A stretch of 64,000 bases of DNA. Source: Candidatus Pacebacteria bacterium CG2_30_36_39. Its GTDB lineage: Bacteria > Patescibacteriota > Microgenomatia > UBA1400 > PJMF01. The position numbers were made by a program, and so were the translations under genes. Location: positions 14,030-78,029 of the forward strand of contig MNZB01000004.1 in assembly GCA_001873435.1 (NCBI GenBank). The letters run 5' to 3'. The first letter of the stretch is position 1, and each line of letters starts with the position of its first letter. This document shows positions 1 to 64,000 of the stretch, in pieces. Under the pieces are notes generated by a model, which worked only from the letters and a program-made list of their open reading frames with translations, was not told the origin of the DNA and did no database searches.

Positions 1-817
1 CTCTAAAATAAAAAAATATTCAGCAATAACCTCGGCGCTCATCTCCTCTGTCATGGAAAAATTCTCCCAAACCTTTATTGCTTGCTCTTTTTGTGCTTTA
101 GTAAGTCTTTGCCATGAGGTTAGCGGCAAATGGGGATCATTTATTTCTACTTTTTCCCAAATAAAATATGTAGTTTTATCTTTTTCTTTTGACTGATAAC
201 CATCTGAACTATATGCCCTTGGATCAATCAACCAAGTATAGTGATATTCTCTTGAATGATTTTCCAACCCAGGAAAACTAGGTACATAATTTGACTCTTC
301 ATCAACAACATGTTTAATTACTTCCATATCAATACGAAAAAACGGATAACGCGGTATTAAAGATATGTCTTCATTTTGAATAGCAAAAATTTCTGGCAAC
401 TCCTCTTTTAAACCCCTCAATAAAGCAGCATTATATCCCTCAATCTTCACTTCCAATTTTTCTCTGAATGAAGCTCCACCAAGTTTGCGACGACGCTCGC
501 GACCATCATTAAAAACTTGTTTTTCTTCCCTAAGCAAAAAAGTCTCTCCGTCTTCATTTTGAGTATAGAGATAAGCACCAACTTGCTCGATACGACGAAC
601 TAATTTTCCCTCACTAGTAACATATAATTCTGCATCACCTTTTTGTATTTCTAAAAAAAGTCTTTCAATTGGCTTAGAACCAGAGGTAATACCCCATTGA
701 GAAAAATCAATTCCATATTGAGTTAAACAAGCTTTCAGATCTTCTAAAGTATTAATTGTGGGAGCAAATTCTCCAACCTCCTTATGATCTCCTTGTAATA
801 ATTCAGTTGCTACCATA
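1..817 (-). CDS. hypothetical protein, N-terminal part (start codon at 817; gene continues beyond the window start)
   Basis: Own translation of the minus strand from the ATG at 817 gives an uninterrupted frame (MVATELLQGDHKEVGEF...FREKLEVKIEGYNAALLRGLKEELPEIF...) running off the window. No family recognised. Confidence 0.4.
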
Positions 818-834
818 TGTTAATTCTAATCTAA

Positions 835-1791
835 TTACTTCAAATATTCAGCCAAATCCCATTGAGCCAAACCCTTTTCCTCAAACAAACGCTGCATCTC
901 AATATTCCAATCTTTTAAAGATAATTCTTGTCTTTTACTAAGAATTGGATGTTCAGAAGGAATTAAAATATTTCCATTTTGAGAAAAACGCTCTCTTAAT
1001 TTTTCTAATTTTAGTTCAGATGGAAACAGGATAATTGCTCTAGTTGAAAAATCATTTTTCCTAGGACAAGTCAAATATTTATTAATCTGATCAAAATCAG
1101 CGGTTCTATTTTTCCCATCCCAAATACTATCACCACGGCGATTAGCTACATCAGAATAAATTACTTTATCAGCAGACATTCCATGCAATATCTCAATATG
1201 TTTTCCAGGAGATAAATTATTTAGTCCCAATTCAGGAACAACTACATCACGAATAAAAAAATTATCCAAAGAAATAAGAACTATCCCGCCCAATTTTATT
1301 AAATCAGTCACAAAACTAGCATCAGAAAAATTAGTTAAAACCAATCCATCTAAACCAAATCTTCTAGCCAAAGAAATAATATATTGATGATATGCTTCAC
1401 CAGATTCATAATGGAAAGAAGGCAAACCCTTTTTGAAGTCACCATTAACAATATCACCAGAATCATTTAAATGACTCAAAACACCAGTTAGATAAAAATC
1501 AGCCTGAGTTAAAGCTTCATTGCCAAAACCAAAAGTTCTTTTTCCAAGCAAAATATTAATGGCAACCATTGCTGCAGTAGGCAAACAATTAATTCTGGCC
1601 AACATATCATCTGGAGTTTCTTTTAACTTTTGTAAGCCACGACTCTCCAATAATTTAATATCAAGATCGGCGACAACTTTACCAAAATCATCCTTTGCTT
1701 CAAACTGACAAATATATAGAGATGGGTCTAAAAATCTTCCAACAAATTCATTTGTGTAAACTAATTCTGTTGGCAGATCCTCTTTAATCAT
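835..1791 (-). CDS. peptidase C39-like (BtrH/C39_2-like) domain protein
   Basis: Motif NCLPTAAMVAINILLG resembles the catalytic-Cys block of C39-like peptidases (nCGp.s.aM.l.y.g). A later His block (HQYIISL) follows. Family assignment is by motif only. Confidence 0.45.
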   Translation of the reverse strand: MIKEDLPTELVYTNEFVGRFLDPSLYICQFEAKDDFGKVVADLDIKLLESRGLQKLKETPDDMLARINCLPTAAMVAINILLGKRTFGFGNEALTQADFYLTGVLSHLNDSGDIVNGDFKKGLPSFHYESGEAYHQYIISLARRFGLDGLVLTNFSDASFVTDLIKLGGIVLISLDNFFIRDVVVPELGLNNLSPGKHIEILHGMSADKVIYSDVANRRGDSIWDGKNRTADFDQINKYLTCPRKNDFSTRAIILFPSELKLEKLRERFSQNGNILIPSEHPILSKRQELSLKDWNIEMQRLFEEKGLAQWDLAEYLK

Positions 1792-1797
1792 AGTTTT

Positions 1798-2355
1798 CTA
1801 GCTTCTCTTAAAAAATTTATCAGGACTTTTCTCAACTTCTCTAGCAAAAAATAGTGCTAACTCAAAATTCTCCTGCTCCGCTGCTGGCATCTTAGACATA
1901 AAAACAGGCCTACCAGCCAACAAAAGTTCTTTGGAACCAGCTCTATCATTTTCCCAAGCAATATAACGCAAAGCTAGTCTGAATAAATCACCACTAATAC
2001 TAAGAGGCAATTCAATATATGAACCATCTTTGAAACTAACTCTCTCATGCTCCTTACTTCTATCTAAATCTGCCAATAATTTTCTTCCAGCCCCTAGGGT
2101 TAATTCTAAAGATAAAAATATATCTGTTGATCCAGATGAAATAGGTAATTCTTTTCCAACCTGATCATGGGTATAAACCATGGCCCGATAACCCTGCTCG
2201 TCTGGTCTAGTTCCATTGGTTGATAAAACAGTGACTTTCCAAGGAACCATATAATGATATTTTCCAGTTTCCTGAAGATTAGTAAGTGCCTCTATTGGCC
2301 TAACTCTACCGGAATTAAAAAGAAATTTTTCTGGTTTTTCTTGAGCTGAATTCAT
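1798..2355 (-). CDS. hypothetical protein
   Basis: 185-aa ORF immediately downstream of the C39-like gene and probably co-transcribed. No recognisable motif. Confidence 0.4.
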   Translation of the reverse strand: MNSAQEKPEKFLFNSGRVRPIEALTNLQETGKYHYMVPWKVTVLSTNGTRPDEQGYRAMVYTHDQVGKELPISSGSTDIFLSLELTLGAGRKLLADLDRSKEHERVSFKDGSYIELPLSISGDLFRLALRYIAWENDRAGSKELLLAGRPVFMSKMPAAEQENFELALFFAREVEKSPDKFFKRS

Positions 2356-2383
2356 AGAACTATATTATATCCCATATTTCAAA

Positions 2384-3445
2384 TTATATGTTCAAAATAT
2401 TACTTATTACCTCAATAAACTTTTTATTTATCTTTCTAGTCCTAGGACTCACTCTAACAAAATCATTACCCAAAACTGGAAAAGCCGTACCATTCACCAC
2501 TGAAACATTTAAATCAGCTAATTTTTCAACAAAATCATTAGAAGAAAGAAATAATGGTGTAACTTTTACCAATAAATTATTTGCCTCAGAATCAACAACC
2601 TCAAAGCTCATTTTTTTTAATTCTCTTGTTAAAAAACATCTTTCTTTAACCATAAATTTTCTTGTTTTATTCATAAACACTTGGTCATTTAAAGCAGCTA
2701 TCACTGCTTTCTGAGCAAATTTGTTAACCGCAAAAGGCTGGGCTATCATCTGCAACAAATTAACTCCTTGTGGGTTAGCAACACAAAAGCCAACTCTCAG
2801 ACCAGCTAAGCCAAAACCTTTAGAAAAAGTTCTTAAAACAATTAGATTATCAAAATTAGCTACTTCACTAATTACCGATTCACCACCAAATTCGATATTA
2901 GCCTCATCTACTATTACAAAGGCTTTGGTATTTTTAACTAATTGCAAAATATCTTTTTTAGCTAACAATTTACCAGTTGGATTATTGGGGTTACAAAGAA
3001 ATATTATTTTTGTCTCCTTAGATATTTTTTCTTTTATATCAATTAAATCTATAGAAAAATCACTCGTCATTGGTGATTGAATAACAATTCCACCAGCCAA
3101 AGCCACTGACTTCTCAAACATTGGAAAAGTTAGAACTGGAACAATAGCTTCTTCTCCTTTTGACATAAGAACTCTAGGTAAAAGCTGAATCAACGACTCA
3201 GAACCATTGCTAATAAAAAAGTTTTTTAAAGAAAGCTTAAATCTTTGAGCCAAATCAACCCTGATTAGATTACTATCTGGATCTGGGTAATCAAAACAAT
3301 CTATTTGAGTTATTTCTTTCATAACCCTAATTACTTCTAAAGAGCAACCAAGTGGATTTTCACTCAAAGAAAGATCAATAGCTTGTTTGTTGCCAAAAGC
3401 ATAAAGAGTTCTAAAACTAGCTGGAGGGAGAATAAGGTTTTTCAT
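2384..3445 (-). CDS. hisC: class I/II PLP-dependent aminotransferase, histidinol-phosphate aminotransferase-like
   Basis: Motifs ENPLG, FLCNPNNPTG, VIVDEA and RTFSKGFGLAGLRVGF (PLP-lysine region) are typical of HisC-type aminotransferases. The ORF track starts at a TTG (3457); the in-frame ATG at 3445 (MKNLILPP...) is preferred here. Confidence 0.7.
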   Translation of the reverse strand: MKNLILPPASFRTLYAFGNKQAIDLSLSENPLGCSLEVIRVMKEITQIDCFDYPDPDSNLIRVDLAQRFKLSLKNFFISNGSESLIQLLPRVLMSKGEEAIVPVLTFPMFEKSVALAGGIVIQSPMTSDFSIDLIDIKEKISKETKIIFLCNPNNPTGKLLAKKDILQLVKNTKAFVIVDEANIEFGGESVISEVANFDNLIVLRTFSKGFGLAGLRVGFCVANPQGVNLLQMIAQPFAVNKFAQKAVIAALNDQVFMNKTRKFMVKERCFLTRELKKMSFEVVDSEANNLLVKVTPLFLSSNDFVEKLADLNVSVVNGTAFPVLGNDFVRVSPRTRKINKKFIEVISNILNI

Positions 3446-3454
3446 ATTTTTCCA

Positions 3455-3480
3455 CAAAAAAACCTCCCTTAGGGAGGTTA
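3455..3480 (-). terminator. hairpin ACCTCCC-TTA-GGGAGGT with flanking A/T runs (terminator-like on the minus strand), just upstream of the aminotransferase start
   Basis: Perfect 7-bp GC-rich stem at 3462..3478 preceded by an A-run on the plus strand, which reads as a U-run on the minus strand. No obvious upstream minus-strand gene for it to terminate. Confidence 0.3.
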
Positions 3481-3610
3481 AATAATCTTGAAAATGGTTT
3501 TAAACTTTATGCCACCACAAAACTACCTAGCTCCCGAGGAGAGGTATACCACCAATGATATTGGACGGTAGTTTGGCTACACATAATATTCAGTATTATA
3601 TCCCAAATAC

Positions 3611-4273
3611 TTGATGTTACAATGTTTACCTATGGCAAATAATAATATTGGATTCAAACAAACAATTGAATGGTACGAAGCACACGCTGAAGAATATGCA
3701 CAAAAGGTAGCAGACAAACGCGATAGCTTCTTACTTGATAGATTTACAAAGAAACTCCCAGCTAAAGCCAAAATTTTAGATGCTGGTTGTGGAGCTGGAA
3801 GAGACTGCATGGCTTTGGCTGAAAAAGGTTTAATACCAACTGGCTTAGACCTTGCTGGTAACTTAATCAAACTGGCTAAAAAACACCAGCCAAAACTAAA
3901 TTTTATCAAAGGCAATTTTCTAGATCTGCCATTCCCAGACAATAGCTTTGATGGTGTTTGGGCCAATGCTTCCTTGGTTCATTTGGAAACAATTAAAGAA
4001 GTTAAACAAGCCTTAAAAGAATTTAGAAGAGTAATGAAACATAATGGCATTGCCCATATCTTTGTCAAACAACAACCTGGCGAGAAAAAAACAGAAGTTG
4101 TTGCTCACGGTCATTCTGATGATGTAGCTCTATTCTTCCGTTGGTTTACCAAAGCAGAATTAAAGAAACTCTTACAAGAATCTGGTTTTACAATTTTAAG
4201 CATTGAAGATAATTATTCCAGAAAAGGTGGACGCAAAAACATCAAATGGATTGCGGCCCTAGTACAGAAGTAG
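3611..4273 (+). CDS. class I SAM-dependent methyltransferase
   Basis: Motif I ILDAGCGAGRD, an acidic post-I residue, and a Methyltransf_11/25-like layout. Start could be a later Met (3632). Confidence 0.8.
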   Translation: MMLQCLPMANNNIGFKQTIEWYEAHAEEYAQKVADKRDSFLLDRFTKKLPAKAKILDAGCGAGRDCMALAEKGLIPTGLDLAGNLIKLAKKHQPKLNFIKGNFLDLPFPDNSFDGVWANASLVHLETIKEVKQALKEFRRVMKHNGIAHIFVKQQPGEKKTEVVAHGHSDDVALFFRWFTKAELKKLLQESGFTILSIEDNYSRKGGRKNIKWIAALVQK

Positions 4274-4284
4274 TCTTTAAAAAA

Positions 4285-5034
4285 TTAAATAACTAATCTA
4301 GCAAATATTGGTAAGTGATCAGAAACATCTGTTTCAATTATTTTTATTTCTTCTACCACAATGTTTTTTGTGCCAAAAATATAATCAAGTCTCCAGTTGA
4401 GCTCATTTTCTGCAAAACCATCTTTATCAAAAGGCTTGGTGGTCCAAGTTTTCTCAGAAAAATCTGGACCAAGATGTTTTAAATTATTTAAATTATTTAT
4501 TGAATTTATCAAAAAAGAATCTGGAGCAGCATTGAGATCTCCTGTAAAAATAAAGCTTTGTTTTTTCTTTTTCAAAATTTCTAATAAATTATTTGCTTCA
4601 TTCTTTCGCTGTTCAGTCATTTCAAAAAAAGGCGTATAAGACAAATGAGTTGTGCTAAAAATAATTCGTTTCCCTTCTTTTTCAACTGTTAGTTCAACAT
4701 AAACCCTACCTTCTTCAGCTGCATTAACAGGATTAGTTTTGGGTGGTTGAATATATTCGAATCTCTTATTTACAATTGGTAGTTTGGAAAAAATAGCATT
4801 ACCCTGAGTTTCTTTTTCTGGTCTATTTGTCCAACTTTCTGAAACTTGAAAAAAATATTTATAGCTCAATTTATCAGCAATATATTTTGCAGTATCCAAT
4901 GGAGGTTGAAGTTTTGAATGCTGAATAAATTCCTGAGCACAAATTACATCAGGATTTAATTCTTTGATTAATTGAATAATTTTATCAGGGTCCTCTTTGT
5001 ACCAAACATTCCATTGTAAAAGCGATATTTGCAT
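4285..5034 (-). CDS. endonuclease/exonuclease/phosphatase (EEP) family protein
   Basis: N-terminal LQWNVW, DVICAQEF, internal TGDLNAAPDS and C-terminal SDHLPIFARL are EEP hallmarks. Confidence 0.8.
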   Translation of the reverse strand: MQISLLQWNVWYKEDPDKIIQLIKELNPDVICAQEFIQHSKLQPPLDTAKYIADKLSYKYFFQVSESWTNRPEKETQGNAIFSKLPIVNKRFEYIQPPKTNPVNAAEEGRVYVELTVEKEGKRIIFSTTHLSYTPFFEMTEQRKNEANNLLEILKKKKQSFIFTGDLNAAPDSFLINSINNLNNLKHLGPDFSEKTWTTKPFDKDGFAENELNWRLDYIFGTKNIVVEEIKIIETDVSDHLPIFARLVI

Positions 5035-5102
5035 AATTTATATTTTAACAAAACTAAAAAAACTAATTTTCTCTTCACTCAACACACTTATCATAGCAAA
5101 AT

Positions 5103-6467
5103 TTACTCATCAATAACTGAAGTACTTATCTCTGGAAGTTGTAAAATATCAGCAAACATCTCATCCAAATACTCTCCTGTATGAGGATTTATTGCATTAT
5201 GCAATTCATTTTTAACTGTTTGCAACATTTCATTTGCCTCCACTGTTAAACCAGCATCTCGCAAATGCTCTAAAGCCTGCCTAACAAATAACATATTTAT
5301 TCTCCCAGAAGTACCTGGACTATCAAAAAAGGTGCCACAGCTAATCATTGCTGCCATAGCTGATGCCTTGGCAGCCAATAAAGAAGTTTCTGGATCACTA
5401 CTACCACCTTGATACATAAAAATATGTTCAAAATCATCAATTAACTTACTATTATAGTCATCTACTTCCATACTTATTATTCTCGTCATAACCTCATTTA
5501 ACTGACTTACTGCACTAGAAAAATTTGCTTTCCAACTACCATTGAAACCAGCATCACAAGGACAAGCACCATGCCACCTTATCAAATCTCCATGAGGACA
5601 ACTCCAAGCTGTTCTTTCCCGTAAATTACCTTCCAAAAAATCTCCTTCACCCCAGACACTCATTGCCTCATTAATACCCAACATTGCTACTCCAGCTTCT
5701 GGCAAAGCAGTCTCCATTAAATATCTCAAAAACATATCACCAAATTTAAAATGATGACCAAAAGTTTCTCCGTCCGTAAAAGCTATCATTGGCAAAGTGG
5801 CTGGTAAATTATCTAGTCTAGGAAATATCACTTCATCTGCAAACTGATTTGCATTTTCTTTTTTATGGTGAGCTAAAGCAGAAGAAACTGGTCGATCAAA
5901 AGCTAATAATAAAAACTGCTTACCATTGGGAAGAGGAATTTTCACTGGCCGATCATCAATCTCTTTATTGGGAACATCGATTTGTTCAGGAGCACATATT
6001 ACTCCGATATAACCAAATTCAGAAAGAACTTCTAATGTTTCCATATCCAAAGCCGTCTCTGGTGCCCAAAACCATTGTGGCAATTGCCCTGCTTGTTCAG
6101 CAAATAATTTTGCTCCAGCACCAATTAAAATCTGTTTGTCTCCATAAGAAAGATCTGGCAACAATACATGAAGATAGGGATCTCCAACTCCTCTTTCTTT
6201 CAAAGCTGATTCTAAATCAGGCAAAGATTCTGGAGATATATTTTCCATTTCTTTACGCATAGTCGCAAAGAAATCAAATGAAGAAAGCTCTAATAAGCCA
6301 GCTTGAATCTGTGGAACATAGCTTTCTCCAGCAATTACTCTATTCCAATCAACACCATATGGATCTGTCTGAATAGATTTAACCCGTTCGTGAGCTCCTT
6401 TTCTAGGAGGTTGATAAAAGTGCTCACCGAGAATCATGAAACGTTCTTGATTGTATCGAGCCATCAA
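5103..6467 (-). CDS. glycoside hydrolase family 57-like protein
   Basis: GEHFYQPPR (GH57 region I HQP-type), WAPETAL (WxPE nucleophile region) and TDGETFGHH (DGE acid/base region). Also a Cys cluster CPHGDLIRWHGACPC. Confidence 0.65.
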   Translation of the reverse strand: MMARYNQERFMILGEHFYQPPRKGAHERVKSIQTDPYGVDWNRVIAGESYVPQIQAGLLELSSFDFFATMRKEMENISPESLPDLESALKERGVGDPYLHVLLPDLSYGDKQILIGAGAKLFAEQAGQLPQWFWAPETALDMETLEVLSEFGYIGVICAPEQIDVPNKEIDDRPVKIPLPNGKQFLLLAFDRPVSSALAHHKKENANQFADEVIFPRLDNLPATLPMIAFTDGETFGHHFKFGDMFLRYLMETALPEAGVAMLGINEAMSVWGEGDFLEGNLRERTAWSCPHGDLIRWHGACPCDAGFNGSWKANFSSAVSQLNEVMTRIISMEVDDYNSKLIDDFEHIFMYQGGSSDPETSLLAAKASAMAAMISCGTFFDSPGTSGRINMLFVRQALEHLRDAGLTVEANEMLQTVKNELHNAINPHTGEYLDEMFADILQLPEISTSVIDE

Positions 6468-6506
6468 AAATCAAGCATATATTTATTTGAAACAATTTAA
6501 AAGAGG

Positions 6507-7778
6507 TTAATGCTTTAAAGCTTCTCTTTGTTCAATGCTGTGAAAAATTAAGATCACCAAAATCAAAGGAAAAAATGCCATTAAAGCAGTTTTATGTGAA
6601 CCAAAATTATCCAAAGCAAAACCAATAGCTGGAAACAATACAATAGAAATAATATTGCGCACAAGACTCTCCAAAGAACCAAGAGTAGCACGCATATTCT
6701 TTTGATAAAAATATTGTTTGAATGGACTCATGATTGGAGAAATTAATGAACTAAATGAGAAATAAACTACAAAAAATATTAAACCAGCAATAGGACCAGA
6801 AACAACAAATAAAGATGTTAAAACTAATAATCTAGCAACCATCATGATTTCCAAATATTTTTTTTCTGAAGAAAATTTCTTACTAAAATATTTAGGTACC
6901 AAACTAAAAACTGCCCCCATCAAAGAACCCAAGGCAACCATAATAGGTAAATTTCTTACATCCAATTTAAGATCCAATAAAAATGATTGATAAACTACAT
7001 CTGAAAAAAATAGGTTTACCACTTCACTAAAAATACCAACAAATAATAATTTTTTAACAACTGGATGAGAACTTGTATATTTAATTGCTTGTTTAGAAAT
7101 TTTAACTGTATCAGCAAAATTCTTTTTTAAAGAAAAAGTAACTTTTCTGGTTTTTTCTTTCAAACCAGAAAGAATCATGGCACCAACAAAATAACCCACA
7201 CAACCAGTTAACCACAAAAAATCTAAACCCTGGTGACTCTGACCAAAAACAAAATATTGAGTAGTAGCACCAACTAAGTACAAAAAGATAATTGCATTTA
7301 AATTTGAAAAAGCAGTAGCAAATTGATAAACAAACTCAAAGGTTGAATAAAACTTATTAATCAAATCTTCTCTTTTAGCTTTTTTGGCAATGTCGTAAGG
7401 TAAAGACTCAAAAGCTCCAGAACTAAATGTATAAGCAATTCCCTTTAAACTAAAAAGAAACCACATCATCCAAGGCTCAGTAATAAAGAAAAATAAGCCA
7501 AAAATTAAAGACTGCATCAACCAACTAACTTGAACAGATTTTCTTTTGCCATATAAATCTGCAAAAACTCCAGTTGGAATTTCTGCGATTAATAAAAATA
7601 ATGATTGCAAAGACAAACCAATACCAACCTGAGTTGCTGAAAAACCTTTGGCAAAAAAGAAGGCCATAATAACCATATCAATATCTGGAATAGAAACACC
7701 TGTTCCTAAACCTAAATAAATAGGGTTAAAAAGCTGCCATTCTTTTTGCTTAAAATAATTTTTTAGCTTCTTAAACAT
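6507..7778 (-). CDS. MFS-type transporter (host-like composition), last gene of the atypical operon
   Basis: About 12 hydrophobic segments. MFS loop motif GVFADLYGKRKS (GxxxDrxGrR-like). Only a 7-nt gap to the upstream gene. Confidence 0.65.
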   Translation of the reverse strand: MFKKLKNYFKQKEWQLFNPIYLGLGTGVSIPDIDMVIMAFFFAKGFSATQVGIGLSLQSLFLLIAEIPTGVFADLYGKRKSVQVSWLMQSLIFGLFFFITEPWMMWFLFSLKGIAYTFSSGAFESLPYDIAKKAKREDLINKFYSTFEFVYQFATAFSNLNAIIFLYLVGATTQYFVFGQSHQGLDFLWLTGCVGYFVGAMILSGLKEKTRKVTFSLKKNFADTVKISKQAIKYTSSHPVVKKLLFVGIFSEVVNLFFSDVVYQSFLLDLKLDVRNLPIMVALGSLMGAVFSLVPKYFSKKFSSEKKYLEIMMVARLLVLTSLFVVSGPIAGLIFFVVYFSFSSLISPIMSPFKQYFYQKNMRATLGSLESLVRNIISIVLFPAIGFALDNFGSHKTALMAFFPLILVILIFHSIEQREALKH

Positions 7779-7785
7779 AAGATTC

Positions 7786-8226
7786 TTATCTTACACAAAT
7801 TCGAGCAAAATGAATAATCATTTCCATTTCTTCAGTAAGCTCTAAGCCTTCTCTAGTTTTAACAGCAAATCTATCATCTTCGGCAACAATTGAAATAATT
7901 TCTAAAGTAGCAGTAGTGAAAAACTCACAACCAACTCCATTTACTAAGTATTCCAAAATATCCCAAAGTCTAATATTTCTCTTATCCCATTCCAAATCTT
8001 GGCCAGCCAAAAAATCTTCCTCTGCTAAAGCTAAAACATCTCTAGCTCCTTCACTTAATTGACCTGATTTGTTTTTTAACTGATAAATAATCAGCATGGC
8101 TGCAGCGCAACTAGCGGTATCAGTTGTGAGCATATGACCACATACATGATAAAGCAAATCGCAGTTACATTCCTCTGCTTGTTCTTCTGTTTCTAGAAGA
8201 TGTTTTGGTTTTTTTTCGTCAGACAT
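7786..8226 (-). CDS. hypothetical acidic Cys/His-containing protein
   Basis: 146 aa, acidic. EECNCDLLYHVCGHM could be a metal-binding cluster. Same strand and tight spacing with the operon genes. Confidence 0.4.
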   Translation of the reverse strand: MSDEKKPKHLLETEEQAEECNCDLLYHVCGHMLTTDTASCAAAMLIIYQLKNKSGQLSEGARDVLALAEEDFLAGQDLEWDKRNIRLWDILEYLVNGVGCEFFTTATLEIISIVAEDDRFAVKTREGLELTEEMEMIIHFARICVR

Positions 8227-8237
8227 AATATCCTTTA

Positions 8238-10151
8238 TTATTCTTTTTCTTGCTCATTAATAAAAAGTGCTACAGCACAGCTATCAGAATCAGCCGCTAA
8301 AGCCTGGGCACATAATTTTTCTAGTTCATTTAATTGAGAAGTTTGAATTCCTTCGTTTAATTCTTCGTCAGTAACATAAGTTGGAAAACTCATTGGTTCA
8401 GTTAGCATGAATCTTTCAGTATGAGTACTTTCGATTGGTTGAAAAATTTCTTCTGGACTTTGCAAATCTTTAAGCATTGCCTGCAAAATCTGCATCGGAC
8501 CTTCATGAGTAGAAACAACAACCTTCATTGATCTACCAGTCTCCTGATAAAACTGATTAACTGTTTCTAGTAAATCAATCATAAAAGACAAAGCTTTGAG
8601 ATGTACAAATGAGAAATTTTCACCACCAGCTATGGCATTAGAAAATGAATGCAAAACTTCTTCACCATATTCACTAGCTTTGTGTCCAACTCCAACTCCG
8701 AATGAACGCTCATTTAAACGCCAATCTCTAACAATAGCTGAAACTGGGAACGGCTCACCAATTGACCATAAAGCAACATCAATAGTTGCTAACGAAGAAG
8801 TTCTACCTGATGAAATTACTAAATCTGGAGCAGTAGTATCCCAAAGCTGAGTAGCAATATCATATGAACGTTGAGCACTTCTCTTGGCAATAGTGTCGTC
8901 AAGAATTCCATCGTTGGTATTAATTACACCAGGAAGTTTGCCAGCTCTTTGAGGAGTACTGTCGCCATTGCGAACTAAAAGCAAGTCCAAACCTGCTCCA
9001 TAATTCCAATTAGCTAATAATTCTTGATAACGAGTTCTAAGTTCATCAATACTTGGAATTAGTTCAAGAATTTCTGCTTTTTCTGGATTACTAGCAGTAA
9101 CAAAACTTGGTTCAGAAACTAATCTACCCAACTTACTAGGATCTCTTTGATTAACCCTATCTTTAACATATCCAGCTTGAGTTTCTTCATCCGCATTTTG
9201 AGCAGAAACAGAAACATCCTGAGTTAAACGATTGGTTTCCCAAAGTTTGAGAGCTCTTTTTTGATCTTCAGTTGGTTGATAATCTGGTTTTTCAACTGTA
9301 TGAGCACTCATAATACTTTCTACTTCGATACCATTTGGAAAAGAAAGTACACCAGTAGCATTAATAATAGGAGTAACCTCAGTTTGAAAATATCTAGTAC
9401 CATATTCTTGTGCCCAATAAAGCAAACCTGAAGTAAAAATTAAACGAGTGCCTGGTTTTAATTTGGCATCTTTATAAACTTCATGTTCAAGTAAAACTTT
9501 CTCTAGATCTTCACGCCAATTACGAGCTAATTTTTCGATTTCAGCTGGAAATGATTCCACACGACGAGCATCACCTGCTACATCATCAGCTTTAATACCT
9601 TCTATTTGAGCATTGAGTTGAGCACCATTAAAATCATCCCAGCCATCTATTTCAACCCACATGGGACTCATACCAGCAACTGGACCACTACCCCATACTT
9701 TGCCAGCTGGAGAAACATCTCTATTAGAAATGTCTTGATAAACTCCGGCGTGAGTGATTTTTATTCCACCATCTTCGGTAACTACAGCCATAATAGCTGT
9801 TTCACCTTCAATAGCGTATTTAACACCATGCAAAAGCTCTAAGTCGTTAAGATCTAGTCTTCCTTTTGAATTTGGTACTAATGACCAATCTGGAGGAAGT
9901 GGATCTTCATAATAGGTACCATCTGGAAGAGTTGTAGGAGCTGAATTCCATTTCAAAGTAAAAACATGATCTGGAGTCCATTCACTAAGAGGCATGACTT
10001 CTTTGATCTCGCCATCTTTTGCCACTGCAGCTACTAAGCCTTTTTGTCGCAACTCTGCTTCAAAAGCTCTTTTTTCTTCTTTGTTTGTCCAATCTACTCT
10101 TTCGAGAGAAAGATCAAATTCTTGACGTAATCTACTTATTTTTTCTGCCAT
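8238..10151 (-). CDS. hypothetical two-domain protein; C-terminal phosphoglycerate-mutase-like (histidine phosphatase superfamily) domain with RHG to RNG substitution
   Basis: C-terminal region aligns block by block with dPGM: LLLVRNGDSTPQ vs LVLVRHGESQWN, SSGRTSSLAT vs TSVLKRAIHT, PVSAIVRDWRLNERSFGVGVGHKASEYGEEV vs [33 protein letters not shown], and VVVSTHEG vs IIAAHGNS. The N-terminal 380 aa are unassigned. Confidence 0.55.
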   Translation of the reverse strand: MAEKISRLRQEFDLSLERVDWTNKEEKRAFEAELRQKGLVAAVAKDGEIKEVMPLSEWTPDHVFTLKWNSAPTTLPDGTYYEDPLPPDWSLVPNSKGRLDLNDLELLHGVKYAIEGETAIMAVVTEDGGIKITHAGVYQDISNRDVSPAGKVWGSGPVAGMSPMWVEIDGWDDFNGAQLNAQIEGIKADDVAGDARRVESFPAEIEKLARNWREDLEKVLLEHEVYKDAKLKPGTRLIFTSGLLYWAQEYGTRYFQTEVTPIINATGVLSFPNGIEVESIMSAHTVEKPDYQPTEDQKRALKLWETNRLTQDVSVSAQNADEETQAGYVKDRVNQRDPSKLGRLVSEPSFVTASNPEKAEILELIPSIDELRTRYQELLANWNYGAGLDLLLVRNGDSTPQRAGKLPGVINTNDGILDDTIAKRSAQRSYDIATQLWDTTAPDLVISSGRTSSLATIDVALWSIGEPFPVSAIVRDWRLNERSFGVGVGHKASEYGEEVLHSFSNAIAGGENFSFVHLKALSFMIDLLETVNQFYQETGRSMKVVVSTHEGPMQILQAMLKDLQSPEEIFQPIESTHTERFMLTEPMSFPTYVTDEELNEGIQTSQLNELEKLCAQALAADSDSCAVALFINEQEKE

Positions 10152-10152
10152 A

Positions 10153-11139
10153 TTATTTGCCCAATTTTTCAGCGTTTAAATTTGTAAAGTAGGTAAAATA
10201 ATCACCATCCAAAGGAGCATTGGTAGGAACAAAAGTTTCCTCAGTTCTAGCCACAGTCTTTCCAGGAATAACTGTCTCAACAACTTTATTTTCAGCTAAC
10301 TTCATTACACTTCTGGCAGTGAAACTTGGCATAATAGCTGGATCGATTGATCTAGCACCATCATCTTCAAGTAAAATTTGACCTGTTGATAATAAAAATG
10401 GCTTGCCTTCAACAATTCCTAGTTTGGCTAATTTTTCTGGAGAATAATTACCAACCCATTTGCCTAAGCGTTCACCCCAAAGCTTTAAAGAATTAACTTG
10501 AGCATTTGGAGTATGTAAAGCAACTTCACCTGTTTGGTCATAAACCCAATATTCCATTTCGATTTCGGCAATTTCTGACCAATCATTTACTTGAACCCAA
10601 GTAGTAGATAAACCAGAAGATCCTCCATTTTCAATACCACTAGTCCATGTTTTATATGTTCTGCCGGTATCATCTAAACGAGGAGTTCTATCACCAAAAT
10701 CAACCAAGGTACCAATATATAAAGGCTTCATTACTCCATTTTCTAGAACACCAACCACAGCTGCCTCAGCCTCTAAAACGTATTGTTTTTGACCCTCAAT
10801 CATACAAAGAGCTTCTGTTGAAGCAGTATCGTGAGCTTTTGGCAAAGGCTCGATATGAGGATTTGGTTTTGAAGTAGCAATATTAAAATGCATTAAATAT
10901 CCATGCTCTGGCAAAAATTCACCTCGAGTTTGATATTGCAAAGAATCATCACTACCTACCACCAAAACTATATCTAATGGCTTAAGCAACTCTTCTAATC
11001 TGCGATGTAAATCTGGTCTAGAAAATAGTTGAGTAGCTTTTAAATGAGATAAATCAATTTCTTTGGAAATTAAATCTATTCCAGATAATTTTTCATCTTT
11101 TTCTAGAAATTCTAAATCGATAATGATTGTTTCTTTCAT
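10153..11139 (-). CDS. hypothetical protein (acidic, Trp-rich)
   Basis: 328-aa ORF with a 1-nt gap to the downstream gene, in the operon. No recognisable motif. Confidence 0.45.
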   Translation of the reverse strand: MKETIIIDLEFLEKDEKLSGIDLISKEIDLSHLKATQLFSRPDLHRRLEELLKPLDIVLVVGSDDSLQYQTRGEFLPEHGYLMHFNIATSKPNPHIEPLPKAHDTASTEALCMIEGQKQYVLEAEAAVVGVLENGVMKPLYIGTLVDFGDRTPRLDDTGRTYKTWTSGIENGGSSGLSTTWVQVNDWSEIAEIEMEYWVYDQTGEVALHTPNAQVNSLKLWGERLGKWVGNYSPEKLAKLGIVEGKPFLLSTGQILLEDDGARSIDPAIMPSFTARSVMKLAENKVVETVIPGKTVARTEETFVPTNAPLDGDYFTYFTNLNAEKLGK

Positions 11140-11163
11140 ATAATCGTTCCTTTTAAGAATTCT

Positions 11164-12795
11164 TTAATGAGTTCCTGAGGCGACTCTTTGAGCGTGAACA
11201 GCCATTGTGTCGCTAGAATTTTGTAATGAACCAACTACGTTTACGTACTCTGGCAATCTCATTCCATCTCTGTGTCTATCAACATCGTGGAGAGTACCAA
11301 TAATACGACCACCTGGTTTAACTAACCTACTGGCTTCCTCAAAAATCTTACAAACTTGATGTCCACCTTCACAACAATCAGCAGCTGATGTTTGAACAAC
11401 TACCATGTCATAAAGTGGTTCTTCATAAAATTCACCAATTGGAATATTACCCAAGTCTTCAACGTTGCGGAAACGAACGTTCATAGCACGCATACCATTT
11501 AGAGCCTGCATGATGAAAGCTTGCTTACCTCTACCATGACTCATGATGTCAATACGACGAAGTGGATTTTTACCATCCTTGGCATTAGCAGCAGATAAAA
11601 TATTTGCTTCTTTATGACAACCAATGAATAAAACTCTTTGACGAGGATTTTCTCTTAGTTCGGCTAGAGCTTCAGCAATATTAGAGTCAGGAGTATGATC
11701 TTGTTTTCTCCATTCCTCATACTTTTCTTGGAAGAGAGATTCTACTTTATTCCAATCTAAAGATAGAACTTCAGCAGTATCTCTAATTCCTAAGGCACCT
11801 AAAACAAAAGCTTTTAATGGATAAAAGGTATTGTGACCAGCATCAGTCACTAAACTATAATCTCCAACCCAACTATTTACTTTAGCTTGAGCTGCAATTA
11901 CTGATCCCTCTCCAACATACATAGTTCTATAAAGAACTTTGGCTTCTTTAGCTACCCAAGCCCAATCACCAATAGTGACACCTGGGAAACTAGTATATTG
12001 ACGGACACGAGCAAGTTGAGAAGGTAGATCGGCTGGATGTTCTTGAGTAATAAAGTAGGCTTTTTGACCAACCCAAGCATTATCACCAATTTTTAAAGTT
12101 TCACCACCTTGTACGTTAAAGGCACCGCCAATACGAGCATAGCGACCAATAGAAACTCTAGGAATAGCACTCATTGGACCCATTGAAGAATCCATTTCTG
12201 GATGAGCAGAAGTGTTGTAACCAGAACTCTGAAAATGAGTAGGAAGAATAGCTTCAAAACCACGGCCAACATCAGTTGGAAGCATTTGTGAGCCACCTCT
12301 TAGCATATCAAAACTTAATGGATTGCCACTTGGACTAATTGTTTTTCCAGATTCTTCCAAAGGATGGACATGTAAAATAGGACCAGTAGTATCAATATAA
12401 AAATGTTCTTCTGGTAAGTTAAAAGCTGCTCTGAGTTCTCCGAGTTTTTCTTTCCAAAGAGCTGCCATGGCAATTTCATCGGTAAAGGTTTTAGCTTTGC
12501 TACCAATTTTCTTTAAATCAGCACAGATCATGGCCCAAGCATAGGCTGGGGTCATGTCACCCAAATGCAAAGCACCTTGAACAAACATTGCTACTTCAGC
12601 ATCAAATGGACGAGTGTATTCTGCCGGTTGATGCTCTTCAAAAACTACTGGTCTAGTAAGACCAAGTTCTTGAGCTAATTTCATTTGGTTGGAGGGATCA
12701 CGGTCGATAATTTGACCCGCAGGATTAATAGCCAGGACTTCACCTTGGCCTAATCGTCTATGAACTTCTTCTGTGTGTTCTGCCTTTTTTGCCAT
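11164..12795 (-). CDS. hypothetical multi-domain protein: N-terminal unknown domain, central left-handed beta-helix (hexapeptide-repeat) region, C-terminal class-I methyltransferase-like fold
   Basis: Hexapeptide-like periodicity in SIGRYARIGGAFNVQGGETLKIGDNAWVG...VTIGDWAWVAKEAKV...VGEGSVIAAQAKVN. The C-terminus has VLFIGCHKEA (degenerate motif I), YDMVVVQTSAAD (motif II-like) and LVKPGGRIIG (motif III). Start taken at ATG 12795 (MAKKAEH); the track starts at an upstream TTG. Confidence 0.5.
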   Translation of the reverse strand: MAKKAEHTEEVHRRLGQGEVLAINPAGQIIDRDPSNQMKLAQELGLTRPVVFEEHQPAEYTRPFDAEVAMFVQGALHLGDMTPAYAWAMICADLKKIGSKAKTFTDEIAMAALWKEKLGELRAAFNLPEEHFYIDTTGPILHVHPLEESGKTISPSGNPLSFDMLRGGSQMLPTDVGRGFEAILPTHFQSSGYNTSAHPEMDSSMGPMSAIPRVSIGRYARIGGAFNVQGGETLKIGDNAWVGQKAYFITQEHPADLPSQLARVRQYTSFPGVTIGDWAWVAKEAKVLYRTMYVGEGSVIAAQAKVNSWVGDYSLVTDAGHNTFYPLKAFVLGALGIRDTAEVLSLDWNKVESLFQEKYEEWRKQDHTPDSNIAEALAELRENPRQRVLFIGCHKEANILSAANAKDGKNPLRRIDIMSHGRGKQAFIMQALNGMRAMNVRFRNVEDLGNIPIGEFYEEPLYDMVVVQTSAADCCEGGHQVCKIFEEASRLVKPGGRIIGTLHDVDRHRDGMRLPEYVNVVGSLQNSSDTMAVHAQRVASGTH

Positions 12796-12853
12796 AATTC
12801 TCTCTTTTCTCCCCAATTAGTAATATTTGAGCAGTGCGAGAAGAAAAAAAAGG

Positions 12854-12898
12854 ATTATAGTCCTTTCATAATGAATTGTCAATACTTTATATAGGATA
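12854..12898 (-). promoter_or_regulatory. near-consensus sigma70 promoter (TTGACA-17-TATAAT) with upstream TATCCTATA element; drives the 11164..6507 operon
   Basis: Minus strand reads TATCCTATATAAAGTATTGACAattcattatgaaaggacTATAATcc. The -35 is at 12877..12882, the -10 at 12854..12859 and TATCCTATA at 12890..12898. Confidence 0.55.
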
Positions 12899-13233
12899 TA
12901 TATATTATCAATACCAGATCTGAAAAAAACATAAAAATAAATTATTACAAGATCTTTGAAAGACTAATAGTAATGTTTTTATTAAAATATAAGTCTATCA
13001 ATTATTTGTAAATAACAAAATAAAGGCCCATAATGAGAGTGTTAAATGTTTTCTACAGTAGCGTTCGCACTCGCTTATGGAATCATCTAACAAAATCCCT
13101 GCCTCATGGCAAGAAAGGAGACCATCATTGGAAAACTTCATTTGTCACCAATCTTTGCTTCTTGGTAATCCAAAACAAATCAATTCAGCATGCATGGGAG
13201 AGAACACAACGCCTCCCCCTATTTTCATATAAC

Positions 13234-14349
13234 TCAACTATTTATTATTTTTTCCCAACTATATTTTTCATTACCAAAATGCCCATAAACAGCAGTCTGC
13301 TTATAAATTGGTTGTTTTAAATTTAAATAATTAATTGTTCCAGCCACAGACAAATCAATTAGTTCTTTGGCAAATTTTTCTATTTTTTTATCACTAACTT
13401 TGGCTGTGCCAAAAGTCTCTATCTCCAACATAACTGGTTTTTGTGCTCCAATAAAATATGCCAAACGTACTTCAGCTTTTTTAGCTAAATTATTTCCAAC
13501 AATATTTTTAGCAATAAACCTAGCTGCATAAGCACCAGATCTATCAACTTTACTAGGATCTTTACCAGAAAATGCTCCCCCACCTACCCTGGCAAAACCA
13601 CCATATGTATCTACCACTATTTTTCTTCCAGTTACTCCAGTATCTGAGGCTGGACCACCTATATACCAAGCCCCAGTACCATTAACTACTAATTGATTTT
13701 TATTAATTGAAAAACCATAAAATTCTAATACTGGCAAAACTACTTGTTGATATAAATCATTTTTTACATCTACAAGTTTCATACTCTTTTGGTGCGGTAC
13801 AGCCAAAACTACTTGGACAATACCAACTGGTTTATCATTTTCATATTGAACACTAACTTGAGTTTTTCCATCTGGCCTAAGATATGAAAGTTGCTTACTT
13901 TCTCTAACACAATCTATTTTTTCAGCCAATTTATGTGCTAACTCTATTGGAAGTGGCATAAGATTTTTTGTGTCCTGACAAGCATAGCCAAACATCATTC
14001 CCTGATCTCCAGCTCCAGCACTATCAACTCCTATGGCAATTTCTGGAGACTGATTGTGAATATAGACATTTATTGGAGATAAATTAGTAAAACCAAGGAA
14101 CCACTTAGTAAATCCAAGTCTCTTGATTTCTTCTCTGGCAATTAATTCATAATTTGGTTTTTCACCAAGACAAGTAACTTCTCCAGCCATCACCACTTGA
14201 TTTGCTGTTACTAGGGTTTCTACAGCAACCCTTCCATTAGGATCCTGCTTAAGAACAGCATCAACTACTGCATCAGATATTTGATCACAGATCTTATCAG
14301 GGTGACCAGCACAGACTGATTCTGAAGTAAAAATATATGATTGTGGCAT
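13234..14349 (-). CDS. metK: S-adenosylmethionine synthetase
   Basis: GHPDKICDQISDAVVDA and other MetK blocks. Start taken at MPQSY (14349) because GAGGAG lies 9 nt upstream; the upstream in-frame Met at 14367 lies inside the RBS. Confidence 0.95.
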   Translation of the reverse strand: MPQSYIFTSESVCAGHPDKICDQISDAVVDAVLKQDPNGRVAVETLVTANQVVMAGEVTCLGEKPNYELIAREEIKRLGFTKWFLGFTNLSPINVYIHNQSPEIAIGVDSAGAGDQGMMFGYACQDTKNLMPLPIELAHKLAEKIDCVRESKQLSYLRPDGKTQVSVQYENDKPVGIVQVVLAVPHQKSMKLVDVKNDLYQQVVLPVLEFYGFSINKNQLVVNGTGAWYIGGPASDTGVTGRKIVVDTYGGFARVGGGAFSGKDPSKVDRSGAYAARFIAKNIVGNNLAKKAEVRLAYFIGAQKPVMLEIETFGTAKVSDKKIEKFAKELIDLSVAGTINYLNLKQPIYKQTAVYGHFGNEKYSWEKIINS

Positions 14350-14351
14350 AA

Positions 14352-14503
14352 AAAAAACTCCTCTCAATAATTAAGGAGGAGTTACTTATTTTTTTTGCCT
14401 ATTTCGGCCACATCATTCCCCCTTAAGCGAACTAGCACCGTATCCTTTGCCAAAAGGCTCGGTTGCTGGACAATGTATAAACATTGCCACTCTTGATGTT
14501 GAG
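14352..14503 (-). promoter_or_regulatory. SAM-I-clan (S-box-like, possibly SAM-I/IV variant) riboswitch leader with terminator hairpin overlapping the metK RBS and start codon
   Basis: Minus-strand RNA CUCAACAUCAAGAGUGGCAAUGUUUAUACAUUGUCCAGCAACCGAGCCUUUUGGCAAAGGAUACGGUGCUAGUUCGCUUAAGGGGGAAUGAUGUGG contains the S-box signatures AUCAAGAG, GCAACC and GGUGCUA plus a closing P1 (CAACAUC/GAUGUGG). It is followed by AACUCCUCC-uuaauuauuga-GAGGAGUU-UUUUUUUU(AUG). P2 is a simple hairpin without the classic GGAGGGA/GGCCC kink-turn, so the subtype is uncertain. Confidence 0.55.
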
Positions 14504-14538
14504 AAAAATTATATCAGACTAATATTTATTTGCACAGC

Positions 14539-15762
14539 TTAGTGCTGAAGAACGTTATGAATTTTTGCTTTAACCTGCTCGATTAAACTAGGATCTTTGA
14601 GATATCTGGCTGCAAATATAGCTGTCAAAATTAAGGTAATTGCTCCAAATAAATATGGTGACTGAGCACCAAGCTCTGCATAAATAATAGTACCGACAAT
14701 AGGACCAATCATACGAGCAATACTACCAACAGATTGACTAATACCCATAATGTTTCCTTGCTCATCGTCTGGTGAAAGTTTAGAAACCAAACCAGCAAGA
14801 ATTGGATTAGAAATACCATTAGCAAAAGCAAGTAAGGTAATGGCAACTAATAAAAATGGAATATTACCACCAAATGCTACCAATAATAGAGATATTGCCA
14901 TCATTAATATTCCTATTACTACTATCTTATTTTCTGGAATTAAACGAATTATTCTCTTGAGTAAAAATAGCTGGATAATTATTCCAACCAAACCAAGATA
15001 AGCAAAAAGATAACCATTTTGTTCTGCAGATAAATGCAGAGTATGTTCGGTAAATAAAGCAAATGTTCCTTGCAATAAAGAAAATGCTAACATCATAAAA
15101 AAGCTGATAGTGACAACTATGCCAACGTTGGGATGAGTTAAAACCTCATAGATTTCTTTAAAACTAAAAAATGCTCTTCTCTTTTTTTGAGGCAATATAC
15201 CTAAAATCTTTTTTTCTTTAATTGATTCTGGCAAGTAGAAATATGTTAGAACTGTGGCTATTAATGAAACCCCAGCAGCAACATAAGCAGGGACTGAATA
15301 ACCAAAACGAGACAGCAAGCCACCGGTAGCCGGACCAAGAATAAAACCCAAGCTCAATGCCGCCATTAAAAAACCCATTCCTTGGGTGCGATTCTCTTTA
15401 GAGGTAATATCTGCTACGTATGCTTGAGCAGTAGAAATGTTTCCACCAGAAGCACCATCAATAATGCGAGAAATAAATAATAGTGGTAGTGACTTGGCTA
15501 AACCCAAAAGAATAAATGAGATAGTAGTTCCGGCAAGAGAAAAAATAAGAATTGGTCTACGACCTACTTTATCTGAAAGCTCACCTAATATAGGTGCTGC
15601 CAACAACTGAAAAAGTGAGTATGTAGCAGATAATAAACCGATAGCAATAACTCCAGCACCCAAACTTTCAACATAATATGGGAGTAACGGCAAAATAATT
15701 CCAAAACCCAAAAAGTTGGTAAAAACAATTAAAAAAATAATCCACATTCTTTTATCAAGCAT
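14539..15762 (-). CDS. MFS multidrug-efflux-type transporter (DHA1/TetA-like)
   Basis: The N-terminus LGFGIILPLLPYYVESLGAG...LFQLLAAPILGELSDKVGRRPIL is the classic MFS motif A. Twelve predicted TM helices. Confidence 0.85.
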   Translation of the reverse strand: MLDKRMWIIFLIVFTNFLGFGIILPLLPYYVESLGAGVIAIGLLSATYSLFQLLAAPILGELSDKVGRRPILIFSLAGTTISFILLGLAKSLPLLFISRIIDGASGGNISTAQAYVADITSKENRTQGMGFLMAALSLGFILGPATGGLLSRFGYSVPAYVAAGVSLIATVLTYFYLPESIKEKKILGILPQKKRRAFFSFKEIYEVLTHPNVGIVVTISFFMMLAFSLLQGTFALFTEHTLHLSAEQNGYLFAYLGLVGIIIQLFLLKRIIRLIPENKIVVIGILMMAISLLLVAFGGNIPFLLVAITLLAFANGISNPILAGLVSKLSPDDEQGNIMGISQSVGSIARMIGPIVGTIIYAELGAQSPYLFGAITLILTAIFAARYLKDPSLIEQVKAKIHNVLQH

Positions 15763-15865
15763 ATGTTTCTCTAAAAATAAGTTTTCGGAAAATAATAAAT
15801 CTTAGGTAAGTTGATCCGAAGACAGCATTATACAGCGTCTATATTTGTAAAAATAGTGATTAAGA

Positions 15866-16657
15866 TTACCATTTAATTTTAATTAAATCAGATAATTCTT
15901 TTTTTGATTCTTTTGATGTTAGATCAAGACTCACTGGAGTAACTGAAATGCGTTCATTTTCCAAGGCATTAAGATCTGTGCCATTTGGATATCCCTTGGT
16001 ATTGGGTGGGGAACCTATATGTCTATATTTTTCTCCTTGCTTTGCAAAGAGCTTGCCATACTTATCTCTAGCAATATCAGTAACTTCACAAGGAGTATTC
16101 ATATCAGCTGCAAAAGGAATGTTGACTGAAATTAAATCAACATCATCCTTTAAATTTGCATTAATAGTAATTTCAACTAATTTGGCAGTGATCTTGGCTG
16201 GATTTTCATAAATATGATAAAAAGCTCGATCAAAATAATTAATTTCTTTATCATGATCCCAGGTTAAATGCAGTGATGATGCCAAGGCTTTTGTACCATC
16301 AATGGCTGCTTCCATTGCAGCTCCGGCAGTTCCAGAACTTAATATTCTTCCATGTCCAGCATTAAGACCAATGTTTATTCCTGAAACAACAAATTTTGGT
16401 CTACTAGGAGCTAAATCATAAAGACCAAGCTGTACGCAATCAGCTGGAGTACCACTAACTGCATATACTTCAAATTCTTCTAGTTTAACCTTATTTACTT
16501 CAAGGTCGTTGTAGCAAGTGATTGCCTTTCCCTGCCAACTTCTCTTGCGATCTGGAGCAACAGCAATTACATTAAATTTTTTTGCTAATTCCCTGAGTAA
16601 AGGATAAAAACCTATAGCTTGATATCCATCATCGTTAGTTAAAAGTATGTCGATCAT
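15866..16657 (-). CDS. surE: 5'/3'-nucleotidase SurE
   Basis: N-terminal MIDILLTNDDGY is the SurE signature. Length about 260 aa. Confidence 0.9.
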   Translation of the reverse strand: MIDILLTNDDGYQAIGFYPLLRELAKKFNVIAVAPDRKRSWQGKAITCYNDLEVNKVKLEEFEVYAVSGTPADCVQLGLYDLAPSRPKFVVSGINIGLNAGHGRILSSGTAGAAMEAAIDGTKALASSLHLTWDHDKEINYFDRAFYHIYENPAKITAKLVEITINANLKDDVDLISVNIPFAADMNTPCEVTDIARDKYGKLFAKQGEKYRHIGSPPNTKGYPNGTDLNALENERISVTPVSLDLTSKESKKELSDLIKIKW

Positions 16658-16677
16658 AATTAAATTATAGTCTAAGT

Positions 16678-17346
16678 TTATTTGATAATAGTTAATAAAT
16701 CAGTAAAAATTAAATTAATAATCTGTTTTTTTTGTTCATTAGTACTGTGAGTTGGAATTTCTGGAACCAACATTCTTTTTCCAGGTTTATATAGTTGTAC
16801 ATATTCGCTTAAACACCCCATGGCTTCTTTGAAACCAGGTTTATTAGTTGAAAAATATCCATTTACAAACTCAGTTCCAAGTTCTGGATCTTTTGGGTCA
16901 TCAATTCCATTTAAAACATTAATATTAAAATCATTTAACTTTTCAACAAAAGATTGCCACTTACTATTTTCTATCTCTCCATTGTCATATAAATAAAAAT
17001 CCTTATATTCAACGTCCTCATGAATAGATAAAAATGTTTTGAAATCAAATTGATTTATTATTAAAAGATTATCAATAGCTTCTTGTTCTGTTGCATTTTT
17101 TAAAAATTGACGGTTAAGATCTAAATTATTAATATTTCTTCTGGTTTTTTTCTCAACGGCAGAAGGACTTACTTTGGCTACATAAATAAAATCTGGAAGT
17201 TCTTTATAATGATTTTCAATATACTCCATAGTTGGCTCAATAACTCTCCATTCATCTCCATGTGTACCAGTATGAATAAGCAGCTCAGGATTTTCACCTT
17301 TTTGCCAATATGTAATCAGTCCAAGTTGTTTATTTTGTAGTTCCAC
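16678..17346 (-). CDS. M14-like zinc carboxypeptidase / AstE-AspA family hydrolase
   Basis: HTGTHGDEW (HxxE zinc ligands) and NLDLNRQF (DxNRNF-type signature). Confidence 0.6.
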   Translation of the reverse strand: MELQNKQLGLITYWQKGENPELLIHTGTHGDEWRVIEPTMEYIENHYKELPDFIYVAKVSPSAVEKKTRRNINNLDLNRQFLKNATEQEAIDNLLIINQFDFKTFLSIHEDVEYKDFYLYDNGEIENSKWQSFVEKLNDFNINVLNGIDDPKDPELGTEFVNGYFSTNKPGFKEAMGCLSEYVQLYKPGKRMLVPEIPTHSTNEQKKQIINLIFTDLLTIIK

Positions 17347-17367
17347 TTTTTATGTTTCTTTCAATTT

Positions 17368-17664
17368 TTATAAAGCCAAACCAAAGCTTGGATCTTTCGC
17401 ATAACGATAGGCAATTGATTTTACTTGATCTGTTGTGTCGGCGACTGTTGCCACCCACTTAGGCCAAATTCTAATATTTGGATTTAATCTAGAAGTTCTT
17501 CTATTAAATTCTTCCTCAGGAAATTCTCCTATTAATTTGACAATAATTCTGTTGCCTATTATCCCATCTGGAACAATGTTTTCAGTAAAACCAATTTCTC
17601 GTAATAACCTAATTAGTTCTTCAGTTTTATGATTAACTATTTCTGGATTATAAGTTTCTAACAT
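17368..17664 (-). CDS. hypothetical protein
   Basis: 98-aa ORF in the co-directional gene run. No motif recognised. Confidence 0.4.
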   Translation of the reverse strand: MLETYNPEIVNHKTEELIRLLREIGFTENIVPDGIIGNRIIVKLIGEFPEEEFNRRTSRLNPNIRIWPKWVATVADTTDQVKSIAYRYAKDPSFGLAL

Positions 17665-17697
17665 TAATTAATTTATTCTAATAAAATATTAAATATT

Positions 17698-18144
17698 TTA
17701 CTGCCTTAAATATTCACGATAAGCAGCTATTATTTTTGGTTGATCAAACGGTAAATCATCTAGTCTTGGATCATCTAGATCAACCCAAGCATAATCACCA
17801 ACATATTTGGGATTCATTCTAACTTCTTCTGTAGTTTTTGCTTTACATGAAAAAGCAACTGTTTCATCAACTAATTTATCATCGCTGATGGGAATTCTGA
17901 CTAATGGCTTAACATCTTCAATATTTAAACCAGTATCTACTTTGACTTCATCATAAACACCTTCTTCTGGTGTTTGACCAAATTTTGCAGAAGCACCAGT
18001 GCCACTAGGAAAAGCCCAACCAGGATTTCTTTTAATTCTATAAACCAATAAAATTTTACCCTCGTCATTTCTCACCACAGCAGCAATAACCTTAAATTTT
18101 TTATTTTCAGTTTCTTTATCTTTGATTTGTACAAATTTTTCCAT
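17698..18144 (-). CDS. NUDIX-like hydrolase (divergent Nudix box)
   Basis: VIAAVVRNDEGKILLVYR...GWAFPSGTGASAKFGQTPEEGVYDEVKVDTGL resembles GX5EX7REuXEExGu, with substitutions. Confidence 0.45.
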   Translation of the reverse strand: MEKFVQIKDKETENKKFKVIAAVVRNDEGKILLVYRIKRNPGWAFPSGTGASAKFGQTPEEGVYDEVKVDTGLNIEDVKPLVRIPISDDKLVDETVAFSCKAKTTEEVRMNPKYVGDYAWVDLDDPRLDDLPFDQPKIIAAYREYLRQ

Positions 18145-18149
18145 ATTTT

Positions 18150-19019
18150 TTAACCAGTCTTTTCTTCAATATCTTTTTCTTTTGCCTTAATCATATAACC
18201 ACCAAACAAACCAACCGCCCAACGCTTTAAAAAATCCTTTACTGACATTGTTTTAGACATACCTCCATTATGATTACTGGTCTCAGGATCATCATAGGTA
18301 ACTATACCATCTTTTACTCCAGTTAAAATAATTTCATGGAGAGTATTTTTGAGAAGACTGGATTCAACAAAACAAACAACAAAACAAGCAAATTGATCTT
18401 GTGTTTCTCTAGCTACTTCTTGCATCATCTTTACTAAATCAACAAAGTCACAACCCATAAATTCTTGACTGGAAAAATCTATTTCTGGAAATTGAGAAGC
18501 AAAAGATGAAGTGTTAACTAGTTTTAAAAAATTAATAAAATCATAGTCTCTTTCTCCTACAGCAATTTTTGATTTTTCTGTTTTACCAACATGAATAAGA
18601 GAAGACGAAAGCTGATGTTCAGAAATATTTACTTCATCGGTCAAACAACCTAAGAAAGTAGTTGCGTTAGCTACAGAACAAGATCTTGGTTCTTCTTGAG
18701 TAAAAATTCTTTCTGGAACTAAAATACCGTCTTCTTCCCCAATAGTTTCTTCACTAACTCTTGCTACTAGCTCAGCATCTTCACCAACTATTCTCATTCT
18801 GTTTAAGAAATCATTTCTTTGGGCATGTGGATTTGCTTCAATTTCTTTAATAATTCTGGGAAGCAACGATCCATTGTGACGTGGAGTCTGGATGACTTGA
18901 TCTATTTCTTTGGCAGCAGATAATAACCAATTTGGTATATCAACTTCTGCCAGAGGCTCTCTAGCTTTCACTATTTTAATTACTATTTCACCAGCATTCA
19001 TATGTTTATCATAAGACAT
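18150..19019 (-). CDS. C39-like (C39_2/BtrH-like) peptidase domain protein
   Basis: Cys block PRSCSVANATTFLGCL and His block HEIILTGVKDGIVTYDDPE (compare GHyvvvtGyd...DP). Confidence 0.45.
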   Translation of the reverse strand: MSYDKHMNAGEIVIKIVKAREPLAEVDIPNWLLSAAKEIDQVIQTPRHNGSLLPRIIKEIEANPHAQRNDFLNRMRIVGEDAELVARVSEETIGEEDGILVPERIFTQEEPRSCSVANATTFLGCLTDEVNISEHQLSSSLIHVGKTEKSKIAVGERDYDFINFLKLVNTSSFASQFPEIDFSSQEFMGCDFVDLVKMMQEVARETQDQFACFVVCFVESSLLKNTLHEIILTGVKDGIVTYDDPETSNHNGGMSKTMSVKDFLKRWAVGLFGGYMIKAKEKDIEEKTG

Positions 19020-19059
19020 TTTAGAAGCTGATCAACAATGAAGATTTTTTATCAATAAA

Positions 19060-20112
19060 CTATTTTGAATTAATATGAGCAACACTCTCACCTTGGGCAG
19101 CTAGCGAAGCAATTGTGAACTGTGCCTTATTCTGAAATTCTTTTATATTCTTTGCTCCAACATATGACATTGCACTGCGCAAGCCACCGACTAAATCATT
19201 TATAACCCATTCTGCTGATCCCTTATATGGAACCATGGTCATAATACCTTCTGCACTACGGAATTCACCCACTTTAGAACCGTTATCTTTCATGTAGTCT
19301 TCAGAGGCTTGGCCACGAGCTTTTTTAACTCCACCCTCAACCTCACCAGGAGTTTCTCCGGTGCCAGCGAGCATAGACCCAATCATAATTACTCTAGCAC
19401 CAGCGGCCATGGCTTTGGCAAAATCAGCTGGCTTTTTGATTCCACCATCAGCAATTATTTCTAATCCAGAGGATACAGTTTCAAAAACTGCTGATAATTG
19501 CGGAAAACCAGCTCCGGCTACCAAACGAGTGATACACATGCCGCCACCGCCAACACCAACTCTGGCAATTTTGAGTCCTGCTTTTTTGTAGGACATAGCT
19601 TGATCGTAACTCACAATATTTCCAGCTATAACAGTAATTTTTAATTTACTTTGAATTTCAGCAGCTGTTTCTACAATGTTTTTCATTCCACCATGAGCAA
19701 CATCCAGAAGAAGAGCTTTGACACCTAATTTTTTAAATTGTGTTGCATCATTTAAAGCATTTTTAAGACCTATGGAATAAATAGCTTCAATTTTATCTTT
19801 TTGCAAACGACTACAAGCTTCCAGTGCTTCATTTATAAAAACTCTTGGCATAAAAGTTAAACCACCCAATCGGTGCATTAAACGTGCCATTTTTTCACCA
19901 CTTATGGTATCCATTGGTGCAGTAACAATCGGTTTTTGTAAATTGAATGGACCAAATTTTACAGATATATCCGTTTCTCTTCTAGAATCAATCTCAGTTA
20001 AAGTTTGAGGAACTAATAGAACATCATCATAAGTAAGACTTGCTGGATGTGTACCACTCAGCTTTGGCCAAGTTTCAGTTTTTCCTAGTGAATGATAAAA
20101 ATTTAAAGACAC
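19060..20112 (-). CDS. IMP dehydrogenase / GMP reductase family enzyme (no CBS insert)
   Basis: TIM-barrel IMPDH blocks: catalytic Cys loop GVGGGGMCITRLVAG, GGIKKPADFAKAMAAGARVIMIGSMLAGTGETPGE. At 350 aa with no CBS pair, it is GuaC-like or a CBS-less IMPDH. Confidence 0.85.
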   Translation of the reverse strand: MSLNFYHSLGKTETWPKLSGTHPASLTYDDVLLVPQTLTEIDSRRETDISVKFGPFNLQKPIVTAPMDTISGEKMARLMHRLGGLTFMPRVFINEALEACSRLQKDKIEAIYSIGLKNALNDATQFKKLGVKALLLDVAHGGMKNIVETAAEIQSKLKITVIAGNIVSYDQAMSYKKAGLKIARVGVGGGGMCITRLVAGAGFPQLSAVFETVSSGLEIIADGGIKKPADFAKAMAAGARVIMIGSMLAGTGETPGEVEGGVKKARGQASEDYMKDNGSKVGEFRSAEGIMTMVPYKGSAEWVINDLVGGLRSAMSYVGAKNIKEFQNKAQFTIASLAAQGESVAHINSK

Positions 20113-20373
20113 TAAAATTTAGTATAAAGGAAATTAATTACTAATGTAAACACAAGTATTTTTTACTCGTAAAAATAATAATAAGACAGTATAATAATCA
20201 AAGTATATGAGAAAAAAGAAATCAAGAAAAGCCAACGAGCCAAATAAAAATAAAACAACTGATAATAGTAATTCTTCTTTACCTCAATTTAATCAAAAAA
20301 TTAATCAAAGAAACTTTAGAGCAGCAAGCATTTTTATGCCTCGCAGACCAAAATAGAGTCTCAAAAATAAATT

Positions 20374-20760
20374 ATGTCTAGCCAAGACCTAATAAAAAAA
20401 GTAAAGGGCGGGTTGCTGATTACCATCGGTTTTATTCTTTCGCCCCTATCATGGTGGAATGATTTGGTTGTTAATTTCCCTCTTTCATATATTATTGCTT
20501 TACCAATTGGTTTAATTAACCAATCATTTTTCTTACCTGCGTTTATTGCTGCATACTGGCTAACAAATATATTGGGACTGTTGTTTATTCACTTGGGCAG
20601 TAAAAAAATTGTTGAAACTAATGAACAAAAAAATCAGTTCAATGTAGAAGTCAAAAAAACATTATTCTGGAGTTTTCTTTACACAATATTAATTGTTGTT
20701 TTAATTCTAACCGGAATTTTAACAGTTCCCACAGAATTGCTAGATAAAATAAGTAAATAA
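20374..20760 (+). CDS. small integral membrane protein
   Basis: 128 aa with three to four hydrophobic helices. No family recognised. Confidence 0.45.
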   Translation: MSSQDLIKKVKGGLLITIGFILSPLSWWNDLVVNFPLSYIIALPIGLINQSFFLPAFIAAYWLTNILGLLFIHLGSKKIVETNEQKNQFNVEVKKTLFWSFLYTILIVVLILTGILTVPTELLDKISK

Positions 20761-20766
20761 AAAAAA

Positions 20767-21045
20767 TTATTTACGCTTGCCCCATTGCCAACGTGGTTTT
20801 TCACCAGTTTCATAAGTAATGTATATTAATAACAAAGTAAGCAAAATAATTGGTAATAACAAACCAAAAAAACCCTTACTATAAACGACTTCATTGTCTA
20901 ATAATAAAGTTAATAAAAATATCAAAAGCATATAAACTGCTAAAACTAACCAGCCCTGCCAGGTTATTGGAAACCAACCCCAACCATATAATTTTCTTCT
21001 AAACCATAATTTCTTTTTTGGAGCAAGTTTTTTGCTTTTGGACAT
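20767..21045 (-). CDS. small membrane protein, basic termini
   Basis: 92 aa with two hydrophobic helices flanked by K/R/W-rich ends. Confidence 0.4.
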   Translation of the reverse strand: MSKSKKLAPKKKLWFRRKLYGWGWFPITWQGWLVLAVYMLLIFLLTLLLDNEVVYSKGFFGLLLPIILLTLLLIYITYETGEKPRWQWGKRK

Positions 21046-21159
21046 TTTTTAATTATAGCAATATTTCAATCAAAAATTGTTATACCTATTTTTTCTTCTA
21101 ATTGTAATGAAATTGCTTGATACTAGGCTTAATTTCTTTTCAAGGTATAATATTGCCAG

Positions 21160-22140
21160 ATGGAAGGCACTAAAAGAAATCAAAACAATCCAGAAAATAA
21201 AGCAAGTGATTTAAGTAGAAAAGACTTTTTAAAACTGATAGCTGCTTTAGCCGCCGGTACTGCTGGTGCTTTTTTATTTTCTAATCTTCCTGATACAAGA
21301 AAATTTGATGTTTGGGAGAACGATTTGCCAGAACCAATTTTGGGAGCAAAAAGATTCTTATTAATTGGTGATGTTCACGCTGGAGATACTAATGATAGTG
21401 TCAGACAAACAAATACTAGATCTGCTGAAAATCTACAAAATGTAATTGACCATCTTGGAAACTATCCATTTGACCTACTCATTCAAATGGGCGATGTAAT
21501 CAAAGAAGGTAAAAATGAAGCTAGAAATATAGAAAATTACGAAACAGTAATTGATATATTGAAACAATTTCCACATCAAACAATTAATCTTTTAGGAAAC
21601 CATGATTTATGGGGAATTTCCCCTGAAAATATAAGTGCTATTTATGGAAGAAATAACTTGAACTCTCCTTACGGTGTACAGCAATTTGATGATTTTCAAA
21701 TTGTCTGGCTCGATGTCATAGCAGAAAAAAATATTCATGGTCTGCTTCCAGAAGAAAGAATTGATTGGTTGAAATCTATTATTTTTAGAGATACTCCAAC
21801 ATTTATTTTTTCTCATTATGCTCTGTTACCACAAGACATTTCTGAAAGTTATTATTTTGGAGGTGACTCAGCACAGACGGCATTTGGAAATGGTGAAAAA
21901 GTTTGGCGAGCTTTAGAGGGATTACCAGTTCATGGATTTATAAATGCTCATATTCATGAAGGAAAATATTCTAAAGTCAATAATACTCACATGATTACAA
22001 TTCCAGCTTTCGTAGAAAATACATTTGCAAATACCAATGAAAATTCTGGAGCATATTCAATTATGGAAATAACTTCCCCATACGAATGGTCTCTTAAGTC
22101 ATATTTGGGCAATACCTGCTTAATGGATATCACTATATGA
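21160..22140 (+). CDS. calcineurin-like metallophosphoesterase with Tat-like (RK variant) signal
   Basis: LSRKDFLKLIAALAAGTAGA signal; LLIGDVHAGD, MGDVI and LGNHD metallophosphoesterase motifs. Confidence 0.75.
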   Translation: MEGTKRNQNNPENKASDLSRKDFLKLIAALAAGTAGAFLFSNLPDTRKFDVWENDLPEPILGAKRFLLIGDVHAGDTNDSVRQTNTRSAENLQNVIDHLGNYPFDLLIQMGDVIKEGKNEARNIENYETVIDILKQFPHQTINLLGNHDLWGISPENISAIYGRNNLNSPYGVQQFDDFQIVWLDVIAEKNIHGLLPEERIDWLKSIIFRDTPTFIFSHYALLPQDISESYYFGGDSAQTAFGNGEKVWRALEGLPVHGFINAHIHEGKYSKVNNTHMITIPAFVENTFANTNENSGAYSIMEITSPYEWSLKSYLGNTCLMDITI

Positions 22141-22166
22141 CCAAAAAAAATAATGAAAACTATTAT

Positions 22167-22691
22167 TTAATTTTGGCGATATCTATCGGCGACAATTTTA
22201 AGTTCTTTTAATAATGATTCAATTGGTTGTTTATGGTTTTTCAAAAATGTTATTGATAATGAGTGAGCGCTATATTGAATTAAGCTAGATTTATCTATTG
22301 CAGATTCACCGTGTAATTCACGTCTATACTTAATTACTTTTTTTTCAGCTCTTTCTTTTAATTCCAGCCATGCTAATTTACCAGCATCTTCTGAAGATCT
22401 AACTGAGCCCCAAAGCTTTCCAATAATTGGAAACTTCATCACCGCATCCAAAAAGCCTTCAGAAATTTCTTGACTATGAAAAGCCTCAGCTGCCCAATAC
22501 ATCGCAAAATATGCTTGCCAAAGATCTTTTTCTCCATCAGCAAATCCTGTTAAATTGGTAATATCAAATTTTTCATCGAATTTTTTTGCTTCACTAATTG
22601 CTGAAGATTTAAACCAATCAGCTTTAGCTCTATCAATATCAGATGGCTTTAAGATCGATTCTGGTTGATTTTCTTTTTTCAATGACATCAA
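22167..22691 (-). CDS. hypothetical protein
   Basis: 174-aa ORF. No recognisable motif. Confidence 0.4.
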   Translation of the reverse strand: MMSLKKENQPESILKPSDIDRAKADWFKSSAISEAKKFDEKFDITNLTGFADGEKDLWQAYFAMYWAAEAFHSQEISEGFLDAVMKFPIIGKLWGSVRSSEDAGKLAWLELKERAEKKVIKYRRELHGESAIDKSSLIQYSAHSLSITFLKNHKQPIESLLKELKIVADRYRQN

Positions 22692-22737
22692 CTCAATTAT
22701 ATCTTAAGTTTAATAATATCCATTCTAAATAAGTTAA

Positions 22738-24690
22738 TTAGTCAATTTTAACTGGAAGAACTTCAATCGAAAGTTTTATATCTTTACCTAAGTCCAAATA
22801 TTCATCTGCTGATTTAGAGTTTTGATACATCAAGTGATAAAAACGAGCTTTGATTTTTAGAAGTAAGCTAATGGGAGGCGTAATAAAAAGTTTTTTTCTA
22901 GTTACATGAACCAACCAATTTTTTTGATTATTATCAATCTGGATATCATCGCGCAAAGAAAGTGCCTGTAAAGATTTTTCTACATTTCTCTCTTCCATAA
23001 AACCATAATTTATTCGTACTGCAATAATGCTACCTTGCTTTTTATCATCATAAAATCTGCGAATAGTAAAGCGATCTTCCTTGTAATAAGGAACAGAATG
23101 ATTATCAACTGTAACAAAAACAATATGATGAGGTAATAGTCCATAGCGATCAAGCAAAACATCAAATAATAAAGAAATTTTATGCTCTAATTTTTTAGGA
23201 CCAAATGGAGTCATAATAATAAAAGATTTTGGCATTTGTTGTTCAGCTTTTTCTTTCATACTAATTAACTGGTTGATTGTCATAGAAGAATATTTTTTGT
23301 ATTGTTGGTAGCTCATTTTTTTACCCCAATGCCATGTATTCATGATTACCATAAAACCGGCACCAATTAATAAAGGAATATAACCACCATCTAATATTTT
23401 TATTGAATTAGTAATTAGAAAAACCAAATCAATTAAGCCTAGCGGTAAAAAAATAAAAAATGTTTTAATAATAGACCAATTCCATAAATTACGAGCAATA
23501 TAAAAAATAGCAATTGTCGTTATCAACATTACATAAGAAACTGCTAGTCCATAGGCAGAAGCAAGGTTTGAGCTAGATTTAAAAATCAAAACTAATAACA
23601 AACAACCAATTAATAGAAACTGATTTACTAGAGGTAAATAAATTTGACCACTATGTGCTCTATGCGTATGAATAACTTTAAGATATGGGATATATCCCAA
23701 AGCAATCCCTTGGGCTACTAAGGAAAAGGCTCCTGTAATCAGTGCTTGAGAAGCAATAATTGCAGCCATAGTAGCGATAACTACCATAGGAATTAAGCCC
23801 CATTCTGGAACCATACTAAAAAATACATTGTGATTAATGAGAGGTTTGTTTCCAAGTAAAAAAGCACCCTGTCCCAAATAGTTAATGATTAATGCTGGAA
23901 AAGTTAAGCCAAACCAACCAAGCCTAATTGGTAATTTACCAAAATGTCCCATATCGGCATAAAGAGCTTCTCCACCAGTTACAACCAAAATAACAGAACC
24001 TAAAACTAAGAAAATAGTATGTAAATTATGAGAAAATAAAAATTTAATTGCATGGTAAGGGTTGAATGCTTGCAAAATTTCAGGGTGAATGAATATCTGT
24101 TTGAATCCAAGTAGCATTAAAGAAAAAAACCATACTGCAATAATCGGACCAAAAAGATTACCTATCTTAGCAGTTCCCTTTTGTTGAATCATAAATAAAG
24201 CTAATAAAATTGTGATAGTAATAGGCACTATATATGGTTCAAAGGCAGTAGTAACAATTCCCAAGCCTTCGATTGCTGAAATAACTGAAATGGCTGGAGT
24301 AATAATGCCGTCTCCCAATAAAAATCCCACAGCCAATAAAAGAAGAAAGCTTGTGGCTGCAATTCCCTTTTTGCCGATTCCTTTAACCAAGGAAAGTAAA
24401 GCAAAAACCCCACCCTCTCCCTCATTATCAGCTCTTAAAACTAAGACAATATATTTAAAGGCTATAATAATTATTAAAGCCCAAATAACTAAGCTGATAT
24501 AACCTAAAACGTTAACCAAATCTCTTCCAGATTCTCCCAAATGGTGATTTATTTCTTTAATAGCATAAAGAGGGGAAGTTCCAATATCACCAAAAACAAC
24601 GCCCAATGCTCCTAAAGAAAGAAGAACCGTATTTAACGATTTATTACGAATGAATTTAAACATAAAAAAAAATAAAAAAATAATTAACAA
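22738..24690 (-). CDS. kup: KUP/HAK/KT potassium uptake transporter
   Basis: The N-terminal LGALGVVFGDIGTSPLYA is the Kup signature. Twelve TM helices plus a C-terminal cytoplasmic domain. Length 650 aa. Confidence 0.9.
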   Translation of the reverse strand: MLIIFLFFFMFKFIRNKSLNTVLLSLGALGVVFGDIGTSPLYAIKEINHHLGESGRDLVNVLGYISLVIWALIIIIAFKYIVLVLRADNEGEGGVFALLSLVKGIGKKGIAATSFLLLLAVGFLLGDGIITPAISVISAIEGLGIVTTAFEPYIVPITITILLALFMIQQKGTAKIGNLFGPIIAVWFFSLMLLGFKQIFIHPEILQAFNPYHAIKFLFSHNLHTIFLVLGSVILVVTGGEALYADMGHFGKLPIRLGWFGLTFPALIINYLGQGAFLLGNKPLINHNVFFSMVPEWGLIPMVVIATMAAIIASQALITGAFSLVAQGIALGYIPYLKVIHTHRAHSGQIYLPLVNQFLLIGCLLLVLIFKSSSNLASAYGLAVSYVMLITTIAIFYIARNLWNWSIIKTFFIFLPLGLIDLVFLITNSIKILDGGYIPLLIGAGFMVIMNTWHWGKKMSYQQYKKYSSMTINQLISMKEKAEQQMPKSFIIMTPFGPKKLEHKISLLFDVLLDRYGLLPHHIVFVTVDNHSVPYYKEDRFTIRRFYDDKKQGSIIAVRINYGFMEERNVEKSLQALSLRDDIQIDNNQKNWLVHVTRKKLFITPPISLLLKIKARFYHLMYQNSKSADEYLDLGKDIKLSIEVLPVKID

Positions 24691-24812
24691 TATATGGTTG
24701 TATAAAGATACAAATCAATTATAGAAATTGTATAGAAAAGCTAACCAATAAGTTTTTATTGTATCAAATTAAAAATAAAAAAACTATTGTAACCAAAAGT
24801 TTCAATTAAAAT

Positions 24813-25286
24813 TTATGAAAAATTTGCAACTAAACGACCAACAAAATTGGTTATTATAATAACCAAAAAACTAATAAATAAGTGTTCGCTAATTACTTTA
24901 ATTGGATTTTCATTTTGTTCTTTTGCTAAAAAATAATTGAAAATAATCAAAGAAAATACTCCCCACAAAATACAAATTGCCACGGCATAAAATAGTGGAA
25001 GAAATAAGAATGGAAGAATAAAGATCAAAGCAGAAATAAATTTAGCAAAAAATGTGTAATAAGTAGTTAACCAAATTTCTTTATTTGTGTGTACATTTTC
25101 TGATTCTTCAGAAATATGAATACCCAATGCATCTGAAAATGCGTCAGCTATGGCAATGGTTAAAATACCACCAAGAATAGTCATTCTCGTTGCTGATCCA
25201 GCATGCAAACCAACAATTAAACCCAGAGTAGTAATTATTCCTGAAGTCAAACCAAAGCTTAAACCAGTTTTAAATGAATGGGTCAT
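24813..25286 (-). CDS. VIT1/CCC1-family-like membrane protein (short form)
   Basis: GLSFGLTSGIITTLGLIVGL and AIADAFSDALGIHISE resemble the G..DGLVS and AGA.SMA.GEYVS blocks of VIT-family transporters. Tentative. Confidence 0.4.
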   Translation of the reverse strand: MTHSFKTGLSFGLTSGIITTLGLIVGLHAGSATRMTILGGILTIAIADAFSDALGIHISEESENVHTNKEIWLTTYYTFFAKFISALIFILPFLFLPLFYAVAICILWGVFSLIIFNYFLAKEQNENPIKVISEHLFISFLVIIITNFVGRLVANFS

Positions 25287-25412
25287 ATAAACACATTGTA
25301 AATTACCATATAAAAAAAATTAGTACCAACTGGTTGAGTTGTTAAAATTTAATACTAATGAATAATTAAGATTATTTATATATACTTTATATAAGTTAAA
25401 GGATAGGTTGCT

Positions 25413-26408
25413 ATGCAAGAAACACTCAATGAAAATATTCCACTCTCTGAAAGATTAACTCCACCTGACTATAATCAGCATTTTCAATCATTGGTCGATT
25501 TATCCCCTAATTATGGTAAAAAACCAGATAAAATGTGGGCTAGAGTTCTTAGTATTTTTGGTGCTGAAGATCCAGAGTTAACCAAAGATAGATTAGATAG
25601 AATTTCAACTTTTTGGCAAGAATATGAGAAACATGTCGATGTTGCTCTCAGACTTGAACACGCTATTTCTTTACCAGGAATACCAGATGGTGAAAAAAGA
25701 GTGGCTAAAGCATATTTAGATGATTATGTAGCAGCTTTAGAACCAGCTATTTTAGCTTTACAAGCATTTGTTAAGGCTAAACCAGAAGAAAGAACTTGGG
25801 AAGATAATTGTTTGCCTATTAGCCAAGCAATTATTGATTTTAAAGATGCTGATTGCGGTTATTATGAAGAATCAATTATTGCTCTACTAGAAGCTATTTC
25901 TAATCACCCAAAGAGATTGGATGCCAGTGCAATAATGAGAAAAATAGCTCAAAATGCAATTATTGAGATCTGGGAAACTGTCAATTACTACCAATTAACT
26001 CAACAAGTGGAATATGAGAGTGATGATGAAGAAGATGTTTTAGAACTTGGTGATACTACATTAGATGATTTAGAGATGGAAAAAAATGAGTTTGTTGCTG
26101 GTTTGAACAAAAAAAATTGGAATGAAAAAACTCTTAAGGACAATCGCAAAGCTCTATTGAGACTAAAGAGAGCTATGGATGATGAGGATTTTACTGATGA
26201 GGTAAAGTTGATTTGGGCAGCTGTTCAGGGGAAGACTAAGAGAATTATTTTGGAGGATGATAGTACTAGAAAATCTAACGCTATTGATGTTGTTATTGCT
26301 GCAGAAGAAATTTTTCAATCTCTAAAAAGTGAAGGTGTTATTGACTGGGAGCCAGATGAAGAAGAGTCTGATGAAGACGATGACATGGATGATCCAGAGG
26401 ATGAGTAA
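25413..26408 (+). CDS. hypothetical acidic protein with poly-D/E C-terminal tail
   Basis: 331 aa. The C-terminus is EPDEEESDEDDDMDDPEDE. No family recognised. Confidence 0.45.
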   Translation: MQETLNENIPLSERLTPPDYNQHFQSLVDLSPNYGKKPDKMWARVLSIFGAEDPELTKDRLDRISTFWQEYEKHVDVALRLEHAISLPGIPDGEKRVAKAYLDDYVAALEPAILALQAFVKAKPEERTWEDNCLPISQAIIDFKDADCGYYEESIIALLEAISNHPKRLDASAIMRKIAQNAIIEIWETVNYYQLTQQVEYESDDEEDVLELGDTTLDDLEMEKNEFVAGLNKKNWNEKTLKDNRKALLRLKRAMDDEDFTDEVKLIWAAVQGKTKRIILEDDSTRKSNAIDVVIAAEEIFQSLKSEGVIDWEPDEEESDEDDDMDDPEDE

Positions 26409-26410
26409 GA

Positions 26411-26965
26411 TTAAATTCTTAGTGAACCACGAAATCCTCTGACTCCATAGTAAGATTGAGCTCCATTATGATAGATGAAAACATGGTTGTAGCGTCGATC
26501 AGCAAAAATGGCACCACCTAGTTTTCTGATTTCCTCAGGTGTCCTTAGCCAGCTAGATGTTTTTAGGTCAAAGTTTCCTAGTTTTTGCAGTTCTCTATAT
26601 TTCTCTTCTGTTAAAATTTCTATACCCATGTTCTTTGCCATGTTAATGGCGCTGTCTTTTGGTTTGTGTTCTTTTCTTGCATCAAGTGCTTCTTGGTCAT
26701 AGCAGATGTTTCTTCGTTCTTTGGGTGTTTCTTCTGAACAATCACAATATATGTATTCATTGGTTTTTTTATCGTATCCAATAACGTCTGGTTCTCCACC
26801 TGTTATTTCCATTTCATTGAGTGACCATAGTTTTGTTGGGTTGGCTTCAAATTTTGTTTGTACTTTGGACCATTCAATTTTTTGATGGCGATGGATGTTT
26901 TTTTCAAAGCGTATTTGCAGTGTTTTGAGTAGTTCTTTAGTTTGTTCTAGATCTAGTTTTGACAT
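26411..26965 (-). CDS. hypothetical protein (DUF4256-like, tentative)
   Basis: 184 aa, EITGGEPDVIGYDKKTNEYIYCDCSEE. Recalled resemblance to a DUF family only. Confidence 0.4.
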   Translation of the reverse strand: MSKLDLEQTKELLKTLQIRFEKNIHRHQKIEWSKVQTKFEANPTKLWSLNEMEITGGEPDVIGYDKKTNEYIYCDCSEETPKERRNICYDQEALDARKEHKPKDSAINMAKNMGIEILTEEKYRELQKLGNFDLKTSSWLRTPEEIRKLGGAIFADRRYNHVFIYHNGAQSYYGVRGFRGSLRI

Positions 26966-26985
26966 AATATTTAATCAATATTTTA

Positions 26986-27954
26986 CTACTTACACTGATA
27001 AGGATCATTTTCATTGACCATGGTCATGCAAACACAACCTAATGATAAGCAAACTGCTTTTTGCAATTGGGGCTGTTTCTCTATAATCAAAGAGTTGTTC
27101 ATTACTGCTGATAAGCCAACCTCAAAAACATTTCCATAATTTATATCTTCTCTGGAAAAACAAGGATTCAACTCACCCTTTGGATTAAGAACAAAATGAG
27201 TGGTTCCCATGTCACAGTTAATATTAGTAACTTTTTTGCCTGTAATAAGATCTAAACAGGCTTGGACATATAATGATAAAGAAGGTTTTTTTAATTTATC
27301 AATCCAATAGCTGAATCCATCAGTCATAACCTGTTTTTCATCTTCGCTCATAAGAGTTAAATCTAAAGGTTTAACTCTTGAAATATTGGGGTTTATTTCT
27401 GCTGGATCAAGCCATAGATTGAGGTTATTGTCATAACAAAAATCTACCATTTCGCGAATAGAGGAAATGTTTTTTCTAGTGACTGTCATCATTATTTCAA
27501 TTGCCATTGTTGGAGATTTCATTTTTAATAAACGATTTATTCCTTCTATAACACTAGTTGTTTTTCCTCTTAGGTAATCATTGGTTTGTTCGTCCAAAGA
27601 ATCCAAAGAAATAGAGACGCAATCCACTCCCAAACTAATTATTTTTTGGCAGTTTTCTGTTGTTAATAAAACACCATTGGATAATAAATCAACTTTAAGT
27701 CCTTGTTTTTTAGCAGCTGCAATTAAAGTAAATATGTCTGGATCAGTTAAAGCTTCTCCGCCAGTAAAAACAATTTCATCAAAGTATTCTGGAATTGAAT
27801 TGAATAATTCTAGTTTTTTTTCAATGGGAATTTCTATGGTTTTAGTTTTTTGCTTTAATGCTGTGTTGTAGTAACAGTATCTGCATCCGAGATTACATTT
27901 CTCAGTTTCTACCCAATATAGTTTTCTGAGTTTTTTTGGGTTGTTTGCGGGCAT
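26986..27954 (-). CDS. radical SAM enzyme with C-terminal SPASM/twitch-like Cys cluster
   Basis: CNLGCRYCYY (CxxxCxxC) near the N-terminus and GGEALTDPD. The C-terminus has CLSLGCVCMTM...CK and CDMG...NPC cysteines. Confidence 0.8.
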   Translation of the reverse strand: MPANNPKKLRKLYWVETEKCNLGCRYCYYNTALKQKTKTIEIPIEKKLELFNSIPEYFDEIVFTGGEALTDPDIFTLIAAAKKQGLKVDLLSNGVLLTTENCQKIISLGVDCVSISLDSLDEQTNDYLRGKTTSVIEGINRLLKMKSPTMAIEIMMTVTRKNISSIREMVDFCYDNNLNLWLDPAEINPNISRVKPLDLTLMSEDEKQVMTDGFSYWIDKLKKPSLSLYVQACLDLITGKKVTNINCDMGTTHFVLNPKGELNPCFSREDINYGNVFEVGLSAVMNNSLIIEKQPQLQKAVCLSLGCVCMTMVNENDPYQCK

Positions 27955-28108
27955 TATATAATTTTGAATTATATAGAAATAGATAAATTAAAACCAATGT
28001 AAAACAAAAAAATATATATTAATAAACTATTAAAATAACTTTTTTTAAGATATATTTAAACACAGTTTTAGTTGCTAATAAGGTTTAATTAAATAAGAAA
28101 GAAAAATC

Positions 28109-29068
28109 ATGAGACATCTTATTTCACTCAAAGAAAATTCTGCTGCTGAACTATTAGAGATCCTGTCTATTGCCGAAAAACTTAAGAAGCTTGGGAATGC
28201 TGGTAAAAAAATAGATTTACTTAAAAACCAAACTTTGATTATGTTATTTCAAAAGAGCTCTACTAGAACCAGGCTTTCTTTTGAAGCGGCCATGACTGAG
28301 CTTGGTGGTCACGCGATTTTTCTTGATGCAAAAACAACTCAATTTAGCTTAACTGACTTTAAAGATGAGATTAAGGCTGTAATGCGCTATGGCAGTGTTC
28401 TTATGTTTAGAGCTATGAAAGTAGCTGATGTGGAATTGGCAGCTAAACAAAATCAAATTCCAGTAATTGATGCTTGTAGTGAGAAATATCATCCTTGCCA
28501 AGCTTTGGGTGATTTATTAACTATGAGTGAAGTGGTTGGTGGGTTGAAGAAACTGAAAAAAATTGCCTGGCTTGGAACAGAAAATAATGTTTCTAATACT
28601 TTGAAGTTGGCTTGTGCTAAGTTGGGTGTTCAAGTTAGTTTGATTGCTCCGGAAATTAATCAAGCTAGTGTGGACCAAGAACTCAATGAGTTGGCCGAAA
28701 AAACTGGTTTAATTACTCATACCACTGATTTAGAAACTGGTTTGACTGATGTGCAGTTCATCCACACTGATACCTGGATGGATATGGAGTTTTTTGATCA
28801 GGGTAAGGTTAGAGCAGAATTTCAAACTGAGTATGAGCGTAGAAAAAAGGTGTTATTGCCATTTCAAGTGAATAAAAAATTGCTTGATACTTATTGCCCT
28901 CAAGCCAAGATTATGCACTGCATGCCTTGTCACGTTGGCTATGAGATTAGTAGAGATGCTATTGATCATCCTAACTCAGTTATTTTTGATCAAGCTGAAA
29001 ATCGTTTGCATATTCAAAAGGCTATTATTATTTGGTTGTTGGGATTAGAAAATTTGGTTTGTGTTTAA
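28109..29068 (+). CDS. ornithine-carbamoyltransferase-family (ATCase/OTCase) protein
   Basis: SSTRTRLSFEAA (STRTR), HPCQALGD (HPxQ), HTDTWMDME (compare TDVWVSMG) and MHCMPC (HCLP-like). Confidence 0.75.
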   Translation: MRHLISLKENSAAELLEILSIAEKLKKLGNAGKKIDLLKNQTLIMLFQKSSTRTRLSFEAAMTELGGHAIFLDAKTTQFSLTDFKDEIKAVMRYGSVLMFRAMKVADVELAAKQNQIPVIDACSEKYHPCQALGDLLTMSEVVGGLKKLKKIAWLGTENNVSNTLKLACAKLGVQVSLIAPEINQASVDQELNELAEKTGLITHTTDLETGLTDVQFIHTDTWMDMEFFDQGKVRAEFQTEYERRKKVLLPFQVNKKLLDTYCPQAKIMHCMPCHVGYEISRDAIDHPNSVIFDQAENRLHIQKAIIIWLLGLENLVCV

Positions 29069-29120
29069 AAAATATCTTATGCTTGTTGCTGATAAAAGCA
29101 AAATGTTATGATCGCTACAT

Positions 29121-29519
29121 ATGATTGAACATAGAAAAAAACGAAGAGAAGAAATTCCAGGTAAAGTCCAACAGGCTTTTGATAGGTTTTTTGAGATGGG
29201 AGTTGAAGCTCAAGACTTAGCACTGCCTTTAATTGAGGAGGCCACCATTCAAAGAGGCAGATTTTTTCCCAAGGGAGAAAGAGGTGTTGCCAATTTTAGA
29301 GCTGAACGAGCTGAGGGTTTGTGGGAACAATATATTTTGAGTTTGGGTGATAAACTAGCCAAACAACTTGACTCCTCATACTGGCCGGGTCATGGTGCTA
29401 ATAGTGAAGCAACTAATAGAAGTAGAAATATGTTGATTTTGATGCTCAAGGGTCAAACTGGTGATACGTTATTACAAACAAAAGAGCTGATTGAGCTTGT
29501 GCTTGATAGAAGAAGCTAA
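29121..29519 (+). CDS. hypothetical protein
   Basis: 132-aa ORF. No motif recognised. Confidence 0.4.
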   Translation: MIEHRKKRREEIPGKVQQAFDRFFEMGVEAQDLALPLIEEATIQRGRFFPKGERGVANFRAERAEGLWEQYILSLGDKLAKQLDSSYWPGHGANSEATNRSRNMLILMLKGQTGDTLLQTKELIELVLDRRS

Positions 29520-29551
29520 GTTTTTAAATAAAAAATAATTGATAAATTAAT

Positions 29552-29875
29552 CTAGATTTTTCCTAAAAAAAGTAAGGCTAAAATTACAGCTGTAATAATT
29601 GCAAAGATGCCAACTGTTTTGGCAAAGAAATCAACTGCTTGCTTTTTCTTTCCTTCAATAAAAAGCTGAAGTGGTTGGTAAAAAAATAGAAATGCCATCA
29701 CTGCAACTGAGAGAGTAAGCATAAATAGCATCATGATTGGAGCAAAAAAGGTGTCTGGCTTATCTCTTAATGGCTGGGTTACCAAGGTCATGACCGTAAC
29801 AACTAAGATGATATATGCCGAGGCGCATAGGGCGTTGATAAGTGGTTTTTTAGTCATACTTTGATTATACGCCAA
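29552..29875 (-). CDS. small integral membrane protein
   Basis: 107 aa with three hydrophobic helices. Confidence 0.45.
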   Translation of the reverse strand: MAYNQSMTKKPLINALCASAYIILVVTVMTLVTQPLRDKPDTFFAPIMMLFMLTLSVAVMAFLFFYQPLQLFIEGKKKQAVDFFAKTVGIFAIITAVILALLFLGKI

Positions 29876-29910
29876 TACTCATTTGATATTTTGTTTGAGT
29901 AAAAAAAACG

Positions 29911-30717
29911 TTGATATATAATAGCAACCTCAAATATATGTCTATTACAAAAGATCAATTGCGATATGTAGCATTAGATGATCAGGGTGCTGGCAGATGT
30001 GGCATTGGAGAAGCAGCTCTTGGTCATTTTTTGGGTGAGAAAAACACTGATTCTCCACCTAGTTTGGTTAGTCCAAATCTATATTCAAATATTATTAGGG
30101 CTGGGGTGAGACCACCGGAGTCTGGAAGAGCAGATTTACATCCCCTAGTAACTGACTTAATAAGGAATCGGTTGGGTATTGAGTTTATTGATAAAAAAAT
30201 TCACTTGCTTCAAGAAGCTGATATTAGCGCAAATACAATTGTTTTGGTTTTAACTACTGAGCTAAATTCAATTCCAGATTATGTGTTGCAACAAGCCTAC
30301 GATGTACTTCATGCTCCAATTATGGATCCATTTCCAAATTTGGAAAATGATTTAGGATCAGTGGCTACTCAAATCTATTTTTATGCTTTGTTGCTTTCGT
30401 ATGTTGTTGAGAATCATTTTGAGGAGTTGGGAGTGTCTAGGGATGAGAATGGAAAAATACTTCCTCGTGCTTTATTGGGTTTTCATCCAAAAGAATGGGA
30501 ACAAGAGTTTTTTGCAGATGTATTTGGAAGGGGTTCATTTAGATTTCCAGCTTCAGGAATGATAGTTCCATTGGAGTCTCAAGGGGTTGGCGCTGAATTT
30601 GATTATACTTTGGGCAAAGTTCCGCCAGAGCAAAGGAGCAGATCTTTTTTTGAGGATGAATGGGGTGAGACTCCGTCCATGCTTAAGCCATACTCTGTTA
30701 TGTCTCAAAGGTTTTAG
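29911..30717 (+). CDS. hypothetical protein
   Basis: 268-aa ORF. No motif recognised. Confidence 0.4.
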   Translation: MIYNSNLKYMSITKDQLRYVALDDQGAGRCGIGEAALGHFLGEKNTDSPPSLVSPNLYSNIIRAGVRPPESGRADLHPLVTDLIRNRLGIEFIDKKIHLLQEADISANTIVLVLTTELNSIPDYVLQQAYDVLHAPIMDPFPNLENDLGSVATQIYFYALLLSYVVENHFEELGVSRDENGKILPRALLGFHPKEWEQEFFADVFGRGSFRFPASGMIVPLESQGVGAEFDYTLGKVPPEQRSRSFFEDEWGETPSMLKPYSVMSQRF

Positions 30718-30800
30718 GTCGGTTTAATAAATAAAATATTTTTGGTAATTTTTAAAGTTAAATAATATTAATTCATTTTCTAAGGTAGAATTACTCTCTT

Positions 30801-32423
30801 ATGTTGCTTGATGCTTCTAATCTATCAAAATCAATTGGTGCAAAATATCTTTTTAAAGATATTTCATTTAGTATTACTCCTGGAAAGAAGGTTGCTTTAA
30901 TTGGTAGGAATGGGAATGGAAAGACTACTCTCCTGAAAATATTGAATAATGAAGATCATGATTTTGAGGGAAACATAATTACTGCCAAAGGGATTAGGAT
31001 TACTTTAACAAAGCAAGAACATATTCACAATTTAGATCAGTCTCCCCTTGATTATGTTATTAGTAGTGTCCCCAATTATTTTGAGTACAAAAAGATTATA
31101 GAGGACTATGAAAATGGTCTTGGCACAGATCTTAATAGGTATCTAAAAATATTGGAGTATTTTACAGAAAAAAAATTATTTAATCTTCCAGAGGCAGTGC
31201 TTAGTACTTTGTCTGACTTTAATATTCCACTTGAGTCTTCTCATCAGCCATTAGGGAATCTTTCTGGTGGTCAAAAACGATATGTGGAGATGACTCGCCT
31301 GATGTTCTCACAATCAGATTTGTTGTTGATTGATGAGCCTACCAATCATTTGGATTATCTTGGTAAGGAACGTTTCATTTCTTGGATGAGGGGTCTTAAG
31401 CAGACTGTTGTTGTTGTGACTCATGACAGGGATGTTCTTAGGTATGTTAATAAGATTTATGAGATAAAAGATAAGAGGCTTGAGACTTTTAATGGAAATT
31501 ACGATCACTATATTTCTAGGAATTCTTCAGAAACACTAAGTTCTGTTAAGGACTATACCAATCAGCTAAATCGGTTGAAGGAAGCAAAGAAAAAAGTGGA
31601 ATGGGGTTTGCAGATGCGTGCTAAAAGTAAGGCTTGGAAGACTCGCTACGATCATTGGTCGAAGGATTATGAAAAGATTAAGGCTGAGACTGTTAAACCT
31701 TCTTTTTGGATTGATCAGAGTTCTGTTGAGAATCTCGATAAAAAGGTTGTTGATTCTTATGATAAGTATAAGGAGAAGAATATTAAGATTAATATGGTTA
31801 CCCAGAGAGAGCGTGGTGCTGGGAGGTTGATGATTAGAGATTTGTCGTTGGGTTATGATAGGCCGATTTTTTCTGGTTTAAATTTTTCTTTAAGAGACAA
31901 TGATCGTGTTTTGATTAAGGGTGTGAATGGGGCTGGGAAAAGTTCTTTGGTTAAGACAATTTTGTCTTTAGCTAAAAATGAGGTGCCTGTGGCTAGTATT
32001 TTCCAAGGTCAGATTGTTCTTTCAGATCATGTTAGGATTGGTGAGTATCAGCAGGAGATAGATAAGAGATATTTGTCATTGCCTTTGGCAGAGGCTGTTA
32101 GATCTGCTTATCAAGAGAAAAATGTGTTGATAGCAGAGCAAGAAATAAAGAGTTTGTTGGCTCAGTATTTGTTTAATCCGACTTTGGATTCTCAGCAGTT
32201 GATAATGAATTTGTCTGGTGGGCAAAAGGCTCGTTTTCAAATAATTAAGATGTTGGTTGATAAGCCTAATTTATTGATTCTTGATGAGCCAACTAACCAT
32301 TTGGATTTGCCTTCTATTGAGGAGTTGGAGAATGCTTTGGTTAAGTTTGAAGGTTCTATTCTTTATATTTCGCATGATACTTATTTTATTAAAAAAATAG
32401 GCGGGAAGATGGTTGAGATATAG
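30801..32423 (+). CDS. ABC-F family ATPase (two tandem ABC domains, no transmembrane domain)
   Basis: Walker A GRNGNGKTT and GVNGAGKSS, signatures LSGGQKRYVE and LSGGQKARFQ, Walker B LLLIDEPTNHLD and LLILDEPTNHLD. Confidence 0.9.
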   Translation: MLLDASNLSKSIGAKYLFKDISFSITPGKKVALIGRNGNGKTTLLKILNNEDHDFEGNIITAKGIRITLTKQEHIHNLDQSPLDYVISSVPNYFEYKKIIEDYENGLGTDLNRYLKILEYFTEKKLFNLPEAVLSTLSDFNIPLESSHQPLGNLSGGQKRYVEMTRLMFSQSDLLLIDEPTNHLDYLGKERFISWMRGLKQTVVVVTHDRDVLRYVNKIYEIKDKRLETFNGNYDHYISRNSSETLSSVKDYTNQLNRLKEAKKKVEWGLQMRAKSKAWKTRYDHWSKDYEKIKAETVKPSFWIDQSSVENLDKKVVDSYDKYKEKNIKINMVTQRERGAGRLMIRDLSLGYDRPIFSGLNFSLRDNDRVLIKGVNGAGKSSLVKTILSLAKNEVPVASIFQGQIVLSDHVRIGEYQQEIDKRYLSLPLAEAVRSAYQEKNVLIAEQEIKSLLAQYLFNPTLDSQQLIMNLSGGQKARFQIIKMLVDKPNLLILDEPTNHLDLPSIEELENALVKFEGSILYISHDTYFIKKIGGKMVEI

Positions 32424-32461
32424 ATTAAGTATAAATAACAAATTTATAACTTACTTTTCTT

Positions 32462-33148
32462 TTAATTATTGATATTTGAGAAATCCCTTTTTAAATGCTC
32501 TGGGAAATTAGGAATCTGTCTCCAAACTGTCCACTGACCCTCTGGATCATCCAATTTAATCGGACGTTTTTTAATAAAAGTTGTTATCTTATCAAGTTCA
32601 AATTTCCATTTAACATGCTGAATTACATCGCTGCCAATGTCTTTACTTCCGTCTCCACTTAAACGACATTTGTTAACTCTGCAATCATTTGGAACAATAT
32701 CTAAAATATCTTGAGCCATTTGTTCTGCTCTAAGATTATAAAAAAGCGTCGTAAGATTATTGATCTTATTTTCTTTATTTATAATTACGTGCATCCTCAT
32801 TTCTCCATCAGCAAATATTTCAACGCCTTCCAATAGCTGGAGTAGTTCTCCATGGTTGCTTACCCCAAAACCCATCCAGCCCCTCCCTTCATATTCAACA
32901 ACACAGATTCTATCACTGGCTCTAGCAATTCGTTGCCACTCCTCAGCTGTTATTTTACTTCCAGGACCATAAATCTTAACTTCTTTAGAGAACTCACTAG
33001 AAAGTGGTATTTCAAATTGAAGCTCTAAGCCATTTTGAGAAGAACTTACTAGTTTTGCATCATTAGATCCTTCTGGAACAATAAAACCCTGTTCAGCTTT
33101 GGTGTCTCTCATGTTTTGTGTTTCTTCAGGAGCCGTTGTTTCTAACAT
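32462..33148 (-). CDS. hypothetical protein
   Basis: 228-aa ORF. No motif recognised. Confidence 0.4.
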   Translation of the reverse strand: MLETTAPEETQNMRDTKAEQGFIVPEGSNDAKLVSSSQNGLELQFEIPLSSEFSKEVKIYGPGSKITAEEWQRIARASDRICVVEYEGRGWMGFGVSNHGELLQLLEGVEIFADGEMRMHVIINKENKINNLTTLFYNLRAEQMAQDILDIVPNDCRVNKCRLSGDGSKDIGSDVIQHVKWKFELDKITTFIKKRPIKLDDPEGQWTVWRQIPNFPEHLKRDFSNINN

Positions 33149-33273
33149 ATGAAGAACACTATCTCAAATATTAGTAATAAAAAGCAACTAGAAAGAAAAT
33201 GATGGTTATAAGATAAAAATATCTATTAGCCACGACAGAATCAAGGAGAATAACAATAATTGATAAAACAATT

Positions 33274-33924
33274 TTATGGTTGGATATAAGCAAAATATTT
33301 AACAGCTATTAAATTTAGATCATTATCAACTAACCAATTAGTAAACATATCAGTTGAACTATTTGGTTTGACCAAAACATTAAAAAGTCTGGTCTTGCTA
33401 TTGTATTCTAATTTAAAAGACTCTGTTTCGACAGGCGCTATGCGTCTGAGCTCCCAAATTTGATCCCACATCATCATTTCTTCAGCTGTTGTGCCAAACC
33501 CAAGGATTGCTCCTGTTGAAATGGGTAGTGCTGGAGTAGGTGTTGCAATGCTGGTCGGTTGTACAGTGGGAATAGCAGTTGGAACAGCGGTTGGAGTTAG
33601 TGCTGGTGTTGGTGTAATGGTCGGAACAACAGTTTGCACCGTTACAATCGCTAATGTTGGAGTAACTACATTTATGGGAGTTGGGGTAATCACAGAAATG
33701 GTTGGGGTAGCTTCTAGGTTTTTAGAATTGACCAAAAGTGTGGATAACTTGCCGCCTTCTATATTATTTTTTTGTGGTTTATCAAGAATTGATAATTCAA
33801 TTTCTTTTTCAGTATCTTGTGGTTGGTCTGGCTTTTTTTCAAACACAAAATAAATAAACAATAATGTAGTAATAATTGCGCATGAAATAATTAAAAATAG
33901 TCCTAGTTTTTTTTGATTATTCAT
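33274..33924 (-). CDS. membrane-anchored/secreted protein with Thr/Pro-rich low-complexity linker
   Basis: N-terminal hydrophobic anchor. About 80 aa of TPT/PTP/AIPT repeats. Confidence 0.5.
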   Translation of the reverse strand: MNNQKKLGLFLIISCAIITTLLFIYFVFEKKPDQPQDTEKEIELSILDKPQKNNIEGGKLSTLLVNSKNLEATPTISVITPTPINVVTPTLAIVTVQTVVPTITPTPALTPTAVPTAIPTVQPTSIATPTPALPISTGAILGFGTTAEEMMMWDQIWELRRIAPVETESFKLEYNSKTRLFNVLVKPNSSTDMFTNWLVDNDLNLIAVKYFAYIQP

Positions 33925-33925
33925 T

Positions 33926-35035
33926 TTAAATACTATCAGCTCCTTGCGATGGAGGTACTACAACATAAACATCATTCTTTTGATTGCCCAAATCAAAACT
34001 GTAAGTTACGTTGTCTTTGCCAAGACAGTCATAGCCTTGAGAGTTGTTTCCCTTTGAAACGCATTCATCAATGCCAAAGTATGAGTCAACTACTTCAATT
34101 TTAGTTTGTGATGGTGATCCGTCTGGATTAAATTGGATAGGCGTTATATCAGTAATAGCAATGTAATGTGCAACACCGCCATTTGCCCCAAAGTTAGTTC
34201 CAACAAATAGTACTTCTCCATTTTCCAATAATTCTTCGCCTCTCCAAATGAGGTTGTTGTTGGTTGGTTCAAAAGTATAACCTAATTGATTTAATACTGA
34301 TTCATTCTTAAGAATATTTGTATCTTGATTGAAATATTCTCCATTTTCAAAATAATACTCACCATAATAAGTTTCTAAAAATGCTACTGGATTAATATTT
34401 GGGTTTTGTTGTTGAGCAATATATAAGGCTACCATAGCTCCACAGCTATGGTTCTCTGTCCATTCAGATCCCCACAATGGACTTGTTTGGTCAGGAACAC
34501 ACTTGCCTTCAACAGCCATAAAGGGTGCGACACAGTTTCCTGATGAGATGCCAGTGATTGTCGGAAGAACATAGGTGGTGGGGTTTGGTGAAACACTAGT
34601 GATGTCCACTGTCGTATCACTATTTCCTAAAACAGTTTGCTTGATTAGATTGGCCTGTTCTACTGGTACTAAAGAGCTAAAGCCTAAATCATTGTATTCT
34701 CCAGGCACTACCATATGAGTTCCACCTGGAAGAACTTCCCAATCTAAATAACAAACATTATTTACCCAAGCCCCTTTACCAGCACAGTTGCCTTGGGTTG
34801 TTGGTCTATTAAGATTTTCTTGATTGCCTAAATAAACGTTGTCTGTTGCTTGTTGACGTATGTCCTGATTTTTATTTAGCAATAAGATTGCAGTAATAAA
34901 AGAGGTTATGATAAATAAAAAGGAAAATACACCAAATATTATTTTTTTATTTAAGTTTAAATCACGAATATTTTCTTCTTCTTGATAAGAAGATGGGTTG
35001 GATCGATGGTCATTAGCTATTTGTGAATCAGGCAT
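33926..35035 (-). CDS. membrane-anchored extracytoplasmic C39-like peptidase domain protein
   Basis: N-terminal TM helix. Cys block NHSCGAMVALYIAQ and His block GVAHYIAITDI...VVDSYFG. Possibly co-transcribed with 33274..33924. Confidence 0.55.
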   Translation of the reverse strand: MPDSQIANDHRSNPSSYQEEENIRDLNLNKKIIFGVFSFLFIITSFITAILLLNKNQDIRQQATDNVYLGNQENLNRPTTQGNCAGKGAWVNNVCYLDWEVLPGGTHMVVPGEYNDLGFSSLVPVEQANLIKQTVLGNSDTTVDITSVSPNPTTYVLPTITGISSGNCVAPFMAVEGKCVPDQTSPLWGSEWTENHSCGAMVALYIAQQQNPNINPVAFLETYYGEYYFENGEYFNQDTNILKNESVLNQLGYTFEPTNNNLIWRGEELLENGEVLFVGTNFGANGGVAHYIAITDITPIQFNPDGSPSQTKIEVVDSYFGIDECVSKGNNSQGYDCLGKDNVTYSFDLGNQKNDVYVVVPPSQGADSI

Positions 35036-35133
35036 GGTTAAAGCAAATTAATTCTATAGAAAAAGTAAATTAAGAGCAATGATAATAATAGTTTGTCAAA
35101 AAATAAAAAGCGATGAGTTTGAGTAAGAAATGG

Positions 35134-35208
35134 ATGGCTCCCCCGGTAGGATTCGAACCTACAACCTTGTCGTTAACAGCGACCTGCTCTGCCATTGAGC
35201 TACAGGGG
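35134..35208 (-). tRNA. tRNA-Asn (anticodon GTT), CCA encoded
   Basis: Minus strand TCCCCTGTAGCTCAATGGCAGAGCAGGTCGCTGTTAACGACAAGGTTGTAGGTTCGAATCCTACCGGGGGAGCCA. 7-bp acceptor stem, anticodon loop CTGTTAA, T-loop GGTTCGAATCC. Confidence 0.85.
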
Positions 35209-35235
35209 ATTATATAAAGAACCTCAGTATTATAT

Positions 35236-36552
35236 CTATTCTAAGAAGTCTTGCAACTTCTTTCTGCGAGAAGGATGCTTAAGCTTTCTAAGAGCCTTAG
35301 CCTCAATTTGACGAATACGCTCACGAGTCACACCAAACTTCTTGCCCACCTCTTCAAGAGTCATAGTCTTATTACCCTGCAAACCAAAACGCATCTTCAA
35401 AACCTTGGCCTCACGATCTGACAAAGCACTAAGCACTTCCTCAATATTCTCACGCAACATCTGCTTACTAGTAGACTCATATGGAGAGATCTGCTTATCA
35501 TCAGCAATAAAATCACCCAAAATACTATCATCCTCACCATCACCCACTGGAGTCTCAAGAGAAGTAGTATTTTGTGAAATCTTTAGAATCTCACGAACCT
35601 TATCAGGCTCCATCTCCATCTTCTCACCAATCTCCTCGGGACTTGGCTCACGACCAAGATCTTGCATCAATCTTCTAGAAGTCCTCATCAACTTATTAAT
35701 GGTCTCAACCATATGAACTGGAATACGAATAGTTCTAGCCTGATCAGCAATAGAACGAGTAATAGCCTGACGAATCCACCAAGTAGCATAAGTAGAAAAC
35801 TTAAAACCCTTAGTCCAATCAAACTTCTCCACAGCACGAATCAAACCCTTATTACCCTCCTGAATCAAATCAAGAAAAGTCATACCACGACCAATATATT
35901 TCTTAGCAATAGAAACCACCAAACGCAAATTAGCATCAATCAACTGCTGCTTTGCCTCTGCACTACCAGCCTCAACTTCCTGAGCCAAACGAATTTCTTG
36001 CTCACGATTCAACAAAGGAATACGTCCAATTTCTTTCAAGTACATACGAACAGGATCTGCCACACCAGTACTCTTCATGCTACTAAGCATGTCTAGCTCT
36101 TGTTGTAACTCACCATCAACAACCTCTTCTTTTTCCTCAGAAACAGCCTCAAAAACATCGATATCAGCAACTACAATTTGATCGTAAAAATCATCAATCT
36201 GCTCTAAATAAAGTTCTGGCTCAACAAAAACATCAAGAATCTCTTCTTGAGTAACATAACCCTGTTTCTTAGCCTTAATAAACAAAGCATCAACCTGCTC
36301 TTGAGTTCTAGCAGGCAACTTCTTTTCTTCTTGTTGAGGACGAATCACAAAAGGCAAATCATTAGCAGCAGCCCTAACCTCTTCTTTAGTAGCAGGAGCC
36401 TGTTCTTCGATCTGCTCTGCCTGAAGCCTTGCCTCTTCTACCAATTTTTTACTAATCTTAGTTTTCTTGACTACTTCAGCAACCTTCTTAGGTTTTTTAG
36501 CTGCTTTATCAATATCTTTTTTATTAGTTTTGGGAGAAGATTTTGCGGTCAT
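35236..36552 (-). CDS. rpoD: RNA polymerase sigma-70 factor RpoD
   Basis: Regions 2 to 4 ([27 protein letters not shown], -35 recognition HTH near the C-terminus). Start taken at MTAKSS (36552). The longer ORF-track N-terminus is hydrophobic and is probably upstream read-through. Confidence 0.9.
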
Positions 36553-36605
36553 GAGATGTATAATTATACACATAAAAATCAATAGCGCCAGACTAAAAAT
36601 AGATA

Positions 36606-37613
36606 TTGTCAAATTCCCACAGAAACAGCCATATATACTTGTTTTTAATAACAAAACTACTGTTTAATAGACAAGTGCTAAAAAAAATCTGGTCACTTAT
36701 TCACCAACACGAACTACTCATTGGATTAACAGGATTTATTCTTAGCTTCCTCTACTATTGGTATAACCCAAACAAACCAATAACCTTATCTCACGCCATC
36801 CCTGGCCTTATCAATTGGTTCTGCGTCTTCCTCATCGGAGATTGGACCAACAGAATCCTAGGAGAAGGCTATGTTCTACCTCGTTATTGGCGCCAATACT
36901 TTAACTTTAAAGAAATTGTCTTAGCCAGCTTTATCATGAACCTCATCTCCGACATCACCGGCTCATGGCTCTTAAAACTCTGGTACTACCCACTATTCGA
37001 CAACCCATTACTCTACCTGCTCATTTTGGCCCCACTAGGCTATGTCCTCTTTGGCTTCATCCTTTATGTATTCTATCGAGCCATCAAACATCACTTTGAT
37101 TTTGCCATGAAAAAAGGTAGACTAAAAAAATCTCAACACCTTCTCTTTAAATTTTTAATTCATCTACAACTAATAGCAGGAATAATAGGCTTTGCTCTTA
37201 GCACCCAATACTATTACAACTTTGTGCAAAACAACCAAATTATTTGGTCAGCCTTCCACCAACCAATTAATGCTCCAGTACAAATCCAGTTCTTCATCAT
37301 GCTTTGGTTTAGTCTTTTCTGGATCTTCGAATACCTATGTTATAGAAACAAAAAAGAAACCCTAACCAGAGACCTAATAAGGGGAAATTGGTTACCAATC
37401 TGGGCAATCCTAGTTTCAAGCGCAGTCTGCATCAGCCTAGTAGAATTTGTAAACGCCCCATTCCAAATCTGGATTTTCACCAACTGGCCCTTCCAGGCAG
37501 CCAACTTCTTACACATCCCATTAGTAGCCTACTTAGTTTGGCCAACCCAATACCTACTGCTCCTATCCCTAATCAGACTCTTTGATAAAAATAATAGTGA
37601 AAACGTTTGGTAA
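36606..37613 (+). CDS. polytopic integral membrane protein, function unknown
   Basis: Many aromatic-rich TM segments. The track start is TTG. A downstream GTG (MLKKIW...) is an alternative start. Confidence 0.5.
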
Positions 37614-38393
37614 TTAACGAACTAAAGACCAATCCATAGTAGGAGTTAAAATCTCAGCATTCTTCTTACCAACCAAAACCATATACTCAAACATCACAGA
37701 ATTAGAACCATCCTTAGTTCTAACAGACCAACCATCTTGATCAGTGTAAAGATCGTTATCTCCAGCAATCACCTGAGCCTCCACACAAATCACCATACCC
37801 TCTTTAAGCTTTTGACCACGCCCTGGATCACCCCAAGCTGGAATCTGTGGCTCATCATGAAGAGTATGGCCAATACCATGACCAACATATTGCTCTGCCA
37901 CAGTAAAACCTTGCTCAAGACAAGTACTTTCCATTGCATCACCCAAATCTCCAGTAGTCTTACCCACCTTAGCCATACGAGCAGCCTTCAAAACAGCTGC
38001 CTTACCAGTTTCCATCAACAACTTATCTCCTACTGACAAATAATCTCCAATTACAACCGTAAAACAATGGTCAGTGTTATAACCATCTTTTTCCAAACCA
38101 AAATCCACTTTCACCAAATCACCTTTTTTCAAAGGAACATCCTTAGGCACACCATGAACCACCGTATCATTAACAGCAATACAAGTTGCATGTTTAAAAG
38201 GATTACGAGGACCACCTACACCAATAAAATTAGGTCTAACACCTGCTCCTGCACATAACTTTCTAGCCAAAGCATCGATCTCCAACGAAGTAACCCCTTC
38301 TTTAGTAAATTGATGGAGCTGCTTCAAGATCCCTGTCGATAAAAGACAGATCTCTTTATATTGATTAATTTCTGCTGGTGAACGCAAGATCAT
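37614..38393 (-). CDS. map: methionine aminopeptidase type I
   Basis: Pita-bread fold motifs (VCHGIP-like VVHGVP, HGIGHTLHDEPQIPAWG, metal ligands D/D/H/E/E). Confidence 0.9.
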   Translation of the reverse strand: MILRSPAEINQYKEICLLSTGILKQLHQFTKEGVTSLEIDALARKLCAGAGVRPNFIGVGGPRNPFKHATCIAVNDTVVHGVPKDVPLKKGDLVKVDFGLEKDGYNTDHCFTVVIGDYLSVGDKLLMETGKAAVLKAARMAKVGKTTGDLGDAMESTCLEQGFTVAEQYVGHGIGHTLHDEPQIPAWGDPGRGQKLKEGMVICVEAQVIAGDNDLYTDQDGWSVRTKDGSNSVMFEYMVLVGKKNAEILTPTMDWSLVR

Positions 38394-38402
38394 AAAGGTA
38401 TT

Positions 38403-39614
38403 TTACACCGTAAACATACCATCACGGTAAATAACCTTACTAGAACCATCCGCTAGGTATGCTGTAACAACCCGATCAGTAGTAGAAACCATATCTGTGT
38501 GTTCTGCAGAATTATTATATCCAAGCTCCTGCCATTCAACATCAGTTAATTTACTAGGATCTTCTAAGAAACAATCACGATAAGAATTACCAATAGCCAC
38601 ATGAGTATTGCCAAAAGGACCACCGATATTCTCATCAAACAAAGTCTCAGCCATAATATGAGTAATGCGAGAAGTACGTTTGTCTGTTAAAGAAAACTCA
38701 CCCAACTTATCAGCATTATTACTCTTTAACATCTCTTGTAAAAACTCATTACCCCTCTTGGCTGAAGCACTAACCACATGACCACGCTCAAATTTCATAG
38801 AAATATTATTCACAATATGACCATAACGATAGAGAGGTTGATTAAAATTCACCCAACCCTCTGTTCCACGCCAATCTGGAGAAGTAAAAATTTCAAAACT
38901 AGGAATATTACGTCCTTCACCACCCTTCCACTTACGTTTTTCACCAATCCTCACTCGCAAATCAATATCATCACCTTTAACAGTGACATACTCAATTTTC
39001 ATATCATCCAAAGCATGTTTAACTCTCTTTTGAAACTGAGCGATATTGCGCCATTCCTGAATTGGATCTGCCTTATCAAGGTAGCAAGCTTGAATAATTT
39101 GATCCCAATAATCTTCTAAACTCAAACCCACTTCCTTAGCCTTAGCCTCTACACCCCACAAGCCAATAGTCCAGGTATATTTACCAGCTTGTTCTTTGGC
39201 ATCCAACCAATCACGCAAAGCCTTTTTTGAATCACGAGCAGTAATGATTTTCTTAGGATTAACCCCAGCAAGCTCATCGGGATCTGGATCGGCTAAAATA
39301 CCCAAAGTATGGTCTATTAACTCCACTTGATTCTGATGATATTTTTTAGGAAAAAAACTCAATTGATCCTCATTAGCCAAGTTATAGAAATCGCGATCAA
39401 AACCAGTAGGTAAAAACTTCATCATTGGATGAGCACCTGCCTTTAACACCGCATTTTGCAATTCCAAACCAAGAGCCTTAGCAACATCTGGAACCACCAA
39501 TCTAACTACTTCTCCCGACTTAACTCCATTCCCAGAATTAAGCGCAAAATTTACTAATAAATCAGCATATTTCCTCAATATTTCCTGTGATAAAAATGGT
39601 GGTTTTGCAAACAT
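38403..39614 (-). CDS. M29-family aminopeptidase (AmpS/PepS-like)
   Basis: N-terminal LLVNFALNSGNGVKSGEVVRLVVPD and overall Peptidase_M29 architecture. 10-nt gap to map, so an aminopeptidase operon. Confidence 0.75.
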   Translation of the reverse strand: MFAKPPFLSQEILRKYADLLVNFALNSGNGVKSGEVVRLVVPDVAKALGLELQNAVLKAGAHPMMKFLPTGFDRDFYNLANEDQLSFFPKKYHQNQVELIDHTLGILADPDPDELAGVNPKKIITARDSKKALRDWLDAKEQAGKYTWTIGLWGVEAKAKEVGLSLEDYWDQIIQACYLDKADPIQEWRNIAQFQKRVKHALDDMKIEYVTVKGDDIDLRVRIGEKRKWKGGEGRNIPSFEIFTSPDWRGTEGWVNFNQPLYRYGHIVNNISMKFERGHVVSASAKRGNEFLQEMLKSNNADKLGEFSLTDKRTSRITHIMAETLFDENIGGPFGNTHVAIGNSYRDCFLEDPSKLTDVEWQELGYNNSAEHTDMVSTTDRVVTAYLADGSSKVIYRDGMFTV

Positions 39615-39707
39615 TACTAACCTCTCTCGTGTGTTACACTATGGCAGGGATTTTACCACGTAACAACCTAGAAAAAATGTAGTCATTTATACTAGAAAGA
39701 TCAGCAA

Positions 39708-40322
39708 ATGACCTCTGTCAAAAATATTTTTCAACCAACAACAGAAAATGAAATAGCTCCAGGCATTCATCGCACTAGCATTGATGGCCTCTTATATATT
39801 CAAAACAAACAATTCATTGACGATCGTGGCTTCTTTGCTGATATCACCGGATTAAAAAATCTAGAAAAAATTATTGGCAAACGCATGGAAATTAAACAGC
39901 TAAACCTAGCCTATTCACATACCAATGTCATTCGTGGCCTACATGCAGAGGGCTGGAACAAACTAGTAACCACATTTACTGGTAAAGCCTTTTCTGCTCT
40001 CGCAGATATACGTCAAACCTCACCAACTTTTGGCAAAGTAGAATACTTTATGTTTGAACCAGAACCAAATAAAGACCTCAGAACTAGTCTCTATGTACCA
40101 ATGGGTGTTGCTAATTCTGTTTGTGTCATTGAAGGCCCAGTATTTTACCATTACGCAGTCGATGCTTTTTATGATGAGCGAGACGTTTCTGGAGACAAAG
40201 CTCTTTCTTTATTTGACCCAGATCTTGCTATTGAATGGCCAATTCCTCGTGAACAAATGATTTTATCTCAAAGAGATGTAGATAGTTTGAGCCTCAAGGA
40301 AATGATTGCTCAAAAAAACTAA
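39708..40322 (+). CDS. rfbC: dTDP-4-dehydrorhamnose 3,5-epimerase (RmlC cupin)
   Basis: FIDDRGFF, RGLHAEGW, and the His/Tyr catalytic pair YHYAVDAFYD. Confidence 0.8.
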   Translation: MTSVKNIFQPTTENEIAPGIHRTSIDGLLYIQNKQFIDDRGFFADITGLKNLEKIIGKRMEIKQLNLAYSHTNVIRGLHAEGWNKLVTTFTGKAFSALADIRQTSPTFGKVEYFMFEPEPNKDLRTSLYVPMGVANSVCVIEGPVFYHYAVDAFYDERDVSGDKALSLFDPDLAIEWPIPREQMILSQRDVDSLSLKEMIAQKN

Positions 40323-42064
40323 TTAATTATTGGTTTCAAAATAGCTAATTCCTGAAATATTTCTGAAAAATTAAATTGTTGATAAAACTTTAAAAGCAAA
40401 TCCAAGTGATTGTCGTAACGAGAATATTTCTCTTGAATTTCAGTGGTTTTTAAAACATCAACATCTTTCGTAATTCTATCTTTTGCCAATGGAGTAATTT
40501 TCTGTACTAAAAAATATTCATTAAGCTTATTTAAAAAACTTTCCCAAATATTTTTATATTCTATTGAACTAGAATTATTTTTTTCAAAATTAAGCTCAAT
40601 TATTTGTGAACCAAAATTATTTTCTATTTGATGATCAATTAAATGAATGGTTGGCTCAGCATCTTGGGTATAAGTATAAAGACTGGATTCTAATAATTCT
40701 CCATCAAAATCACTAGTAATAAACTCAATTGAATATTTTCCTACTTCTGGTTTTTCAATAACCGTAAAAGCCATTGATTTGGCAGTAGAAATATTTTCTT
40801 CCCATTCTTTAGTCTCAATGAGTGTTTGTTCCTCATTATAAAATTTAACCAATACACTTGGATCATGAACAACAACAATGGCACTCAAATCAGTAAAACT
40901 TGGCTGAAAAACTCTTATTGATTGGATCGGTTCATGCTCATGTTCATATTTTTTTTCGAATAAGGGATCTAACAATTTGAACTCATTCAAAACCTGATCA
41001 AAACCATTTAGTACAAAAAAGTGACCAGGTATTTGTGCAATCACTGGCTGCTTAGCTGCTAAAAAAACCTGAGCAGCTTCCCGCCATCCCTGCTTAAGAA
41101 AAGAAAATTCCAGTTTTGGTAGAAGCACTGACTGAGCTTGATCACTTAATATTCTAGTTAGACGTGTGATCGCCCACCAATTAACCAAACCTTCTCCTAA
41201 ATATCCATCTTGCTGATCTATTAACCATTTATTTAAACTAGCTGGATTTAATTCTTCTCCAGAAAGAAATTCTGAAAATCCATGAAAACGCAAAACCATA
41301 GCAGCAGAAGTTAAAGCACATCCCCAACGACTAATTGTTGGCCTATCATTACCAACCCAAAGAGAGGCGCTATCATAAATATCATCACTCCAAAAAGGGT
41401 CATTTTGCCAAAAGTGAATGAGTGAAATTGACTCATCAGCTTCTTTATTTATTTGATTATTTTTTAAAATTGTCTTAACAGGAAAAACACTGCCAGGAGA
41501 CATTTTTATTCCCCAACTACCCACGCTAGCAATTTCATCATAGGTCCAGTCATAAAAATGAAACACTTCAACATTATCAACTAAGATACTCAACAGCCCA
41601 TTCTTTCTAGAAATACTTATCAAATAACTTTGCCCAATATTCCAATTAAAATTAATACCTCTTGCCAACATTTCTTGACCACCAATAAAATGATTTACCC
41701 ACAAAGCTCCAGCCGAGAAATGTAATTGATAATAGTTTTTGTTATCCACAAACCCCCAGACCAAATTATGATCAACACCAAACTGAGGAATTAAATCAAA
41801 CTGCCAAATAAAATCTTTAGTTGGTAAAAAATATTCTGCCTTTGTAATTAAAAAAGTTGGAGGAGTTACCTGGTCAGCTCTACCAGAAACAACTTCATTC
41901 TCGCTTCCTTCATTGCTCAACTCCCAAAACACACTAGGACTTAAATTAAATTCAGACCATTGAGTAAAAGCAAATATTCTTTCCGTAGAAAAAATAAATA
42001 TTAATAAATAAAAAATAAATACTTTAATAAAAAAATAAAATCTTTGCACCAAACAATTAAACAA
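40319..42064 (-). CDS. secreted C39-like peptidase domain protein (581 aa)
   Basis: N-terminal signal/TM. Cys block RWGCALTSAAMVLRFHG and His block IPGHFFVLNGFD...DP. Confidence 0.55.
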   Translation of the reverse strand: MFNCLVQRFYFFIKVFIFYLLIFIFSTERIFAFTQWSEFNLSPSVFWELSNEGSENEVVSGRADQVTPPTFLITKAEYFLPTKDFIWQFDLIPQFGVDHNLVWGFVDNKNYYQLHFSAGALWVNHFIGGQEMLARGINFNWNIGQSYLISISRKNGLLSILVDNVEVFHFYDWTYDEIASVGSWGIKMSPGSVFPVKTILKNNQINKEADESISLIHFWQNDPFWSDDIYDSASLWVGNDRPTISRWGCALTSAAMVLRFHGFSEFLSGEELNPASLNKWLIDQQDGYLGEGLVNWWAITRLTRILSDQAQSVLLPKLEFSFLKQGWREAAQVFLAAKQPVIAQIPGHFFVLNGFDQVLNEFKLLDPLFEKKYEHEHEPIQSIRVFQPSFTDLSAIVVVHDPSVLVKFYNEEQTLIETKEWEENISTAKSMAFTVIEKPEVGKYSIEFITSDFDGELLESSLYTYTQDAEPTIHLIDHQIENNFGSQIIELNFEKNNSSSIEYKNIWESFLNKLNEYFLVQKITPLAKDRITKDVDVLKTTEIQEKYSRYDNHLDLLLKFYQQFNFSEIFQELAILKPIIN

Positions 42065-42088
42065 TAAAAAACTGACTTTAATTAGAAA

Positions 42089-45000
42089 TTATTCAGCAGC
42101 CTCTTCATCAATAAAATCACCTGACTCAACCTTGATCTTTTTATCTTTTCTCTTCAAAACAGACACCAACAAAAACAACGTCGTTATTAACACAACAACA
42201 AAAGCTACCAAAGTAATCAACTCAGGCAAATAGAAAACAACCAATGTCCCCTTACCACTAACTTGCCACAGATTAGCCCAATTATTTAAACGATAGTGAG
42301 GTAAAAATTCATTACCACCCTTTACAAAACCCAACCATAAATCATCATAAGTCTGATCTAATCCCAAGTAACATTTTTCTCCCAAACATTGAAATGACAC
42401 TTCATGAATAGCATCGAAAGAAAGCTTATCTTCACCAACCTTAATCCTATTTAAAACAGCTTCTTGACCAATCAAACTAAGCTTTAATTGAGCCAACTGA
42501 TTGAGAGCTAATGGTTGTAAATAAATACCATCTATTTCATTCACACTCTCTTTGCCAAAAGACCTTGTTTCCCAATTTAAATAAAAGGAAGAAAAAGAAT
42601 CTTTACTAACCTGATTTAAAGTAATATACGAATCAAATACTTCATCCTGCTCCAAATAATCCTCGGCTAAAACATTAGAATCTCCATAATTAATAAAAAA
42701 CTTAGTTCCCCGACCACGATAGTTTTTCCCCATCAACCTCATCACATAAGAGTAGGAAGATGAAATATCCTTAAAACTATAACCATTGCAATTTACGGCT
42801 CTTGAATCAGCCTCATAAATTGCTCGACCATTTTCAAATTTAGTTTTTATCTCTCCTACTTGGTGATTAACACAATTAACTGAAGGATTTTGAGCCAAAT
42901 CCAACTTAATCACAGGGAAATATGAAATCAAACCAAGCTGCTCAATTTCAGGGGTTCGCAACACCAAATCTCTTTGAATAATCGCCCAATCTGGATCTAA
43001 TTCAGCAACTTCTATTGAATCGAATGAAGAACCTTTTGCCATTCCATTTTCATAAGAAATTTCGGTGGGCTTAGCAGCATATTCAATTTTAATTTTTTCT
43101 CCAACAACCAAATCCAAAACTGGATAAATAGGTTGGTTTTTATCAACAATAACCCCAAAGTTATTAAAGAAAATTACTATGCTATCAGCAACAAAGTTAT
43201 CTTCTAATTTAAACTCAAAATTCTCTAACTGAGGCAACTTAAGACTTTGCTCTCCCAAGACCAAAGTTGATTGAGGAAAATCCACAGACACCTTACCATC
43301 AGTATATTTTATGGCAGCTGGCACAAGATAAGAACTATCCTTATATCCTGGCATTAACAGCTCATACACAGCCCTAGGAACTTTGTTTACAACCTTAACC
43401 CCCAAATCATCAAATTGAAGATTTTTGGGATAGTGAGTCATTAATTCAGAAAAAGGAAACACAACATTTGGTGATTCACTGGTTAAAACATAATCACCCT
43501 CTTGTTGATATAAATAGTCTGTTCTAGTTCTATTATTATTAGCTTCAGCAAATTGAACCTTATTCGGCACCAAAATCTCTGTTTCTTTGTCAATAGCATT
43601 ACGCTCATAAATACTTAGAAAGTCCTTAGACCAAAGCTCTGAAAAGCCAGCTGCATGCAACAAAGCATGGTCAACAGCAAAGTCATGTTGGCGACTAGGA
43701 TCCATCCTAGTTTCATCTACAATCACCAAATCCACATTATATTTTTTAGCAATTTGAGCAAAATGATTGGCATTATAAGTATCAAGAGAAGTTTTTAATT
43801 CATAATAGAAAAAATCATTAGTTTCTATCCAACGATCAAAATCTCTCATTAGCAATGGTTGAGGGAAACCAAAAAAATTAAAACCCATACCTTGATAGCC
43901 ATTACCCTCACGTAAAAACTGCCAATCATAATATTCCCAACCAGCATGAGTAAATTGTGGTAACTGTAAAACTCTCAAGTCTTTGTCTAGAGTATTCATG
44001 TAATCAAACATTTCCTGATACTGAGATGGATATTTAATTTGTAGTTTTTCACTTAAAAAATGACCTTGGAATGAAGGCAATGAAATATAGATTATGATCA
44101 AAAATAAGCCGCCAATTATTGTGTTGGCAGCAAACAACCAAAGCTTTACTATTTTTTTACGAGAACACAAAAATATAGTAATTTTTTCAATTATTCCAAT
44201 AAATAATAAAATCGAAACAAAAGAATAAAGAATTGATAGCTTAGTAAATGGATTGCGAAAAGCCTCACGAAATGTAGCTGATTTATACAGCTTGTCGAGA
44301 ATTACGCTGGTAGGCAATAAATCTACCCAAATAAAAATTAGACAAAAAATATACATCAATAAAACAGCCCAGCGTTTCCAGTTTTTTTCTCGATCAAAAA
44401 TAATAGATAAACTACCTAGAATTGTTAAAATTCCCAAACCCTGCATTAAATATCTGACTAAAGATTTGTTTAAATGACTATCCCATTCATTAAAAATAAG
44501 ATCAAAGTTCTTGTTTTTAAAAGAATAATCCATCCAATTAAATAAATATTGAGTACCAGCAGTTAGGTTCTCAATAGTTCCAGATTCGCGAACACTCCAA
44601 ACAGACTCTGGTGCAAACAACTGATTATCACGGCTTTCTTGAACGTAGCGAGCGTTGTGAGAAACATAATATAAATTAGGTAAAATCCAGTAAGCATTAG
44701 CAAAAAAAGTTAGTAAGCCAACAAAAAAACTCATTTGAATCGCTGACCAAAAAGACCTTTTTTGCAGAGAAACAAAAAAGACATAAAGTAAAGAAAAAAC
44801 TACAGCCAAATAAAAAACGGTTTGCGTATGAGCGCTAGGAGCCATTAAAAACTGTAATAAAATAAAAGAAAAAACCGTTTTAATACTTACTTTATTAATT
44901 AAACTATGGAGATTGAGCAATAGAAATGGCAAGAAAGCAAATTGAATCGTAAACATCTCAAAGCTGATATAAAACTGTTGTAAAGTTAAAATATGTAAAA

Positions 45001-45433
45001 GATAAAAAACTGCGCCCAAACTAGCTAACCAATTCTTAAAATTACCAAGCTTATTGCCTAACCAAATTTTAATCAAATAAAAATACATACCAATGCCACC
45101 TAAAAGATACATTGAAAAAATAAAGACATATCTAATCAAATTAGCTGGTAATAAAATTTTTAATAAAAAAATAAACGGTAAACGTAAAATCTCTGCCGAC
45201 TGCCCCTGAGCAGCTGGACCACCCAATCCCTGATGTTCTACCCAGGCACCAAAAAATACTTGGCGAGCATAACGAGGTAAATCAAATTCTGCTTGGATAT
45301 TATCCCAACCAGAATAAATAGAGTTTGGATGGATATTAACTACAGCAATCCACAAAGCCACCACTACCACTAATAGTAGTGGTAATAAACTCAAAATTTT
45401 AGCTAATTTAAATTGCTGAAATAGCTTTTGCAA
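42089..45433 (-). CDS. large polytopic membrane protein with big extracytoplasmic domain and C-terminal TM anchor (possibly a GT-C/YfhO-like glycosyltransferase)
   Basis: About 14 N-terminal TM helices, a roughly 600-aa soluble region and a final TM helix plus acidic tail. TTG start. Family call is speculative. Confidence 0.45.
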   Translation of the reverse strand: MQKLFQQFKLAKILSLLPLLLVVVVALWIAVVNIHPNSIYSGWDNIQAEFDLPRYARQVFFGAWVEHQGLGGPAAQGQSAEILRLPFIFLLKILLPANLIRYVFIFSMYLLGGIGMYFYLIKIWLGNKLGNFKNWLASLGAVFYLLHILTLQQFYISFEMFTIQFAFLPFLLLNLHSLINKVSIKTVFSFILLQFLMAPSAHTQTVFYLAVVFSLLYVFFVSLQKRSFWSAIQMSFFVGLLTFFANAYWILPNLYYVSHNARYVQESRDNQLFAPESVWSVRESGTIENLTAGTQYLFNWMDYSFKNKNFDLIFNEWDSHLNKSLVRYLMQGLGILTILGSLSIIFDREKNWKRWAVLLMYIFCLIFIWVDLLPTSVILDKLYKSATFREAFRNPFTKLSILYSFVSILLFIGIIEKITIFLCSRKKIVKLWLFAANTIIGGLFLIIIYISLPSFQGHFLSEKLQIKYPSQYQEMFDYMNTLDKDLRVLQLPQFTHAGWEYYDWQFLREGNGYQGMGFNFFGFPQPLLMRDFDRWIETNDFFYYELKTSLDTYNANHFAQIAKKYNVDLVIVDETRMDPSRQHDFAVDHALLHAAGFSELWSKDFLSIYERNAIDKETEILVPNKVQFAEANNNRTRTDYLYQQEGDYVLTSESPNVVFPFSELMTHYPKNLQFDDLGVKVVNKVPRAVYELLMPGYKDSSYLVPAAIKYTDGKVSVDFPQSTLVLGEQSLKLPQLENFEFKLEDNFVADSIVIFFNNFGVIVDKNQPIYPVLDLVVGEKIKIEYAAKPTEISYENGMAKGSSFDSIEVAELDPDWAIIQRDLVLRTPEIEQLGLISYFPVIKLDLAQNPSVNCVNHQVGEIKTKFENGRAIYEADSRAVNCNGYSFKDISSSYSYVMRLMGKNYRGRGTKFFINYGDSNVLAEDYLEQDEVFDSYITLNQVSKDSFSSFYLNWETRSFGKESVNEIDGIYLQPLALNQLAQLKLSLIGQEAVLNRIKVGEDKLSFDAIHEVSFQCLGEKCYLGLDQTYDDLWLGFVKGGNEFLPHYRLNNWANLWQVSGKGTLVVFYLPELITLVAFVVVLITTLFLLVSVLKRKDKKIKVESGDFIDEEAAE

Positions 45434-45535
45434 AACATCTCATTGTAGAACAATATTGAGTAAGTTTTGTAGGCTCATTTTATTTTACAAACCAAAAGAA
45501 ACAAAAATTATTAATAATTATTACCTTTGGTTTGT

Positions 45536-45556
45536 TGGGGCGGTCTAGGACCGCCC
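45536..45556 (-). terminator. perfect GC-rich palindrome GGGGCGGTC-TAG-GACCGCCCC downstream of the GC-rich lipoprotein gene (no U-tract)
   Basis: 9-bp perfect stem 28 nt past the stop of 45584..46414. Confidence 0.4.
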
Positions 45557-45583
45557 CAACATGGGTATAACAAGGTGAGAAAA

Positions 45584-46414
45584 TTACGGAGCAACAACGT
45601 TGCTGGCAACCAAGGTCCATCCCGTCGCGTTTGTATGGCGAAGAATGGTCCAGGCGCCGTTGTTCACATCGAAGAAAACGACGTAAACAACTTTGCAACC
45701 CTGAAGTCCGCAGTTGTACAAGTGGCTGTTCGCCGCTTGCTGATAGATGTACGGCTGATCCATGAAGCCGCCAGCATTCTCTTTGACCTGATATTGCGTC
45801 ACCGTGGTTGCGCCAGGGTGATATCTGGAGAAGTTAACATCCAGATTCAGGTCTCCGGGTCCAGAATTGCGACCGCGGAGATAGATTTGCCATTCCACAT
45901 CCGGCTGGGGATTGGCGACAATCGAGTAGTTGCCAAACTTCATGACAACTCCAGCAGTAGTAGTCAGCTGGTAACCGCCTTCGTGAACGAATTTGGTTGC
46001 GGTGGCATTTTCCAACGACTCTTGCGAGTCAGGAGAAATGAGAGCCGCACTCGGATTGGCTTTGCGTTCGGCTTCGGTTTCGACGCCGACGACGCCGGGT
46101 TTGCCGCAGAAATCTTTACCGCCGGGAAGTGTGCAGACGTTTTCGTTGAAAACGCCATCTGCCCAACGATAAGCGGTGACCTTATAAGGGGCACCTTTGA
46201 TTTCGTAGCTCGGAGGTTGGATCTTGGCATTGCTTTGAGAAGGGCTGTCGTTTGATGGACCGCCTTGACCGGTGGAAACCGATTGAGTCGGGGCTACCGC
46301 AGTCACAGCAGGCTGTTCGCCGCCAGACATGTGGAAGTTACCGATATCAATGTTCCAGGGAGCGCAAGCGCTCAAAAGCACGGTCAACAACACTAGGGTT
46401 AGGGTCTTTTTCAT
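45584..46414 (-). CDS. lipoprotein, compositionally atypical (high GC, E. coli-like codon usage), function unknown
   Basis: MKKTLTLVLLTVLLSAC lipobox. RBS AAGGAG. GC-rich codons (CTG, GCG, CCG). A plus-strand shadow ORF overlaps it. Confidence 0.6.
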   Translation of the reverse strand: MKKTLTLVLLTVLLSACAPWNIDIGNFHMSGGEQPAVTAVAPTQSVSTGQGGPSNDSPSQSNAKIQPPSYEIKGAPYKVTAYRWADGVFNENVCTLPGGKDFCGKPGVVGVETEAERKANPSAALISPDSQESLENATATKFVHEGGYQLTTTAGVVMKFGNYSIVANPQPDVEWQIYLRGRNSGPGDLNLDVNFSRYHPGATTVTQYQVKENAGGFMDQPYIYQQAANSHLYNCGLQGCKVVYVVFFDVNNGAWTILRHTNATGWTLVASNVVAP

Positions 46415-46772
46415 CTTTCGTTACTCCTTGAGAGGTTTGATAGCAGTTTCGCCGCTCTAGTCCACGCTGGACTAGAGTCAGTTCACGCAATTAAAAACCA
46501 TATAAAAAGTTTCTAATTGCGCGAACCGATGGCTCAACTTCAAACTTCAAAAGAAGTAAAATTTCTCACTTGTTAAAGAGCGACTGAATTAACAGTCACC
46601 GTTGCTAAAAAGTATTTCGCTTAGAACATTCGTAGTGAATGAGTAGCGAGCAAGCTCTTCAGCCAAAAATCTTTTTATAAAAAACAAGACTTTTGGCTAA
46701 AGATCTGAAAGCAAAAAATTATTTTAATTAACTAATACTCTTGGTATATATATGTTTTTTTACACCAGGCTT

Positions 46773-46813
46773 AAGTATAGCACTAAAAGACCATTTTGTC
46801 AATGTTATAGGAT
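46773..46813 (-). promoter_or_regulatory. sigma70 promoter TTGACA-17-TATACT with upstream TATCCTATA element (drives 45584..46414 through a ~350-nt structured leader)
   Basis: Minus strand TATCCTATAACATTGACAaaatggtcttttagtgcTATACTtaagcctgg. Confidence 0.55.
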
Positions 46814-46845
46814 ATATTTTGGCTTATTTTATAATTAAAAGTTTC

Positions 46846-46875
46846 AGATCCCTGCCCATGTAAATGGACAGGGAT
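46846..46875 (-). terminator. hairpin GATCCCTG-N14-CAGGGATC downstream of 46892..47320
   Basis: 8-bp stem 17 nt after the stop. On the minus strand it is followed by TGAAACTTTT. Confidence 0.4.
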
Positions 46876-46891
46876 CTTGGCCAATTACGGC

Positions 46892-47320
46892 CTATGGAGT
46901 TGGTGTTGGGGTTGGAGTAAGAGTAAACACCGGCGTGAGCGTCGGTGGTGGTGTGGGTGTCCAAGACTGAGCAGTTGCAGTTTTTGCTGCCACCGCTATT
47001 GCCTTGTTCTCTGCCTCGATCTTTTTATCGATCTCGGAGATATCACCTTCAACCTTTTCGAGTTGAGCCTTTCCTTCTTCGATTTTTGCTTCGATCTCAA
47101 CTTTGCTGTCAAGCAAAATCAATTTCTGACAAATCAGAGGAAGTTCATCCTCTGGCATACTGGTGATTGAACCGAATTCATTTTCTCGGCCAATCACTTT
47201 TAATGCATCGTAGCAGGAGGCTGCCGCTTTTTCCTTTTCAGTTGCGAAAAGGCCGGAGCAGCTGCTCAACACAAAAATCCCTACTACTGCCAACAACAGG
47301 AAGATGTGAATCTTCTTCAT
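46892..47320 (-). CDS. small lipoprotein with coiled-coil segment and C-terminal Thr/Pro repeat tail, compositionally atypical (higher GC)
   Basis: MKKIHIFLLLAVVGIFVLSSC lipobox. A/E/K-rich heptad-like stretch. C-terminal TPTPPPTLTPVFTLTPTPTPTP. RBS GGAG. Confidence 0.6.
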   Translation of the reverse strand: MKKIHIFLLLAVVGIFVLSSCSGLFATEKEKAAASCYDALKVIGRENEFGSITSMPEDELPLICQKLILLDSKVEIEAKIEEGKAQLEKVEGDISEIDKKIEAENKAIAVAAKTATAQSWTPTPPPTLTPVFTLTPTPTPTP

Positions 47321-47403
47321 TGTTGCTCCGTCACTCCATGAGATTTAGATCCGTCACAGCGCAAGCGCTGTAACGATCCCCCTTCTAGAGAAGTGACCTG
47401 GTA

Positions 47404-47444
47404 AGTATAACAAAATAGATCAAAATAGTCAATGTTATAGGATA
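47404..47444 (-). promoter_or_regulatory. sigma70 promoter TTGACT-17-TATACT with upstream TATCCTATA element (drives 46892..47320)
   Basis: Minus strand TATCCTATAACATTGACTattttgatctattttgtTATACTtaccagg. The leader contains the palindrome ACAGCGC-AA-GCGCTGT. Confidence 0.55.
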
Positions 47445-47450
47445 AAAAAA

Positions 47451-48854
47451 CTATTTTCTTTTTAACTCATAGCCATATAAATGGCGTAAAAAGATAGCAG
47501 GAGGATCTTCTAATAAAAACTGCTGAAACTCTTGATAAAGGGCTTTGCGTTCTTCTTGATCCAAAGTGGTTCTAGCTTTCTCCAATAAACTATCAATACG
47601 AGTATTCTTGTAATTAGTAAAATTTGTTGATTGACCAGAATGCCAAAGGAAATATTGATCTGGATCAACTGGTGATTCCTGACCTATTAAGAGTAACTGA
47701 AAATCATTTGTATCTGGAAAACTACTAACTTTTAAGTTAACCTTAATTTCTAGAAAACCACAAAGTTCTTTTTCTTTTACAGCACTAGATTTCTGACAAT
47801 CGGCAACAGCTTTTTTACCTAGCTCAGTCCACTGTTGAACAATGCTTTCAGCATCTTTCTCAAAAGTTTGAGTCGTAGTTAAATAAAGCTCTAGTGGTTG
47901 TCTAGGCATATCGTCAAAAAAACGTTCTGTAGCTCTATTTAAATCTTTTTCATAATTCTTCCCACCCTCAAGATATGCCCATGAAGTTGGATCTATTGGA
48001 CCTCTAGCTTGAGTGCCATCGCGTGGACTCTCTAGACCGTAAGATAAGGCCTGTCTCACAGATTTGGTCATCAAAGGATCGGCATTATTAAAAAATACAG
48101 CCAAATATCTATCAGTATGAAGAATTGGAGTGCTTTCAACATTTTTCCAATCTTTTAGATCTGCAGGATCAGCTATATCTGGAATAATATCTATCTCTCC
48201 CTTTTTGAAAGCATTAATTAAATCAGTTTCTGTTAGATAAAAACGATAAACAAGCTTTTTATCTGGAGTTTCCACCACAAGCTCACTTAAACGATTACCT
48301 TTTTTAGTGTAATCTGCAATTCTATTTGGCCCAATACCAATAAGGGTTTGTCTAGAAAAAAACCATAGATATTTTTCAGTTCCTTGACGAAATACTGGTT
48401 CTGATAGCACAGATGGAAATGGAGAAAATGCGTCTGGTAATTTAAAAACTAAGTCATTGGGTGTTGCCACAGTTTCAACATCAACAAATTGATATTTAAT
48501 ATCTGCTGGCTCAACTTCTTTACCATCCTGCCAAACAACATCCTTTTTTAAAACAAAACGATATTGTTTACCATCATCTTCCACCACCCAGCGTTGAGCT
48601 AAATATGGTTTCGCTTCTTTGGTTTCGGTTATTTGAGTTAAGCCTACACTTAACTGATTTTTAATAGTCTGGGGTAAAGTATTGAGAGTGAAACTACCAA
48701 TCATCCCAATATATTCTTTTTTCTTGAAATTAAGACGATCTACTAGGAATGGAATAAAAAGAGAGAAAATAATAATTGCTCCAACTAATGAAGTAATTAA
48801 AATCGGGCCATGTTTTTTGGCATAAGCAGTTAGATACCAGTACAAACGTCTCAT
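47451..48854 (-). CDS. ABC transporter substrate-binding protein, family 5 (peptide/nickel type), membrane-anchored
   Basis: SBP_bac_5-like blocks (RFVLKKDVVWQDGKEVEPADIKYQF, PDQYFLWHS). N-terminal TM anchor. Confidence 0.7.
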   Translation of the reverse strand: MRRLYWYLTAYAKKHGPILITSLVGAIIIFSLFIPFLVDRLNFKKKEYIGMIGSFTLNTLPQTIKNQLSVGLTQITETKEAKPYLAQRWVVEDDGKQYRFVLKKDVVWQDGKEVEPADIKYQFVDVETVATPNDLVFKLPDAFSPFPSVLSEPVFRQGTEKYLWFFSRQTLIGIGPNRIADYTKKGNRLSELVVETPDKKLVYRFYLTETDLINAFKKGEIDIIPDIADPADLKDWKNVESTPILHTDRYLAVFFNNADPLMTKSVRQALSYGLESPRDGTQARGPIDPTSWAYLEGGKNYEKDLNRATERFFDDMPRQPLELYLTTTQTFEKDAESIVQQWTELGKKAVADCQKSSAVKEKELCGFLEIKVNLKVSSFPDTNDFQLLLIGQESPVDPDQYFLWHSGQSTNFTNYKNTRIDSLLEKARTTLDQEERKALYQEFQQFLLEDPPAIFLRHLYGYELKRK

Positions 48855-48918
48855 CTATCTCCTATTCTAGGGCAGAAACAATGATTTTGCCAAGAGAAAT
48901 AATAAGCTAGAAATTTAT

Positions 48919-49131
48919 TTATGCTATGGCAGCAATAGAAACAGCTGCAAAAAGAACAATGGCTACTATAGTTAAAATGAAAACCACTCGCTCTACACCT
49001 CGACGGGTGTGATAAGTTTCTCCACCACCACCCCAGGTTGAGCCTAGTCCACTACCTTGTGCTTGTAAGAGTATAAAAGCAGTAATTATTATTGCTAAGA
49101 TAATTTGGATTACCAATAAAGCACTATTCAT
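48919..49131 (-). CDS. secG: preprotein translocase subunit SecG
   Basis: 70 aa, two TM helices. Central LLQAQGSGLGSTWGGGGETYHTRRGVE matches the SecG Gly-rich loop. Confidence 0.8.
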   Translation of the reverse strand: MNSALLVIQIILAIIITAFILLQAQGSGLGSTWGGGGETYHTRRGVERVVFILTIVAIVLFAAVSIAAIA

Positions 49132-49199
49132 TTTTTCCTTTATTTTTTATCTTGCTGCCAGCCCAAATATTTTACAATTCAAACTGGCAGTCTAATTAG

Positions 49200-50798
49200 C
49201 TATTTTGTTTTTACTTCAGCTCTATTTTCTCTAATAACAGTAACTCTAACACTACCAGGAACCATAACTTTCTCCTGGATCTCGTCGCGAATTTTGACTG
49301 CTAAAACCTCCACATCATCATCTTTAGATTTTTCTGCTTCTAGTAAAACGCGTAATTCACGTCCTGCTTGAACAGCATAAGCCTGTTTAACTTCTGGATA
49401 TGAAGTAGCAATTAATTCTAGGTCTTCTAGACGTTTAATATATTCTTCATGGTTCTCATAACGAGCACCTGGTCTAGCGCCAGAGATAGCATCAGCTACA
49501 TAAACAGCCATTTGTTCTGGACCAGTAAAAGGTTCGTCTTCATGGTGTTGAGCGATACAATCAACTACTGCCTGTGGCATACCAAATTTTTTGGCAATAC
49601 GTACACCCAGAGCAATATGGTTATCATCTGGATCTTCAGCTACTTTACCAATATCGTGTAGCAAACAACCCAATTTAACTATATTTACATCTAAACCAAG
49701 TTCATGAGCAACTTTAGTACCGATTTTAGTTTCCTCCATGGTGTGAGTAATCATGTTTTGACCATAAGAAAAACGATATTTAAAGCGACCCAACATAGCA
49801 ATTAAGCCAGAGGGAAGATTATAAACACCCACAGCATGACAAAGTTGTTTACCAGCTTCAAAAATTACCTTTTCAATTTCTTTTTCGACTTTATCAACAA
49901 CTTCTTCAATGCGAGTTGGTTGAATGCGACCATCTTTAACTAGTCTTTCCAAAGAAATTCTAGCAATTTCACGACGAACTGGGTCAAAACAAGAAAGTTT
50001 TACTTCTGTTGGTGAAGCATCAAGATCCACATCAACACCAGTGCGACGTTCAAATGAGTGAATGTTTCTACCACTCTTGCCAATGATTTTGCCTTTGATT
50101 TCTTCAGAGGGGATATCTACGACTGATACTGTGTATTCTGCTACGTTATCAGTGGCACCATATTTCATAGCGTCAATTAAGATTTGAGCAGCTTTATCGT
50201 CAGCTTCTTGCTTGGCTACTTCTTCTTGTTCACGGATGTACTTAGCCATTTCACTGGCCATTTTCTTTTCCAAACCATCCATGAGCATTCTCTTGGCTTC
50301 ATCTTGAGATAGTTTTGAAACTTTTTGAAGATTTTCTAAGATTTTTTCTTTAGTTTTTTCAATTTCCAATTTGGTATTGGCAATTTTTTCTTTTTCTTGC
50401 TCTAGATAGTCTTCTTTGCGCTCTAGGCCAGAGAGACGGTCATCTAGGCGATCTAATTTATTTTCCAAAAACTTTTGTTGTTCTTCCAATTGTTTTTCAA
50501 TTTTGCGAGCTTTTTTCTCAGCTTCAGTATGAATAGCCATTGCTTCATCTTTGGCTTCAACAATAATTTCTCGAGCTTTTGCTTGAGCTTCACGAAGAGC
50601 AACCTGATTATCAACGCTTAGTTGAATAGGTCTAACTACCGGTTGAGCTTGTGGGGCAACTGGATTTTTGCTTTTAGCTGGCTTTGCCTTTTCAGGTTTT
50701 TTAGCTAATTTGAGTTGTGGTGCGTTTGCCTGAGGAGCTTTTGCTCCACTAGGAAGCTGTTCACCAAACAGCCTAGATAGATTATTAAAAAATGACAT
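49200..50798 (-). CDS. rny: ribonuclease Y
   Basis: N-terminal TM and coiled-coil, KH domain (GKIIGKSGRNIHSFERRTGVDVDLD), HD domain (LLHDIGK...HH). RBS AAGAGG. Confidence 0.9.
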   Translation of the reverse strand: MSFFNNLSRLFGEQLPSGAKAPQANAPQLKLAKKPEKAKPAKSKNPVAPQAQPVVRPIQLSVDNQVALREAQAKAREIIVEAKDEAMAIHTEAEKKARKIEKQLEEQQKFLENKLDRLDDRLSGLERKEDYLEQEKEKIANTKLEIEKTKEKILENLQKVSKLSQDEAKRMLMDGLEKKMASEMAKYIREQEEVAKQEADDKAAQILIDAMKYGATDNVAEYTVSVVDIPSEEIKGKIIGKSGRNIHSFERRTGVDVDLDASPTEVKLSCFDPVRREIARISLERLVKDGRIQPTRIEEVVDKVEKEIEKVIFEAGKQLCHAVGVYNLPSGLIAMLGRFKYRFSYGQNMITHTMEETKIGTKVAHELGLDVNIVKLGCLLHDIGKVAEDPDDNHIALGVRIAKKFGMPQAVVDCIAQHHEDEPFTGPEQMAVYVADAISGARPGARYENHEEYIKRLEDLELIATSYPEVKQAYAVQAGRELRVLLEAEKSKDDDVEVLAVKIRDEIQEKVMVPGSVRVTVIRENRAEVKTK

Positions 50799-50886
50799 AG
50801 TTTACCTCTTTCATATAAGTACTAACATATTTCTTTTCTCAAAAAAACATTTGAGAGAAAAGAGTTAACTTAGGATTTTGATATGG

Positions 50887-51103
50887 AAAAACTAGAGGAG
50901 TTTCCTCTAGACAGACGCGAAGAGCGATCGGGGACCGACAGGCTGATTTATTGCATTACTGCGAGTCATAATATTAATAAGTTTGTCCGATATATTCGAT
51001 AATTCTGTTTGCGTTTTTTCCATTTAGACTTAAATTTTTTCAAACTCAAGTCACTTCGCAAGTTACTGGCTGAGATTATATGCCCTCTTGGCACTTTAGT
51101 CAA
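50887..51103 (-). ncRNA. candidate ~180-nt sRNA or terminator-attenuated rny leader: consensus promoter (TTGACT-17-TATAAT) followed by intrinsic terminator
   Basis: Minus strand TTGACTaaagtgccaagagggcaTATAAT (-35 at 51098..51103, -10 at 51075..51080). About 180 nt downstream lies CTAGAGGA-aac-TCCTCTAG followed by TTTTTCC (50887..50910), 90 nt before the rny start. Confidence 0.35.
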
Positions 51104-51176
51104 TGAAAAACATTTTCAATAACTTAAAGTATAGGACTATATATCAATCCTTTTGGCACTTTTACACCTAATTTGG

Positions 51177-52235
51177 CTATTTTTTAGCTGCTTCCTCGCT
51201 ATTTTGGATAGATTCCCAGATTTTTTTCTCAATTTCTTTGCATAAAGGGTGATCTTCTATCAAGCGCTGTTTAGCAGCCTCTCTGCCTTGAGCAAGAACT
51301 TCTCCATTGTATTTAAAGAAGCTTCCTGATTTTTCAATCACTCCCTTTTCTACACCAATGTCTACCACATCTCCTTCTCTGGAAATACCGTTTACATCCA
51401 TATCAAATTCAGCAGCTTTAAAAGGTGGGGCCATTTTGTTTTTCTTGACCTTCACACGATGGCGGCTACCTACAATATTCTCACCTTCTTGGATATTACC
51501 AATTTTACGAATATCCAAACGCAATGAAGCATAAAATTTCAAGGCATTGCCACCAGTAGTAGTTTCTGGACTACCGAACATAACTCCAATCTTCATACGA
51601 ATTTGATTGGTGAAAATCATTAAGGTATTGGTTTTGCTTAGAGCTGCAGTTAATTTGCGCATAGCTTGAGACATTAAACGAGCCTGGGTACCCATTTGAT
51701 GATCACCCATGTCTCCTTCTATTTCAGATTTAGGAACTAAGGCTGCCACTGAATCAACAACAACTATATCAACTCCACCAGATCTGACTAGGGTTTCTGC
51801 AATTTCCAATGCTTGCTCACCATAGTCTGGTTGAGAAATTAATAATTCATCTAAATTGACACCAATTTTTTCTGCACGAACTGGATCCAAAGCATGTTCA
51901 ACATCAATAAAAGCTGCTACTCCGCCATGTTTTTGAACTTCAGCGATGGCATGCAAACACAAAGTGGTTTTACCAGAGGCTTCTGGACCATAAATTTCAA
52001 CAATTCTTCCCCTAGGAAAACCTCCTACGCCTAAGGCCATATTCAAAGCTAAAGAACCAGTAGAAACTACTGGGATTTTGGGCATATTTTTTAAAGATTC
52101 ACCCATTTTCATGATTGAACCCTTGCCAAATTGATGTTCAATTTGTTGCATGGCAATGCCAACAGCTTGATTTTTTCCATCTTGAGTACTGGTTAGATTA
52201 TCATTTTCTGAAGAAATGGATTTTTTTCGTGCCAT
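51177..52235 (-). CDS. recA: recombinase RecA
   Basis: Walker [11 protein letters not shown]1/L2 loops, IDVEHALDP, 352 aa. Unmistakable RecA. Confidence 0.97.
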
Positions 52236-52435
52236 ATTTTTCTTTCTATACTAATTGCGTATACCCACACATTACCCCAAACAATATGTCATAGCAAGTC
52301 GTGAATTATTGACTTGGAGAAGAATGTTTACTAACAAGAGTCTATAGGTAAAAAATAACAACTATATGACACGTTAAATAAACTTGTTATTAGTTTTCAG
52401 TAAGTTTTGATACAATCAGGGCACCCTAAAAAAAA

Positions 52436-52509
52436 CGGAGAGTGGCGCAGATGGCTAGCGCGCGCGCATGGGGTGCGCGAGGTCGCAGGTTCGAGTCCTG
52501 TCTCTCCGA
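52436..52509 (+). tRNA. tRNA-Pro (anticodon GGG), C1:G72 acceptor, no encoded CCA
   Basis: CGGAGAG-TG-GCGC-AGATGGCTA-GCGC-G-CGCGC-ATGGGGT-GCGCG-AGGTC-GCAGG-TTCGAGT-CCTGT-CTCTCCG-A. Cloverleaf is consistent. Anticodon loop AUGGGGU. Confidence 0.85.
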
Positions 52510-54143
52510 CAATCAGAAAAAAAGCCCTTTTTCTCAAAAGTAGCGAATGGTTCTTCTAATTGATACTTCGCTACTTTTTTGTTATTCACACGTAGGTTCG
52601 AGAAGATTTTTTCAATCAAATAATTTTTTCTACTTAGAGATTTGGTTTTGACGATCTCATCGGGCAATTTCTTAACTTGTTCGGTGAATTTAGAAAATGT
52701 CAAAATACTTGATTTGTTATTCTCAATCTGTTTTTCAATCTCAATTAATGCTGATTCAAATTCTTTGAGCTTTTTTCTATTTTCTTTCAGCTCTGATTCA
52801 TAATCTTCTCGTAGCTCTCGATCAGATATATCAAGTAGATACTTTTTGATTTTGATATTTTGCTGATTTAGACCAGCTTTTTGCGTAACAATTGATTTTT
52901 GTTCTACCCTGAGTAAAGCTAACCTATCTTTTTGAACCCTTTTAGACTCCTCTACATAATGCTCATATACCTCTTTTGTGGCAATGTTGGTATTTTTAAG
53001 AAAATCAACAACAAAATCTACTAAAACTCTAGCTCTAACGTGGTGTTGAACTTTTTTACCTGAGATATTTTTAAAAGAACATTTTTTGTTGTCACATCTA
53101 AAATAAAACTTGTTACCTTTGCTTGGTGAAGTGATTGAAACATACATTGTTTCACCACAATGATCACAAATAACTCGACCATTAAGTAGTCTACCCTTAA
53201 CATTCTTTTTCACTCTCTTGTCATATCTCCTCAAGAATGATTCTCTGTTTTTCTTAGTAATATTATTGATCTTGAAAAAGTGAGCAGGGCTAACTACTGG
53301 CACGAAATCAAATATCTCCATCAAATTAATAACCTTATCGCCATATCGCATTACCCCTGCATAAATTGGATCTGAAAACATTTCACTCAGACGTTTTTGA
53401 TCAAATGAATAGGGTTTTCTTTGATTTATCTTATTCGTTACTGGCTTAGTAAAATTATGTGTGTTGAGATACTCCTCAATTTCTCTATATATAGCCCCCT
53501 CAAACCTCATTTTCCAAGCTTCCCTGATCAAGACATAGTTATCACCATCGGGCTGTAATCGGTGCATATCGTCTTTAAAATAACCGTGTTTTGGTACTGT
53601 TAGCCAACCACCCTCTTCGGCTCTCTTATGAAGCCCTCTTTTTACATCTTTACTCAGAGCATCTGAATATTGTTTTGATAAAACAAAAGTAATGCCCAAC
53701 ATCACCTTGCCTGATTCATTATTTTCAAAGGAAAAAGAGGGAAATTTTAGATCCTTGATAATTCCTTTATCAAGCAGATCAATAATTTCACCTGCTTCTT
53801 TCATATTTCGAGCTAAACGATTTGGATGCCAAGCTAAAATACCTTGATACTTACCAGCCTTTACATCTTCAATCATTTTTCTAAACTTAGGACGAATATC
53901 AGGGTCTTTAGCACTCTCTTTTTCCTGAATATATGGCTCTATAACAATGAGCTTCTCTTTTCGAGCAAAGTTAAGGCACTCATCAATCTGGTCTGGAAGT
54001 GATTTCTCTTGTTTATCTTTGTCTTTTGTTGATCTTCGAGCATACAAAACATACTTGTATGATTTTGGATCATCTTCAACAATGGTATCTGCTTTTAAAT
54101 TTTTGAAGTATTCAAAAAAATCTTTTTGAGTAATATCAACCAT
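52455..54143 (-). CDS. large serine recombinase (resolvase/invertase catalytic domain + recombinase domain + zinc ribbon + coiled coil)
   Basis: N-terminal YARRSTKDKDKQEKSLPDQ (catalytic Ser), zinc ribbon CDHCGETMYVS...FRCDNKKC, 562 aa. The 3' 55 nt overlap the tRNA-Pro on the opposite strand. Confidence 0.85.
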   Translation of the reverse strand: MVDITQKDFFEYFKNLKADTIVEDDPKSYKYVLYARRSTKDKDKQEKSLPDQIDECLNFARKEKLIVIEPYIQEKESAKDPDIRPKFRKMIEDVKAGKYQGILAWHPNRLARNMKEAGEIIDLLDKGIIKDLKFPSFSFENNESGKVMLGITFVLSKQYSDALSKDVKRGLHKRAEEGGWLTVPKHGYFKDDMHRLQPDGDNYVLIREAWKMRFEGAIYREIEEYLNTHNFTKPVTNKINQRKPYSFDQKRLSEMFSDPIYAGVMRYGDKVINLMEIFDFVPVVSPAHFFKINNITKKNRESFLRRYDKRVKKNVKGRLLNGRVICDHCGETMYVSITSPSKGNKFYFRCDNKKCSFKNISGKKVQHHVRARVLVDFVVDFLKNTNIATKEVYEHYVEESKRVQKDRLALLRVEQKSIVTQKAGLNQQNIKIKKYLLDISDRELREDYESELKENRKKLKEFESALIEIEKQIENNKSSILTFSKFTEQVKKLPDEIVKTKSLSRKNYLIEKIFSNLRVNNKKVAKYQLEEPFATFEKKGFFSDCRRDRTRTCDLAHPMRAR

Positions 54144-54160
54144 ATCATCATTTTAAACCT

Positions 54161-54640
54161 TTAAGATGGTGGTGTAAGAGTGTAACCCATATTATCTAGT
54201 ATTCTTTGATACGCACCTAGTAAGTTATTAATTGTTTTTGGATCATTTTTAACACTCTCTATTGCTTGATTTTCGGCTTCTTTGATCTCATCTCGACTGA
54301 ACTCTTCCTTTGTTGCTCTGCTGTTTGTTGCAACCCATTGAATGAACTTGATCTGATCTCTGGTAAGTCCAGAGCCACCTGCTTGTTTGGTTTTAATCAA
54401 TTCTAATTCGTTGCTAACAATCTCGGCTACTACTATTGACAGGTGGTTTTGGGCTACCTCAATTCTTTCCGCAAATTCTGAATTTTCAGATTGCAAATCA
54501 TAGATGGTTGACTTTGGTATTTGGGCTTTAAGACAGGCTTTATTGATACTCAAACCAGCCTTTAAGTATGGTTCTAGTTTTCGGAAGAGTGTATCAACTT
54601 GTTTATCACTTAGGGCTGGTCTGCCTATATTTTGACTCAT
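54161..54640 (-). CDS. HTH DNA-binding protein resembling phage terminase small subunit N-terminus (tentative)
   Basis: GRPALSDKQVDTLFRKLEPYLKAGLSINKACLKAQIPKSTIYDL follows the GRP...e.i...G.s...c...gis..T pattern of TerS-type HTH domains. Confidence 0.4.
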   Translation of the reverse strand: MSQNIGRPALSDKQVDTLFRKLEPYLKAGLSINKACLKAQIPKSTIYDLQSENSEFAERIEVAQNHLSIVVAEIVSNELELIKTKQAGGSGLTRDQIKFIQWVATNSRATKEEFSRDEIKEAENQAIESVKNDPKTINNLLGAYQRILDNMGYTLTPPS

Positions 54641-54707
54641 ACTTTAATTATAAAAGAAATAAATCAGATTTTTCTGTTTTTGATGTGTTTATAATGCGTT
54701 ATAAAGA

Positions 54708-54740
54708 ATGCAAAAAGGGCTAATGTTTAATTAGCCCTTT
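54708..54740 (-). terminator. intrinsic terminator AAAGGGCTAAT-gttta-ATTAGCCCTTT plus U-run, after the Ltp gene
   Basis: Perfect 11-bp stem followed by TTTTTGCATTC on the minus strand. Confidence 0.6.
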
Positions 54741-54767
54741 AGTATTCGATTAAACAGATTGGTGATG

Positions 54768-55316
54768 TTATAAACCTACAGCATCAGCTCCATAACTGGC
54801 TTGTTCTGTTGTAAAGCCTTCAAACTCTAATTGATTTATTAAGCTTTCTCTTGAATAACCAGAAATATCTAGGTACGACTTAGCCTTTTTTGAGGCTTGT
54901 TCATTCCAATCAGCCCCAACTGCATCAACTGCATAAGTAGCATCTTCTGTAGAGAACTTTTCAAACTCTAGTTGTTTTATTAAGCCACTTCTTGAATAGC
55001 CTGAAATACTCAAATATGACTTTGCTTTTCTAACAGCATTTTTTTGAGATACAGTTTCGGAAGCATTACTATCTTCCGATTTGGTTGTGTCACTTTCTTC
55101 AATGACTTCTGTATTAGGTGATATGGTATTAGATTGGCTAGTTGGTGTATCACTACCACCAGAACTAGCTCCAATTACAATAAAGAGAAGGATAATTCCT
55201 AGAATACCAGTTAATATCGGGTGACGTTGTGCCCAATTACCCTGCTTTTCTTGACAATACGGACATTTTTTTGCTTTGTTATCGATTTCTTTTTGACAGC
55301 TACGACATTTTTTCAT
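54768..55316 (-). CDS. Ltp-family (host cell surface-exposed lipoprotein) superinfection-exclusion-like protein with N-terminal zinc ribbon and TM anchor
   Basis: CRSCQKEIDNKAKKCPYCQ ribbon, TM helix, Ser/Thr-rich linker, then two copies of AKSYL.ISGYSR.GLI.QLEFE.F..E.A.Y..DAVG (the Ltp repeat known from TP-J34-like prophages). Confidence 0.7.
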   Translation of the reverse strand: MKKCRSCQKEIDNKAKKCPYCQEKQGNWAQRHPILTGILGIILLFIVIGASSGGSDTPTSQSNTISPNTEVIEESDTTKSEDSNASETVSQKNAVRKAKSYLSISGYSRSGLIKQLEFEKFSTEDATYAVDAVGADWNEQASKKAKSYLDISGYSRESLINQLEFEGFTTEQASYGADAVGL

Positions 55317-55358
55317 AGGGTAACCCTTTCGTTGTTCTAATCTTGTGGTTAATTATAT

Positions 55359-55405
55359 AGCAAATTGGGTGTTTACAACATAACTAATCCAATGTCTACA
55401 ACGTG
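55359..55405. promoter_or_regulatory. operator-like repeat cluster between divergent Ltp and XRE genes
   Basis: GTGTTTACAACATAACTAATCCAATGTCTACAACGTGGTGTAAACAT: imperfect inverted repeat (GTGTTTACA / TGTAAACAt) and direct repeat TACAAC. Confidence 0.35.
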
Positions 55406-55438
55406 GTGTAAACATAGGAATGGCACAACAATTAGAAT

Positions 55439-55711
55439 GTGTCATCTGCTAAATATAAACCATCATTGTCTAAACCTGAACAAGATAAATTAAGAAAACA
55501 ATTTACTCGAAAATTAGCAATTCATCTCAGGTCTGTTAGAGAGGAAAAAGGTCTTACTCAGGAAGACTTGGCTTTTAAAGCTGGAATCAACACAGCTTAT
55601 TACAGCCATTTAGAGCGTGGTGTTTATAGTCCAACTATGTTTGTAATTTGGAAAATAGCAGAAGCTCTTAAAATTGATTTAGAAAATTTTATGAAAGGTT
55701 TTGACTATTAA
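55439..55711 (+). CDS. XRE-family (Cro/CI-type) HTH transcriptional regulator
   Basis: LRSVREEKGLTQEDLAFKAGINTAYYSHLERG is the canonical HTH_XRE. Confidence 0.8.
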   Translation: MSSAKYKPSLSKPEQDKLRKQFTRKLAIHLRSVREEKGLTQEDLAFKAGINTAYYSHLERGVYSPTMFVIWKIAEALKIDLENFMKGFDY

Positions 55712-55752
55712 GTAGCAAATACATAATTAATTCGGTGAGATTAATGTAGATA

Positions 55753-55890
55753 TTAATAGTCTAAGGTAATAACATCACCATCGTCACTTATAGCCTGATC
55801 ATCATCCAAATCTTGGCTGGGTTCATTATCTTGGTTGTCATTATCAACCTCATCAACTAAATCGGTTAAATAATCTTTTTGTGAGTTCAT
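55753..55890 (-). CDS. 45-aa highly acidic small protein (own ORF call, below the track size cutoff)
   Basis: Own translation MNSQKDYLTDLVDEVDNDNQDNEPSQDLDDDQAISDDGDVITLDY. Inside the integrative element. Confidence 0.3.
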   Translation of the reverse strand: MNSQKDYLTDLVDEVDNDNQDNEPSQDLDDDQAISDDGDVITLDY

Positions 55891-56133
55891 ATCACTATTA
55901 TAGCGTGATTGCTTGATATTTTTCTTCACTAATTTTTACATTTCCCTTGAAGTAATCTGTATAGTAATCAACAACTATTGATAATTCTGGTAGTTGAGAG
56001 ATGATGGTATCATAGAGAAGTTCGGGATAGCTTTCCCGTTTTCGACAAAACTTTTTAATCATATAGTTTTCATCCAATAAATTAGCTTTGGCTGGGTAAA
56101 AAGAGCTATAATGTCTTTTTTAAAGAAAAAAAT

Positions 56134-57897
56134 ATGATCTCTGTATTCAAACGTCTCTACCACTTCATTTGGCAACGCAAATGGCCATTCATTCTTGGCA
56201 CCATCCCAATGATGTCTTCTATGTGTCTATATAATTTGGCGCCATTTTTTGTCAAGTGGCTTACTCAAGCAGTACAAGATAACTCAATGGATCATGCTTT
56301 CCAATTAGTTCTTTTTTTTGGCTTAATTCTTTTTATCAGCAATCTATTGGAAAACATTGGTTACTATGTCACCGATAAAAATATGGTTGGTACCTCAAAT
56401 GACATTTCCAAAGCTGTTCTAACTCATATCCACAATCTAGACTTTGCTTATCACACCAACAAGAGCTCTGGCAAACTAATTAGCTTAATGAAAAGAGGTG
56501 ACGACGCTTTTTTTGCTTACTACGACATTATCAATCGCCAGTTTTTAAACTTAGCCATTAGTTTTGCAGTGATGTTCTTTGCCTTTGCTAGACTACGTTT
56601 TGACTACTTACTCTTTGTCATTTCGCTCATCGCCATTACTATTTTTGTTGCTTACTTTTTAATCAAATTCAATATTAAAAGACGTCAAGAATTCAATGAC
56701 GCTGACGACAATGTTTCTTCAGCTAGAGTCGATAATTTAGTTAATTTTGATACTGTCAAATACTTTGCTAATGAAAAATTTGAGCAGACTCGTTTTTCCA
56801 ATCTCCTCGCAATTTGGAATAAAAAGTTACAAGGCTATTTCTTCACCTTCCGTTATTTTGATGGCATTGTTGGCAATCTAATTAATTTTGCTTTGGTAGG
56901 AATTATGTTTCTTGCTGTTAGAGACCTGCAAAACCAACAAATTGTTTTGGCAGATTTCATGCTTGTAGTCACTTTTTCAATGACTCTTTTCCCAAAAATG
57001 ATGCAGCTACTTTTTAACTTGCGTGAACTTGCTAAAAAAAGCACCGACATCAGCACATATCTTGATTTGTTAGATGAAAAAATAACTGTTCCAGATCCAG
57101 ATCAACCACAAAAGATACAAAATATTAAAGGAGAGATTTCTTTCAATGAAGTTGGTTTTTCCTACGAAAACAAACAATCTGTTCTAAAAGATTTTTCTCT
57201 TAAAATAGAAAGTGGTGAGGCCATTGCTTTGGTTGGTTTTTCAGGAGCCGGAAAAACTACCATTGCTAAACTAATAATGCGTATGTATGACCCAACTAGT
57301 GGTCAAATTTCAATTGATGGCGTTGCTATTAATAAATTGCTCAAAAATGATTTGCGTAAAATAGTTGGAGTAGTTCCTCAAGATCCGCTGTTGTTCAACA
57401 ACACTGTTTACTTCAATATTGCCTATGCCAACCAAAAAGCCACTAAAGAAGAGGTTTTGGCAGCCGCTAAAGCAGCTCAAGTAGATGTTTTTATCAAAGA
57501 CCTACCAAATGGCTATGAAACCATAGTTGGTGAACGTGGTATTAAATTATCAGGTGGTCAAAGACAACGTCTAGCTATTGCTAGAATGCTTCTAGAAAAG
57601 CCTAAAGTTATTATCTTGGATGAAGCTACTAGCTCGTTGGATAGTGCCTCAGAGCAAATAATTCAAAAAGCTTTTTGGGACCTAGTTAGAGATCGAGAAA
57701 ATCCTCGTACCAGCATTATTATTGCTCACCGTCTTTCTACTATCATCCAGACCGATCGCATTGTTGTTATGAATGAAGGTCAAATCGCAGAGATCGGAAC
57801 GCACGAAGAATTGATTGAAAAAGATGGTGGTATTTACCAAAGACTTTGGTCTCTACAGCGCAATGGCTTTATTGGTGATGGAGAAAGTGATCAATAA
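56134..57897 (+). CDS. ABC exporter, fused permease and ATPase (MsbA/type-I exporter-like)
   Basis: Six N-terminal TM helices, Walker A GFSGAGKTT, signature LSGGQRQRLAIAR, Walker B IILDEATS, H-loop AHRL. Confidence 0.9.
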   Translation: MISVFKRLYHFIWQRKWPFILGTIPMMSSMCLYNLAPFFVKWLTQAVQDNSMDHAFQLVLFFGLILFISNLLENIGYYVTDKNMVGTSNDISKAVLTHIHNLDFAYHTNKSSGKLISLMKRGDDAFFAYYDIINRQFLNLAISFAVMFFAFARLRFDYLLFVISLIAITIFVAYFLIKFNIKRRQEFNDADDNVSSARVDNLVNFDTVKYFANEKFEQTRFSNLLAIWNKKLQGYFFTFRYFDGIVGNLINFALVGIMFLAVRDLQNQQIVLADFMLVVTFSMTLFPKMMQLLFNLRELAKKSTDISTYLDLLDEKITVPDPDQPQKIQNIKGEISFNEVGFSYENKQSVLKDFSLKIESGEAIALVGFSGAGKTTIAKLIMRMYDPTSGQISIDGVAINKLLKNDLRKIVGVVPQDPLLFNNTVYFNIAYANQKATKEEVLAAAKAAQVDVFIKDLPNGYETIVGERGIKLSGGQRQRLAIARMLLEKPKVIILDEATSSLDSASEQIIQKAFWDLVRDRENPRTSIIIAHRLSTIIQTDRIVVMNEGQIAEIGTHEELIEKDGGIYQRLWSLQRNGFIGDGESDQ

Positions 57898-57928
57898 TAA
57901 GAATTTGTGTATATTTACTAGAAAATAA

Positions 57929-57970
57929 TATCCTATAACTATTGATTAATTACATATTTTGTTATACAAT
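57929..57970 (+). promoter_or_regulatory. sigma70-like promoter TTGATT-17-TACAAT with upstream TATCCTATA element; ~195-nt leader to the GC-rich small membrane protein gene
   Basis: Plus strand TATCCTATAACTATTGATTaattacatattttgttaTACAAT. Fourth occurrence of the TATCCTATA-N3..7-(-35) arrangement. Confidence 0.5.
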
Positions 57971-58170
57971 GATAGATTCTGCAAAATAAATAAAGTTGTG
58001 TTATCGCAACACTTATTTTTGTTTAGTCTGCAGTAAGTTCTTTAAAAAAACTTGTTGTAATTATTCTTTGGCGATCAGCACTCAAGATATCTATTTTGGT
58101 ATTTTGAGCGCTGTTCACCAAGAATGGCCATCTTACCCATTCCGGGTGAGACGTAGATTTGGAGGAAGTT

Positions 58171-58380
58171 ATGAACTTCGCAATCCTATTCTTTGGCGGG
58201 TTATTGCTGATTGTGGTGGGCTTTGTGCTCATCTTGATCAACATGGCTAAAGCCAGAAAACGCGAGTCAACCGGTAAAACTATCGGCGGACACTGCGGCG
58301 GCATGGCAATTATGTTCGTAGGAATTGTCGTTACCCTCTCGGGAACGATTGGTTGGCTCATCGCCAACTTTCCTTTCTAA
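58171..58380 (+). CDS. 69-aa two-TM small membrane protein, compositionally atypical (higher GC)
   Basis: MNFAILFFGGLLLIVVGFVLILINMAKARKRESTGKTIGGHCGGMAIMFVGIVVTLSGTIGWLIANFPF. RBS GGAGG 5 nt upstream of the ATG. The track start is an upstream TTG. Confidence 0.55.
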   Translation: MNFAILFFGGLLLIVVGFVLILINMAKARKRESTGKTIGGHCGGMAIMFVGIVVTLSGTIGWLIANFPF

Positions 58381-58403
58381 CGAATTGCTCAACAAGTTAT
58401 TCA

Positions 58404-58436
58404 AAGCGCCGGGTTCTGCCTGGCGCTTTTTTTATT
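58404..58436 (+). terminator. canonical intrinsic terminator AAGCGCCgGG-ttctg-CCtGGCGCTT plus T8
   Basis: GC-rich stem followed by TTTTTTTATTT, 24 nt after the stop of the small membrane protein gene. Confidence 0.6.
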
Positions 58437-58514
58437 TCAACAATCAGAGATATAATGTAAGTATTAACAATAATCATAGCTTTTTTTGATATAGCTTGAT
58501 ATAATATAGGACAT

Positions 58515-58952
58515 ATGAACATTGAAAGTTCCTCAAAAACCTGGGCTGTAATTTTTGCAGTCTTAGTATTAGGTATCGTCGGTTATTTTGGCTACAAATT
58601 CTATTTTCCTCGCGAAGAAGAAATTGTATTTGAAAAAACCACAGAACCAACCCCTACCCCAGCTCCATTCCGTTGGGATAAATATCTTGGTGGCGATGAA
58701 GCAACAAAGAGTGGTGAAGTAGAAATTACCACCAAAGGTGGCGTAGCTGAAAAAGGTGCTTCAACAACTAAAGAAGTAAGTGTTACAGAGCCAGCAACCA
58801 CTAAAAAAGAAACTACTGTTACCGTAACTACTTCTACTAGTGAAAATGGTCAAAAGACAACCGAAACCAAGACATACTCTACAACTGATGAAAATTGGTC
58901 AATTGAAGTTAAGGCCGAAGCTCACGCTGAGTCTTCAAGTTCTTCAAACTAA
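58515..58952 (+). CDS. membrane-anchored Thr/Glu/Lys-rich low-complexity protein
   Basis: N-terminal TM helix, then a TTKE/TTE-rich region. 145 aa. Confidence 0.45.
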   Translation: MNIESSSKTWAVIFAVLVLGIVGYFGYKFYFPREEEIVFEKTTEPTPTPAPFRWDKYLGGDEATKSGEVEITTKGGVAEKGASTTKEVSVTEPATTKKETTVTVTTSTSENGQKTTETKTYSTTDENWSIEVKAEAHAESSSSSN

Positions 58953-58960
58953 TTAATTCA

Positions 58961-58992
58961 TAATTACTTTGTTAAATTCAAAAACCGTAAGC
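58961..58992 (+). terminator. intrinsic terminator (AAAACCGTAAGC-TTGC-TTGCGGTTTT plus T-run)
   Basis: Hairpin plus TTTTTTG right after 58515..58952. Confidence 0.5.
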
Positions 58993-59035
58993 TTGCTTGC
59001 GGTTTTTTGTTTCACAAACCTGTTACACTGATTAC

Positions 59036-59509
59036 ATGTTAAAAATAGATCAAATTGCTCCATTAGATGTTAAAGTCCTCAATCAATCTGGAGAAACGAC
59101 TTCATTGCGCTCGCTTTTAGGCAAATATATTGTGTTGTATTTTTATCCAAAAGATAATACTCCGGGATGTACTGTTGAAGCCTGTGGTTTTCGCGATGTC
59201 AATCAAGAAATTACAAAGATGGGAGCTACTGTGATAGGTATCAGCAATGACTCAGAAGATACTCATAATAAGTTTTCTGAAAAACACCAGCTGAACTTCC
59301 CATTATGGTCTGATCAAGAACATACTTTACTGGAAGCTTTTGGTGCTTGGGGAGAAAAAAATCGCTTTGGCAAGCTATACATGGGTATTATTCGCTCAAC
59401 ATTTATTATTGATCCAAGTGGAAAAATAATTAAGACTTGGGAAAAAGTTAAGCCAGAAAACCATCCAGAAGAAGTTTTAACATTCTTAAAAGAATATTTA
59501 AAAAAATAG
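59036..59509 (+). CDS. bcp: thiol peroxidase Bcp (peroxiredoxin, AhpC/TSA family)
   Basis: YFYPKDNTPGCTVEACGFRD (peroxidatic Cys in the TPGCT context plus a resolving Cys 5 aa later, Bcp-type). Start taken at MLKIDQ; the track start is an upstream Met. Confidence 0.85.
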   Translation: MLKIDQIAPLDVKVLNQSGETTSLRSLLGKYIVLYFYPKDNTPGCTVEACGFRDVNQEITKMGATVIGISNDSEDTHNKFSEKHQLNFPLWSDQEHTLLEAFGAWGEKNRFGKLYMGIIRSTFIIDPSGKIIKTWEKVKPENHPEEVLTFLKEYLKK

Positions 59510-59513
59510 AAAA

Positions 59514-60158
59514 TTATTCTAGAGGAAATTTTTCCTGTATCCATTTAGCAATTTTTTCAAAAGAACTCAATGGTGGTTTTTGTTGCAATAAAACCTCAGA
59601 TAGAATCTCAGATACAACCTCTTTTTTGTCTTTTGGCAAAACTAAGATTAGTCTGCCTGGGAAACGAATGGTCTCTATCATCAATAAAGTTGAGTCATGT
59701 TTTGTATCAAACCAAAATCTTCCTAGCTCTTCCCAATAATAAAGATTTCCCTCGACATTAATACCAAATGTAGTAATACGATGAGAAACTTCTGGTGGTG
59801 GAACAACAGCCAAAACATAATTGAGAAAGACTACTGAAAATACCATGGCAATTGGTAGAAATTGACCAGAGAAAAACAAAATTAAAGAAATTAATAAGGC
59901 TATAACTAAAACAGTAGTAAAAAACTGGCGATTTCTTTTACGAAATGGCCTACTAAGAGCCATCCATTCGTAAATCATTTTTTCAGGTACAGGTTTATAC
60001 ATTCCAGGAGCAATTTTGGACATTTCTGGCTCTGATCCACCAGAAAAACTTGGTTCTTCATTATCAAATTGAGCGTTTGGATCAAAATTCTCTACATCGG
60101 CTGTAGCTGAATTCTTACCACGTAAAAAATCTCGAACAATTCCCTGTGCTTTTTCCAT
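59514..60158 (-). CDS. hypothetical membrane protein
   Basis: 214 aa with two central TM helices. No family recognised. Confidence 0.4.
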   Translation of the reverse strand: MEKAQGIVRDFLRGKNSATADVENFDPNAQFDNEEPSFSGGSEPEMSKIAPGMYKPVPEKMIYEWMALSRPFRKRNRQFFTTVLVIALLISLILFFSGQFLPIAMVFSVVFLNYVLAVVPPPEVSHRITTFGINVEGNLYYWEELGRFWFDTKHDSTLLMIETIRFPGRLILVLPKDKKEVVSEILSEVLLQQKPPLSSFEKIAKWIQEKFPLE

Positions 60159-60233
60159 TGCTATTAATATACACCAATTTGCTGTTGCACTGAAAGTAGC
60201 ACCAGATGGTACAATTACTACCTAACATCTCTA

Positions 60234-60319
60234 GGAAGGGTCGCATAGTGGTTCATTGCACAGGTCTTGAAAACCTGCGGCTCACGCCATCGCGGGTTCG
60301 AATCCCGCCCCTTCCGCCA
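60234..60319 (+). tRNA. tRNA-Ser (anticodon TGA), long variable arm, CCA encoded
   Basis: GGAAGGG-TC-GCA-TAGTGGTTCAT-TGC-A-CAGGT-CTTGAAA-ACCTG-CGGCTCACGCCATC-GCGGG-TTCGAAT-CCCGC-CCCTTCC-G-CCA. Confidence 0.85.
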
Positions 60320-60336
60320 AATAAATAGGATTTTAA

Positions 60337-60797
60337 TGCGCATTTGGAGTATTCATCCCAGTTATTTAGATATCAAAGGCTTGGTCGCGGTTTGGCGAGA
60401 GGGCTTGTTAGCTCTTCATGTTTTATCTGGGAAAACAACTGGTTACACCAAACACCCTCAATTACAAAGATTTAAGGAACACTGTGCTCCAGTAGAAGTA
60501 ATAACTGCTTATTTACACGCCATTGTCGATGAAGCAGAAAAAAGAAATTATAAATTTAATCGTCAAAAACTCCAACCAATTAAGAAAGTAAATAAAATTA
60601 CTGTAACTCGTGATCAATTGGAATATGAAACAAAGCACTTAAAAGAAAAGCTGAAAAATAGAGATCCGCAAAAATTTATTGCATTAGAGCAACAGCTGAT
60701 CTTCTCTGTTCATCCTCTTTTTGAATTAGTAGATGGACCAGTTGCTAGTTGGGAAAAAATTGTTGTATACAAAAAAACAGAAAAAATATTTGAGTAA
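60337..60797 (+). CDS. pyrimidine-dimer DNA glycosylase-like protein (T4 endonuclease V/DenV family), tentative
   Basis: MRIWSIHPSYLDIKGLVAVWREGLLALHVL resembles the N-terminal block of bacterial DenV-like proteins (..HP.YLD..GL.A.WRE.LLA). Start chosen after the tRNA; the track ORF reads through the tRNA. Confidence 0.4.
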
Positions 60798-60842
60798 AAA
60801 TACTTTTTTTGCTTTAATTTTTTGTCATTACTGACAAAAATA

Positions 60843-61838
60843 TCAAATCGCATTAAATAAATAACCCATAAAAATAATGCCAATGATAGTAATGCCAAAG
60901 AAAACTATTAGTAGTTCTTTTTTCATTAATTTAGCTAGCATCAAACCAGAAGGAATCGATAGTGTGGTTGAAGCAGTCATAAAGGCAAGAGCAGTGCCCA
61001 TTGGCACACCTTTATTAATTAAGGCTTCTACCACGGGAATAACACCAATTGAATTAGTGTACAAAGGGGTACCAATTAGGACTGCTATTGGTACCACCCA
61101 CCAAGCTTTACTAGATAAATAATTAGCAACTAATGACTCTGGTACAAAGCCATGAATTAAGGCACCAATTCCAACTCCAAGTAGTACGTAAGGAAAAACT
61201 GTTTTGGTAATTGTCCAAACCTGACCTTGCCATAACTTTACTAGATCTTTAAAAGGGACTTTTGCATTTTCATACTCAGCTTCCACTTGCTTTCTTGATT
61301 TAAGCTTCAAAAATTCAGGTCTAATATATTTTTCCATGTTCATTTTTTGAATCAACATGCCTCCCAACATGGCAATTAGAATTCCTACAACGTTATAAAG
61401 CAAAGTCACTTGCAAACCAAAGATACTGGGAAACAAATACAGCGAAGCTTCATTGATTAGAGGTGAACTAATTAAGAAAGCAAAGGTCACACCTAGCGGA
61501 ATCTTCGCTGAAATGAAGCCTATGAATAGTGGAATGGATGAACAAGAACAAAAAGGAGTAACTACTCCAAGTAGAGCAGCTACTAAATAATCTAAACCAT
61601 AGAGACGACGCTTAGTGAGAATATCTCGCACCTTTTCCATGGGGAAATAATATTCTGTAATCGTCACGACAGTGTTAATCACAAACATCAACAAACCTAT
61701 CTTAATGACGTCATAAATAAAGAAGTTGACACCGTCTCCCAAATAAGTCTGAGCAGTAATTCCTAACCATTGATAAGTAACTAGATCTGTAAATTGTTGA
61801 ATGGGTGTGAAGATACTCATCCTAACAATTTTCTCCAC
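60843..61838 (-). CDS. predicted permease (DUF318/PF03773-type, CSC motif), ars-like cluster
   Basis: TPFCSCSSIPLFIGF motif, about 8 TM helices in two halves. Typical partner of ArsR plus the thioredoxin-like redox-active disulfide protein. Confidence 0.7.
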   Translation of the reverse strand: MEKIVRMSIFTPIQQFTDLVTYQWLGITAQTYLGDGVNFFIYDVIKIGLLMFVINTVVTITEYYFPMEKVRDILTKRRLYGLDYLVAALLGVVTPFCSCSSIPLFIGFISAKIPLGVTFAFLISSPLINEASLYLFPSIFGLQVTLLYNVVGILIAMLGGMLIQKMNMEKYIRPEFLKLKSRKQVEAEYENAKVPFKDLVKLWQGQVWTITKTVFPYVLLGVGIGALIHGFVPESLVANYLSSKAWWVVPIAVLIGTPLYTNSIGVIPVVEALINKGVPMGTALAFMTASTTLSIPSGLMLAKLMKKELLIVFFGITIIGIIFMGYLFNAI

Positions 61839-62157
61839 AACTGCAGATTTTAACTTTCAAAGATTCTTGGTTATATTCACAATCATCTGAGTATTTGCTG
61901 CCTGCTTTTTTAGTTTTGCCACTAATTAAAGATTTAATTTTTTCAACATCACCATTGAAGCCAGTTATTACGATCTGATCATCGATAGCTAAAACAGGAC
62001 TACTCATAGCTCCTAGCTCCACGATTTTAGTAACACCTTCAGGCCCAGATAGATACTCAACCTGTTTTTCTAAATTGAGTTCCTTAGCTGCTTTAAGTAC
62101 TACTTCATGTAATTTTTGACAGGTTGGACAACCAGAACCTAAAACTTGAATTTTCAT
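61822..62157 (-). CDS. thioredoxin-fold redox-active disulfide protein 2-like, with extra Cys-rich C-terminal tail
   Basis: MKIQVLGSGCPTCQKL (CPTC active site). C-terminal CEYNQESLKVKICSCGENC. Overlaps the permease start by 17 nt. Confidence 0.8.
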   Translation of the reverse strand: MKIQVLGSGCPTCQKLHEVVLKAAKELNLEKQVEYLSGPEGVTKIVELGAMSSPVLAIDDQIVITGFNGDVEKIKSLISGKTKKAGSKYSDDCEYNQESLKVKICSCGENC

Positions 62158-62162
62158 AAAAT

Positions 62163-62483
62163 TTATCTTTCTTCTATTATTTGAAATAATGCACGAGTAA
62201 TATATTGGCCTTTTTTTGATAAAGAGTAATAAACTCTTTGACCTCTTTTTTCATCACTAACCACACCGATATCTTTTAAATCTTTTAAGTGATGAGAGAC
62301 TAAACTTTGAGAAAAATCTACGTGCTCCATGATTTCACAAACACAGTGTTCACCCTTTTTCAAAATACACATTAATTTAAGACGAGATTGTTCAGCTACA
62401 ATTTTAAGAATTGAGGCTAAGTTTTCAACCTGTTTACCTTCTTTGGAAGAATTAGAACAGCATTTGTATGAACTCATATTCAT
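62163..62483 (-). CDS. arsR: ArsR/SmtB-family metalloregulator
   Basis: HTH SQSLVSHHLKDLKDIGVV, metal-site ExCVCE (EHCVCEI), 106 aa. Confidence 0.85.
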   Translation of the reverse strand: MNMSSYKCCSNSSKEGKQVENLASILKIVAEQSRLKLMCILKKGEHCVCEIMEHVDFSQSLVSHHLKDLKDIGVVSDEKRGQRVYYSLSKKGQYITRALFQIIEER

Positions 62484-62610
62484 ATATTATGAACTTGAAT
62501 CGATTGCTGTCAATAAATCAAATACAAAAATATATAAACACTTTAAACAAAAACTGAATATGCTAGGTTAATAGAAAAAACTTAGGTCATACAAAAATTT
62601 CAAGAAAACA

Positions 62611-63513
62611 CTAAGTTCCGTGTGGTAAAAATCCTACCAACTTTGCGGTTTCAATCAAACCAATAATTGCCAAAACTACAAAAGCTAAACTTCCCAAAAA
62701 TGAAATAACTGGCTGCTTAACCGCAGCAATAGTTCTCTTTGGTGATAAAAATAAAAAGATATTCAAGAGCATGTGTCCCAAAAAGACTCCAATAGAAAAT
62801 CCAAAGACATTAACTACATTAAAAAGAGGTATATAACCAGCGAAATCATCTAAACCCAAAATGAAAGGTACTGAAAAAGAAAGGAAAAACAAAGCCTTAA
62901 AACCTGTTTTTAAATCATTATCAGCAATAGAAAGACGTGGCACAATTTTATTCAATACCGGAGCTAAAGCACGATTGAAATTTGATAAATATTTTTCAAA
63001 TAATCTCACAAAACCAAATAATGCGAACCTATAATTTCCTTCAGCATCCTTAACATGATCTAAACCTTCTTCTGCTAGACGAAGCAAAACTAAAGATGCA
63101 ATTAAGATCATTGCTGCCATTAAAAATCTTACTTCACGAAATAAATCCCAAAGCAATAAAATGGCAAATGTACCAAGTGCATTACCAAAGGCCGTCCCTA
63201 TCTCGATCATAATCCTATTCTTCCAACCAGGAAATTTAGACATTAGGCGACCGATGAAAATAGCAAAATCAATTGATGTTTTTAAATAGATTGTCATTCC
63301 CACGGCAATATCAGTCCAAGAAAGATGAATTAAAATTTGTTCTCTAGCAATCACGAAACGATTTAATCCAAAAACCTCTAGAAACAATAGGCCAACCATG
63401 ACAAAAAAAACTACCACAGTAAGAATAAGTGGAATAATTTGATCAGGATAAAACGGCTGTTTTTCTTCAGGCATAACAGGGATTAATCTTAAACTTTTTT
63501 GAAAAATAATCAA
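62611..63513 (-). CDS. polytopic integral membrane protein, function unknown
   Basis: 300 aa with about 8 TM helices. No Cys pairs, so not CcdA/DsbD-like. Confidence 0.4.
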   Translation of the reverse strand: MIIFQKSLRLIPVMPEEKQPFYPDQIIPLILTVVVFFVMVGLLFLEVFGLNRFVIAREQILIHLSWTDIAVGMTIYLKTSIDFAIFIGRLMSKFPGWKNRIMIEIGTAFGNALGTFAILLLWDLFREVRFLMAAMILIASLVLLRLAEEGLDHVKDAEGNYRFALFGFVRLFEKYLSNFNRALAPVLNKIVPRLSIADNDLKTGFKALFFLSFSVPFILGLDDFAGYIPLFNVVNVFGFSIGVFLGHMLLNIFLFLSPKRTIAAVKQPVISFLGSLAFVVLAIIGLIETAKLVGFLPHGT

Positions 63514-63561
63514 GGAAAGTAAATATGTCGTGTTAATAAAACTTTAAAAAACTAGGACTTG

Positions 63562-63598
63562 ATGAGGATCTCCTTACAGAGACCCTCATCAAATTGCC
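63562..63598 (-). terminator. intrinsic terminator after the GC-rich lipoprotein gene (TTGATGAGG-N16-CCTCATCAA plus T-run)
   Basis: 9-bp stem; on the minus strand it is followed by gtcctagTTTTTT. Confidence 0.5.
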
Positions 63599-63616
63599 AA
63601 GTCTTATTCTTCGCTC

Positions 63617-63946
63617 CTACTTTTTGTACCAGTTGTTCACCAGGGTGATTTTGTCCACATGATTCACATCAGTGGTGGCAAATTTCTCCGTGCCATAGAA
63701 AAAGTTCGTGGTGCCTTGAACAACCGACACACAAGTGGAATCTCCACCAGTGTTATCGTTTGTACAGGACCACTCGCCATTTCCGAGGTTCGTCAGCGTC
63801 GCCACGGCGGTGCCGTTGGTGAGCTGGATGCTACTGTTGACAGCAACATCAATGGGAGTGGGAGCAATTGGAGTCGCTGGCGCGCAAGCGGCCAACAACA
63901 AGAGAAAGAGCGAAATGACCAGAATGGTCGGGAAAGGGTGCCTCAT
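63617..63946 (-). CDS. small lipoprotein, compositionally atypical (high GC)
   Basis: MRHPFPTILVISLFLLLLAAC lipobox. RBS AGGAG 6 nt upstream. GC-rich codons. Confidence 0.55.
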   Translation of the reverse strand: MRHPFPTILVISLFLLLLAACAPATPIAPTPIDVAVNSSIQLTNGTAVATLTNLGNGEWSCTNDNTGGDSTCVSVVQGTTNFFYGTEKFATTDVNHVDKITLVNNWYKK

Positions 63947-64000
63947 GAGCTACTCCTAAATTTTATTTGGGAAAGTTTTTTGACAACTCGCCCAGCCTAA

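What the first reader, a model, noticed from the sequence alone, without database searches (positions are those of the whole stretch)
12854..12898. Textbook TTGACA-17-TATAAT promoter with the TATCCTATA upstream element in front of the atypical operon
Perfect -35 and -10 hexamers with 17-nt spacing are rare in an AT-rich genome. This one carries the same upstream 9-mer as the lipoprotein promoters but with a 7-nt spacer (TATCCTATA-TAAAGTA-TTGACA) instead of 3 to 4 nt. It links the large acidic-protein operon to the same putative regulon.
Basis: seen in the sequence. Interest (0 to 1): 0.6.

Follow-up and report, generated by a model that had tools for sequence, protein, structure and literature searches.

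The report
Consensus promoter with conserved upstream TCCTATA element
A perfect housekeeping-type promoter drives a rare five-gene cassette in an uncultivated groundwater bacterium, and it carries a short upstream sequence (TCCTATA) that related genomes keep, in one orientation, just before the -35 box of their strongest promoters, so this is probably a lineage-specific third promoter element whose reader protein is unknown.

Summary
On the minus strand the sequence reads TATCCTATA (12898-12890), 7 nt, TTGACA (12882-12877), 17 nt, TATAAT (12859-12854). It is the only 12/12 promoter in the 64 kb window, against about 0.013 expected. It lies after a terminator-like hairpin that follows metK, and 58 nt before the ATG at 12795.

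The conserved unit is the 7-mer [T/G]CCTATA, not the 9-mer. In five orthologous cassette promoters from other metagenomes, only TCCTATA, TTGACA and the -10 are conserved. There the gap to the -35 is 1-2 nt, so the 7-nt gap in the window is a derived 5-nt insertion.

In relatives of this Candidatus Pacebacteria genome, CCTATA is the top 6-mer upstream of promoter-like sites (14/40, against 3/221 in distant genomes). It always has the same orientation (16/54 against 0/54). The genes downstream are mostly small lipoproteins or secreted proteins.

I read it as a clade-specific upstream promoter element read next to sigma region 4, either by RNA polymerase itself or by a docked factor. Whether it activates or represses, and whether it defines a true regulon, cannot be tested here. 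I class it as a new variant of a known kind, of moderate interest.

The parts
12890..12896 (-). TCCTATA, the conserved core of the upstream element. With +1 placed at 12847 the core covers about -49 to -43.
   Evidence: It is invariant in alignment A1 of the orthologous promoters and in L175.
12883..12889 (-). 7-nt gap TAAAGTA between the element and the -35. Orthologs have 1-2 nt here, so this is a derived insertion of about 5 nt.
12877..12882 (-). -35 hexamer TTGACA.
   Evidence: It is invariant in A1.
12860..12876 (-). 17-nt spacer. It has no TG extended -10 motif.
12854..12859 (-). -10 hexamer TATAAT.
12796..12847 (-). Predicted 5' UTR of about 52 nt, with the inferred transcription start near 12847. 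A pyrimidine-rich 5' end can pair with the purine-rich region around the ribosome-binding site.
   Evidence: The start site is inferred from the -10 position. The fold is and is not significant for the window sequence (z = -1.1).
11164..12795 (-). Gene 1, 543 aa. It has a central left-handed beta-helix (hexapeptide) acyltransferase-like segment and only 10 homologs in the 5.8-billion-protein set.
10153..11139 (-). Gene 2, 328 aa, acidic. It is a paralog of the N-terminal half of gene 3.
8238..10151 (-). Gene 3, 637 aa, acidic. The N-terminal domain resembles fumarylacetoacetate hydrolase (FAH)/isomerase folds. The C-terminal domain has the histidine-phosphatase (phosphoglycerate mutase/TIGAR) fold, with RNG where that family has its RHG motif.
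7786..8226 (-). Gene 4, 146 aa, very acidic and Cys-containing, with no recognised family.
6507..7778 (-). Gene 5, an MFS transporter. It is the last conserved member of the cassette.
   Evidence: Synteny is seen in L006, L007 and L010.
13096..13115 (-). Terminator-like hairpin with a T run downstream of metK. It insulates the operon promoter from metK read-through.
46774..46812 (-). Second composite promoter: TCCTATA-ACA-TTGACA-17-TATACT, with TGn before the -10. After a 359-nt leader it precedes the 276-aa lipoprotein gene (45584-46414).
47404..47442 (-). Third composite promoter: TCCTATA-ACA-TTGACT-17-TATACT. It precedes the 142-aa lipoprotein gene (46892-47320).
   Evidence: Orthologous composites lie downstream of the substrate-binding protein gene (47451-48854) in L094, L096, L099, L100, L101, L113 and L014.
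57931..57970 (+). Fourth composite promoter: TCCTATA-ACTA-TTGATT-17-TACAAT. It precedes a 73-aa membrane protein gene (58159-58380) and a 145-aa membrane-anchored protein gene (58515-58952).
51075..51136 (-). Fifth copy: TCCTATA lies 26 nt upstream of TTGACT-17-TATAAT (11/12), between recA and the RNase Y gene. Its membership of the class is uncertain because of the long gap.

Best explanation
Positions 12854-12882 (minus strand) are a genuine housekeeping (sigma-A/sigma-70 type) promoter. It starts transcription near 12847 and drives a five-gene cassette: an acyltransferase-like protein, a FAH-like protein, a FAH-like plus histidine-phosphatase-like protein, a small acidic protein and an MFS transporter.

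The upstream sequence is one copy of a clade-specific cis-element with core [T/G]CCTATA. In this Candidatus Pacebacteria lineage it sits in one fixed orientation, 1-7 nt (mode 3 nt) upstream of the -35 hexamer of the most consensus-like promoters, centred near -42. Most likely it is contacted by a protein that lies next to sigma region 4 on the promoter. That protein would be either part of RNA polymerase (an alpha C-terminal domain with altered specificity, in the manner of an UP element) or a small dedicated factor docked on sigma region 4 or the alpha C-terminal domain. The contact would modulate initiation, and I favour stimulation, at a set of envelope-protein genes and at this cassette.

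Shown here: the anatomy, the conservation, the orientation and position bias, and the restriction to one clade. Inferred: the transcription start, the identity of the reader protein, and the direction of the effect. In the window copy a 5-nt insertion has moved the element about half a helical turn away, so this copy may be weakened or act differently.
For: 1. The core promoter is the only 12/12 site in 64 kb, against about 0.013 expected. It is intergenic, correctly oriented, 58 nt upstream of the ATG, and downstream of a terminator-like hairpin after metK.

2. The organism's primary sigma factor is in the window (35236-36654). It has canonical regions 1.1-4 and canonical 2.4/4.2 sequences, consistent with TTGACA/TATAAT recognition.

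3. Phylogenetic footprint. In orthologous cassettes whose gene-1 protein is 67-77% identical and whose upstream neighbours differ, only TCCTATA, TTGACA and TATA.T are invariant in the intergenic DNA. L175 has the exact sequence TATCCTATA-G-TTGACA.

4. A de novo k-mer count upstream of TTGAC[AT]-16-18-TAnnnT sites ranks CCTATA and TCCTAT first in clade loci: 14/40 sites against 3/221 in 2.16 Mb of distant loci, Fisher p = 2e-10.

5. Orientation is absolute. Of 54 CCTATA copies, 16 have TTGAC[AT] 0-8 nt downstream; in the opposite orientation the count is 0 of 54, p = 8e-6.

6. There are at least six promoter groups at non-orthologous positions: the operon, the promoter after the substrate-binding protein gene, window 46812, window 57931, L012 and L101-1643.

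7. In the window, three of the four intergenic sites scoring 11/12 or better carry TCCTATA upstream.

8. The genes downstream are mostly small lipoproteins, secreted proteins or membrane proteins. The three tRNA promoters in the window lack the element, which suggests a gene set rather than a universal strength element.
Against: - There are no expression data, so no transcription start or activity is shown.
- The gap varies (1, 1, 1, 2, 3, 4, 5, 7 nt). That is unusual for a factor needing rigid stereo-specific contact with RNA polymerase, and the window copy has the largest gap.
- The promoters that carry the element already have consensus -35 hexamers, and often an extended -10. This is not the profile of classical activator-dependent promoters.
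- The motif contains an invariant CC and does not resemble the A/T-tract consensus of UP elements.
- Many of the counted sites are orthologs of two promoters, so the number of independent observations is about 6, not 16.
- More distant cassette orthologs (L013, L174, L010, L012; gene-1 identity 59% or less) keep a consensus promoter without the element, so the element is dispensable for the cassette.
Confidence: 0.6

Rival explanations
1. TCCTATA is the operator of a repressor. The strongest consensus promoters, for envelope proteins and this cassette, would be held in check by a protein that binds next to the -35 and blocks access by sigma region 4 or the alpha C-terminal domain.
For: The element accompanies promoters that need no activation, with consensus -35, 17-nt spacing and often a TGn extended -10. 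The variable gap of 1-7 nt is more easily tolerated by steric repression than by activation. The tRNA promoters lack the element.
Against: The site is a single asymmetric 7-mer with no dyad or repeat, whereas classical repressors bind as dimers to palindromes or repeats. Strict orientation relative to the promoter (16 against 0) is not needed for steric blocking. The site lies upstream of the -35 rather than over the -35/-10/+1 region.
Confidence: 0.17
2. The element has no function of its own. It is carried along in a promoter module that spread by duplication within these genomes, and it persists through shared ancestry and limited divergence time.
For: The two adjacent lipoprotein promoters share an identical 17-mer, TATCCTATAACATTGAC. 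One-mismatch variants of the 9-mer are not enriched, as expected for recent copies rather than a degenerate binding site.
Against: In the alignments of orthologous promoters the flanks and spacers are essentially randomised, while TCCTATA is as invariant as the -35 and -10. The gap differs between copies. The element occurs at non-homologous genes in genomes whose gene-1 protein is only 47% identical (L012), and as GCCTATA in L100, L113, L010 and L016.
Confidence: 0.1
3. The TATA(A/T/G)N part of the element is a second -10-like hexamer. It would capture sigma region 2 of another polymerase, or act as a tandem upstream promoter, so that the composite is two overlapping promoters.
For: After TCC the sequence always reads TATAAC, TATAAT, TATAGT, TATATA, TATATT or TATAAA. 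In the window, a -35-like TTGATA at 12911-12906 lies 16 nt upstream of TAAAGT, and a direct repeat GTATTGAYAAT flanks the element.
Against: The invariant CC is not explained by a -10. The commonest form, TATAAC, lacks the essential final T. No -35-like hexamer lies at the right distance in the other copies.
Confidence: 0.05
4. The association is a chance co-occurrence of A/T-rich words in A/T-rich intergenic DNA.
For: The genome is 35% G+C, and the 7-mer is not over-represented overall (6 against 8.2 expected).
Against: See the placement, orientation and clade-versus-distant statistics and the conservation in orthologs.
Confidence: 0.02

Closest known systems
UP element of strong sigma-70 promoters (e.g. 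E. coli rrnB P1), read by the RNA polymerase alpha C-terminal domain
   Same: It lies directly upstream of the -35; with the modal 3-nt gap it is centred near -42, the position of the proximal UP subsite. It accompanies the most consensus-like promoters. It tolerates a few nt of positional play, as expected for a flexibly tethered reader. (The properties of UP elements are taken from established knowledge, not tested here.)
   Different: UP elements are A/T tracts read in the minor groove. This element has an invariant CC and a defined 7-mer sequence, is confined to one lineage, and is missing from the tRNA promoters in the window.
Sites of factors docked on sigma region 4 that read DNA just upstream of the -35 (e.g. 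the mycobacterial WhiB7 AT-hook site about 3 bp upstream of the -35; class II activators centred at -41.5)
   Same: It is an asymmetric short site abutting the -35, with fixed orientation and a modal 3-nt gap, at a defined gene set.
   Different: No such factor has been identified here. Promoters dependent on such factors usually have weak core elements, whereas these have consensus ones. The gap ranges from 1 to 7 nt.
Canonical sigma-70/sigma-A housekeeping promoter (TTGACA-17-TATAAT)
   Same: The hexamers and spacing are identical, and the window encodes a canonical RpoD.
   Different: None for the core. A perfect 12/12 match is rare in natural promoters, yet it is conserved in the cassette orthologs of L006, L007, L013 and L174.

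Membership tests
Sigma-70/sigma-A housekeeping promoter | A -35 TTGACA-like hexamer and a -10 TATAAT-like hexamer separated by 16-18 bp | tested here: met
   12/12 match with a 17-nt spacer, unique in the window.
Sigma-70/sigma-A housekeeping promoter | Upstream of a gene, in its orientation, in non-coding DNA | tested here: met
   It lies in the 417-nt intergenic region, 58 nt upstream of the ATG at 12795, and after a terminator-like hairpin at 13115-13096.
Sigma-70/sigma-A housekeeping promoter | A cognate primary sigma factor with canonical DNA-reading regions is present in the organism | tested here: met
   RpoD at 35236-36654 matches Pfam regions 1.1, 1.2, 2, 3 and 4 and has canonical region 2.4 and 4.2 sequences.
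Sigma-70/sigma-A housekeeping promoter | A transcript 5' end about 7 nt downstream of the -10 | not testable with these tools
   No transcriptome data are available; the predicted +1 is near 12847.
UP element (alpha C-terminal domain site) | Located between about -38 and -59 | tested here: met
   TCCTATA covers -49 to -43 in the window copy and -45 to -39 in the copies with a 3-nt gap.
UP element (alpha C-terminal domain site) | A/T-tract sequence matching the UP consensus (proximal subsite AAAAAARNR) | tested here: not met
   The core is [T/G]CCTATA with an invariant CC.
UP element (alpha C-terminal domain site) | Stimulation depends on the alpha C-terminal domain and needs no other factor | not testable with these tools
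   This needs in vitro transcription with cognate holoenzyme, with and without the alpha C-terminal domain.
Class II activator site | Site abuts or overlaps the -35 and is centred near -41.5 | tested here: inconclusive
   The centre is about -42 for the 3-nt-gap copies but about -46 for the window operon copy; gaps range from 1 to 7 nt.
Class II activator site | Dependent promoters have a sub-optimal -35 | tested here: not met
   The -35 is TTGACA in 13 of the 17 composites from the window and its close relatives.
   There are four composites in the window, plus one with a 26-nt gap.
   There are no expression data, and no candidate factor was found. The only HTH proteins I noted in the window are an XRE-type protein in a putative integrated element and an ArsR-type protein.

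The most novel reading that the evidence does not exclude
Bacteria of the Pacebacteria branch of the candidate phyla radiation, and in weaker form a wider part of that radiation, use a three-part promoter: CCTATA, then -35, then -10. The third element would be read sequence-specifically by the transcription machinery itself, either by an alpha C-terminal domain with new specificity or by a lineage-specific polymerase accessory subunit docked on sigma region 4. It would mark a class of very highly expressed cell-envelope genes. This would be a previously undescribed core-promoter element in a large, unstudied part of the bacterial tree.
Probability: 0.25. Interest if true: 0.65.

Novelty: new variant of a known kind. 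Interest (0 to 1): 0.45.

Why it matters
Almost nothing is known about how transcription starts or is regulated in candidate phyla radiation (Patescibacteria) bacteria, because most cannot be cultivated. The full-text searches I ran found no description of promoter motifs for them.

A short, orientation-fixed, phylogenetically footprinted element next to the -35 provides three things:
- a concrete sequence for predicting strongly expressed or co-regulated genes in these genomes, here lipoproteins, secreted proteins and a rare five-gene cassette;
- a handle for finding its reader by phylogenetic profiling or DNA-affinity methods;
- a testable case of promoter-architecture evolution.

The promoter itself is a ready-made strong promoter for genetic tools in these lineages. 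If the element proves to be an ordinary binding site for a transcription factor, the finding is useful but not surprising.

Tried and rejected
- One-mismatch variants of the 9-mer are not enriched. I therefore dropped the idea of a degenerate 9-bp site and looked for the conserved core.
- The RecA scan of genome contigs mostly returned other phyla. It served for taxonomy (closest: L014, a Paceibacterota MAG, Cerribacteria, Woesebacteria) and as a negative control, but used the single genome scan.
- I aligned the long leaders (240-440 nt) behind several composite promoters to look for a conserved RNA. Only the promoter blocks are conserved, and Rfam at gathering threshold finds nothing there.
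- A viral-contig scan for the full composite found nothing.
- Literature searches for TCCTATA and for promoter motifs in this radiation found nothing relevant. Two searches failed on syntax.
- I considered a resemblance to the DnaA box (TTATCCACA). Only TATCC is shared, and the invariant TATA half does not fit. This comparison is from memory and was not tested further.
- I considered an alternative sigma promoter with CCTATA as its -35. Nothing is conserved 16-18 nt downstream of it other than the TTGACA promoter itself.
- The sixth TCCTATA (58505-58511, minus strand) is conserved in L094. It is better explained by the opposite strand, where TATAATATAGGACATATG is the -10 and start region of the 145-aa gene.

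Full report
**1. Observation**

Read on the minus strand, the window has these features:
- TATCCTATA at 12898-12890
- TAAAGTA at 12889-12883
- TTGACA at 12882-12877
- a 17-nt spacer at 12876-12860
- TATAAT at 12859-12854

The consensus scan of 5-20 kb and my scan of the whole window on both strands find this to be the only 12/12 TTGACA-N16-18-TATAAT site. From the hexamer counts (28 TTGACA, 58 TATAAT), about 0.013 sites are expected at 17-nt spacing.

The exact 9-mer occurs four times, against 0.61 expected; none of 100 dinucleotide-preserving shuffles reaches four. The other copies are at 46814(-), 47444(-) and 57929(+). They lie 3, 3 and 4 nt upstream of TTGACA, TTGACT and TTGATT, each followed after 17 nt by TATACT, TATACT and TACAAT. 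The sequence is identical in four independent assemblies of the same population (L001-L004).

**2. Context**

The organism is an uncultivated groundwater bacterium of the candidate phyla radiation. NCBI names it Candidatus Pacebacteria bacterium CG10_big_fil_rev_8_21... (GCA_002772855.1). Its nearest RecA relatives are other Patescibacteria.

Upstream on the same strand lies metK (13234-14367), with a SAM-I/IV riboswitch at 14381-14504 and a terminator-like hairpin at 13115-13096. The promoter is therefore needed for what follows.

Downstream, starting at the ATG at 12795, is the cassette:
- Gene 1 encodes a 543-aa protein with a weak hexapeptide-acyltransferase core.
- Gene 2 encodes a 328-aa protein.
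- Gene 3 encodes a 637-aa protein.
- Gene 4 encodes a 146-aa protein.
- Gene 5 encodes an MFS transporter.

The products of genes 2-4 are acidic (pI 4.5-4.8). The gene-1 protein has pI 6.0 and the transporter pI 9.6. The gene-2 protein is a paralog of the N-terminal half of the gene-3 protein (E = 1e-10).

A model of the gene-3 protein (pLDDT 74) shows a C-terminal histidine-phosphatase fold, with TIGAR and phosphoglycerate mutase as best matches (E about 1e-7). Its N-terminal part matches fumarylacetoacetate hydrolase (FAH)/isomerase folds.

The family is very rare: 10 and 8 homologs respectively among 5.8 billion proteins. The five genes travel as a block with different neighbours. In L006 and L007 they sit next to copper-resistance genes.

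**3. Conservation of the promoter and its upstream element**

I fetched the orthologous cassettes and read their upstream DNA:

| Locus | Upstream sequence |
|---|---|
| L006 | GTCCTATA-G-TTGACA-17-TATAAT |
| L007 | GTCCTATA-TA-TTGACA-17-TATAAT |
| L009 | GTCCTATA-T-TTGACA-18-TATACT |
| L175 | TATCCTATA-G-TTGACA-17-TACTAT |

In the alignment of the window with L006, L007 and L009 (A1), the invariant blocks are TCCTATA, TTGACA and TATA.T. The remaining A/T-rich DNA is essentially unconserved. This is a classical phylogenetic footprint, and it puts TCCTATA under the same constraint as the two hexamers.

It also shows that the conserved unit is the 7-mer, because the two preceding bases are TA, CG or AG. 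The window's 7-nt gap is an outlier: relative to L007 (TCCTATATA|TTGACA), the window has five extra bases.

More distant cassette orthologs keep a consensus promoter but lack the element. L013 and L174 (50-53% gene-1 identity) both have TTGACA-17-TATAAT; L010 and L012 also lack the element at the operon. The perfect core promoter is thus a long-standing property of the cassette, and the upstream element is a feature of the closer clade.

**4. Generality**

A scan of metagenome contigs with the substrate-binding protein next to the lipoprotein promoters (47451-48854) gave a graded series of relatives from 83% to 29% identity. The composite is kept immediately after that gene in these loci:
- L094 and L095, as TCCTATA-ATA-TTGACA-17-TATAAT
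- L096
- L099
- L100, as GCCTATA-ACA-TTGACA
- L101
- L113, as GCCTATA
- L014, the closest RecA relative

It also occurs at unrelated genes in L012 and L101.

Without presupposing the motif, I counted 6-mers in the 16 nt upstream of every TTGAC[AT]-16-18-TAnnnT site. In 248 kb of clade DNA, CCTATA (14/40) and TCCTAT (13/40) rank first. In 2.16 Mb of more distant loci the count is 3/221, Fisher p = 2e-10.

With a looser promoter definition, CCTATA is still first of 609 6-mers in the clade. It ranks eighth of 1400 (7/268) in wider candidate-phyla relatives, and is absent (0/342) in the mostly unrelated phyla.

Orientation is absolute. Of 54 CCTATA copies in the clade, 16 have TTGAC[AT] 0-8 nt downstream, against 0 of 54 in the opposite orientation, p = 8e-6. 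The gaps are 1, 1, 1, 2, 3 (ten times), 4, 5 and 7 nt.

In the window, all six TCCTATA copies are intergenic, whereas same-composition 7-mers are 8.4% intergenic (p = 3e-7). A fifth copy lies 26 nt upstream of an 11/12 promoter in front of the RNase Y gene. The sixth copy is explained by the opposite strand. Three of the four intergenic sites scoring at least 11/12 in the window carry the element.

One caution applies. Many of the counted sites are orthologs of two promoters, so about six independent promoter groups support the pattern.

**5. What the element-bearing promoters drive**

Apart from the cassette, the first plausible genes downstream are small lipoproteins with lipobox motifs (L-S-S-C, L-S-A-C, L-T-A-C, V-T-G-C, I-L-A-C), signal-peptide proteins or small membrane proteins. 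Several sit behind leaders of 240-440 nt. Those leaders are not conserved, although the TGn extended -10 is. The three tRNA promoters in the window lack the element. This looks like a gene class rather than a universal strength signal, although three tRNA promoters are a small sample.

**6. Mechanism**

- The window encodes the primary sigma factor (35236-36654). It has canonical regions 1.1-4, the usual region 2.4 and 4.2 sequences, and no C-terminal extension. TTGACA/TATAAT is therefore the expected housekeeping promoter, and sigma itself is unlikely to read CCTATA through an added domain.
- With the modal 3-nt gap the element is centred near -42. That is where the proximal UP subsite and class II activators lie, next to sigma region 4 (positions from established knowledge).
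- Fixed orientation and adjacency argue for a directional contact with the transcription machinery.
- The short asymmetric 7-mer argues for a single DNA-reading head.
- The few-nt play in the gap argues for a flexible tether.

I therefore favour an upstream promoter element read either by an alpha C-terminal domain of altered specificity or by a small factor docked on sigma region 4 or the alpha C-terminal domain, in the manner of WhiB7. I expect its effect to be stimulation.

The main rival is a repressor operator. These promoters already have consensus core elements and so do not look activator-dependent, and a variable gap suits steric repression. Against it are the strict orientation, the absence of any dyad, and the position upstream of the -35. 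Hitch-hiking in a duplicated promoter module, a tandem -10-like element, and chance are less likely for the reasons given under the rival explanations.

In the window's operon promoter the 5-nt insertion moves the element to about -46 and rotates it by roughly half a turn. Whether it still works there is an open and testable question.

**7. Comparison with known systems and novelty**

The core is an ordinary, if unusually perfect, sigma-70-type promoter. The upstream element occupies the place of an UP element or class II site. It fails the sequence criterion of UP elements (invariant CC, no A-tract) and the weak-core criterion of activator-dependent promoters.

I found no description of it, or of promoter motifs in this radiation generally, in the searchable literature. 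That is absence of evidence in one library only.

I rate it a new variant of a known kind, namely upstream promoter elements and promoter-proximal factor sites. Interest is moderate (0.45). It is well supported as a conserved cis-element in a lineage whose transcription is unexplored, but its reader and the direction of its effect are unknown, and it may prove to be an ordinary transcription-factor site.

Noticed in passing
window 6507-12795 (-); L006, L007, L009, L010, L012, L013, L174, L175: The five-gene cassette behind the promoter is extremely rare: 8-10 homologs among 5.8 billion proteins. It moves as a block between different neighbourhoods, next to metK here and next to copper-resistance genes in L006 and L007. 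It combines a hexapeptide-acyltransferase-like protein, two paralogous FAH-like domains, a histidine-phosphatase fold with RNG where that family has its RHG motif, a small Cys-containing acidic protein, and an MFS transporter. Its function is unknown and it has no PADLOC match.
   Followed up: partly
L006 9905-9933, L007 6395-6423, L013 about 2055-2083, L174 about 1969-1997: A perfect 12/12 TTGACA-17-TATAAT promoter is conserved in front of the cassette even in orthologs only 50-53% identical, which lack the TCCTATA element. Long-term retention of a perfect consensus promoter is unusual. It suggests very high expression, or tight repression by an operator I did not find.
   Followed up: partly
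window 12796-12850 (-); L006 9937-10006; L007 6427-6496; L009 2624-2680: In all four cassette leaders a pyrimidine-rich stretch just after the predicted start (UUUCUUCUC, CUUUUCGA) can pair with the purine-rich stretch at the ribosome-binding site. Only the L009 hairpin is significant (-19.4 kcal/mol, z = -4.6). L006 and L007 also share a direct repeat, TTCGA-N2-TTCGA. This could be translational control or an operator.
   Followed up: partly
window 12875-12885 and 12904-12914: A direct repeat GTATTGAYAAT (minus strand) flanks the element. The upstream copy provides a second -35-like TTGATA 29 nt before the real -35, with TAAAGT 16 nt after it. This may be a weak tandem promoter, or a trace of the event that created the 5-nt insertion.
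   Followed up: no
window 14381-14504 (-): A SAM-I/IV riboswitch (Rfam RF01725, 54.5 bits, above the gathering score) lies in front of metK. metK is the gene immediately upstream of the promoter region.
   Followed up: no
window 46415-46773 (-); L014 14776-15190; L100 11488-11890; L101 11970-12376: Leaders of 240-440 nt lie between element-bearing promoters and the secreted-protein or lipoprotein genes they precede. They show no sequence conservation and have no Rfam match. Their role is unclear; a small unannotated gene or a structured leader are possibilities.
   Followed up: partly
window 35135-36654 (-): The primary sigma factor gene rpoD (472-aa ORF, canonical regions) is followed at once by tRNA-Asn. 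The tRNA's promoter-like site, TTGCAA-16-TATAAT, lies inside the 3' end of rpoD.
   Followed up: partly
window 52436-55711: tRNA-Pro is followed by a 562-aa serine-recombinase-like ORF, two small ORFs and a divergent XRE-type HTH gene. This looks like an integrated mobile element at a tRNA gene.
   Followed up: no
window 58505-58511 (-); L094 6445: The one TCCTATA copy without a -35 downstream is conserved in the 83% relative. On the opposite strand it forms TATAATATAGGACATATG, the -10 and start region of the 145-aa membrane-anchored protein gene. That implies a very short leader or none.
   Followed up: partly
window 62484-62610: Another near-consensus promoter (TTGACA-16-CATAAT, 11/12) precedes an ArsR-family regulator and a thioredoxin-like gene, and it has no TCCTATA. 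It is a useful internal contrast to the element-bearing class.
   Followed up: no

What the first reader, a model, noticed from the sequence alone, without database searches (positions are those of the whole stretch)
46415..46765. 350-nt highly structured 5' leader between promoter P2 and the lipoprotein start
The predicted transcript from the TATACT -10 at 46773 must traverse three strong hairpins before reaching the RBS. They are a 13-bp stem (AGCCAAAAGUCUU...AAGAUUUUUGGCU), a 9-bp stem (CGCAATTAG...TAATTGCG) and a perfect 10-bp stem with a 3-nt loop (CTCTAGTCCA-gcg-TGGACTAGAG). A leader this long and structured suggests a cis-regulatory RNA (riboswitch, thermosensor or protein-binding leader) or an independent sRNA.
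Basis: seen in the sequence. Interest (0 to 1): 0.55.

Follow-up and report, generated by a model that had tools for sequence, protein, structure and literature searches.

The report
Conserved boxA-containing structured mRNA leader
The long, hairpin-rich stretch in front of this lipoprotein gene is a real, evolutionarily conserved RNA leader. Its only invariant sequence is identical to the 'boxA' signal that ribosomal-RNA operons use to make RNA polymerase resistant to termination, so it is most likely an uncatalogued example of that known control device in an uncultured ultra-small (CPR) bacterium.

Summary

The leader is conserved. Relatives of Candidatus Pacebacteria (CPR) carry a 325-830-nt structured leader upstream of the orthologous surface-protein gene. 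In the four alignable leaders, 18 of 50 base pairs show compensatory changes, and conserved G-U pairs fix the strand.

Across 14 aligned leaders with 39% mean column identity, the only invariant block is G-C-n-C-Y-U-U-a-A-C-A. In the window this is GCUCUUUAACAA (46581-46570). That is 12/12 identical to the E. coli rrn boxA, and a hairpin abuts it as boxB does in rrn leaders. A 20-30-bp hairpin, a short GC hairpin and, in about half the leaders, a sequestered Shine-Dalgarno follow.

Best reading (confidence ~0.5): a NusB/S10 loading site that makes RNA polymerase termination-resistant, joined to a domain controlling translation or processing, much like the phage lambda nutL-N leader. Riboswitch, thermosensor and independent sRNA are not supported, and no Rfam family matches.

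Not tested: transcription start, Nus genes, and the clade's own rRNA boxA.

Novelty is moderate: a new variant of a known kind.

The parts
46797..46813 (-). Promoter-upstream motif plus -35 hexamer: ATCCTATAAC-ATTGACA
   Evidence: The same 15-17-mer occurs exactly at the neighbouring promoter P1 (47442-47428). It also occurs at the orthologous promoters of L001 and L006. Variants (YCYATAAYWNTTGACA) occur at L007, L009, L010, L012, L020, L022, L024, L025 and L037.
46774..46802 (-). Sigma-70-type promoter P2: TTGACA-17-(TG)TATACT; predicted start near 46767
   Evidence: Matches 11 of 12 consensus positions, with an extended -10. An equivalent promoter lies at the head of every orthologous leader. 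No transcription-start data are available.
46415..46767 (-). Predicted ~350-nt 5' leader RNA of the lipoprotein mRNA
   Evidence: z = -9.9. Orthologous leaders are 325-830 nt long. Their boxA-to-SD segments have z from -4.6 to -9.2 in 17 of 17 loci.
46653..46706 (-).
   Evidence: Conserved in L036, L026 and L001, with compensatory changes at 3 of 14 pairs. One pair shows four different standard pair types.
46618..46648 (-). Small stem CGCU/AGCG enclosing hairpin CAUUC-ACUAC-GAAUG (46641-46627)
   Evidence: The inner hairpin has compensatory changes at 3 of 5 pairs. The outer CGCU/AGCG stem is seen only in single-sequence folds.
46580..46600 (-). boxB-like hairpin GGUGACUG-UUAAUU-CAGUCGC, abutting and overlapping the first two bases of boxA
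   Evidence: A 7-11-bp hairpin ends 0-12 nt before boxA in 15 of 17 leaders. This is the same order and adjacency as boxB-boxA in the E. coli rrn leader.
46570..46581 (-). boxA: GCUCUUUAACAA
   Evidence: - Exact match to the consensus GYTCTTTAANA (PMC5725501). It is one of only two exact matches in the window.
- 12/12 identical to the E. coli rrn leader boxA.
- It is the only invariant block in the 14-leader alignment.
- Across 37 loci the relaxed motif gives 18 sense-strand hits and 1 antisense hit, against 4.2 +/- 1.6 expected for both strands together. Sixteen of the hits lie in the leader.
46547..46559 (-). Pyrimidine-rich anti-SD-like element UUACUUCUUUUGA
   Evidence: Predicted partner of the Shine-Dalgarno; the SD is paired with P = 0.99. 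A CUYCUU element lies 25-45 nt after boxA and plays the same role in L036, L007 and L014.
46478..46529 (-).
   Evidence: Eight of 20 pairs have compensatory changes. A 16-35-bp hairpin starts 17-73 nt after boxA in 14 of 17 leaders. The MFE folds show interrupted long stems in the other three.
46455..46477 (-). Perfect 10-bp hairpin with a 3-nt loop
   Evidence: I6. Positional equivalents with different sequence occur in L026, L001, L006 and others.
46423..46429 (-). Shine-Dalgarno AAGGAG(U)
   Evidence: Lies 8 nt before ATG 46414. Predicted to be paired.
45584..46414 (-). Lipoprotein gene (276 aa, lipobox LSAC). It belongs to a clade-specific surface-protein family with no Pfam or NCBIfam model.
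   Evidence: It is homologous (23-65% identity) to the gene that follows the leader in the other loci, or that follows a small membrane-protein gene in L012 and L037. Its GC content is 0.53 against 0.35 for the window.
45535..45559 (-). Strong GC hairpin UUGGGGCGGUC-CUA-GACCGCCCCAA, 25 nt after the stop codon, with no adjacent U-tract
   Evidence: An equivalent 10-14-bp GC hairpin follows the orthologous gene in all 14 loci examined. It may be a terminator or a 3' stabiliser.
42089..45433 (-). Downstream co-oriented 1114-aa multi-pass membrane protein gene, a conserved synteny partner
   Evidence: No Pfam, NCBIfam or PDB match. No promoter carrying the ATCCTATAAC motif lies upstream of it.

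Best explanation
The region is the 5' leader of the lipoprotein mRNA, transcribed from promoter P2. It belongs to a conserved leader family of Pacebacteria-like CPR bacteria.

The functional core is an rrn-type module: a boxB-like hairpin directly followed by single-stranded boxA (GCUCUUUAACAA, 46581-46570).

Inferred mechanism:
1. As boxA emerges from RNA polymerase it is bound by NusB-S10 (NusE). Together with NusG and NusA, these convert the elongating polymerase into a processive, termination-resistant complex, as at rRNA operons and lambda nut sites.
2. This complex carries transcription through the rest of the long untranslated, strongly folded leader and the gene. It may also carry it past the GC hairpin after the gene into the 1114-aa membrane-protein gene.
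3. The 3' half of the leader consists of a closing helix that pairs a CUUCUU element with the Shine-Dalgarno, a 22-bp hairpin and a 10-bp hairpin. It is inferred to set translation efficiency and/or mRNA processing and stability. In this it resembles the RNase III-sensitive, SD-occluding structure between nutL and the N gene of phage lambda.

Shown here: the structure, its conservation and covariation, the invariance of boxA and its identity to the consensus, and the conserved order of elements.

Inferred only: Nus binding, antitermination, and any RNase III or translational role.
For: 1. Conservation in orthologous loci. The promoter and a long leader sit upstream of the orthologous surface-protein gene in L001, L036, L026, L006, L009, L007, L010, L012, L014, L015, L016, L020, L022, L024, L025 and L037.

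2. Structure is under selection. On the four-sequence alignment, 94.5% of cells are paired, against 39-51% when the partners are slid. Eighteen pairs have compensatory changes, against 2-6 in the slid controls, and 0 of 500 shuffles reach the observed values. Invariant G-U pairs fit only the sense strand.

3. BoxA is the only invariant block. In 14 leaders with 39% mean column identity, only G.C.C.UU.ACA is invariant. The invariant or pyrimidine-restricted positions (G2, C5, Y6, U7, U8) are those reported as critical for NusB-NusE recognition. C or U at position 6 is the natural Aquifex/E. coli difference (PMC3177189).

4. Match to known boxA. The window motif is an exact match to GYTCTTTAANA (PMC5725501). 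It is 12/12 identical to the E. coli rrn boxA, which lies 2 nt after the boxB hairpin and 93 nt before 16S.

5. Enrichment. Across 365 kb of related loci there are 18 sense-strand and 1 antisense-strand matches, against 4.2 +/- 1.6 expected for both strands. Sixteen matches are in the leader, 150-226 nt before the start codon.

6. Flanking hairpins. A hairpin abuts boxA on its 5' side in 15 of 17 leaders. A long hairpin follows in all.

7. Accessibility. BoxA is unpaired in the centroid fold.

8. Second example. A leader in the same window (57977-58170, plus strand) has the same promoter motif and the same order of elements: hairpin, GUUCUUUAAAA, long hairpin, GC hairpin, SD.

9. Precedent. 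BoxA-dependent Nus regulation of non-rRNA transcripts is established (PMC5725501; PMC12360218).
Against: - An exact consensus match alone is expected about once per window by chance (1.27 +/- 1.07). The case rests on conservation, not on the match.
- No nusB, nusA, nusG, rpsJ or rho gene was found among the ~45 window ORFs scanned. No rRNA operon is present in the window or in any locus. So neither the presence of the factors nor the clade's own rRNA boxA could be checked.
- BoxA lies 150-430 nt from the predicted transcription start, not promoter-proximal as in rrn.
- Five leaders carry A at position 4 (equivalent to position 3 of GYTCTTTAANA). The effect of this on NusB binding is unknown.
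- BoxA is itself complementary to the Shine-Dalgarno. It is the predicted SD partner in L001, L026 and L024, so the motif could be conserved for pairing rather than for protein binding.
- The coding sequence is not consistently C-rich and G-poor. A special need for protection from Rho is therefore not evident.
- rrn-type complexes are known (own knowledge) to be poor at overriding intrinsic terminators.
Confidence: 0.5

Rival explanations
1. Nus-dependent repression rather than antitermination. As in the E. coli suhB 5' UTR, NusB/E bound at boxA would inhibit translation and so promote Rho-dependent termination, giving feedback or growth-rate control of the surface protein.
For: The suhB precedent exists, and boxA regulation has been predicted to be widespread (PMC5725501; PMC12360218). 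The leader already sequesters its SD.
Against: BoxA is 150-226 nt from the start codon in all 17 leaders. The bioinformatic search in PMC5725501 considered only boxA sites within 50 bp of a downstream start codon. The boxB-boxA order matches rrn leaders. The strong consensus promoter and the 3' stabilising hairpin suggest the gene is built for high expression.
Confidence: 0.12
2. A purely RNA-based translational gate. The conserved CUCUUU/CUYCUU sequences would be anti-Shine-Dalgarno elements. The leader would then be a structural switch, opened by temperature, by a protein or by processing, with no Nus involvement.
For: The SD is predicted paired at P >= 0.83 in 8 of 17 leaders. The partner is a CUYCUU element after boxA (W, L036, L007, L014) or boxA itself (L001, L026, L024).
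Against: - SD pairing does not explain the invariance of G2 and of the 3' ACA.
- The pairing partner is not conserved, and SD pairing is weak in L006, L020, L025 and L022.
- Any boxA is intrinsically complementary to AAGGAG.
- The closing helix encloses a domain of about -60 kcal/mol, unlike known thermometers. No Rfam thermometer matches.
Confidence: 0.13
3. An mRNA-stabilising or processing leader of a very abundant surface-protein mRNA. The hairpins would protect against 5' decay, or would be RNase III sites that create a stable mature 5' end. The boxA-like block would be incidental or have another role.
For: The gene has a near-consensus promoter. Its coding sequence is GC-rich in an AT-rich genome. 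A strong conserved 3' GC hairpin follows it. Near-perfect hairpins of 20-30 bp occur in every leader. Long structured 5' UTRs are known for S-layer and outer-membrane protein mRNAs (own knowledge).
Against: The first ~60 nt of the predicted transcript are AU-rich, unstructured and not conserved. Classical 5' stabilisers need a hairpin at the 5' end. This reading does not explain an invariant single-stranded 11-mer identical to boxA.
Confidence: 0.15
4. A riboswitch or other ligand-sensing element.
For: Only the length and the strong structure.
Against: No Rfam family matches at gathering threshold or at E<=10, either in the window or in eight orthologous loci. Outside boxA no loop, bulge or junction nucleotides are conserved, and helix lengths vary freely. 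There is no intrinsic terminator to serve as an expression platform.
Confidence: 0.03
5. An independent small RNA, or an untranscribed spacer with DNA-level palindromes.
For: The antisense strand also folds better than chance (z = -6.7), as any palindrome-rich DNA would.
Against: There is no terminator between the promoter and the coding sequence. Invariant G-U pairs would be A-C mismatches on the other strand. The promoter is conserved at the head of the leader in all loci. The hairpin sequences are not repeated elsewhere in the window.
Confidence: 0.04

Closest known systems
rRNA operon leader antitermination signal (boxB-boxA-boxC; rrnTAC with NusA/B/E/G, S4, SuhB)
   Same: The boxA 12-mer is identical to that of E. 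coli rrn. A hairpin lies immediately 5' of boxA, downstream of a strong promoter, in a long untranslated and highly structured RNA.
   Different: It precedes a protein-coding gene, not rRNA. BoxA is 150-430 nt from the predicted start, against about 35 nt from rrn P2. No boxC equivalent has been established, although a purine-rich 'CAUACAGRAA' follows boxA in many leaders. Factor binding is untested.
Phage lambda pL-nutL-N leader (own knowledge, plus PMC2800207 and PMC3177189 for boxA recognition)
   Same: Overall layout: a promoter; a boxA plus hairpin Nus site about 200 nt upstream of the start codon; then a long double-stranded RNase III-type hairpin and an occluded Shine-Dalgarno before the gene.
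   Different: In lambda, boxA precedes boxB, and boxB binds the phage N protein. Here the hairpin precedes boxA, there is no N-like protein, and the gene is chromosomal.
suhB 5' UTR boxA and other predicted mRNA boxA sites (Baniulyte et al. 2017, PMC5725501)
   Same: A boxA consensus in the 5' UTR of a protein-coding gene. This is the precedent that Nus factors regulate mRNAs.
   Different: The boxA sites predicted in that study were required to lie within 50 bp of the start codon, and suhB boxA represses translation. Here boxA is 150-226 nt upstream and embedded in a large conserved structure. The gene function (surface protein) is unrelated to translation.
CRISPR-array leader boxA (Nus factors prevent premature Rho termination of long untranslated arrays; own knowledge, referred to in PMC7862264)
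   Same: BoxA is placed ahead of a long stretch of untranslated, hairpin-rich RNA.
   Different: The target here is an mRNA leader of a few hundred nt, not a multi-kb non-coding array.
Other processive-antitermination leaders of surface-structure operons (RfaH/ops-JUMPstart, LoaP leaders, EAR RNA)
   Same: A long leader ahead of cell-surface genes, with a similar proposed logic: modify RNA polymerase early so that it completes a long operon.
   Different: No sequence or structure match. The Rfam E-value scan of the region returned only weak, sub-threshold hits to unrelated families. No NusG-paralogue gene lies nearby. The conserved element is boxA, not ops.

Membership tests
BoxA (NusB/NusE-binding) Nus-factor element | Sequence matches the boxA consensus (GYUCUUUAANA; E. 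coli rrn UGCUCUUUAACAA) | tested here: met
   GCTCTTTAACA at 46581-46571 is an exact match. It is 12/12 identical to the E. coli rrn leader sequence retrieved here.
BoxA (NusB/NusE-binding) Nus-factor element | Positions critical for NusB-NusE recognition (G2, C5, pyrimidine 6, U7/U8) are conserved among orthologues | tested here: met
   These are the invariant or pyrimidine-only columns of the 14-leader alignment. The critical positions are taken from PMC3177189.
BoxA (NusB/NusE-binding) Nus-factor element | Lies in the nascent transcript, in sense orientation, downstream of a promoter | tested here: inconclusive
   The orientation and a conserved predicted promoter fit. No transcription-start or RNA-seq data are available.
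BoxA (NusB/NusE-binding) Nus-factor element | BoxA is single-stranded, with an adjacent stem-loop (boxB-type dsRNA next to the boxA site) | tested here: met
   A hairpin abuts boxA in 15 of 17 leaders. BoxA is unpaired in the centroid fold, but its mean pairing probability in the partition function is 0.24-0.85.
BoxA (NusB/NusE-binding) Nus-factor element | The same motif is present in the organism's own rRNA leader or spacer | not testable with these tools
   No rRNA gene is present in the window or in any fetched locus.
BoxA (NusB/NusE-binding) Nus-factor element | The genome encodes NusB, NusE, NusA and NusG (and Rho as the target) | not testable with these tools
   None was found among the ~45 window ORFs scanned with Pfam. 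The rest of the genome is not available.
BoxA (NusB/NusE-binding) Nus-factor element | NusB/E binding and boxA-dependent change in termination or expression | not testable with these tools
   This needs an experiment.
Riboswitch | Conserved ligand-binding core, plus an expression platform | tested here: not met
   No Rfam match. Only boxA is conserved. There is no terminator.
RNA thermometer (ROSE / fourU type) | A short, marginally stable hairpin occluding the SD | tested here: not met
   The SD is closed by a long-range helix around a very stable domain. No Rfam thermometer hit.
Independent sRNA | Own 3' end or terminator, separate from the downstream coding sequence | tested here: not met
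   No terminator-like site lies between 46774 and 46414.
5'-terminal stabiliser UTR (ompA / S-layer type) | A stable hairpin at or within a few nt of the mRNA 5' end | tested here: inconclusive
   With the predicted start near 46767, the first ~60 nt are unstructured and not conserved. The real 5' end, or a processed one, is unknown.

The most novel reading that the evidence does not exclude
In these ultra-small CPR bacteria, the Nus complex may have been recruited as a dedicated controller of the major cell-surface protein locus. BoxA binding would both make RNA polymerase termination-resistant and, by competing with SD-sequestering helices (boxA itself pairs with the SD in some leaders), couple translation of the surface protein to the availability of NusB/S10. 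That would link surface-protein output to ribosome-synthesis status. This would be a new regulatory logic, and the first non-rRNA Nus regulon in Patescibacteria. A second leader in the same window (57977-58170) hints at a small regulon.
Probability: 0.2. Interest if true: 0.65.

Novelty: new variant of a known kind. Interest (0 to 1): 0.45.

Why it matters
Almost nothing is known about gene regulation in Patescibacteria/CPR. A conserved, uncatalogued leader RNA carrying an rrn-identical boxA in front of a clade-specific surface-protein gene would have three consequences.

First, it would extend Nus-factor control of mRNAs to a very distant phylum and to a new functional class, namely cell-surface proteins, which are central to the epibiotic lifestyle.

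Second, it gives a defined RNA family (promoter motif, boxB-like hairpin, boxA, long hairpin, occluded SD) that could be added to RNA family databases and used to annotate CPR genomes.

Third, it offers a compact natural module for testing how boxA-loaded polymerase, RNA structure and translation initiation interact.

It is not a new principle. BoxA regulation outside rRNA is already documented.

Tried and rejected
- Rfam returned only three tRNAs and a SAM-I/IV riboswitch elsewhere in the window at gathering threshold. At E<=10 on 46300-47000 it gave only sub-threshold miRNA-like hairpin hits. Eight orthologous loci gave only tRNAs.
- ARAGORN found no tRNA or tmRNA in the region.
- Covariance model R1, built from the four alignable leaders, recovered them at 110-130 bits. 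It found more distant members only weakly (L021, L037, L022, L015, L016; E = 1e-3 to 0.4) and missed the others. Outside boxA, the family is conserved in architecture rather than in sequence.
- BoxA regex hits in L031 and L038 lie inside an ORF and were discarded.
- The 362-aa gene call in L001, which begins inside the leader at the boxA ATG, was rejected. Homology starts at residue 75, a lipoprotein signal with a good RBS starts at 10208, and the window has an in-frame stop 9 nt upstream of its own ATG.
- I tested whether the GC-rich 'gene' might be a non-coding RNA. It is not: there is a strong third-position substitution bias.
- I tested whether the coding sequence is C-rich and G-poor (rut-like) as a rationale for anti-Rho protection. 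This is not consistent across loci.
- A search for rRNA genes, to compare the clade's own boxA, found none in 37 loci.
- A search for Nus and Rho genes in the window found none.
- The AlphaFold model of the lipoprotein was too poor (pLDDT 53) to justify a fold search.
- The membrane protein has no NCBIfam, Pfam or PDB match.
Full report
**1. What is in the sequence**

The finding lies on the minus strand, in the 477-nt gap between two lipoprotein genes: 46892-47320 (142 aa) and 45584-46414 (276 aa, signal peptide ending in the lipobox LSAC).

A near-consensus promoter is present: TTGACA (46802-46797), 17-nt spacer, TG-n-TATACT (46779-46774).

All three are longer than described:
- 46706-46653, with 24-nt arms;
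- 46529-46478, with 21-22 bp;
- 46477-46455, a perfect 10 bp.

Two more hairpins are present, at 46641-46627 and 46600-46580.

The 351-nt leader folds at -122.4 kcal/mol, against -72.5 +/- 5.0 for dinucleotide shuffles (z = -9.9). The antisense strand reaches only z = -6.7. No terminator-like site lies inside the leader.

**2. No known RNA family**

Rfam 15 finds nothing here at gathering threshold. At E<=10 it gives only sub-threshold generic-hairpin (miRNA-type) matches. ARAGORN finds nothing.

**3. Organism and synteny**

The flanking genes are RecA, RNase Y, SecG, a family-5 solute-binding protein and a 1114-aa multi-pass membrane protein with no family assignment.

Homologues of the membrane protein were retrieved from one genome scan and one metagenome scan. 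They come from Candidatus Pacebacteria and other Patescibacteria MAGs, so the window belongs to a CPR bacterium of that neighbourhood.

The lipoprotein itself has only five close homologue clusters. It is nevertheless a true coding gene. Against an 84%-identical homologue the differences by codon position are 35/28/102.

It belongs to a clade-specific family. Pairwise BLASTP links the proteins encoded downstream of the leader in 17 loci at 23-65% identity. They share a C-terminal domain and carry different N-terminal anchors.

These genes are GC-rich (0.47-0.58) relative to their genomes (0.34-0.48). In all 14 loci examined they are followed by a very strong GC hairpin, and then by the membrane-protein gene.

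**4. The leader is conserved as an RNA**

In the syntenic contig L001 (54% protein identity) the promoter is retained, including the upstream string ATCCTATAACATTGACA. A ~372-nt leader follows, with z = -8.7.

Four leaders can be aligned over most of their length: the window, L036, L026 and L001. RNAalifold predicts 50 pairs, of which 18 have compensatory double changes.

The explicit count on this alignment gives:
- 94.5% of cells paired, against 39-51% when partners are slid by 1-3 columns;
- 18 compensatory pairs, against 2-6 in the slid controls;
- 0 of 500 shuffles reaching the observed values.

The alignment has only four sequences and the structure was derived from them, so these numbers lean in favour of the structure. 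Even so, pairs showing all four Watson-Crick types (columns 77/110 and 271/298) are hard to explain otherwise.

Several pairs are invariant G-U. On the other strand they would be A-C mismatches, so the functional strand is the mRNA-sense strand.

More distant loci have leaders of 325-830 nt. The segment between boxA and the SD has z = -4.6 to -9.2 in 17 of 17 loci. Nearly all of these segments contain a 16-35-bp hairpin starting 17-73 nt after boxA.

**5. The key element is boxA**

A MAFFT alignment of 14 distinct leaders around the middle of the leader has 39% mean column identity. Its only invariant columns spell G-C-n-C-y-U-U-a-A-C-A. In the window this is GCUCUUUAACAA, at 46581-46570.

It matches the boxA consensus GYTCTTTAANA derived by Baniulyte et al. 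(PMC5725501) exactly.

It is also 12/12 identical to the boxA of the E. coli rrn leader. I retrieved that sequence to check my memory of it: it has a median of seven copies per genome, lies 93 nt upstream of the 16S gene, and sits 2 nt after the boxB hairpin GCCGCUGAGAAAAAGCGAAGCGGC.

An exact match alone is not significant in a 64-kb AT-rich window. It is expected 1.27 +/- 1.07 times, and two were observed. The significance comes from three other facts:
- Conservation at the same place in otherwise divergent leaders.
- Enrichment. In 365 kb of related loci a relaxed pattern hits 18 times on the sense strand and once on the antisense strand, against 4.2 +/- 1.6 expected for both strands. Sixteen hits lie in the leader of the surface-protein gene, 150-226 nt before its start codon.
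- The pattern of invariance. G2, C5, pyrimidine-6 and U7/U8 are the nucleotides reported to make the specific NusB contacts. C versus U at position 6 is the natural Aquifex/E. coli difference (PMC3177189).

A 7-11-bp hairpin ends 0-12 nt before boxA in 15 of 17 leaders. In the window it overlaps the first two boxA bases. This is the boxB-boxA order of rrn leaders. It also fits the double-stranded-RNA site contiguous with the boxA site on NusB-NusE proposed in PMC3177189.

**6. The 3' half of the leader**

After boxA the elements come in this order:
- a purine-rich stretch (GUGAGRAAU, or GCAUACAGRAA in other sub-groups);
- in many leaders, a CUYCUU element;
- the long hairpin;
- one or two short GC hairpins;
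- the SD.

In the window the SD is predicted to be paired (P = 0.99) with CUUCUU, 25-30 nt after boxA. This forms a helix that closes the whole 3' domain.

The same arrangement is predicted in L036, L007 and L014. In L001, L026 and L024 the predicted SD partner is boxA itself. In L006, L020, L022 and L025 the SD is weakly paired.

SD occlusion is therefore frequent but not universal, and its partner is not fixed.

**7. Mechanism proposed**

Most likely (confidence about 0.5), boxA is a loading site for NusB-S10. With NusG and NusA these convert RNA polymerase to a termination-resistant, fast-elongating form. This allows completion of a long, untranslated, strongly folded leader and of the downstream gene or genes.

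The 3' domain would set translation and/or processing. The overall layout is: promoter; a Nus site about 200 nt upstream of the start; a long RNase III-type hairpin; an occluded SD. This most resembles the phage lambda pL-nutL-N leader (own knowledge).

The steps shown here are structure, conservation, motif identity and order of elements. Binding, antitermination, RNase III cleavage and translational effects are all inferred.

**8. What weakens the proposal**

- The window carries no Nus or Rho gene among ~45 ORFs scanned. No rRNA operon is present in the window or in the loci. The two most direct in-silico tests could therefore not be run: whether the clade's rRNA leaders have the same boxA, and whether nusB is present.
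- BoxA sits 150-430 nt from the predicted start, not close to the promoter.
- BoxA is inherently complementary to AAGGAG, so a pure anti-SD role cannot be excluded. That role does not, however, explain the invariance of G2 and of the 3' ACA.
- The coding sequence is not consistently C>G, so I have no independent sign that it is unusually Rho-sensitive.

**9. Rivals**

- suhB-type Nus-dependent repression: 0.12.
- An RNA-only translational gate: 0.13.
- A stabilising or processing leader of an abundant mRNA: 0.15. This could coexist with the main model.
- Riboswitch: 0.03.
- sRNA or untranscribed spacer: 0.04.

Details are given in the rival-explanations section.

**10. Novelty and score**

Nus/boxA regulation beyond rRNA is established, for suhB and for other predicted targets (PMC5725501; review PMC12360218). 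I also recall it for CRISPR arrays (own knowledge).

A full-text search found no paper that connects Nus-type boxA with Patescibacteria. The leader family is absent from Rfam.

I therefore rate it a new variant of a known kind, of moderate interest (0.45). It is a solid comparative-genomics lead, and a useful annotation for CPR genomes, but not a new principle.

Noticed in passing
window 57932-58432 (+): A second leader with the same architecture. The promoter carries the ATCCTATAAC motif (57932-57972). The leader spans 57977-58170 (z = -6.5). Its elements, in order, are: a hairpin; GUUCUUUAAAA (58037-58047, the only other exact boxA-consensus match in the window); a long hairpin (58062-58127); a GC hairpin; GGAGGAAG; and ATG at 58171. 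The gene encodes a 69-aa two-TM protein, followed by a terminator near 58405-58432.
   Followed up: partly
window 46797-46813 (-) and 47428-47442 (-); also L001:9789, L006:8264 and variants in other loci: The conserved string ATCCTATAAC lies immediately upstream of, and fused to, the -35 TTGACA of several strong promoters. It is exact at both lipoprotein promoters P1 and P2. Variants (YCYATAAYWNTTGACA) occur in at least 10 related loci. It may be an extended promoter element or an activator site specific to this clade.
   Followed up: partly
window 45535-45559 (-); equivalents in 13 other loci: A very strong GC hairpin (GGGGCGGUC-CUA-GACCGCCCC) lies 25 nt after the lipoprotein stop codon, without an adjacent U-tract. 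It is conserved in position in every orthologous locus. In several loci it is followed by AACCCyUUUGUUCAUUU. It may be an atypical terminator or a 3' stabiliser.
   Followed up: partly
window 45500-47400: The two lipoprotein genes form a GC-rich island (about 0.45-0.55) in a ~0.30-0.35 GC background. The orthologous surface-protein genes are GC-rich in all loci (0.47-0.58 against 0.34-0.48). The cause is undetermined; amino-acid composition, expression level and foreign origin are all possible.
   Followed up: partly
window 42089-45433 (-): A 1114-aa multi-pass membrane protein is conserved across Pacebacteria-like genomes (41-60% identity). It is encoded next to the surface-protein gene, usually immediately downstream of it. 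It has no Pfam, NCBIfam or PDB sequence match. Its function is unknown.
   Followed up: partly
window 52436-55316: A large serine recombinase gene (52455-54143, -) overlaps the end of tRNA-Pro (52436-52510, +). An Ltp-type surface lipoprotein gene lies nearby (54768-55316, -). This is probably an integrated mobile element or prophage remnant at a tRNA gene.
   Followed up: no
window 14381-14504 (-): A SAM-I/IV riboswitch (54.5 bits, above gathering threshold) lies directly upstream of the S-adenosylmethionine synthetase gene (13234-14367, -).
   Followed up: no
L007:8215-8445 (-) and L010:~6860-7105 (-): A conserved ~230-nt structured element lies on the strand opposite to the surface-protein gene, just upstream of its promoter. 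Its 3' part looks tRNA-like, with a T arm, a long variable arm and an extended acceptor-like stem. Neither ARAGORN nor Rfam calls it. The two copies share 46 predicted pairs, 8 of them compensatory. It is unexplained.
   Followed up: partly
L014:5700-5990: The spacer between the surface-protein gene and the membrane-protein gene contains several tandem copies of a ~50-nt unit (…CAACTTGCGTTAAAAAATTAATCATCAGGCGTTAAAAATCAATCAACAGGTG…). I saw this only in the printed sequence.
   Followed up: no
L012:2895-3230, L022:4177-4515, L037:3811-4152, L025:2426-2761, L007:7363-7668: A ~100-113-aa secreted, Cys-containing small protein gene often precedes the boxA leader. In L012, L022, L037 and L025 the nearest recognisable promoter lies upstream of this gene. 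BoxA is then intercistronic rather than in a primary 5' UTR.
   Followed up: no

What the first reader, a model, noticed from the sequence alone, without database searches (positions are those of the whole stretch)
46773..47444. Recurrent promoter architecture TATCCTATA-N3..7-TTGAC(A/T)-N17-TAtAcT marks a set of compositionally foreign transcription units
The 9-mer TATCCTATA sits 3 to 7 nt upstream of a near-consensus -35 at four places: 12890..12898 (minus), 46805..46813 (minus), 47436..47444 (minus) and 57929..57937 (plus). The two copies here share the 17-mer TATCCTATAACATTGAC and an identical -10 context TATACTTA, but their 17-nt spacers are unrelated. That argues for selection on promoter elements rather than duplication of one DNA segment. 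Every instance drives genes whose GC content and codon usage differ from the AT-rich host: the 5-gene acidic-protein operon, two lipoprotein genes and a small membrane protein gene. This looks like a dedicated regulon, for example one controlled by an activator or alternative factor binding TATCCTATA, or a set of promoters brought in by one vehicle. The exact 9-mer TATCCTATA appears in the window only in these four contexts; TATAGGACT at ~51140 is a near-match.
Basis: seen in the sequence. Interest (0 to 1): 0.8.

Follow-up and report, generated by a model that had tools for sequence, protein, structure and literature searches.

The report
Conserved upstream promoter element in Patescibacteria
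The repeated TATCCTATA next to four strong promoters is real and is the local form of a directional promoter element (core CCTATA, then purine and pyrimidine) that abuts the -35 box of near-consensus promoters in many Microgenomates-type candidate-phyla-radiation bacteria; I found no description of it, and it marks neither foreign genes nor a mobile cassette.

Summary
TATCCTATA occurs 4 times (0.61 expected). Each copy lies 3-7 nt 5' of TTGACA, TTGACT or TTGATT, followed by a 17-nt spacer and a -10 box; the composite occurs 4 times against 0.03 expected.

It is not a duplicated segment. In orthologous promoters of related species only the element, the -35 and the -10 are conserved, for both the 5-gene operon and the 276-aa lipoprotein gene.

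About 80% come from Patescibacteria, mainly Microgenomates, WWE3 and Saccharibacteria. These hits share a signature absent from the Firmicutes and viral hits: purine at +1, pyrimidine at +2, and a gap to the -35 peaking at 2-4 nt. About one third sit exactly where a leaderless gene's promoter should be.

The window organism is a Candidatus Pacebacteria MAG. The 'foreign genes' reading fails. The operon is not a GC3 outlier, the lipoprotein is syntenic with its promoter in a relative, and there is almost no GC3 excess across other loci.

Best reading: a lineage-wide UP-like promoter element read by RNA polymerase or a general associated factor. The main rival is a conserved sequence-specific regulator. 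The reader protein is unknown.

The parts
12890..12898 (-). Upstream element, site 1 (TATCCTATA), 7 nt 5' of the -35
   Evidence: The core TCCTATA is invariant in the orthologous promoters of L013 and L014.
12854..12882 (-). Core promoter of site 1: TTGACA (12882-12877), 17 nt, TATAAT (12859-12854); a 12/12 match to the consensus
   Evidence: Both hexamers are invariant in the orthologs.
6507..12795 (-). Five-gene operon driven by site 1: 543-, 328-, 637- and 146-aa proteins without a Pfam family, plus an MFS transporter. GC3 is 0.17-0.22, which is typical of the genome.
   Evidence: The same five genes occur in relatives.
46806..46814 (-). Upstream element, site 2 (TATCCTATA), 3 nt (ACA) 5' of the -35
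   Evidence: The exact 19-mer ATATCCTATAACATTGACA is conserved before the ortholog in L262.
46774..46802 (-). Core promoter of site 2: TTGACA, 17 nt, TATACT
45584..46414 (-). 276-aa lipoprotein gene (GC3 0.58) behind a leader of about 350 nt. The leader contains a 22-bp hairpin at 46481-46527.
   Evidence: A syntenic ortholog is present in L262.
47436..47444 (-). Upstream element, site 3 (TATCCTATA), 3 nt (ACA) 5' of the -35, directly after the stop codon of the SBP gene
47404..47432 (-). Core promoter of site 3: TTGACT, 17 nt, TATACT
46892..47320 (-). 142-aa lipoprotein gene (GC3 0.46) driven by site 3, with a leader of about 80 nt
57929..57937 (+). Upstream element, site 4 (TATCCTATA), 4 nt (ACTA) 5' of the -35
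57942..57970 (+). Core promoter of site 4: TTGATT (57942-57947), 17 nt, TACAAT (57965-57970)
58171..58380 (+). 69-aa membrane protein gene (GC3 0.61) driven by site 4, behind a leader of about 200 nt and followed by a strong terminator at 58403-58429
63617..63946 (-). Third GC-rich lipoprotein gene (109 aa, GC3 0.64). Its promoter lies just outside the window and carries a one-mismatch element: TATCCCATA-gt-TTGACT-17-TATTAT, at about L258 9786-9825 (core CCCATA starts at 9791).
   Evidence: This was an out-of-window test of the pattern.

Best explanation
TATCCTATA is this genome's form of a directional promoter-proximal element of about 11 bp. The consensus is TATCCTATA-R-Y, with an invariant core CCTATA; the first base of the core's 5' flank varies (T, C or G). 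In Microgenomates-type Patescibacteria the element lies 1-5 bp (mode 3) upstream of the -35 hexamer of near-consensus sigma-70 promoters, so it is centred near -43.

It is part of the promoter, not of a mobile segment, and it defines a global class of strong promoters. In this Candidatus Pacebacteria genome there are about 6 such promoters in 84 kb. They drive mostly small lipoprotein, sortase-type surface and membrane protein genes, plus one conserved operon.

Inferred mechanism: the element occupies the position of the proximal UP-element subsite. It is read through a flexible contact, either by RNA polymerase itself (alpha C-terminal domain) or by a general polymerase-associated DNA-binding factor conserved in the lineage. 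This adds binding energy and raises promoter occupancy.

What is shown: the element is real, directional, constrained in position, conserved in orthologous promoters and strongly enriched in this lineage.
For: Non-random composite:
- 4 sites against 0.03 expected.
- 3 of the 4 strict matches to TTGAC(A/T)-17-TATA(A/C)T in the window carry the 9-mer.

Phylogenetic footprints at two loci:
- In the operon promoters of the window, L013 and L014, only TCCTATA, TTGACA and CTATAAT are invariant.
- In the lipoprotein promoter of L262 the 19-mer ATATCCTATAACATTGACA is identical at 54% protein identity, while the spacer and leader have diverged.

Out-of-window test:
- Two more sites lie just outside the window. 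TATCCCATA-gt-TTGACT precedes a third GC-rich lipoprotein gene, and TCCCTATA-acta-TTGACA precedes a 106-aa secreted protein gene.

Lineage-wide occurrence:
Uniform chance predicts about 15 for all 596 Gb.
- 47 stretches are labelled Patescibacteria: Curtiss-, Levy-, Shapiro-, Woese-, Gottesman-, Collier- and Roizmanbacteria, Microgenomatus, WWE3, CPR3 and Saccharibacteria.
- 43 more are TPA MAGs whose proteins are 55-80% identical to those of the labelled CPR loci.

Signature specific to these hits:
- +1 is a purine in 98 of 99 sites and +2 a pyrimidine in 94 of 99.
- The gap distribution for 1 to 7 nt is 15, 19, 29, 23, 9, 3 and 1.
- The Firmicutes hits and the roughly 12 distinct viral hits lack this signature.

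Unbiased coupling:
- In the CPR loci, 6 of 9 strong promoters that were not the search seeds also carry (C/T)CCTATAG 1-4 nt before the -35, and further examples turn up.
- Orientation is forward in 107 cases against 2 reverse. This count is dominated by the seeds, which are forward by construction.

These are real promoters:
- At 35 of 99 sites an ORF of at least 50 aa starts 6-15 nt after the -10, the geometry of a leaderless gene.

Breadth:
- The downstream genes are diverse: surface proteins, DEAD-box helicases, an epimerase, a glycosyltransferase and orphan genes. They are enriched for an N-terminal hydrophobic segment (47% against 27%).
- This breadth, the density of about 7 sites per 100 kb, and the fact that the -35 and -10 are already consensus make a dedicated activator unnecessary.

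Sigma factor:
- rpoD in the window has a canonical region 4.2 and no C-terminal extension, so the -35 is read normally and the extra contact must come from elsewhere.
Against: - No protein was identified, and there are no binding or transcription data.
- The element contains an invariant CC and carries a lot of information, unlike the A/T-tract UP elements that alpha-CTD reads in model bacteria.
- The tRNA promoters and other presumably strong promoters in the window lack the element.
- In one sub-lineage a second copy abuts the -10 inside the spacer, or a single copy abuts a -10 with no -35 at all. Alpha-CTD could not reach these positions, which suits a separate DNA-binding protein, possibly a repressor.
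- In L262 the element is half of a perfect 18-bp palindrome, which hints at a dimeric regulator.
- The relabelling of the TPA 'Gammaproteobacteria' MAGs as CPR rests on protein similarity only.
Confidence: 0.45

Rival explanations
1. The element is the binding site of a conserved sequence-specific transcription factor of Microgenomates-type Patescibacteria. This would be either an activator that touches sigma region 4 or alpha, or more likely a repressor that holds very strong consensus promoters in check. The element-bearing promoters would then form a large regulon of envelope proteins and a DEAD-box helicase.
For: - The site is asymmetric, about 11 bp long and high in information.
- The downstream genes are enriched for secreted and membrane proteins (44 of 93 against 27% of control ORFs), and a DEAD-box helicase recurs in 9 genomes.
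- Second copies abut the -10 inside the spacer of the promoter of a leaderless surface-protein gene in 8 genomes, and single copies abut a -10 without any -35. This is classic operator geometry.
- L262 carries the palindrome TTATAGGATATCCTATAA.
- The tRNA promoters lack the element.
- Candidate regulators are encoded close by: an OmpR-type response regulator with its kinase (L260) and a Crp/Fnr-family protein (L258). This shows proximity only.
Against: - No cognate factor has been identified.
- The core promoters are already consensus, so an activator is not needed.
- Most non-seed consensus promoters in the CPR loci carry the element (6 of 9). It is odd for one regulon to own nearly all consensus promoters.
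- The targets are mostly lineage-specific orphan genes rather than a conserved core regulon.
- The gap to the -35 varies from 1 to 5 nt, which is loose for a rigid protein-protein contact.
Confidence: 0.37
2. The four promoters are copies of one promoter cassette spread by duplication or brought in with foreign genes by a mobile element or phage.
For: - Sites 2 and 3 share a 17-mer and the -10 context TATACTTA.
- Three of the four downstream genes are strong GC3 outliers.
- The operon has different neighbours in relatives: copper-resistance genes there, metK here.
Against: - Similarity stops at the element and the two hexamers; the spacers and flanks are unrelated.
- The lipoprotein gene and its promoter are syntenic in a relative and as diverged as the neighbouring genes.
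- The operon is not a compositional outlier.
- The exact 17-mer gives only 2 viral hits, which look like chance. The 20 viral hits to the full pattern lack the R-Y signature.
- The element precedes housekeeping genes in many classes.
- The strain-variable integrative element in the window (52436-55711) carries none of the four sites.
Confidence: 0.03
3. The element is itself a start signal. Either TATARY acts as the -10 of an overlapping upstream promoter, or ...CCTATA|R acts as a promoter for a phage-type single-subunit RNA polymerase, which would resemble the CTATAG of T7 and SP6 promoters.
For: - TATA-R-Y resembles TATAAT or TATAGT.
- A purine follows TATA in 98 of 99 sites, as a transcription start would require.
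- The resemblance to T7/SP6 promoters is recalled from memory and was not tested.
Against: - The last position is C in 27% of sites, which is incompatible with the near-invariant -7 T of -10 boxes.
- The 15 nt before the element show no conserved bases, and this stretch includes the 3' half of where a -35 box would lie.
- The conserved TATCC would fall in a spacer.
- No single-subunit polymerase gene was seen in the window.
- Leaderless ORF starts align with the downstream -10, not with the element.
Confidence: 0.04
4. The recurrence is a chance feature of AT-rich intergenic DNA.
For: The 9-mer is 78% A+T, and intergenic DNA in this genome is AT-rich.
Against: - 4 sites against 0.03 expected for the composite.
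- The element is conserved in orthologous promoters.
- The pattern passed an out-of-window test.
- There are over a hundred independent instances in related lineages, all with a shared flanking signature.
Confidence: 0.01

Closest known systems
[quoted passage not shown]
   Same: It lies immediately upstream of the -35 and is centred near -43. It accompanies the strongest promoters, is directional, tolerates small shifts in position as a flexibly tethered reader would, and is not itself transcribed.
   Different: The sequence is not an A/T tract. It has an invariant CC and much higher information content. It is absent from the tRNA promoters in the window. In some relatives it also abuts the -10.
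Binding sites of class I and class II regulators next to the -35: MarA/SoxS marboxes, PhoB boxes, CRP/FNR at -41.5, and the Spx-alpha-CTD '-44 element' of Bacillus
   Same: A specific short sequence lies directly 5' of or overlapping the -35. Marboxes are likewise asymmetric and orientation-dependent. Spx gives a precedent for a factor-alpha-CTD complex reading a motif near -44.
   Different: Activator-dependent promoters normally have a poor -35, whereas here it is consensus. No cognate factor is known, the motif matches none of these consensus sequences, and the set of targets is very broad.
Extended -10 (TGn) and the Gram-positive -16 region (TRTG)
   Same: It is a short extension 5' of a core hexamer. 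In one sub-lineage TCCTATAG sits flush against TATAAT or TATCAT, which places TATA where TRTG would be.
   Different: In the window, and in most instances elsewhere, the element flanks the -35 rather than the -10.
Lineage-specific promoter grammars, for example Bacteroidota -33 TTTG / -7 TAnnTTTG
   Same: The promoter architecture is characteristic of a deep bacterial lineage and is invisible to E. coli-based models.
   Different: Here the canonical hexamers are kept and an extra element is added. In Bacteroidota the hexamers themselves, and the sigma factor, have changed.

Membership tests
UP element (alpha-CTD site) | Located between about -38 and -60, directly upstream of the -35 hexamer | tested here: met
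   The gap to the -35 is 3, 3, 4 and 7 nt in the window. In 99 related sites it is 1-5 nt with a mode of 3. The element therefore spans about -47 to -39.
UP element (alpha-CTD site) | A/T-rich sequence with A- and T-tracts (proximal consensus AAAAAARNR) | tested here: not met
   The consensus TATCCTATA-R-Y has an invariant CC and no A-tract. The 15 nt further upstream are AT-rich but show no pattern.
UP element (alpha-CTD site) | Bound by alpha-CTD, and stimulates transcription without other factors | not testable with these tools
   No rpoA from a CPR genome was among the sequences fetched.
Regulon of a sequence-specific transcription factor | The motif is conserved upstream of orthologous genes in related genomes | tested here: met
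   Operon promoters, lipoprotein promoter, and DEAD-box helicase promoters in 9 genomes.
Regulon of a sequence-specific transcription factor | The targets form a functionally coherent set | tested here: inconclusive
   The targets are enriched for secreted and membrane proteins (47% against 27%, Fisher p=9e-5, not corrected for orthology). They also include helicases, sugar-modifying enzymes and cytosolic orphan proteins.
Regulon of a sequence-specific transcription factor | A cognate DNA-binding protein is identified | not tested
   Only nearby candidates were noted: an OmpR-type response regulator in L260, a Crp/Fnr-family protein in L258, and Xre- and ArsR-type HTH proteins in the window. 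Nothing links any of them to the motif.
Duplicated or mobile promoter cassette | Sequence similarity extends beyond the functional elements into the spacer and flanks | tested here: not met
   The spacers and flanks of sites 1-4 are unrelated. Among orthologs only the three elements are invariant.
Horizontally acquired ('foreign') transcription units | Composition deviates from that of the host genome | tested here: inconclusive
   This is met by the two lipoprotein genes and the small membrane protein gene (GC3 0.46-0.61 against a mean of 0.26). It is not met by the operon (0.17-0.22). Across 85 other loci the excess is only +0.04.
Horizontally acquired ('foreign') transcription units | Absent from the syntenic position in relatives, or much more similar to a donor than the flanking genes are | tested here: not met
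   The homolog of the 276-aa lipoprotein lies in the same recA-rny-secG-SBP context in L262. It is 54% identical, against 54-83% for its neighbours.

The most novel reading that the evidence does not exclude
Microgenomates-type Patescibacteria use a previously unrecognised additional core-promoter element (CCTATA-R-Y at about -43). Their RNA polymerase holoenzyme, or a lineage-specific polymerase subunit-like factor, reads it directly, giving a promoter grammar of element, -35 and -10. This grammar would specify the most strongly expressed genes of these ultra-small symbionts.
Probability: 0.3. Interest if true: 0.85.

Novelty: new variant of a known kind. Interest (0 to 1): 0.66.

Why it matters
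Almost nothing is known about how transcription starts in the candidate phyla radiation, and most of its members cannot be grown. A conserved, easily recognised promoter module has three uses:
- It gives a sequence-only way to find real promoters, transcription starts and leaderless genes, and probably the most highly expressed genes, in thousands of CPR metagenome-assembled genomes. Those genes are mainly small lipoproteins and surface proteins, which are prime candidates for host contact.
- It points to a testable new protein-DNA contact at about -43, made either by the polymerase or by a conserved global factor.
- It offers a ready-made strong promoter design for the few genetically tractable Patescibacteria.

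The work also corrects the idea that these promoters mark foreign DNA.

Tried and rejected
- Viral origin. The 17-mer gave 2 viral hits, one of them inside a gene. The 7-mer pattern saturated the viral scan with unrelated phage promoter families. The 9-mer pattern gave only 20 viral stretches, about 12 distinct, without the R-Y signature. This served only as a control.
- Known RNA families. None was found in the leaders of sites 2 and 3 or downstream of 'orphan' element promoters in 18 loci.
- Literature. Searches for the motif and for promoter studies in CPR or Patescibacteria found nothing describing it. A 2025 NAR survey of bacterial promoters that includes Nanosynbacter lyticus does not mention it.
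- Extra DNA contact by sigma region 4. rpoD is in the window, region 4.2 is canonical and there is no C-terminal extension. Rejected.
- Altered alpha-CTD. No CPR rpoA was among the sequences fetched. Not testable.
- Overlapping upstream -10 or a single-subunit polymerase promoter. Rejected on position-specific composition.
- DnaA box (TTATCCACA) and IHF consensus. Compared by eye. The base before TATCC is not conserved and the 3' halves do not match. Rejected by inference.
- The AGTCCTATA upstream of rny at 51130. It has the wrong spacing (27 nt), no purine at +1, and is not conserved in L262. Treated as chance.
- CCTATA-TTGA matches at 16611 (+) and 54623 (+). They lie inside genes and have no -10. 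Treated as chance. TGTCCTATA at 58505 (-) is the ribosome-binding-site region of a plus-strand gene.
- The 10 kb beyond the window start (L260). It contains no further site.
- The Firmicutes hits of the genome scan. They have palindromic TATAGG-N-CCTATA operators, a 6-nt gap and no R-Y signature, so they are a different system.
Full report
**1. Observation**

The 9-mer TATCCTATA occurs exactly four times in the 64-kb window: 12890-12898 (-), 46806-46814 (-), 47436-47444 (-) and 57929-57937 (+). Dinucleotide shuffles expect 0.61, and 0 of 100 reach 4.

One-mismatch variants are not enriched (12 against 17.8 expected), so the exact word is what recurs. Each copy is followed after 3-7 nt by TTGACA, TTGACT or TTGATT, then a 17-nt spacer and TATAAT, TATACT or TACAAT. 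The composite TATCCTATA-N1..7-TTGA occurs 4 times against 0.03 expected.

A consensus scan of the whole window finds only four strict matches to TTGAC(A/T)-17-TATA(A/C)T. Three of them are these sites, and the fourth is the rny promoter. All six TCCTATA 7-mers are intergenic, although about 90% of the window is coding. Sites 2 and 3 share the 17-mer and TATACTTA, and their spacers are unrelated.

**2. Organism and genes**

Proteins from the window are found on many Crystal Geyser groundwater contigs and in NCBI MAGs named Candidatus Pacebacteria, a member of the Microgenomates/OP11 group of Patescibacteria. The four sites drive the following genes.

| Site | Downstream gene(s) | Leader |
|---|---|---|
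| 1 | Five-gene operon: four proteins without a Pfam family and an MFS transporter | about 60 nt |
| 2 | 276-aa lipoprotein | about 350 nt |
| 3 | 142-aa lipoprotein | about 80 nt |
| 4 | 69-aa membrane protein | about 200 nt |

**3. Selection on the elements, not duplication**

The first operon protein has only about ten relatives in 5.8 billion clusters. In two related species (75-77% identity) the same five genes follow a promoter in which only three blocks are invariant: TCCTATA, TTGACA and CTATAAT. The gap between the element and the -35 is 1, 2 or 7 nt.

The 276-aa lipoprotein has a 54%-identical homolog in a relative whose genome has 43% G+C. It lies in the same gene order, recA-rny-secG-SBP-lipoprotein followed by a protein of about 1,100 aa. 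Its upstream region keeps the exact 19-mer ATATCCTATAACATTGACA, then an unrelated 17-nt spacer and TACAAT. The rest of the intergenic region has diverged.

**4. Test outside the window**

A third GC-rich lipoprotein gene (63617-63946, -) has its promoter beyond the window edge. On a contig that extends the window, the promoter reads TATCCCATA-gt-TTGACT-17-TATTAT. The same extension holds TCCCTATA-acta-TTGACA-17-TATCAT in front of a 106-aa secreted protein with a C-terminal anchor. The 10 kb at the other end of the window holds no site. That makes about six sites in 84 kb.

**5. Distribution**

I scanned one genome per species (596 Gb) with TATCCTATA-N1..7-TTGAC-N18-TATAMT. A uniform model predicts about 15 for the entire database.

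| Group | Stretches | Notes |
|---|---|---|
| Labelled Patescibacteria | 47 | Curtiss-, Levy-, Shapiro-, Woese-, Gottesman-, Collier- and Roizmanbacteria, Microgenomatus, WWE3, CPR3, Saccharibacteria |
| TPA assemblies labelled Gammaproteobacteria or Pseudomonadales | 43 | Their proteins are 55-80% identical to those of labelled CPR loci, so they are probably mislabelled |
| Firmicutes | 21 | A different system (see below) |

The CPR-like sites share features that the search did not require:
- The base after the 9-mer is a purine in 98 of 99 sites, and the next is a pyrimidine in 94 of 99.
- The gap to the -35 is unimodal. For gaps of 1 to 7 nt the counts are 15, 19, 29, 23, 9, 3 and 1.

The Firmicutes hits lack this signature and show palindromic TATAGG-N-CCTATA operators instead. 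The whole viral collection gives only 20 stretches, about 12 distinct, and these also lack the signature.

Within the CPR loci, 6 of 9 consensus promoters that were not the search seeds also carry (C/T)CCTATAG 1-4 nt before the -35. More sites of this kind were found, for example three in one WWE3 locus. The core is therefore CCTATA with a variable first base. No hit was labelled Parcubacteria, so the exact form may be confined to the Microgenomates/WWE3/Saccharibacteria side.

Caveat: the scan was cut off and the scanning order is unknown, so the enrichment is qualitative.

**6. Evidence that these are working promoters**

At 35 of 99 CPR-like sites an ORF of at least 50 aa begins 6-15 nt after the -10 and has no ribosome-binding site. 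This is the geometry of leaderless mRNAs.

Downstream genes include:
- a family of surface proteins of about 220 aa, with a signal peptide and a C-terminal sorting signal (13 genomes);
- DEAD-box helicases (9 genomes);
- 55-aa membrane proteins (4 genomes);
- small lipoproteins much like those in the window;
- an epimerase, a glycosyltransferase and many orphan genes.

47% have an N-terminal hydrophobic segment, against 27% of control ORFs.

**7. The 'foreign genes' idea**

In the window, GC3 averages 0.26 (sd 0.08). The two lipoprotein genes (0.58 and 0.46), the small membrane protein gene (0.61) and the third lipoprotein gene (0.64) are strong outliers. The operon genes (0.17-0.22) are not.

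The lipoprotein gene was inherited vertically: it is syntenic in a relative and has diverged as much as its neighbours. It is still GC-rich in both genomes, so its composition is a maintained property of the gene and not a mark of recent import. Over 85 other element-bearing loci the downstream gene exceeds the locus GC3 by only 0.04 (p=0.047). The element does not mark foreign DNA.

**8. Mechanism**

What is shown: a directional element of about 11 bp with constrained position, centred near -43, and coupled to consensus sigma-70 hexamers. The rpoD gene is in the window. Its region 4.2 is canonical and it has no C-terminal extension, so the extra contact must come from elsewhere.

The preferred reading is an UP-like element read through a flexible contact, either by alpha-CTD or by a general polymerase-associated factor. 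Four points favour it:
- the position;
- the 1-5-nt slack in spacing;
- the fact that the core promoter is already consensus;
- the breadth and density of the targets.

The main rival is a conserved sequence-specific regulator, perhaps a repressor. Five points favour that reading:
- the high information content and the invariant CC;
- the envelope bias of the targets;
- the absence of the element from the tRNA promoters;
- second copies flush against the -10 in one sub-lineage, with or without a -35;
- an 18-bp palindrome in L262.

I put the UP-like reading at about 0.45 and the regulator at about 0.37. That the element is a genuine, conserved, lineage-wide cis-element of promoters I hold at about 0.9.

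**9. Novelty**

Full-text searches for the motif and for CPR promoter studies found no description of it. It is best classed as a new variant of a known kind, namely an upstream promoter element or operator. It has practical value for annotating and engineering Patescibacteria.

Noticed in passing
window 52436-55711: A strain-variable integrative element lies next to tRNA-Pro (52436-52510). It carries a large serine recombinase (52455-54143, -, overlapping the 3' end of the tRNA), a 159-aa protein, an Ltp-family lipoprotein and an Xre-type HTH protein. Contigs L002, L004 and L005 of the same population lack it and join the ABC transporter gene directly to recA.
   Followed up: partly
window 45584-46414, 46892-47320, 58171-58380, 63617-63946 and 36606-37613: Small envelope-protein genes, and one 335-aa ORF, have GC3 of 0.46-0.64 in a genome whose mean GC3 is 0.26. 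For the 276-aa lipoprotein the excess persists in a syntenic ortholog at 54% identity, so something other than recent transfer maintains it. The cause is unknown.
   Followed up: partly
window 46481-46527 (-); L262 about 6115-6160: The leader of about 350 nt before the lipoprotein gene contains a perfect 22-bp hairpin (-30.9 kcal/mol, z = -10). The ortholog's leader has an equally stable hairpin (-27.1 kcal/mol) at the same place, with a different stem sequence and similar loop-proximal bases. This may be a conserved cis-regulatory RNA. It matches no Rfam family.
   Followed up: partly
window 57995-58010 (+) and 50892-50910 (-): Terminator-like hairpins followed by T-runs sit inside 5' leaders. 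One lies about 20 nt after the predicted start of site 4, and one lies in the rny leader of about 280 nt. They may be attenuators or short RNAs. The site-4 hairpin is only weakly stable.
   Followed up: partly
window 6507-12795 (-); L013, L014-L016, L017-L018: The five-gene operon consists of a 543-aa protein with a weak hexapeptide-repeat match, 328-, 637- and 146-aa proteins with no Pfam family, and an MFS transporter. It is found in only about ten protein clusters worldwide. In relatives it sits next to copper-resistance genes rather than metK. Its function is unknown.
   Followed up: partly
window 14381-14504 (-): A SAM-I/IV riboswitch lies upstream of metK (13234-14367).
   Followed up: no
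L140, L143, L151, L195, L233, L234, L246, L257: One lineage has a two-copy architecture. TCCTATAG sits flush against both the -35 and the -10 of the promoter of a leaderless surface-protein gene of about 220 aa (YGQYGQYG motif, C-terminal sorting signal). The same lineage also has TCCTATAG|TATCAT promoters with no -35.
   Followed up: partly
L179, L182, L210 (Clostridia); L164 (Elusimicrobia): The Firmicutes and Elusimicrobia hits to the same search pattern show palindromic TATAGG-N5..8-CCTATA operators, both upstream of the -35 and inside the spacer. In L182 the downstream protein is 473 aa long. This looks like a different, repressor-type system that happens to share the word.
   Followed up: no
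L140-L255 (43 loci, e.g. L183, L194, L229): Many 'MAG TPA_asm: uncultured Gammaproteobacteria/Pseudomonadales' records encode proteins 55-80% identical to those of Microgenomates and other Patescibacteria loci, and they share the promoter signature. Their NCBI taxonomic labels are probably wrong.
   Followed up: partly
L262 5776-5793: In the relative, the element before the lipoprotein gene is half of a perfect 18-bp palindrome, TTATAGGATATCCTATAA. The window sites have no such inverted copy.
   Followed up: no
window 35236-36654 (-): The rpoD gene encodes a sigma factor with a lysine-rich N-terminal tail of about 60 aa ([18 protein letters not shown]...) where E. coli has the acidic region 1.1. 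Region 4.2 is canonical.
   Followed up: no
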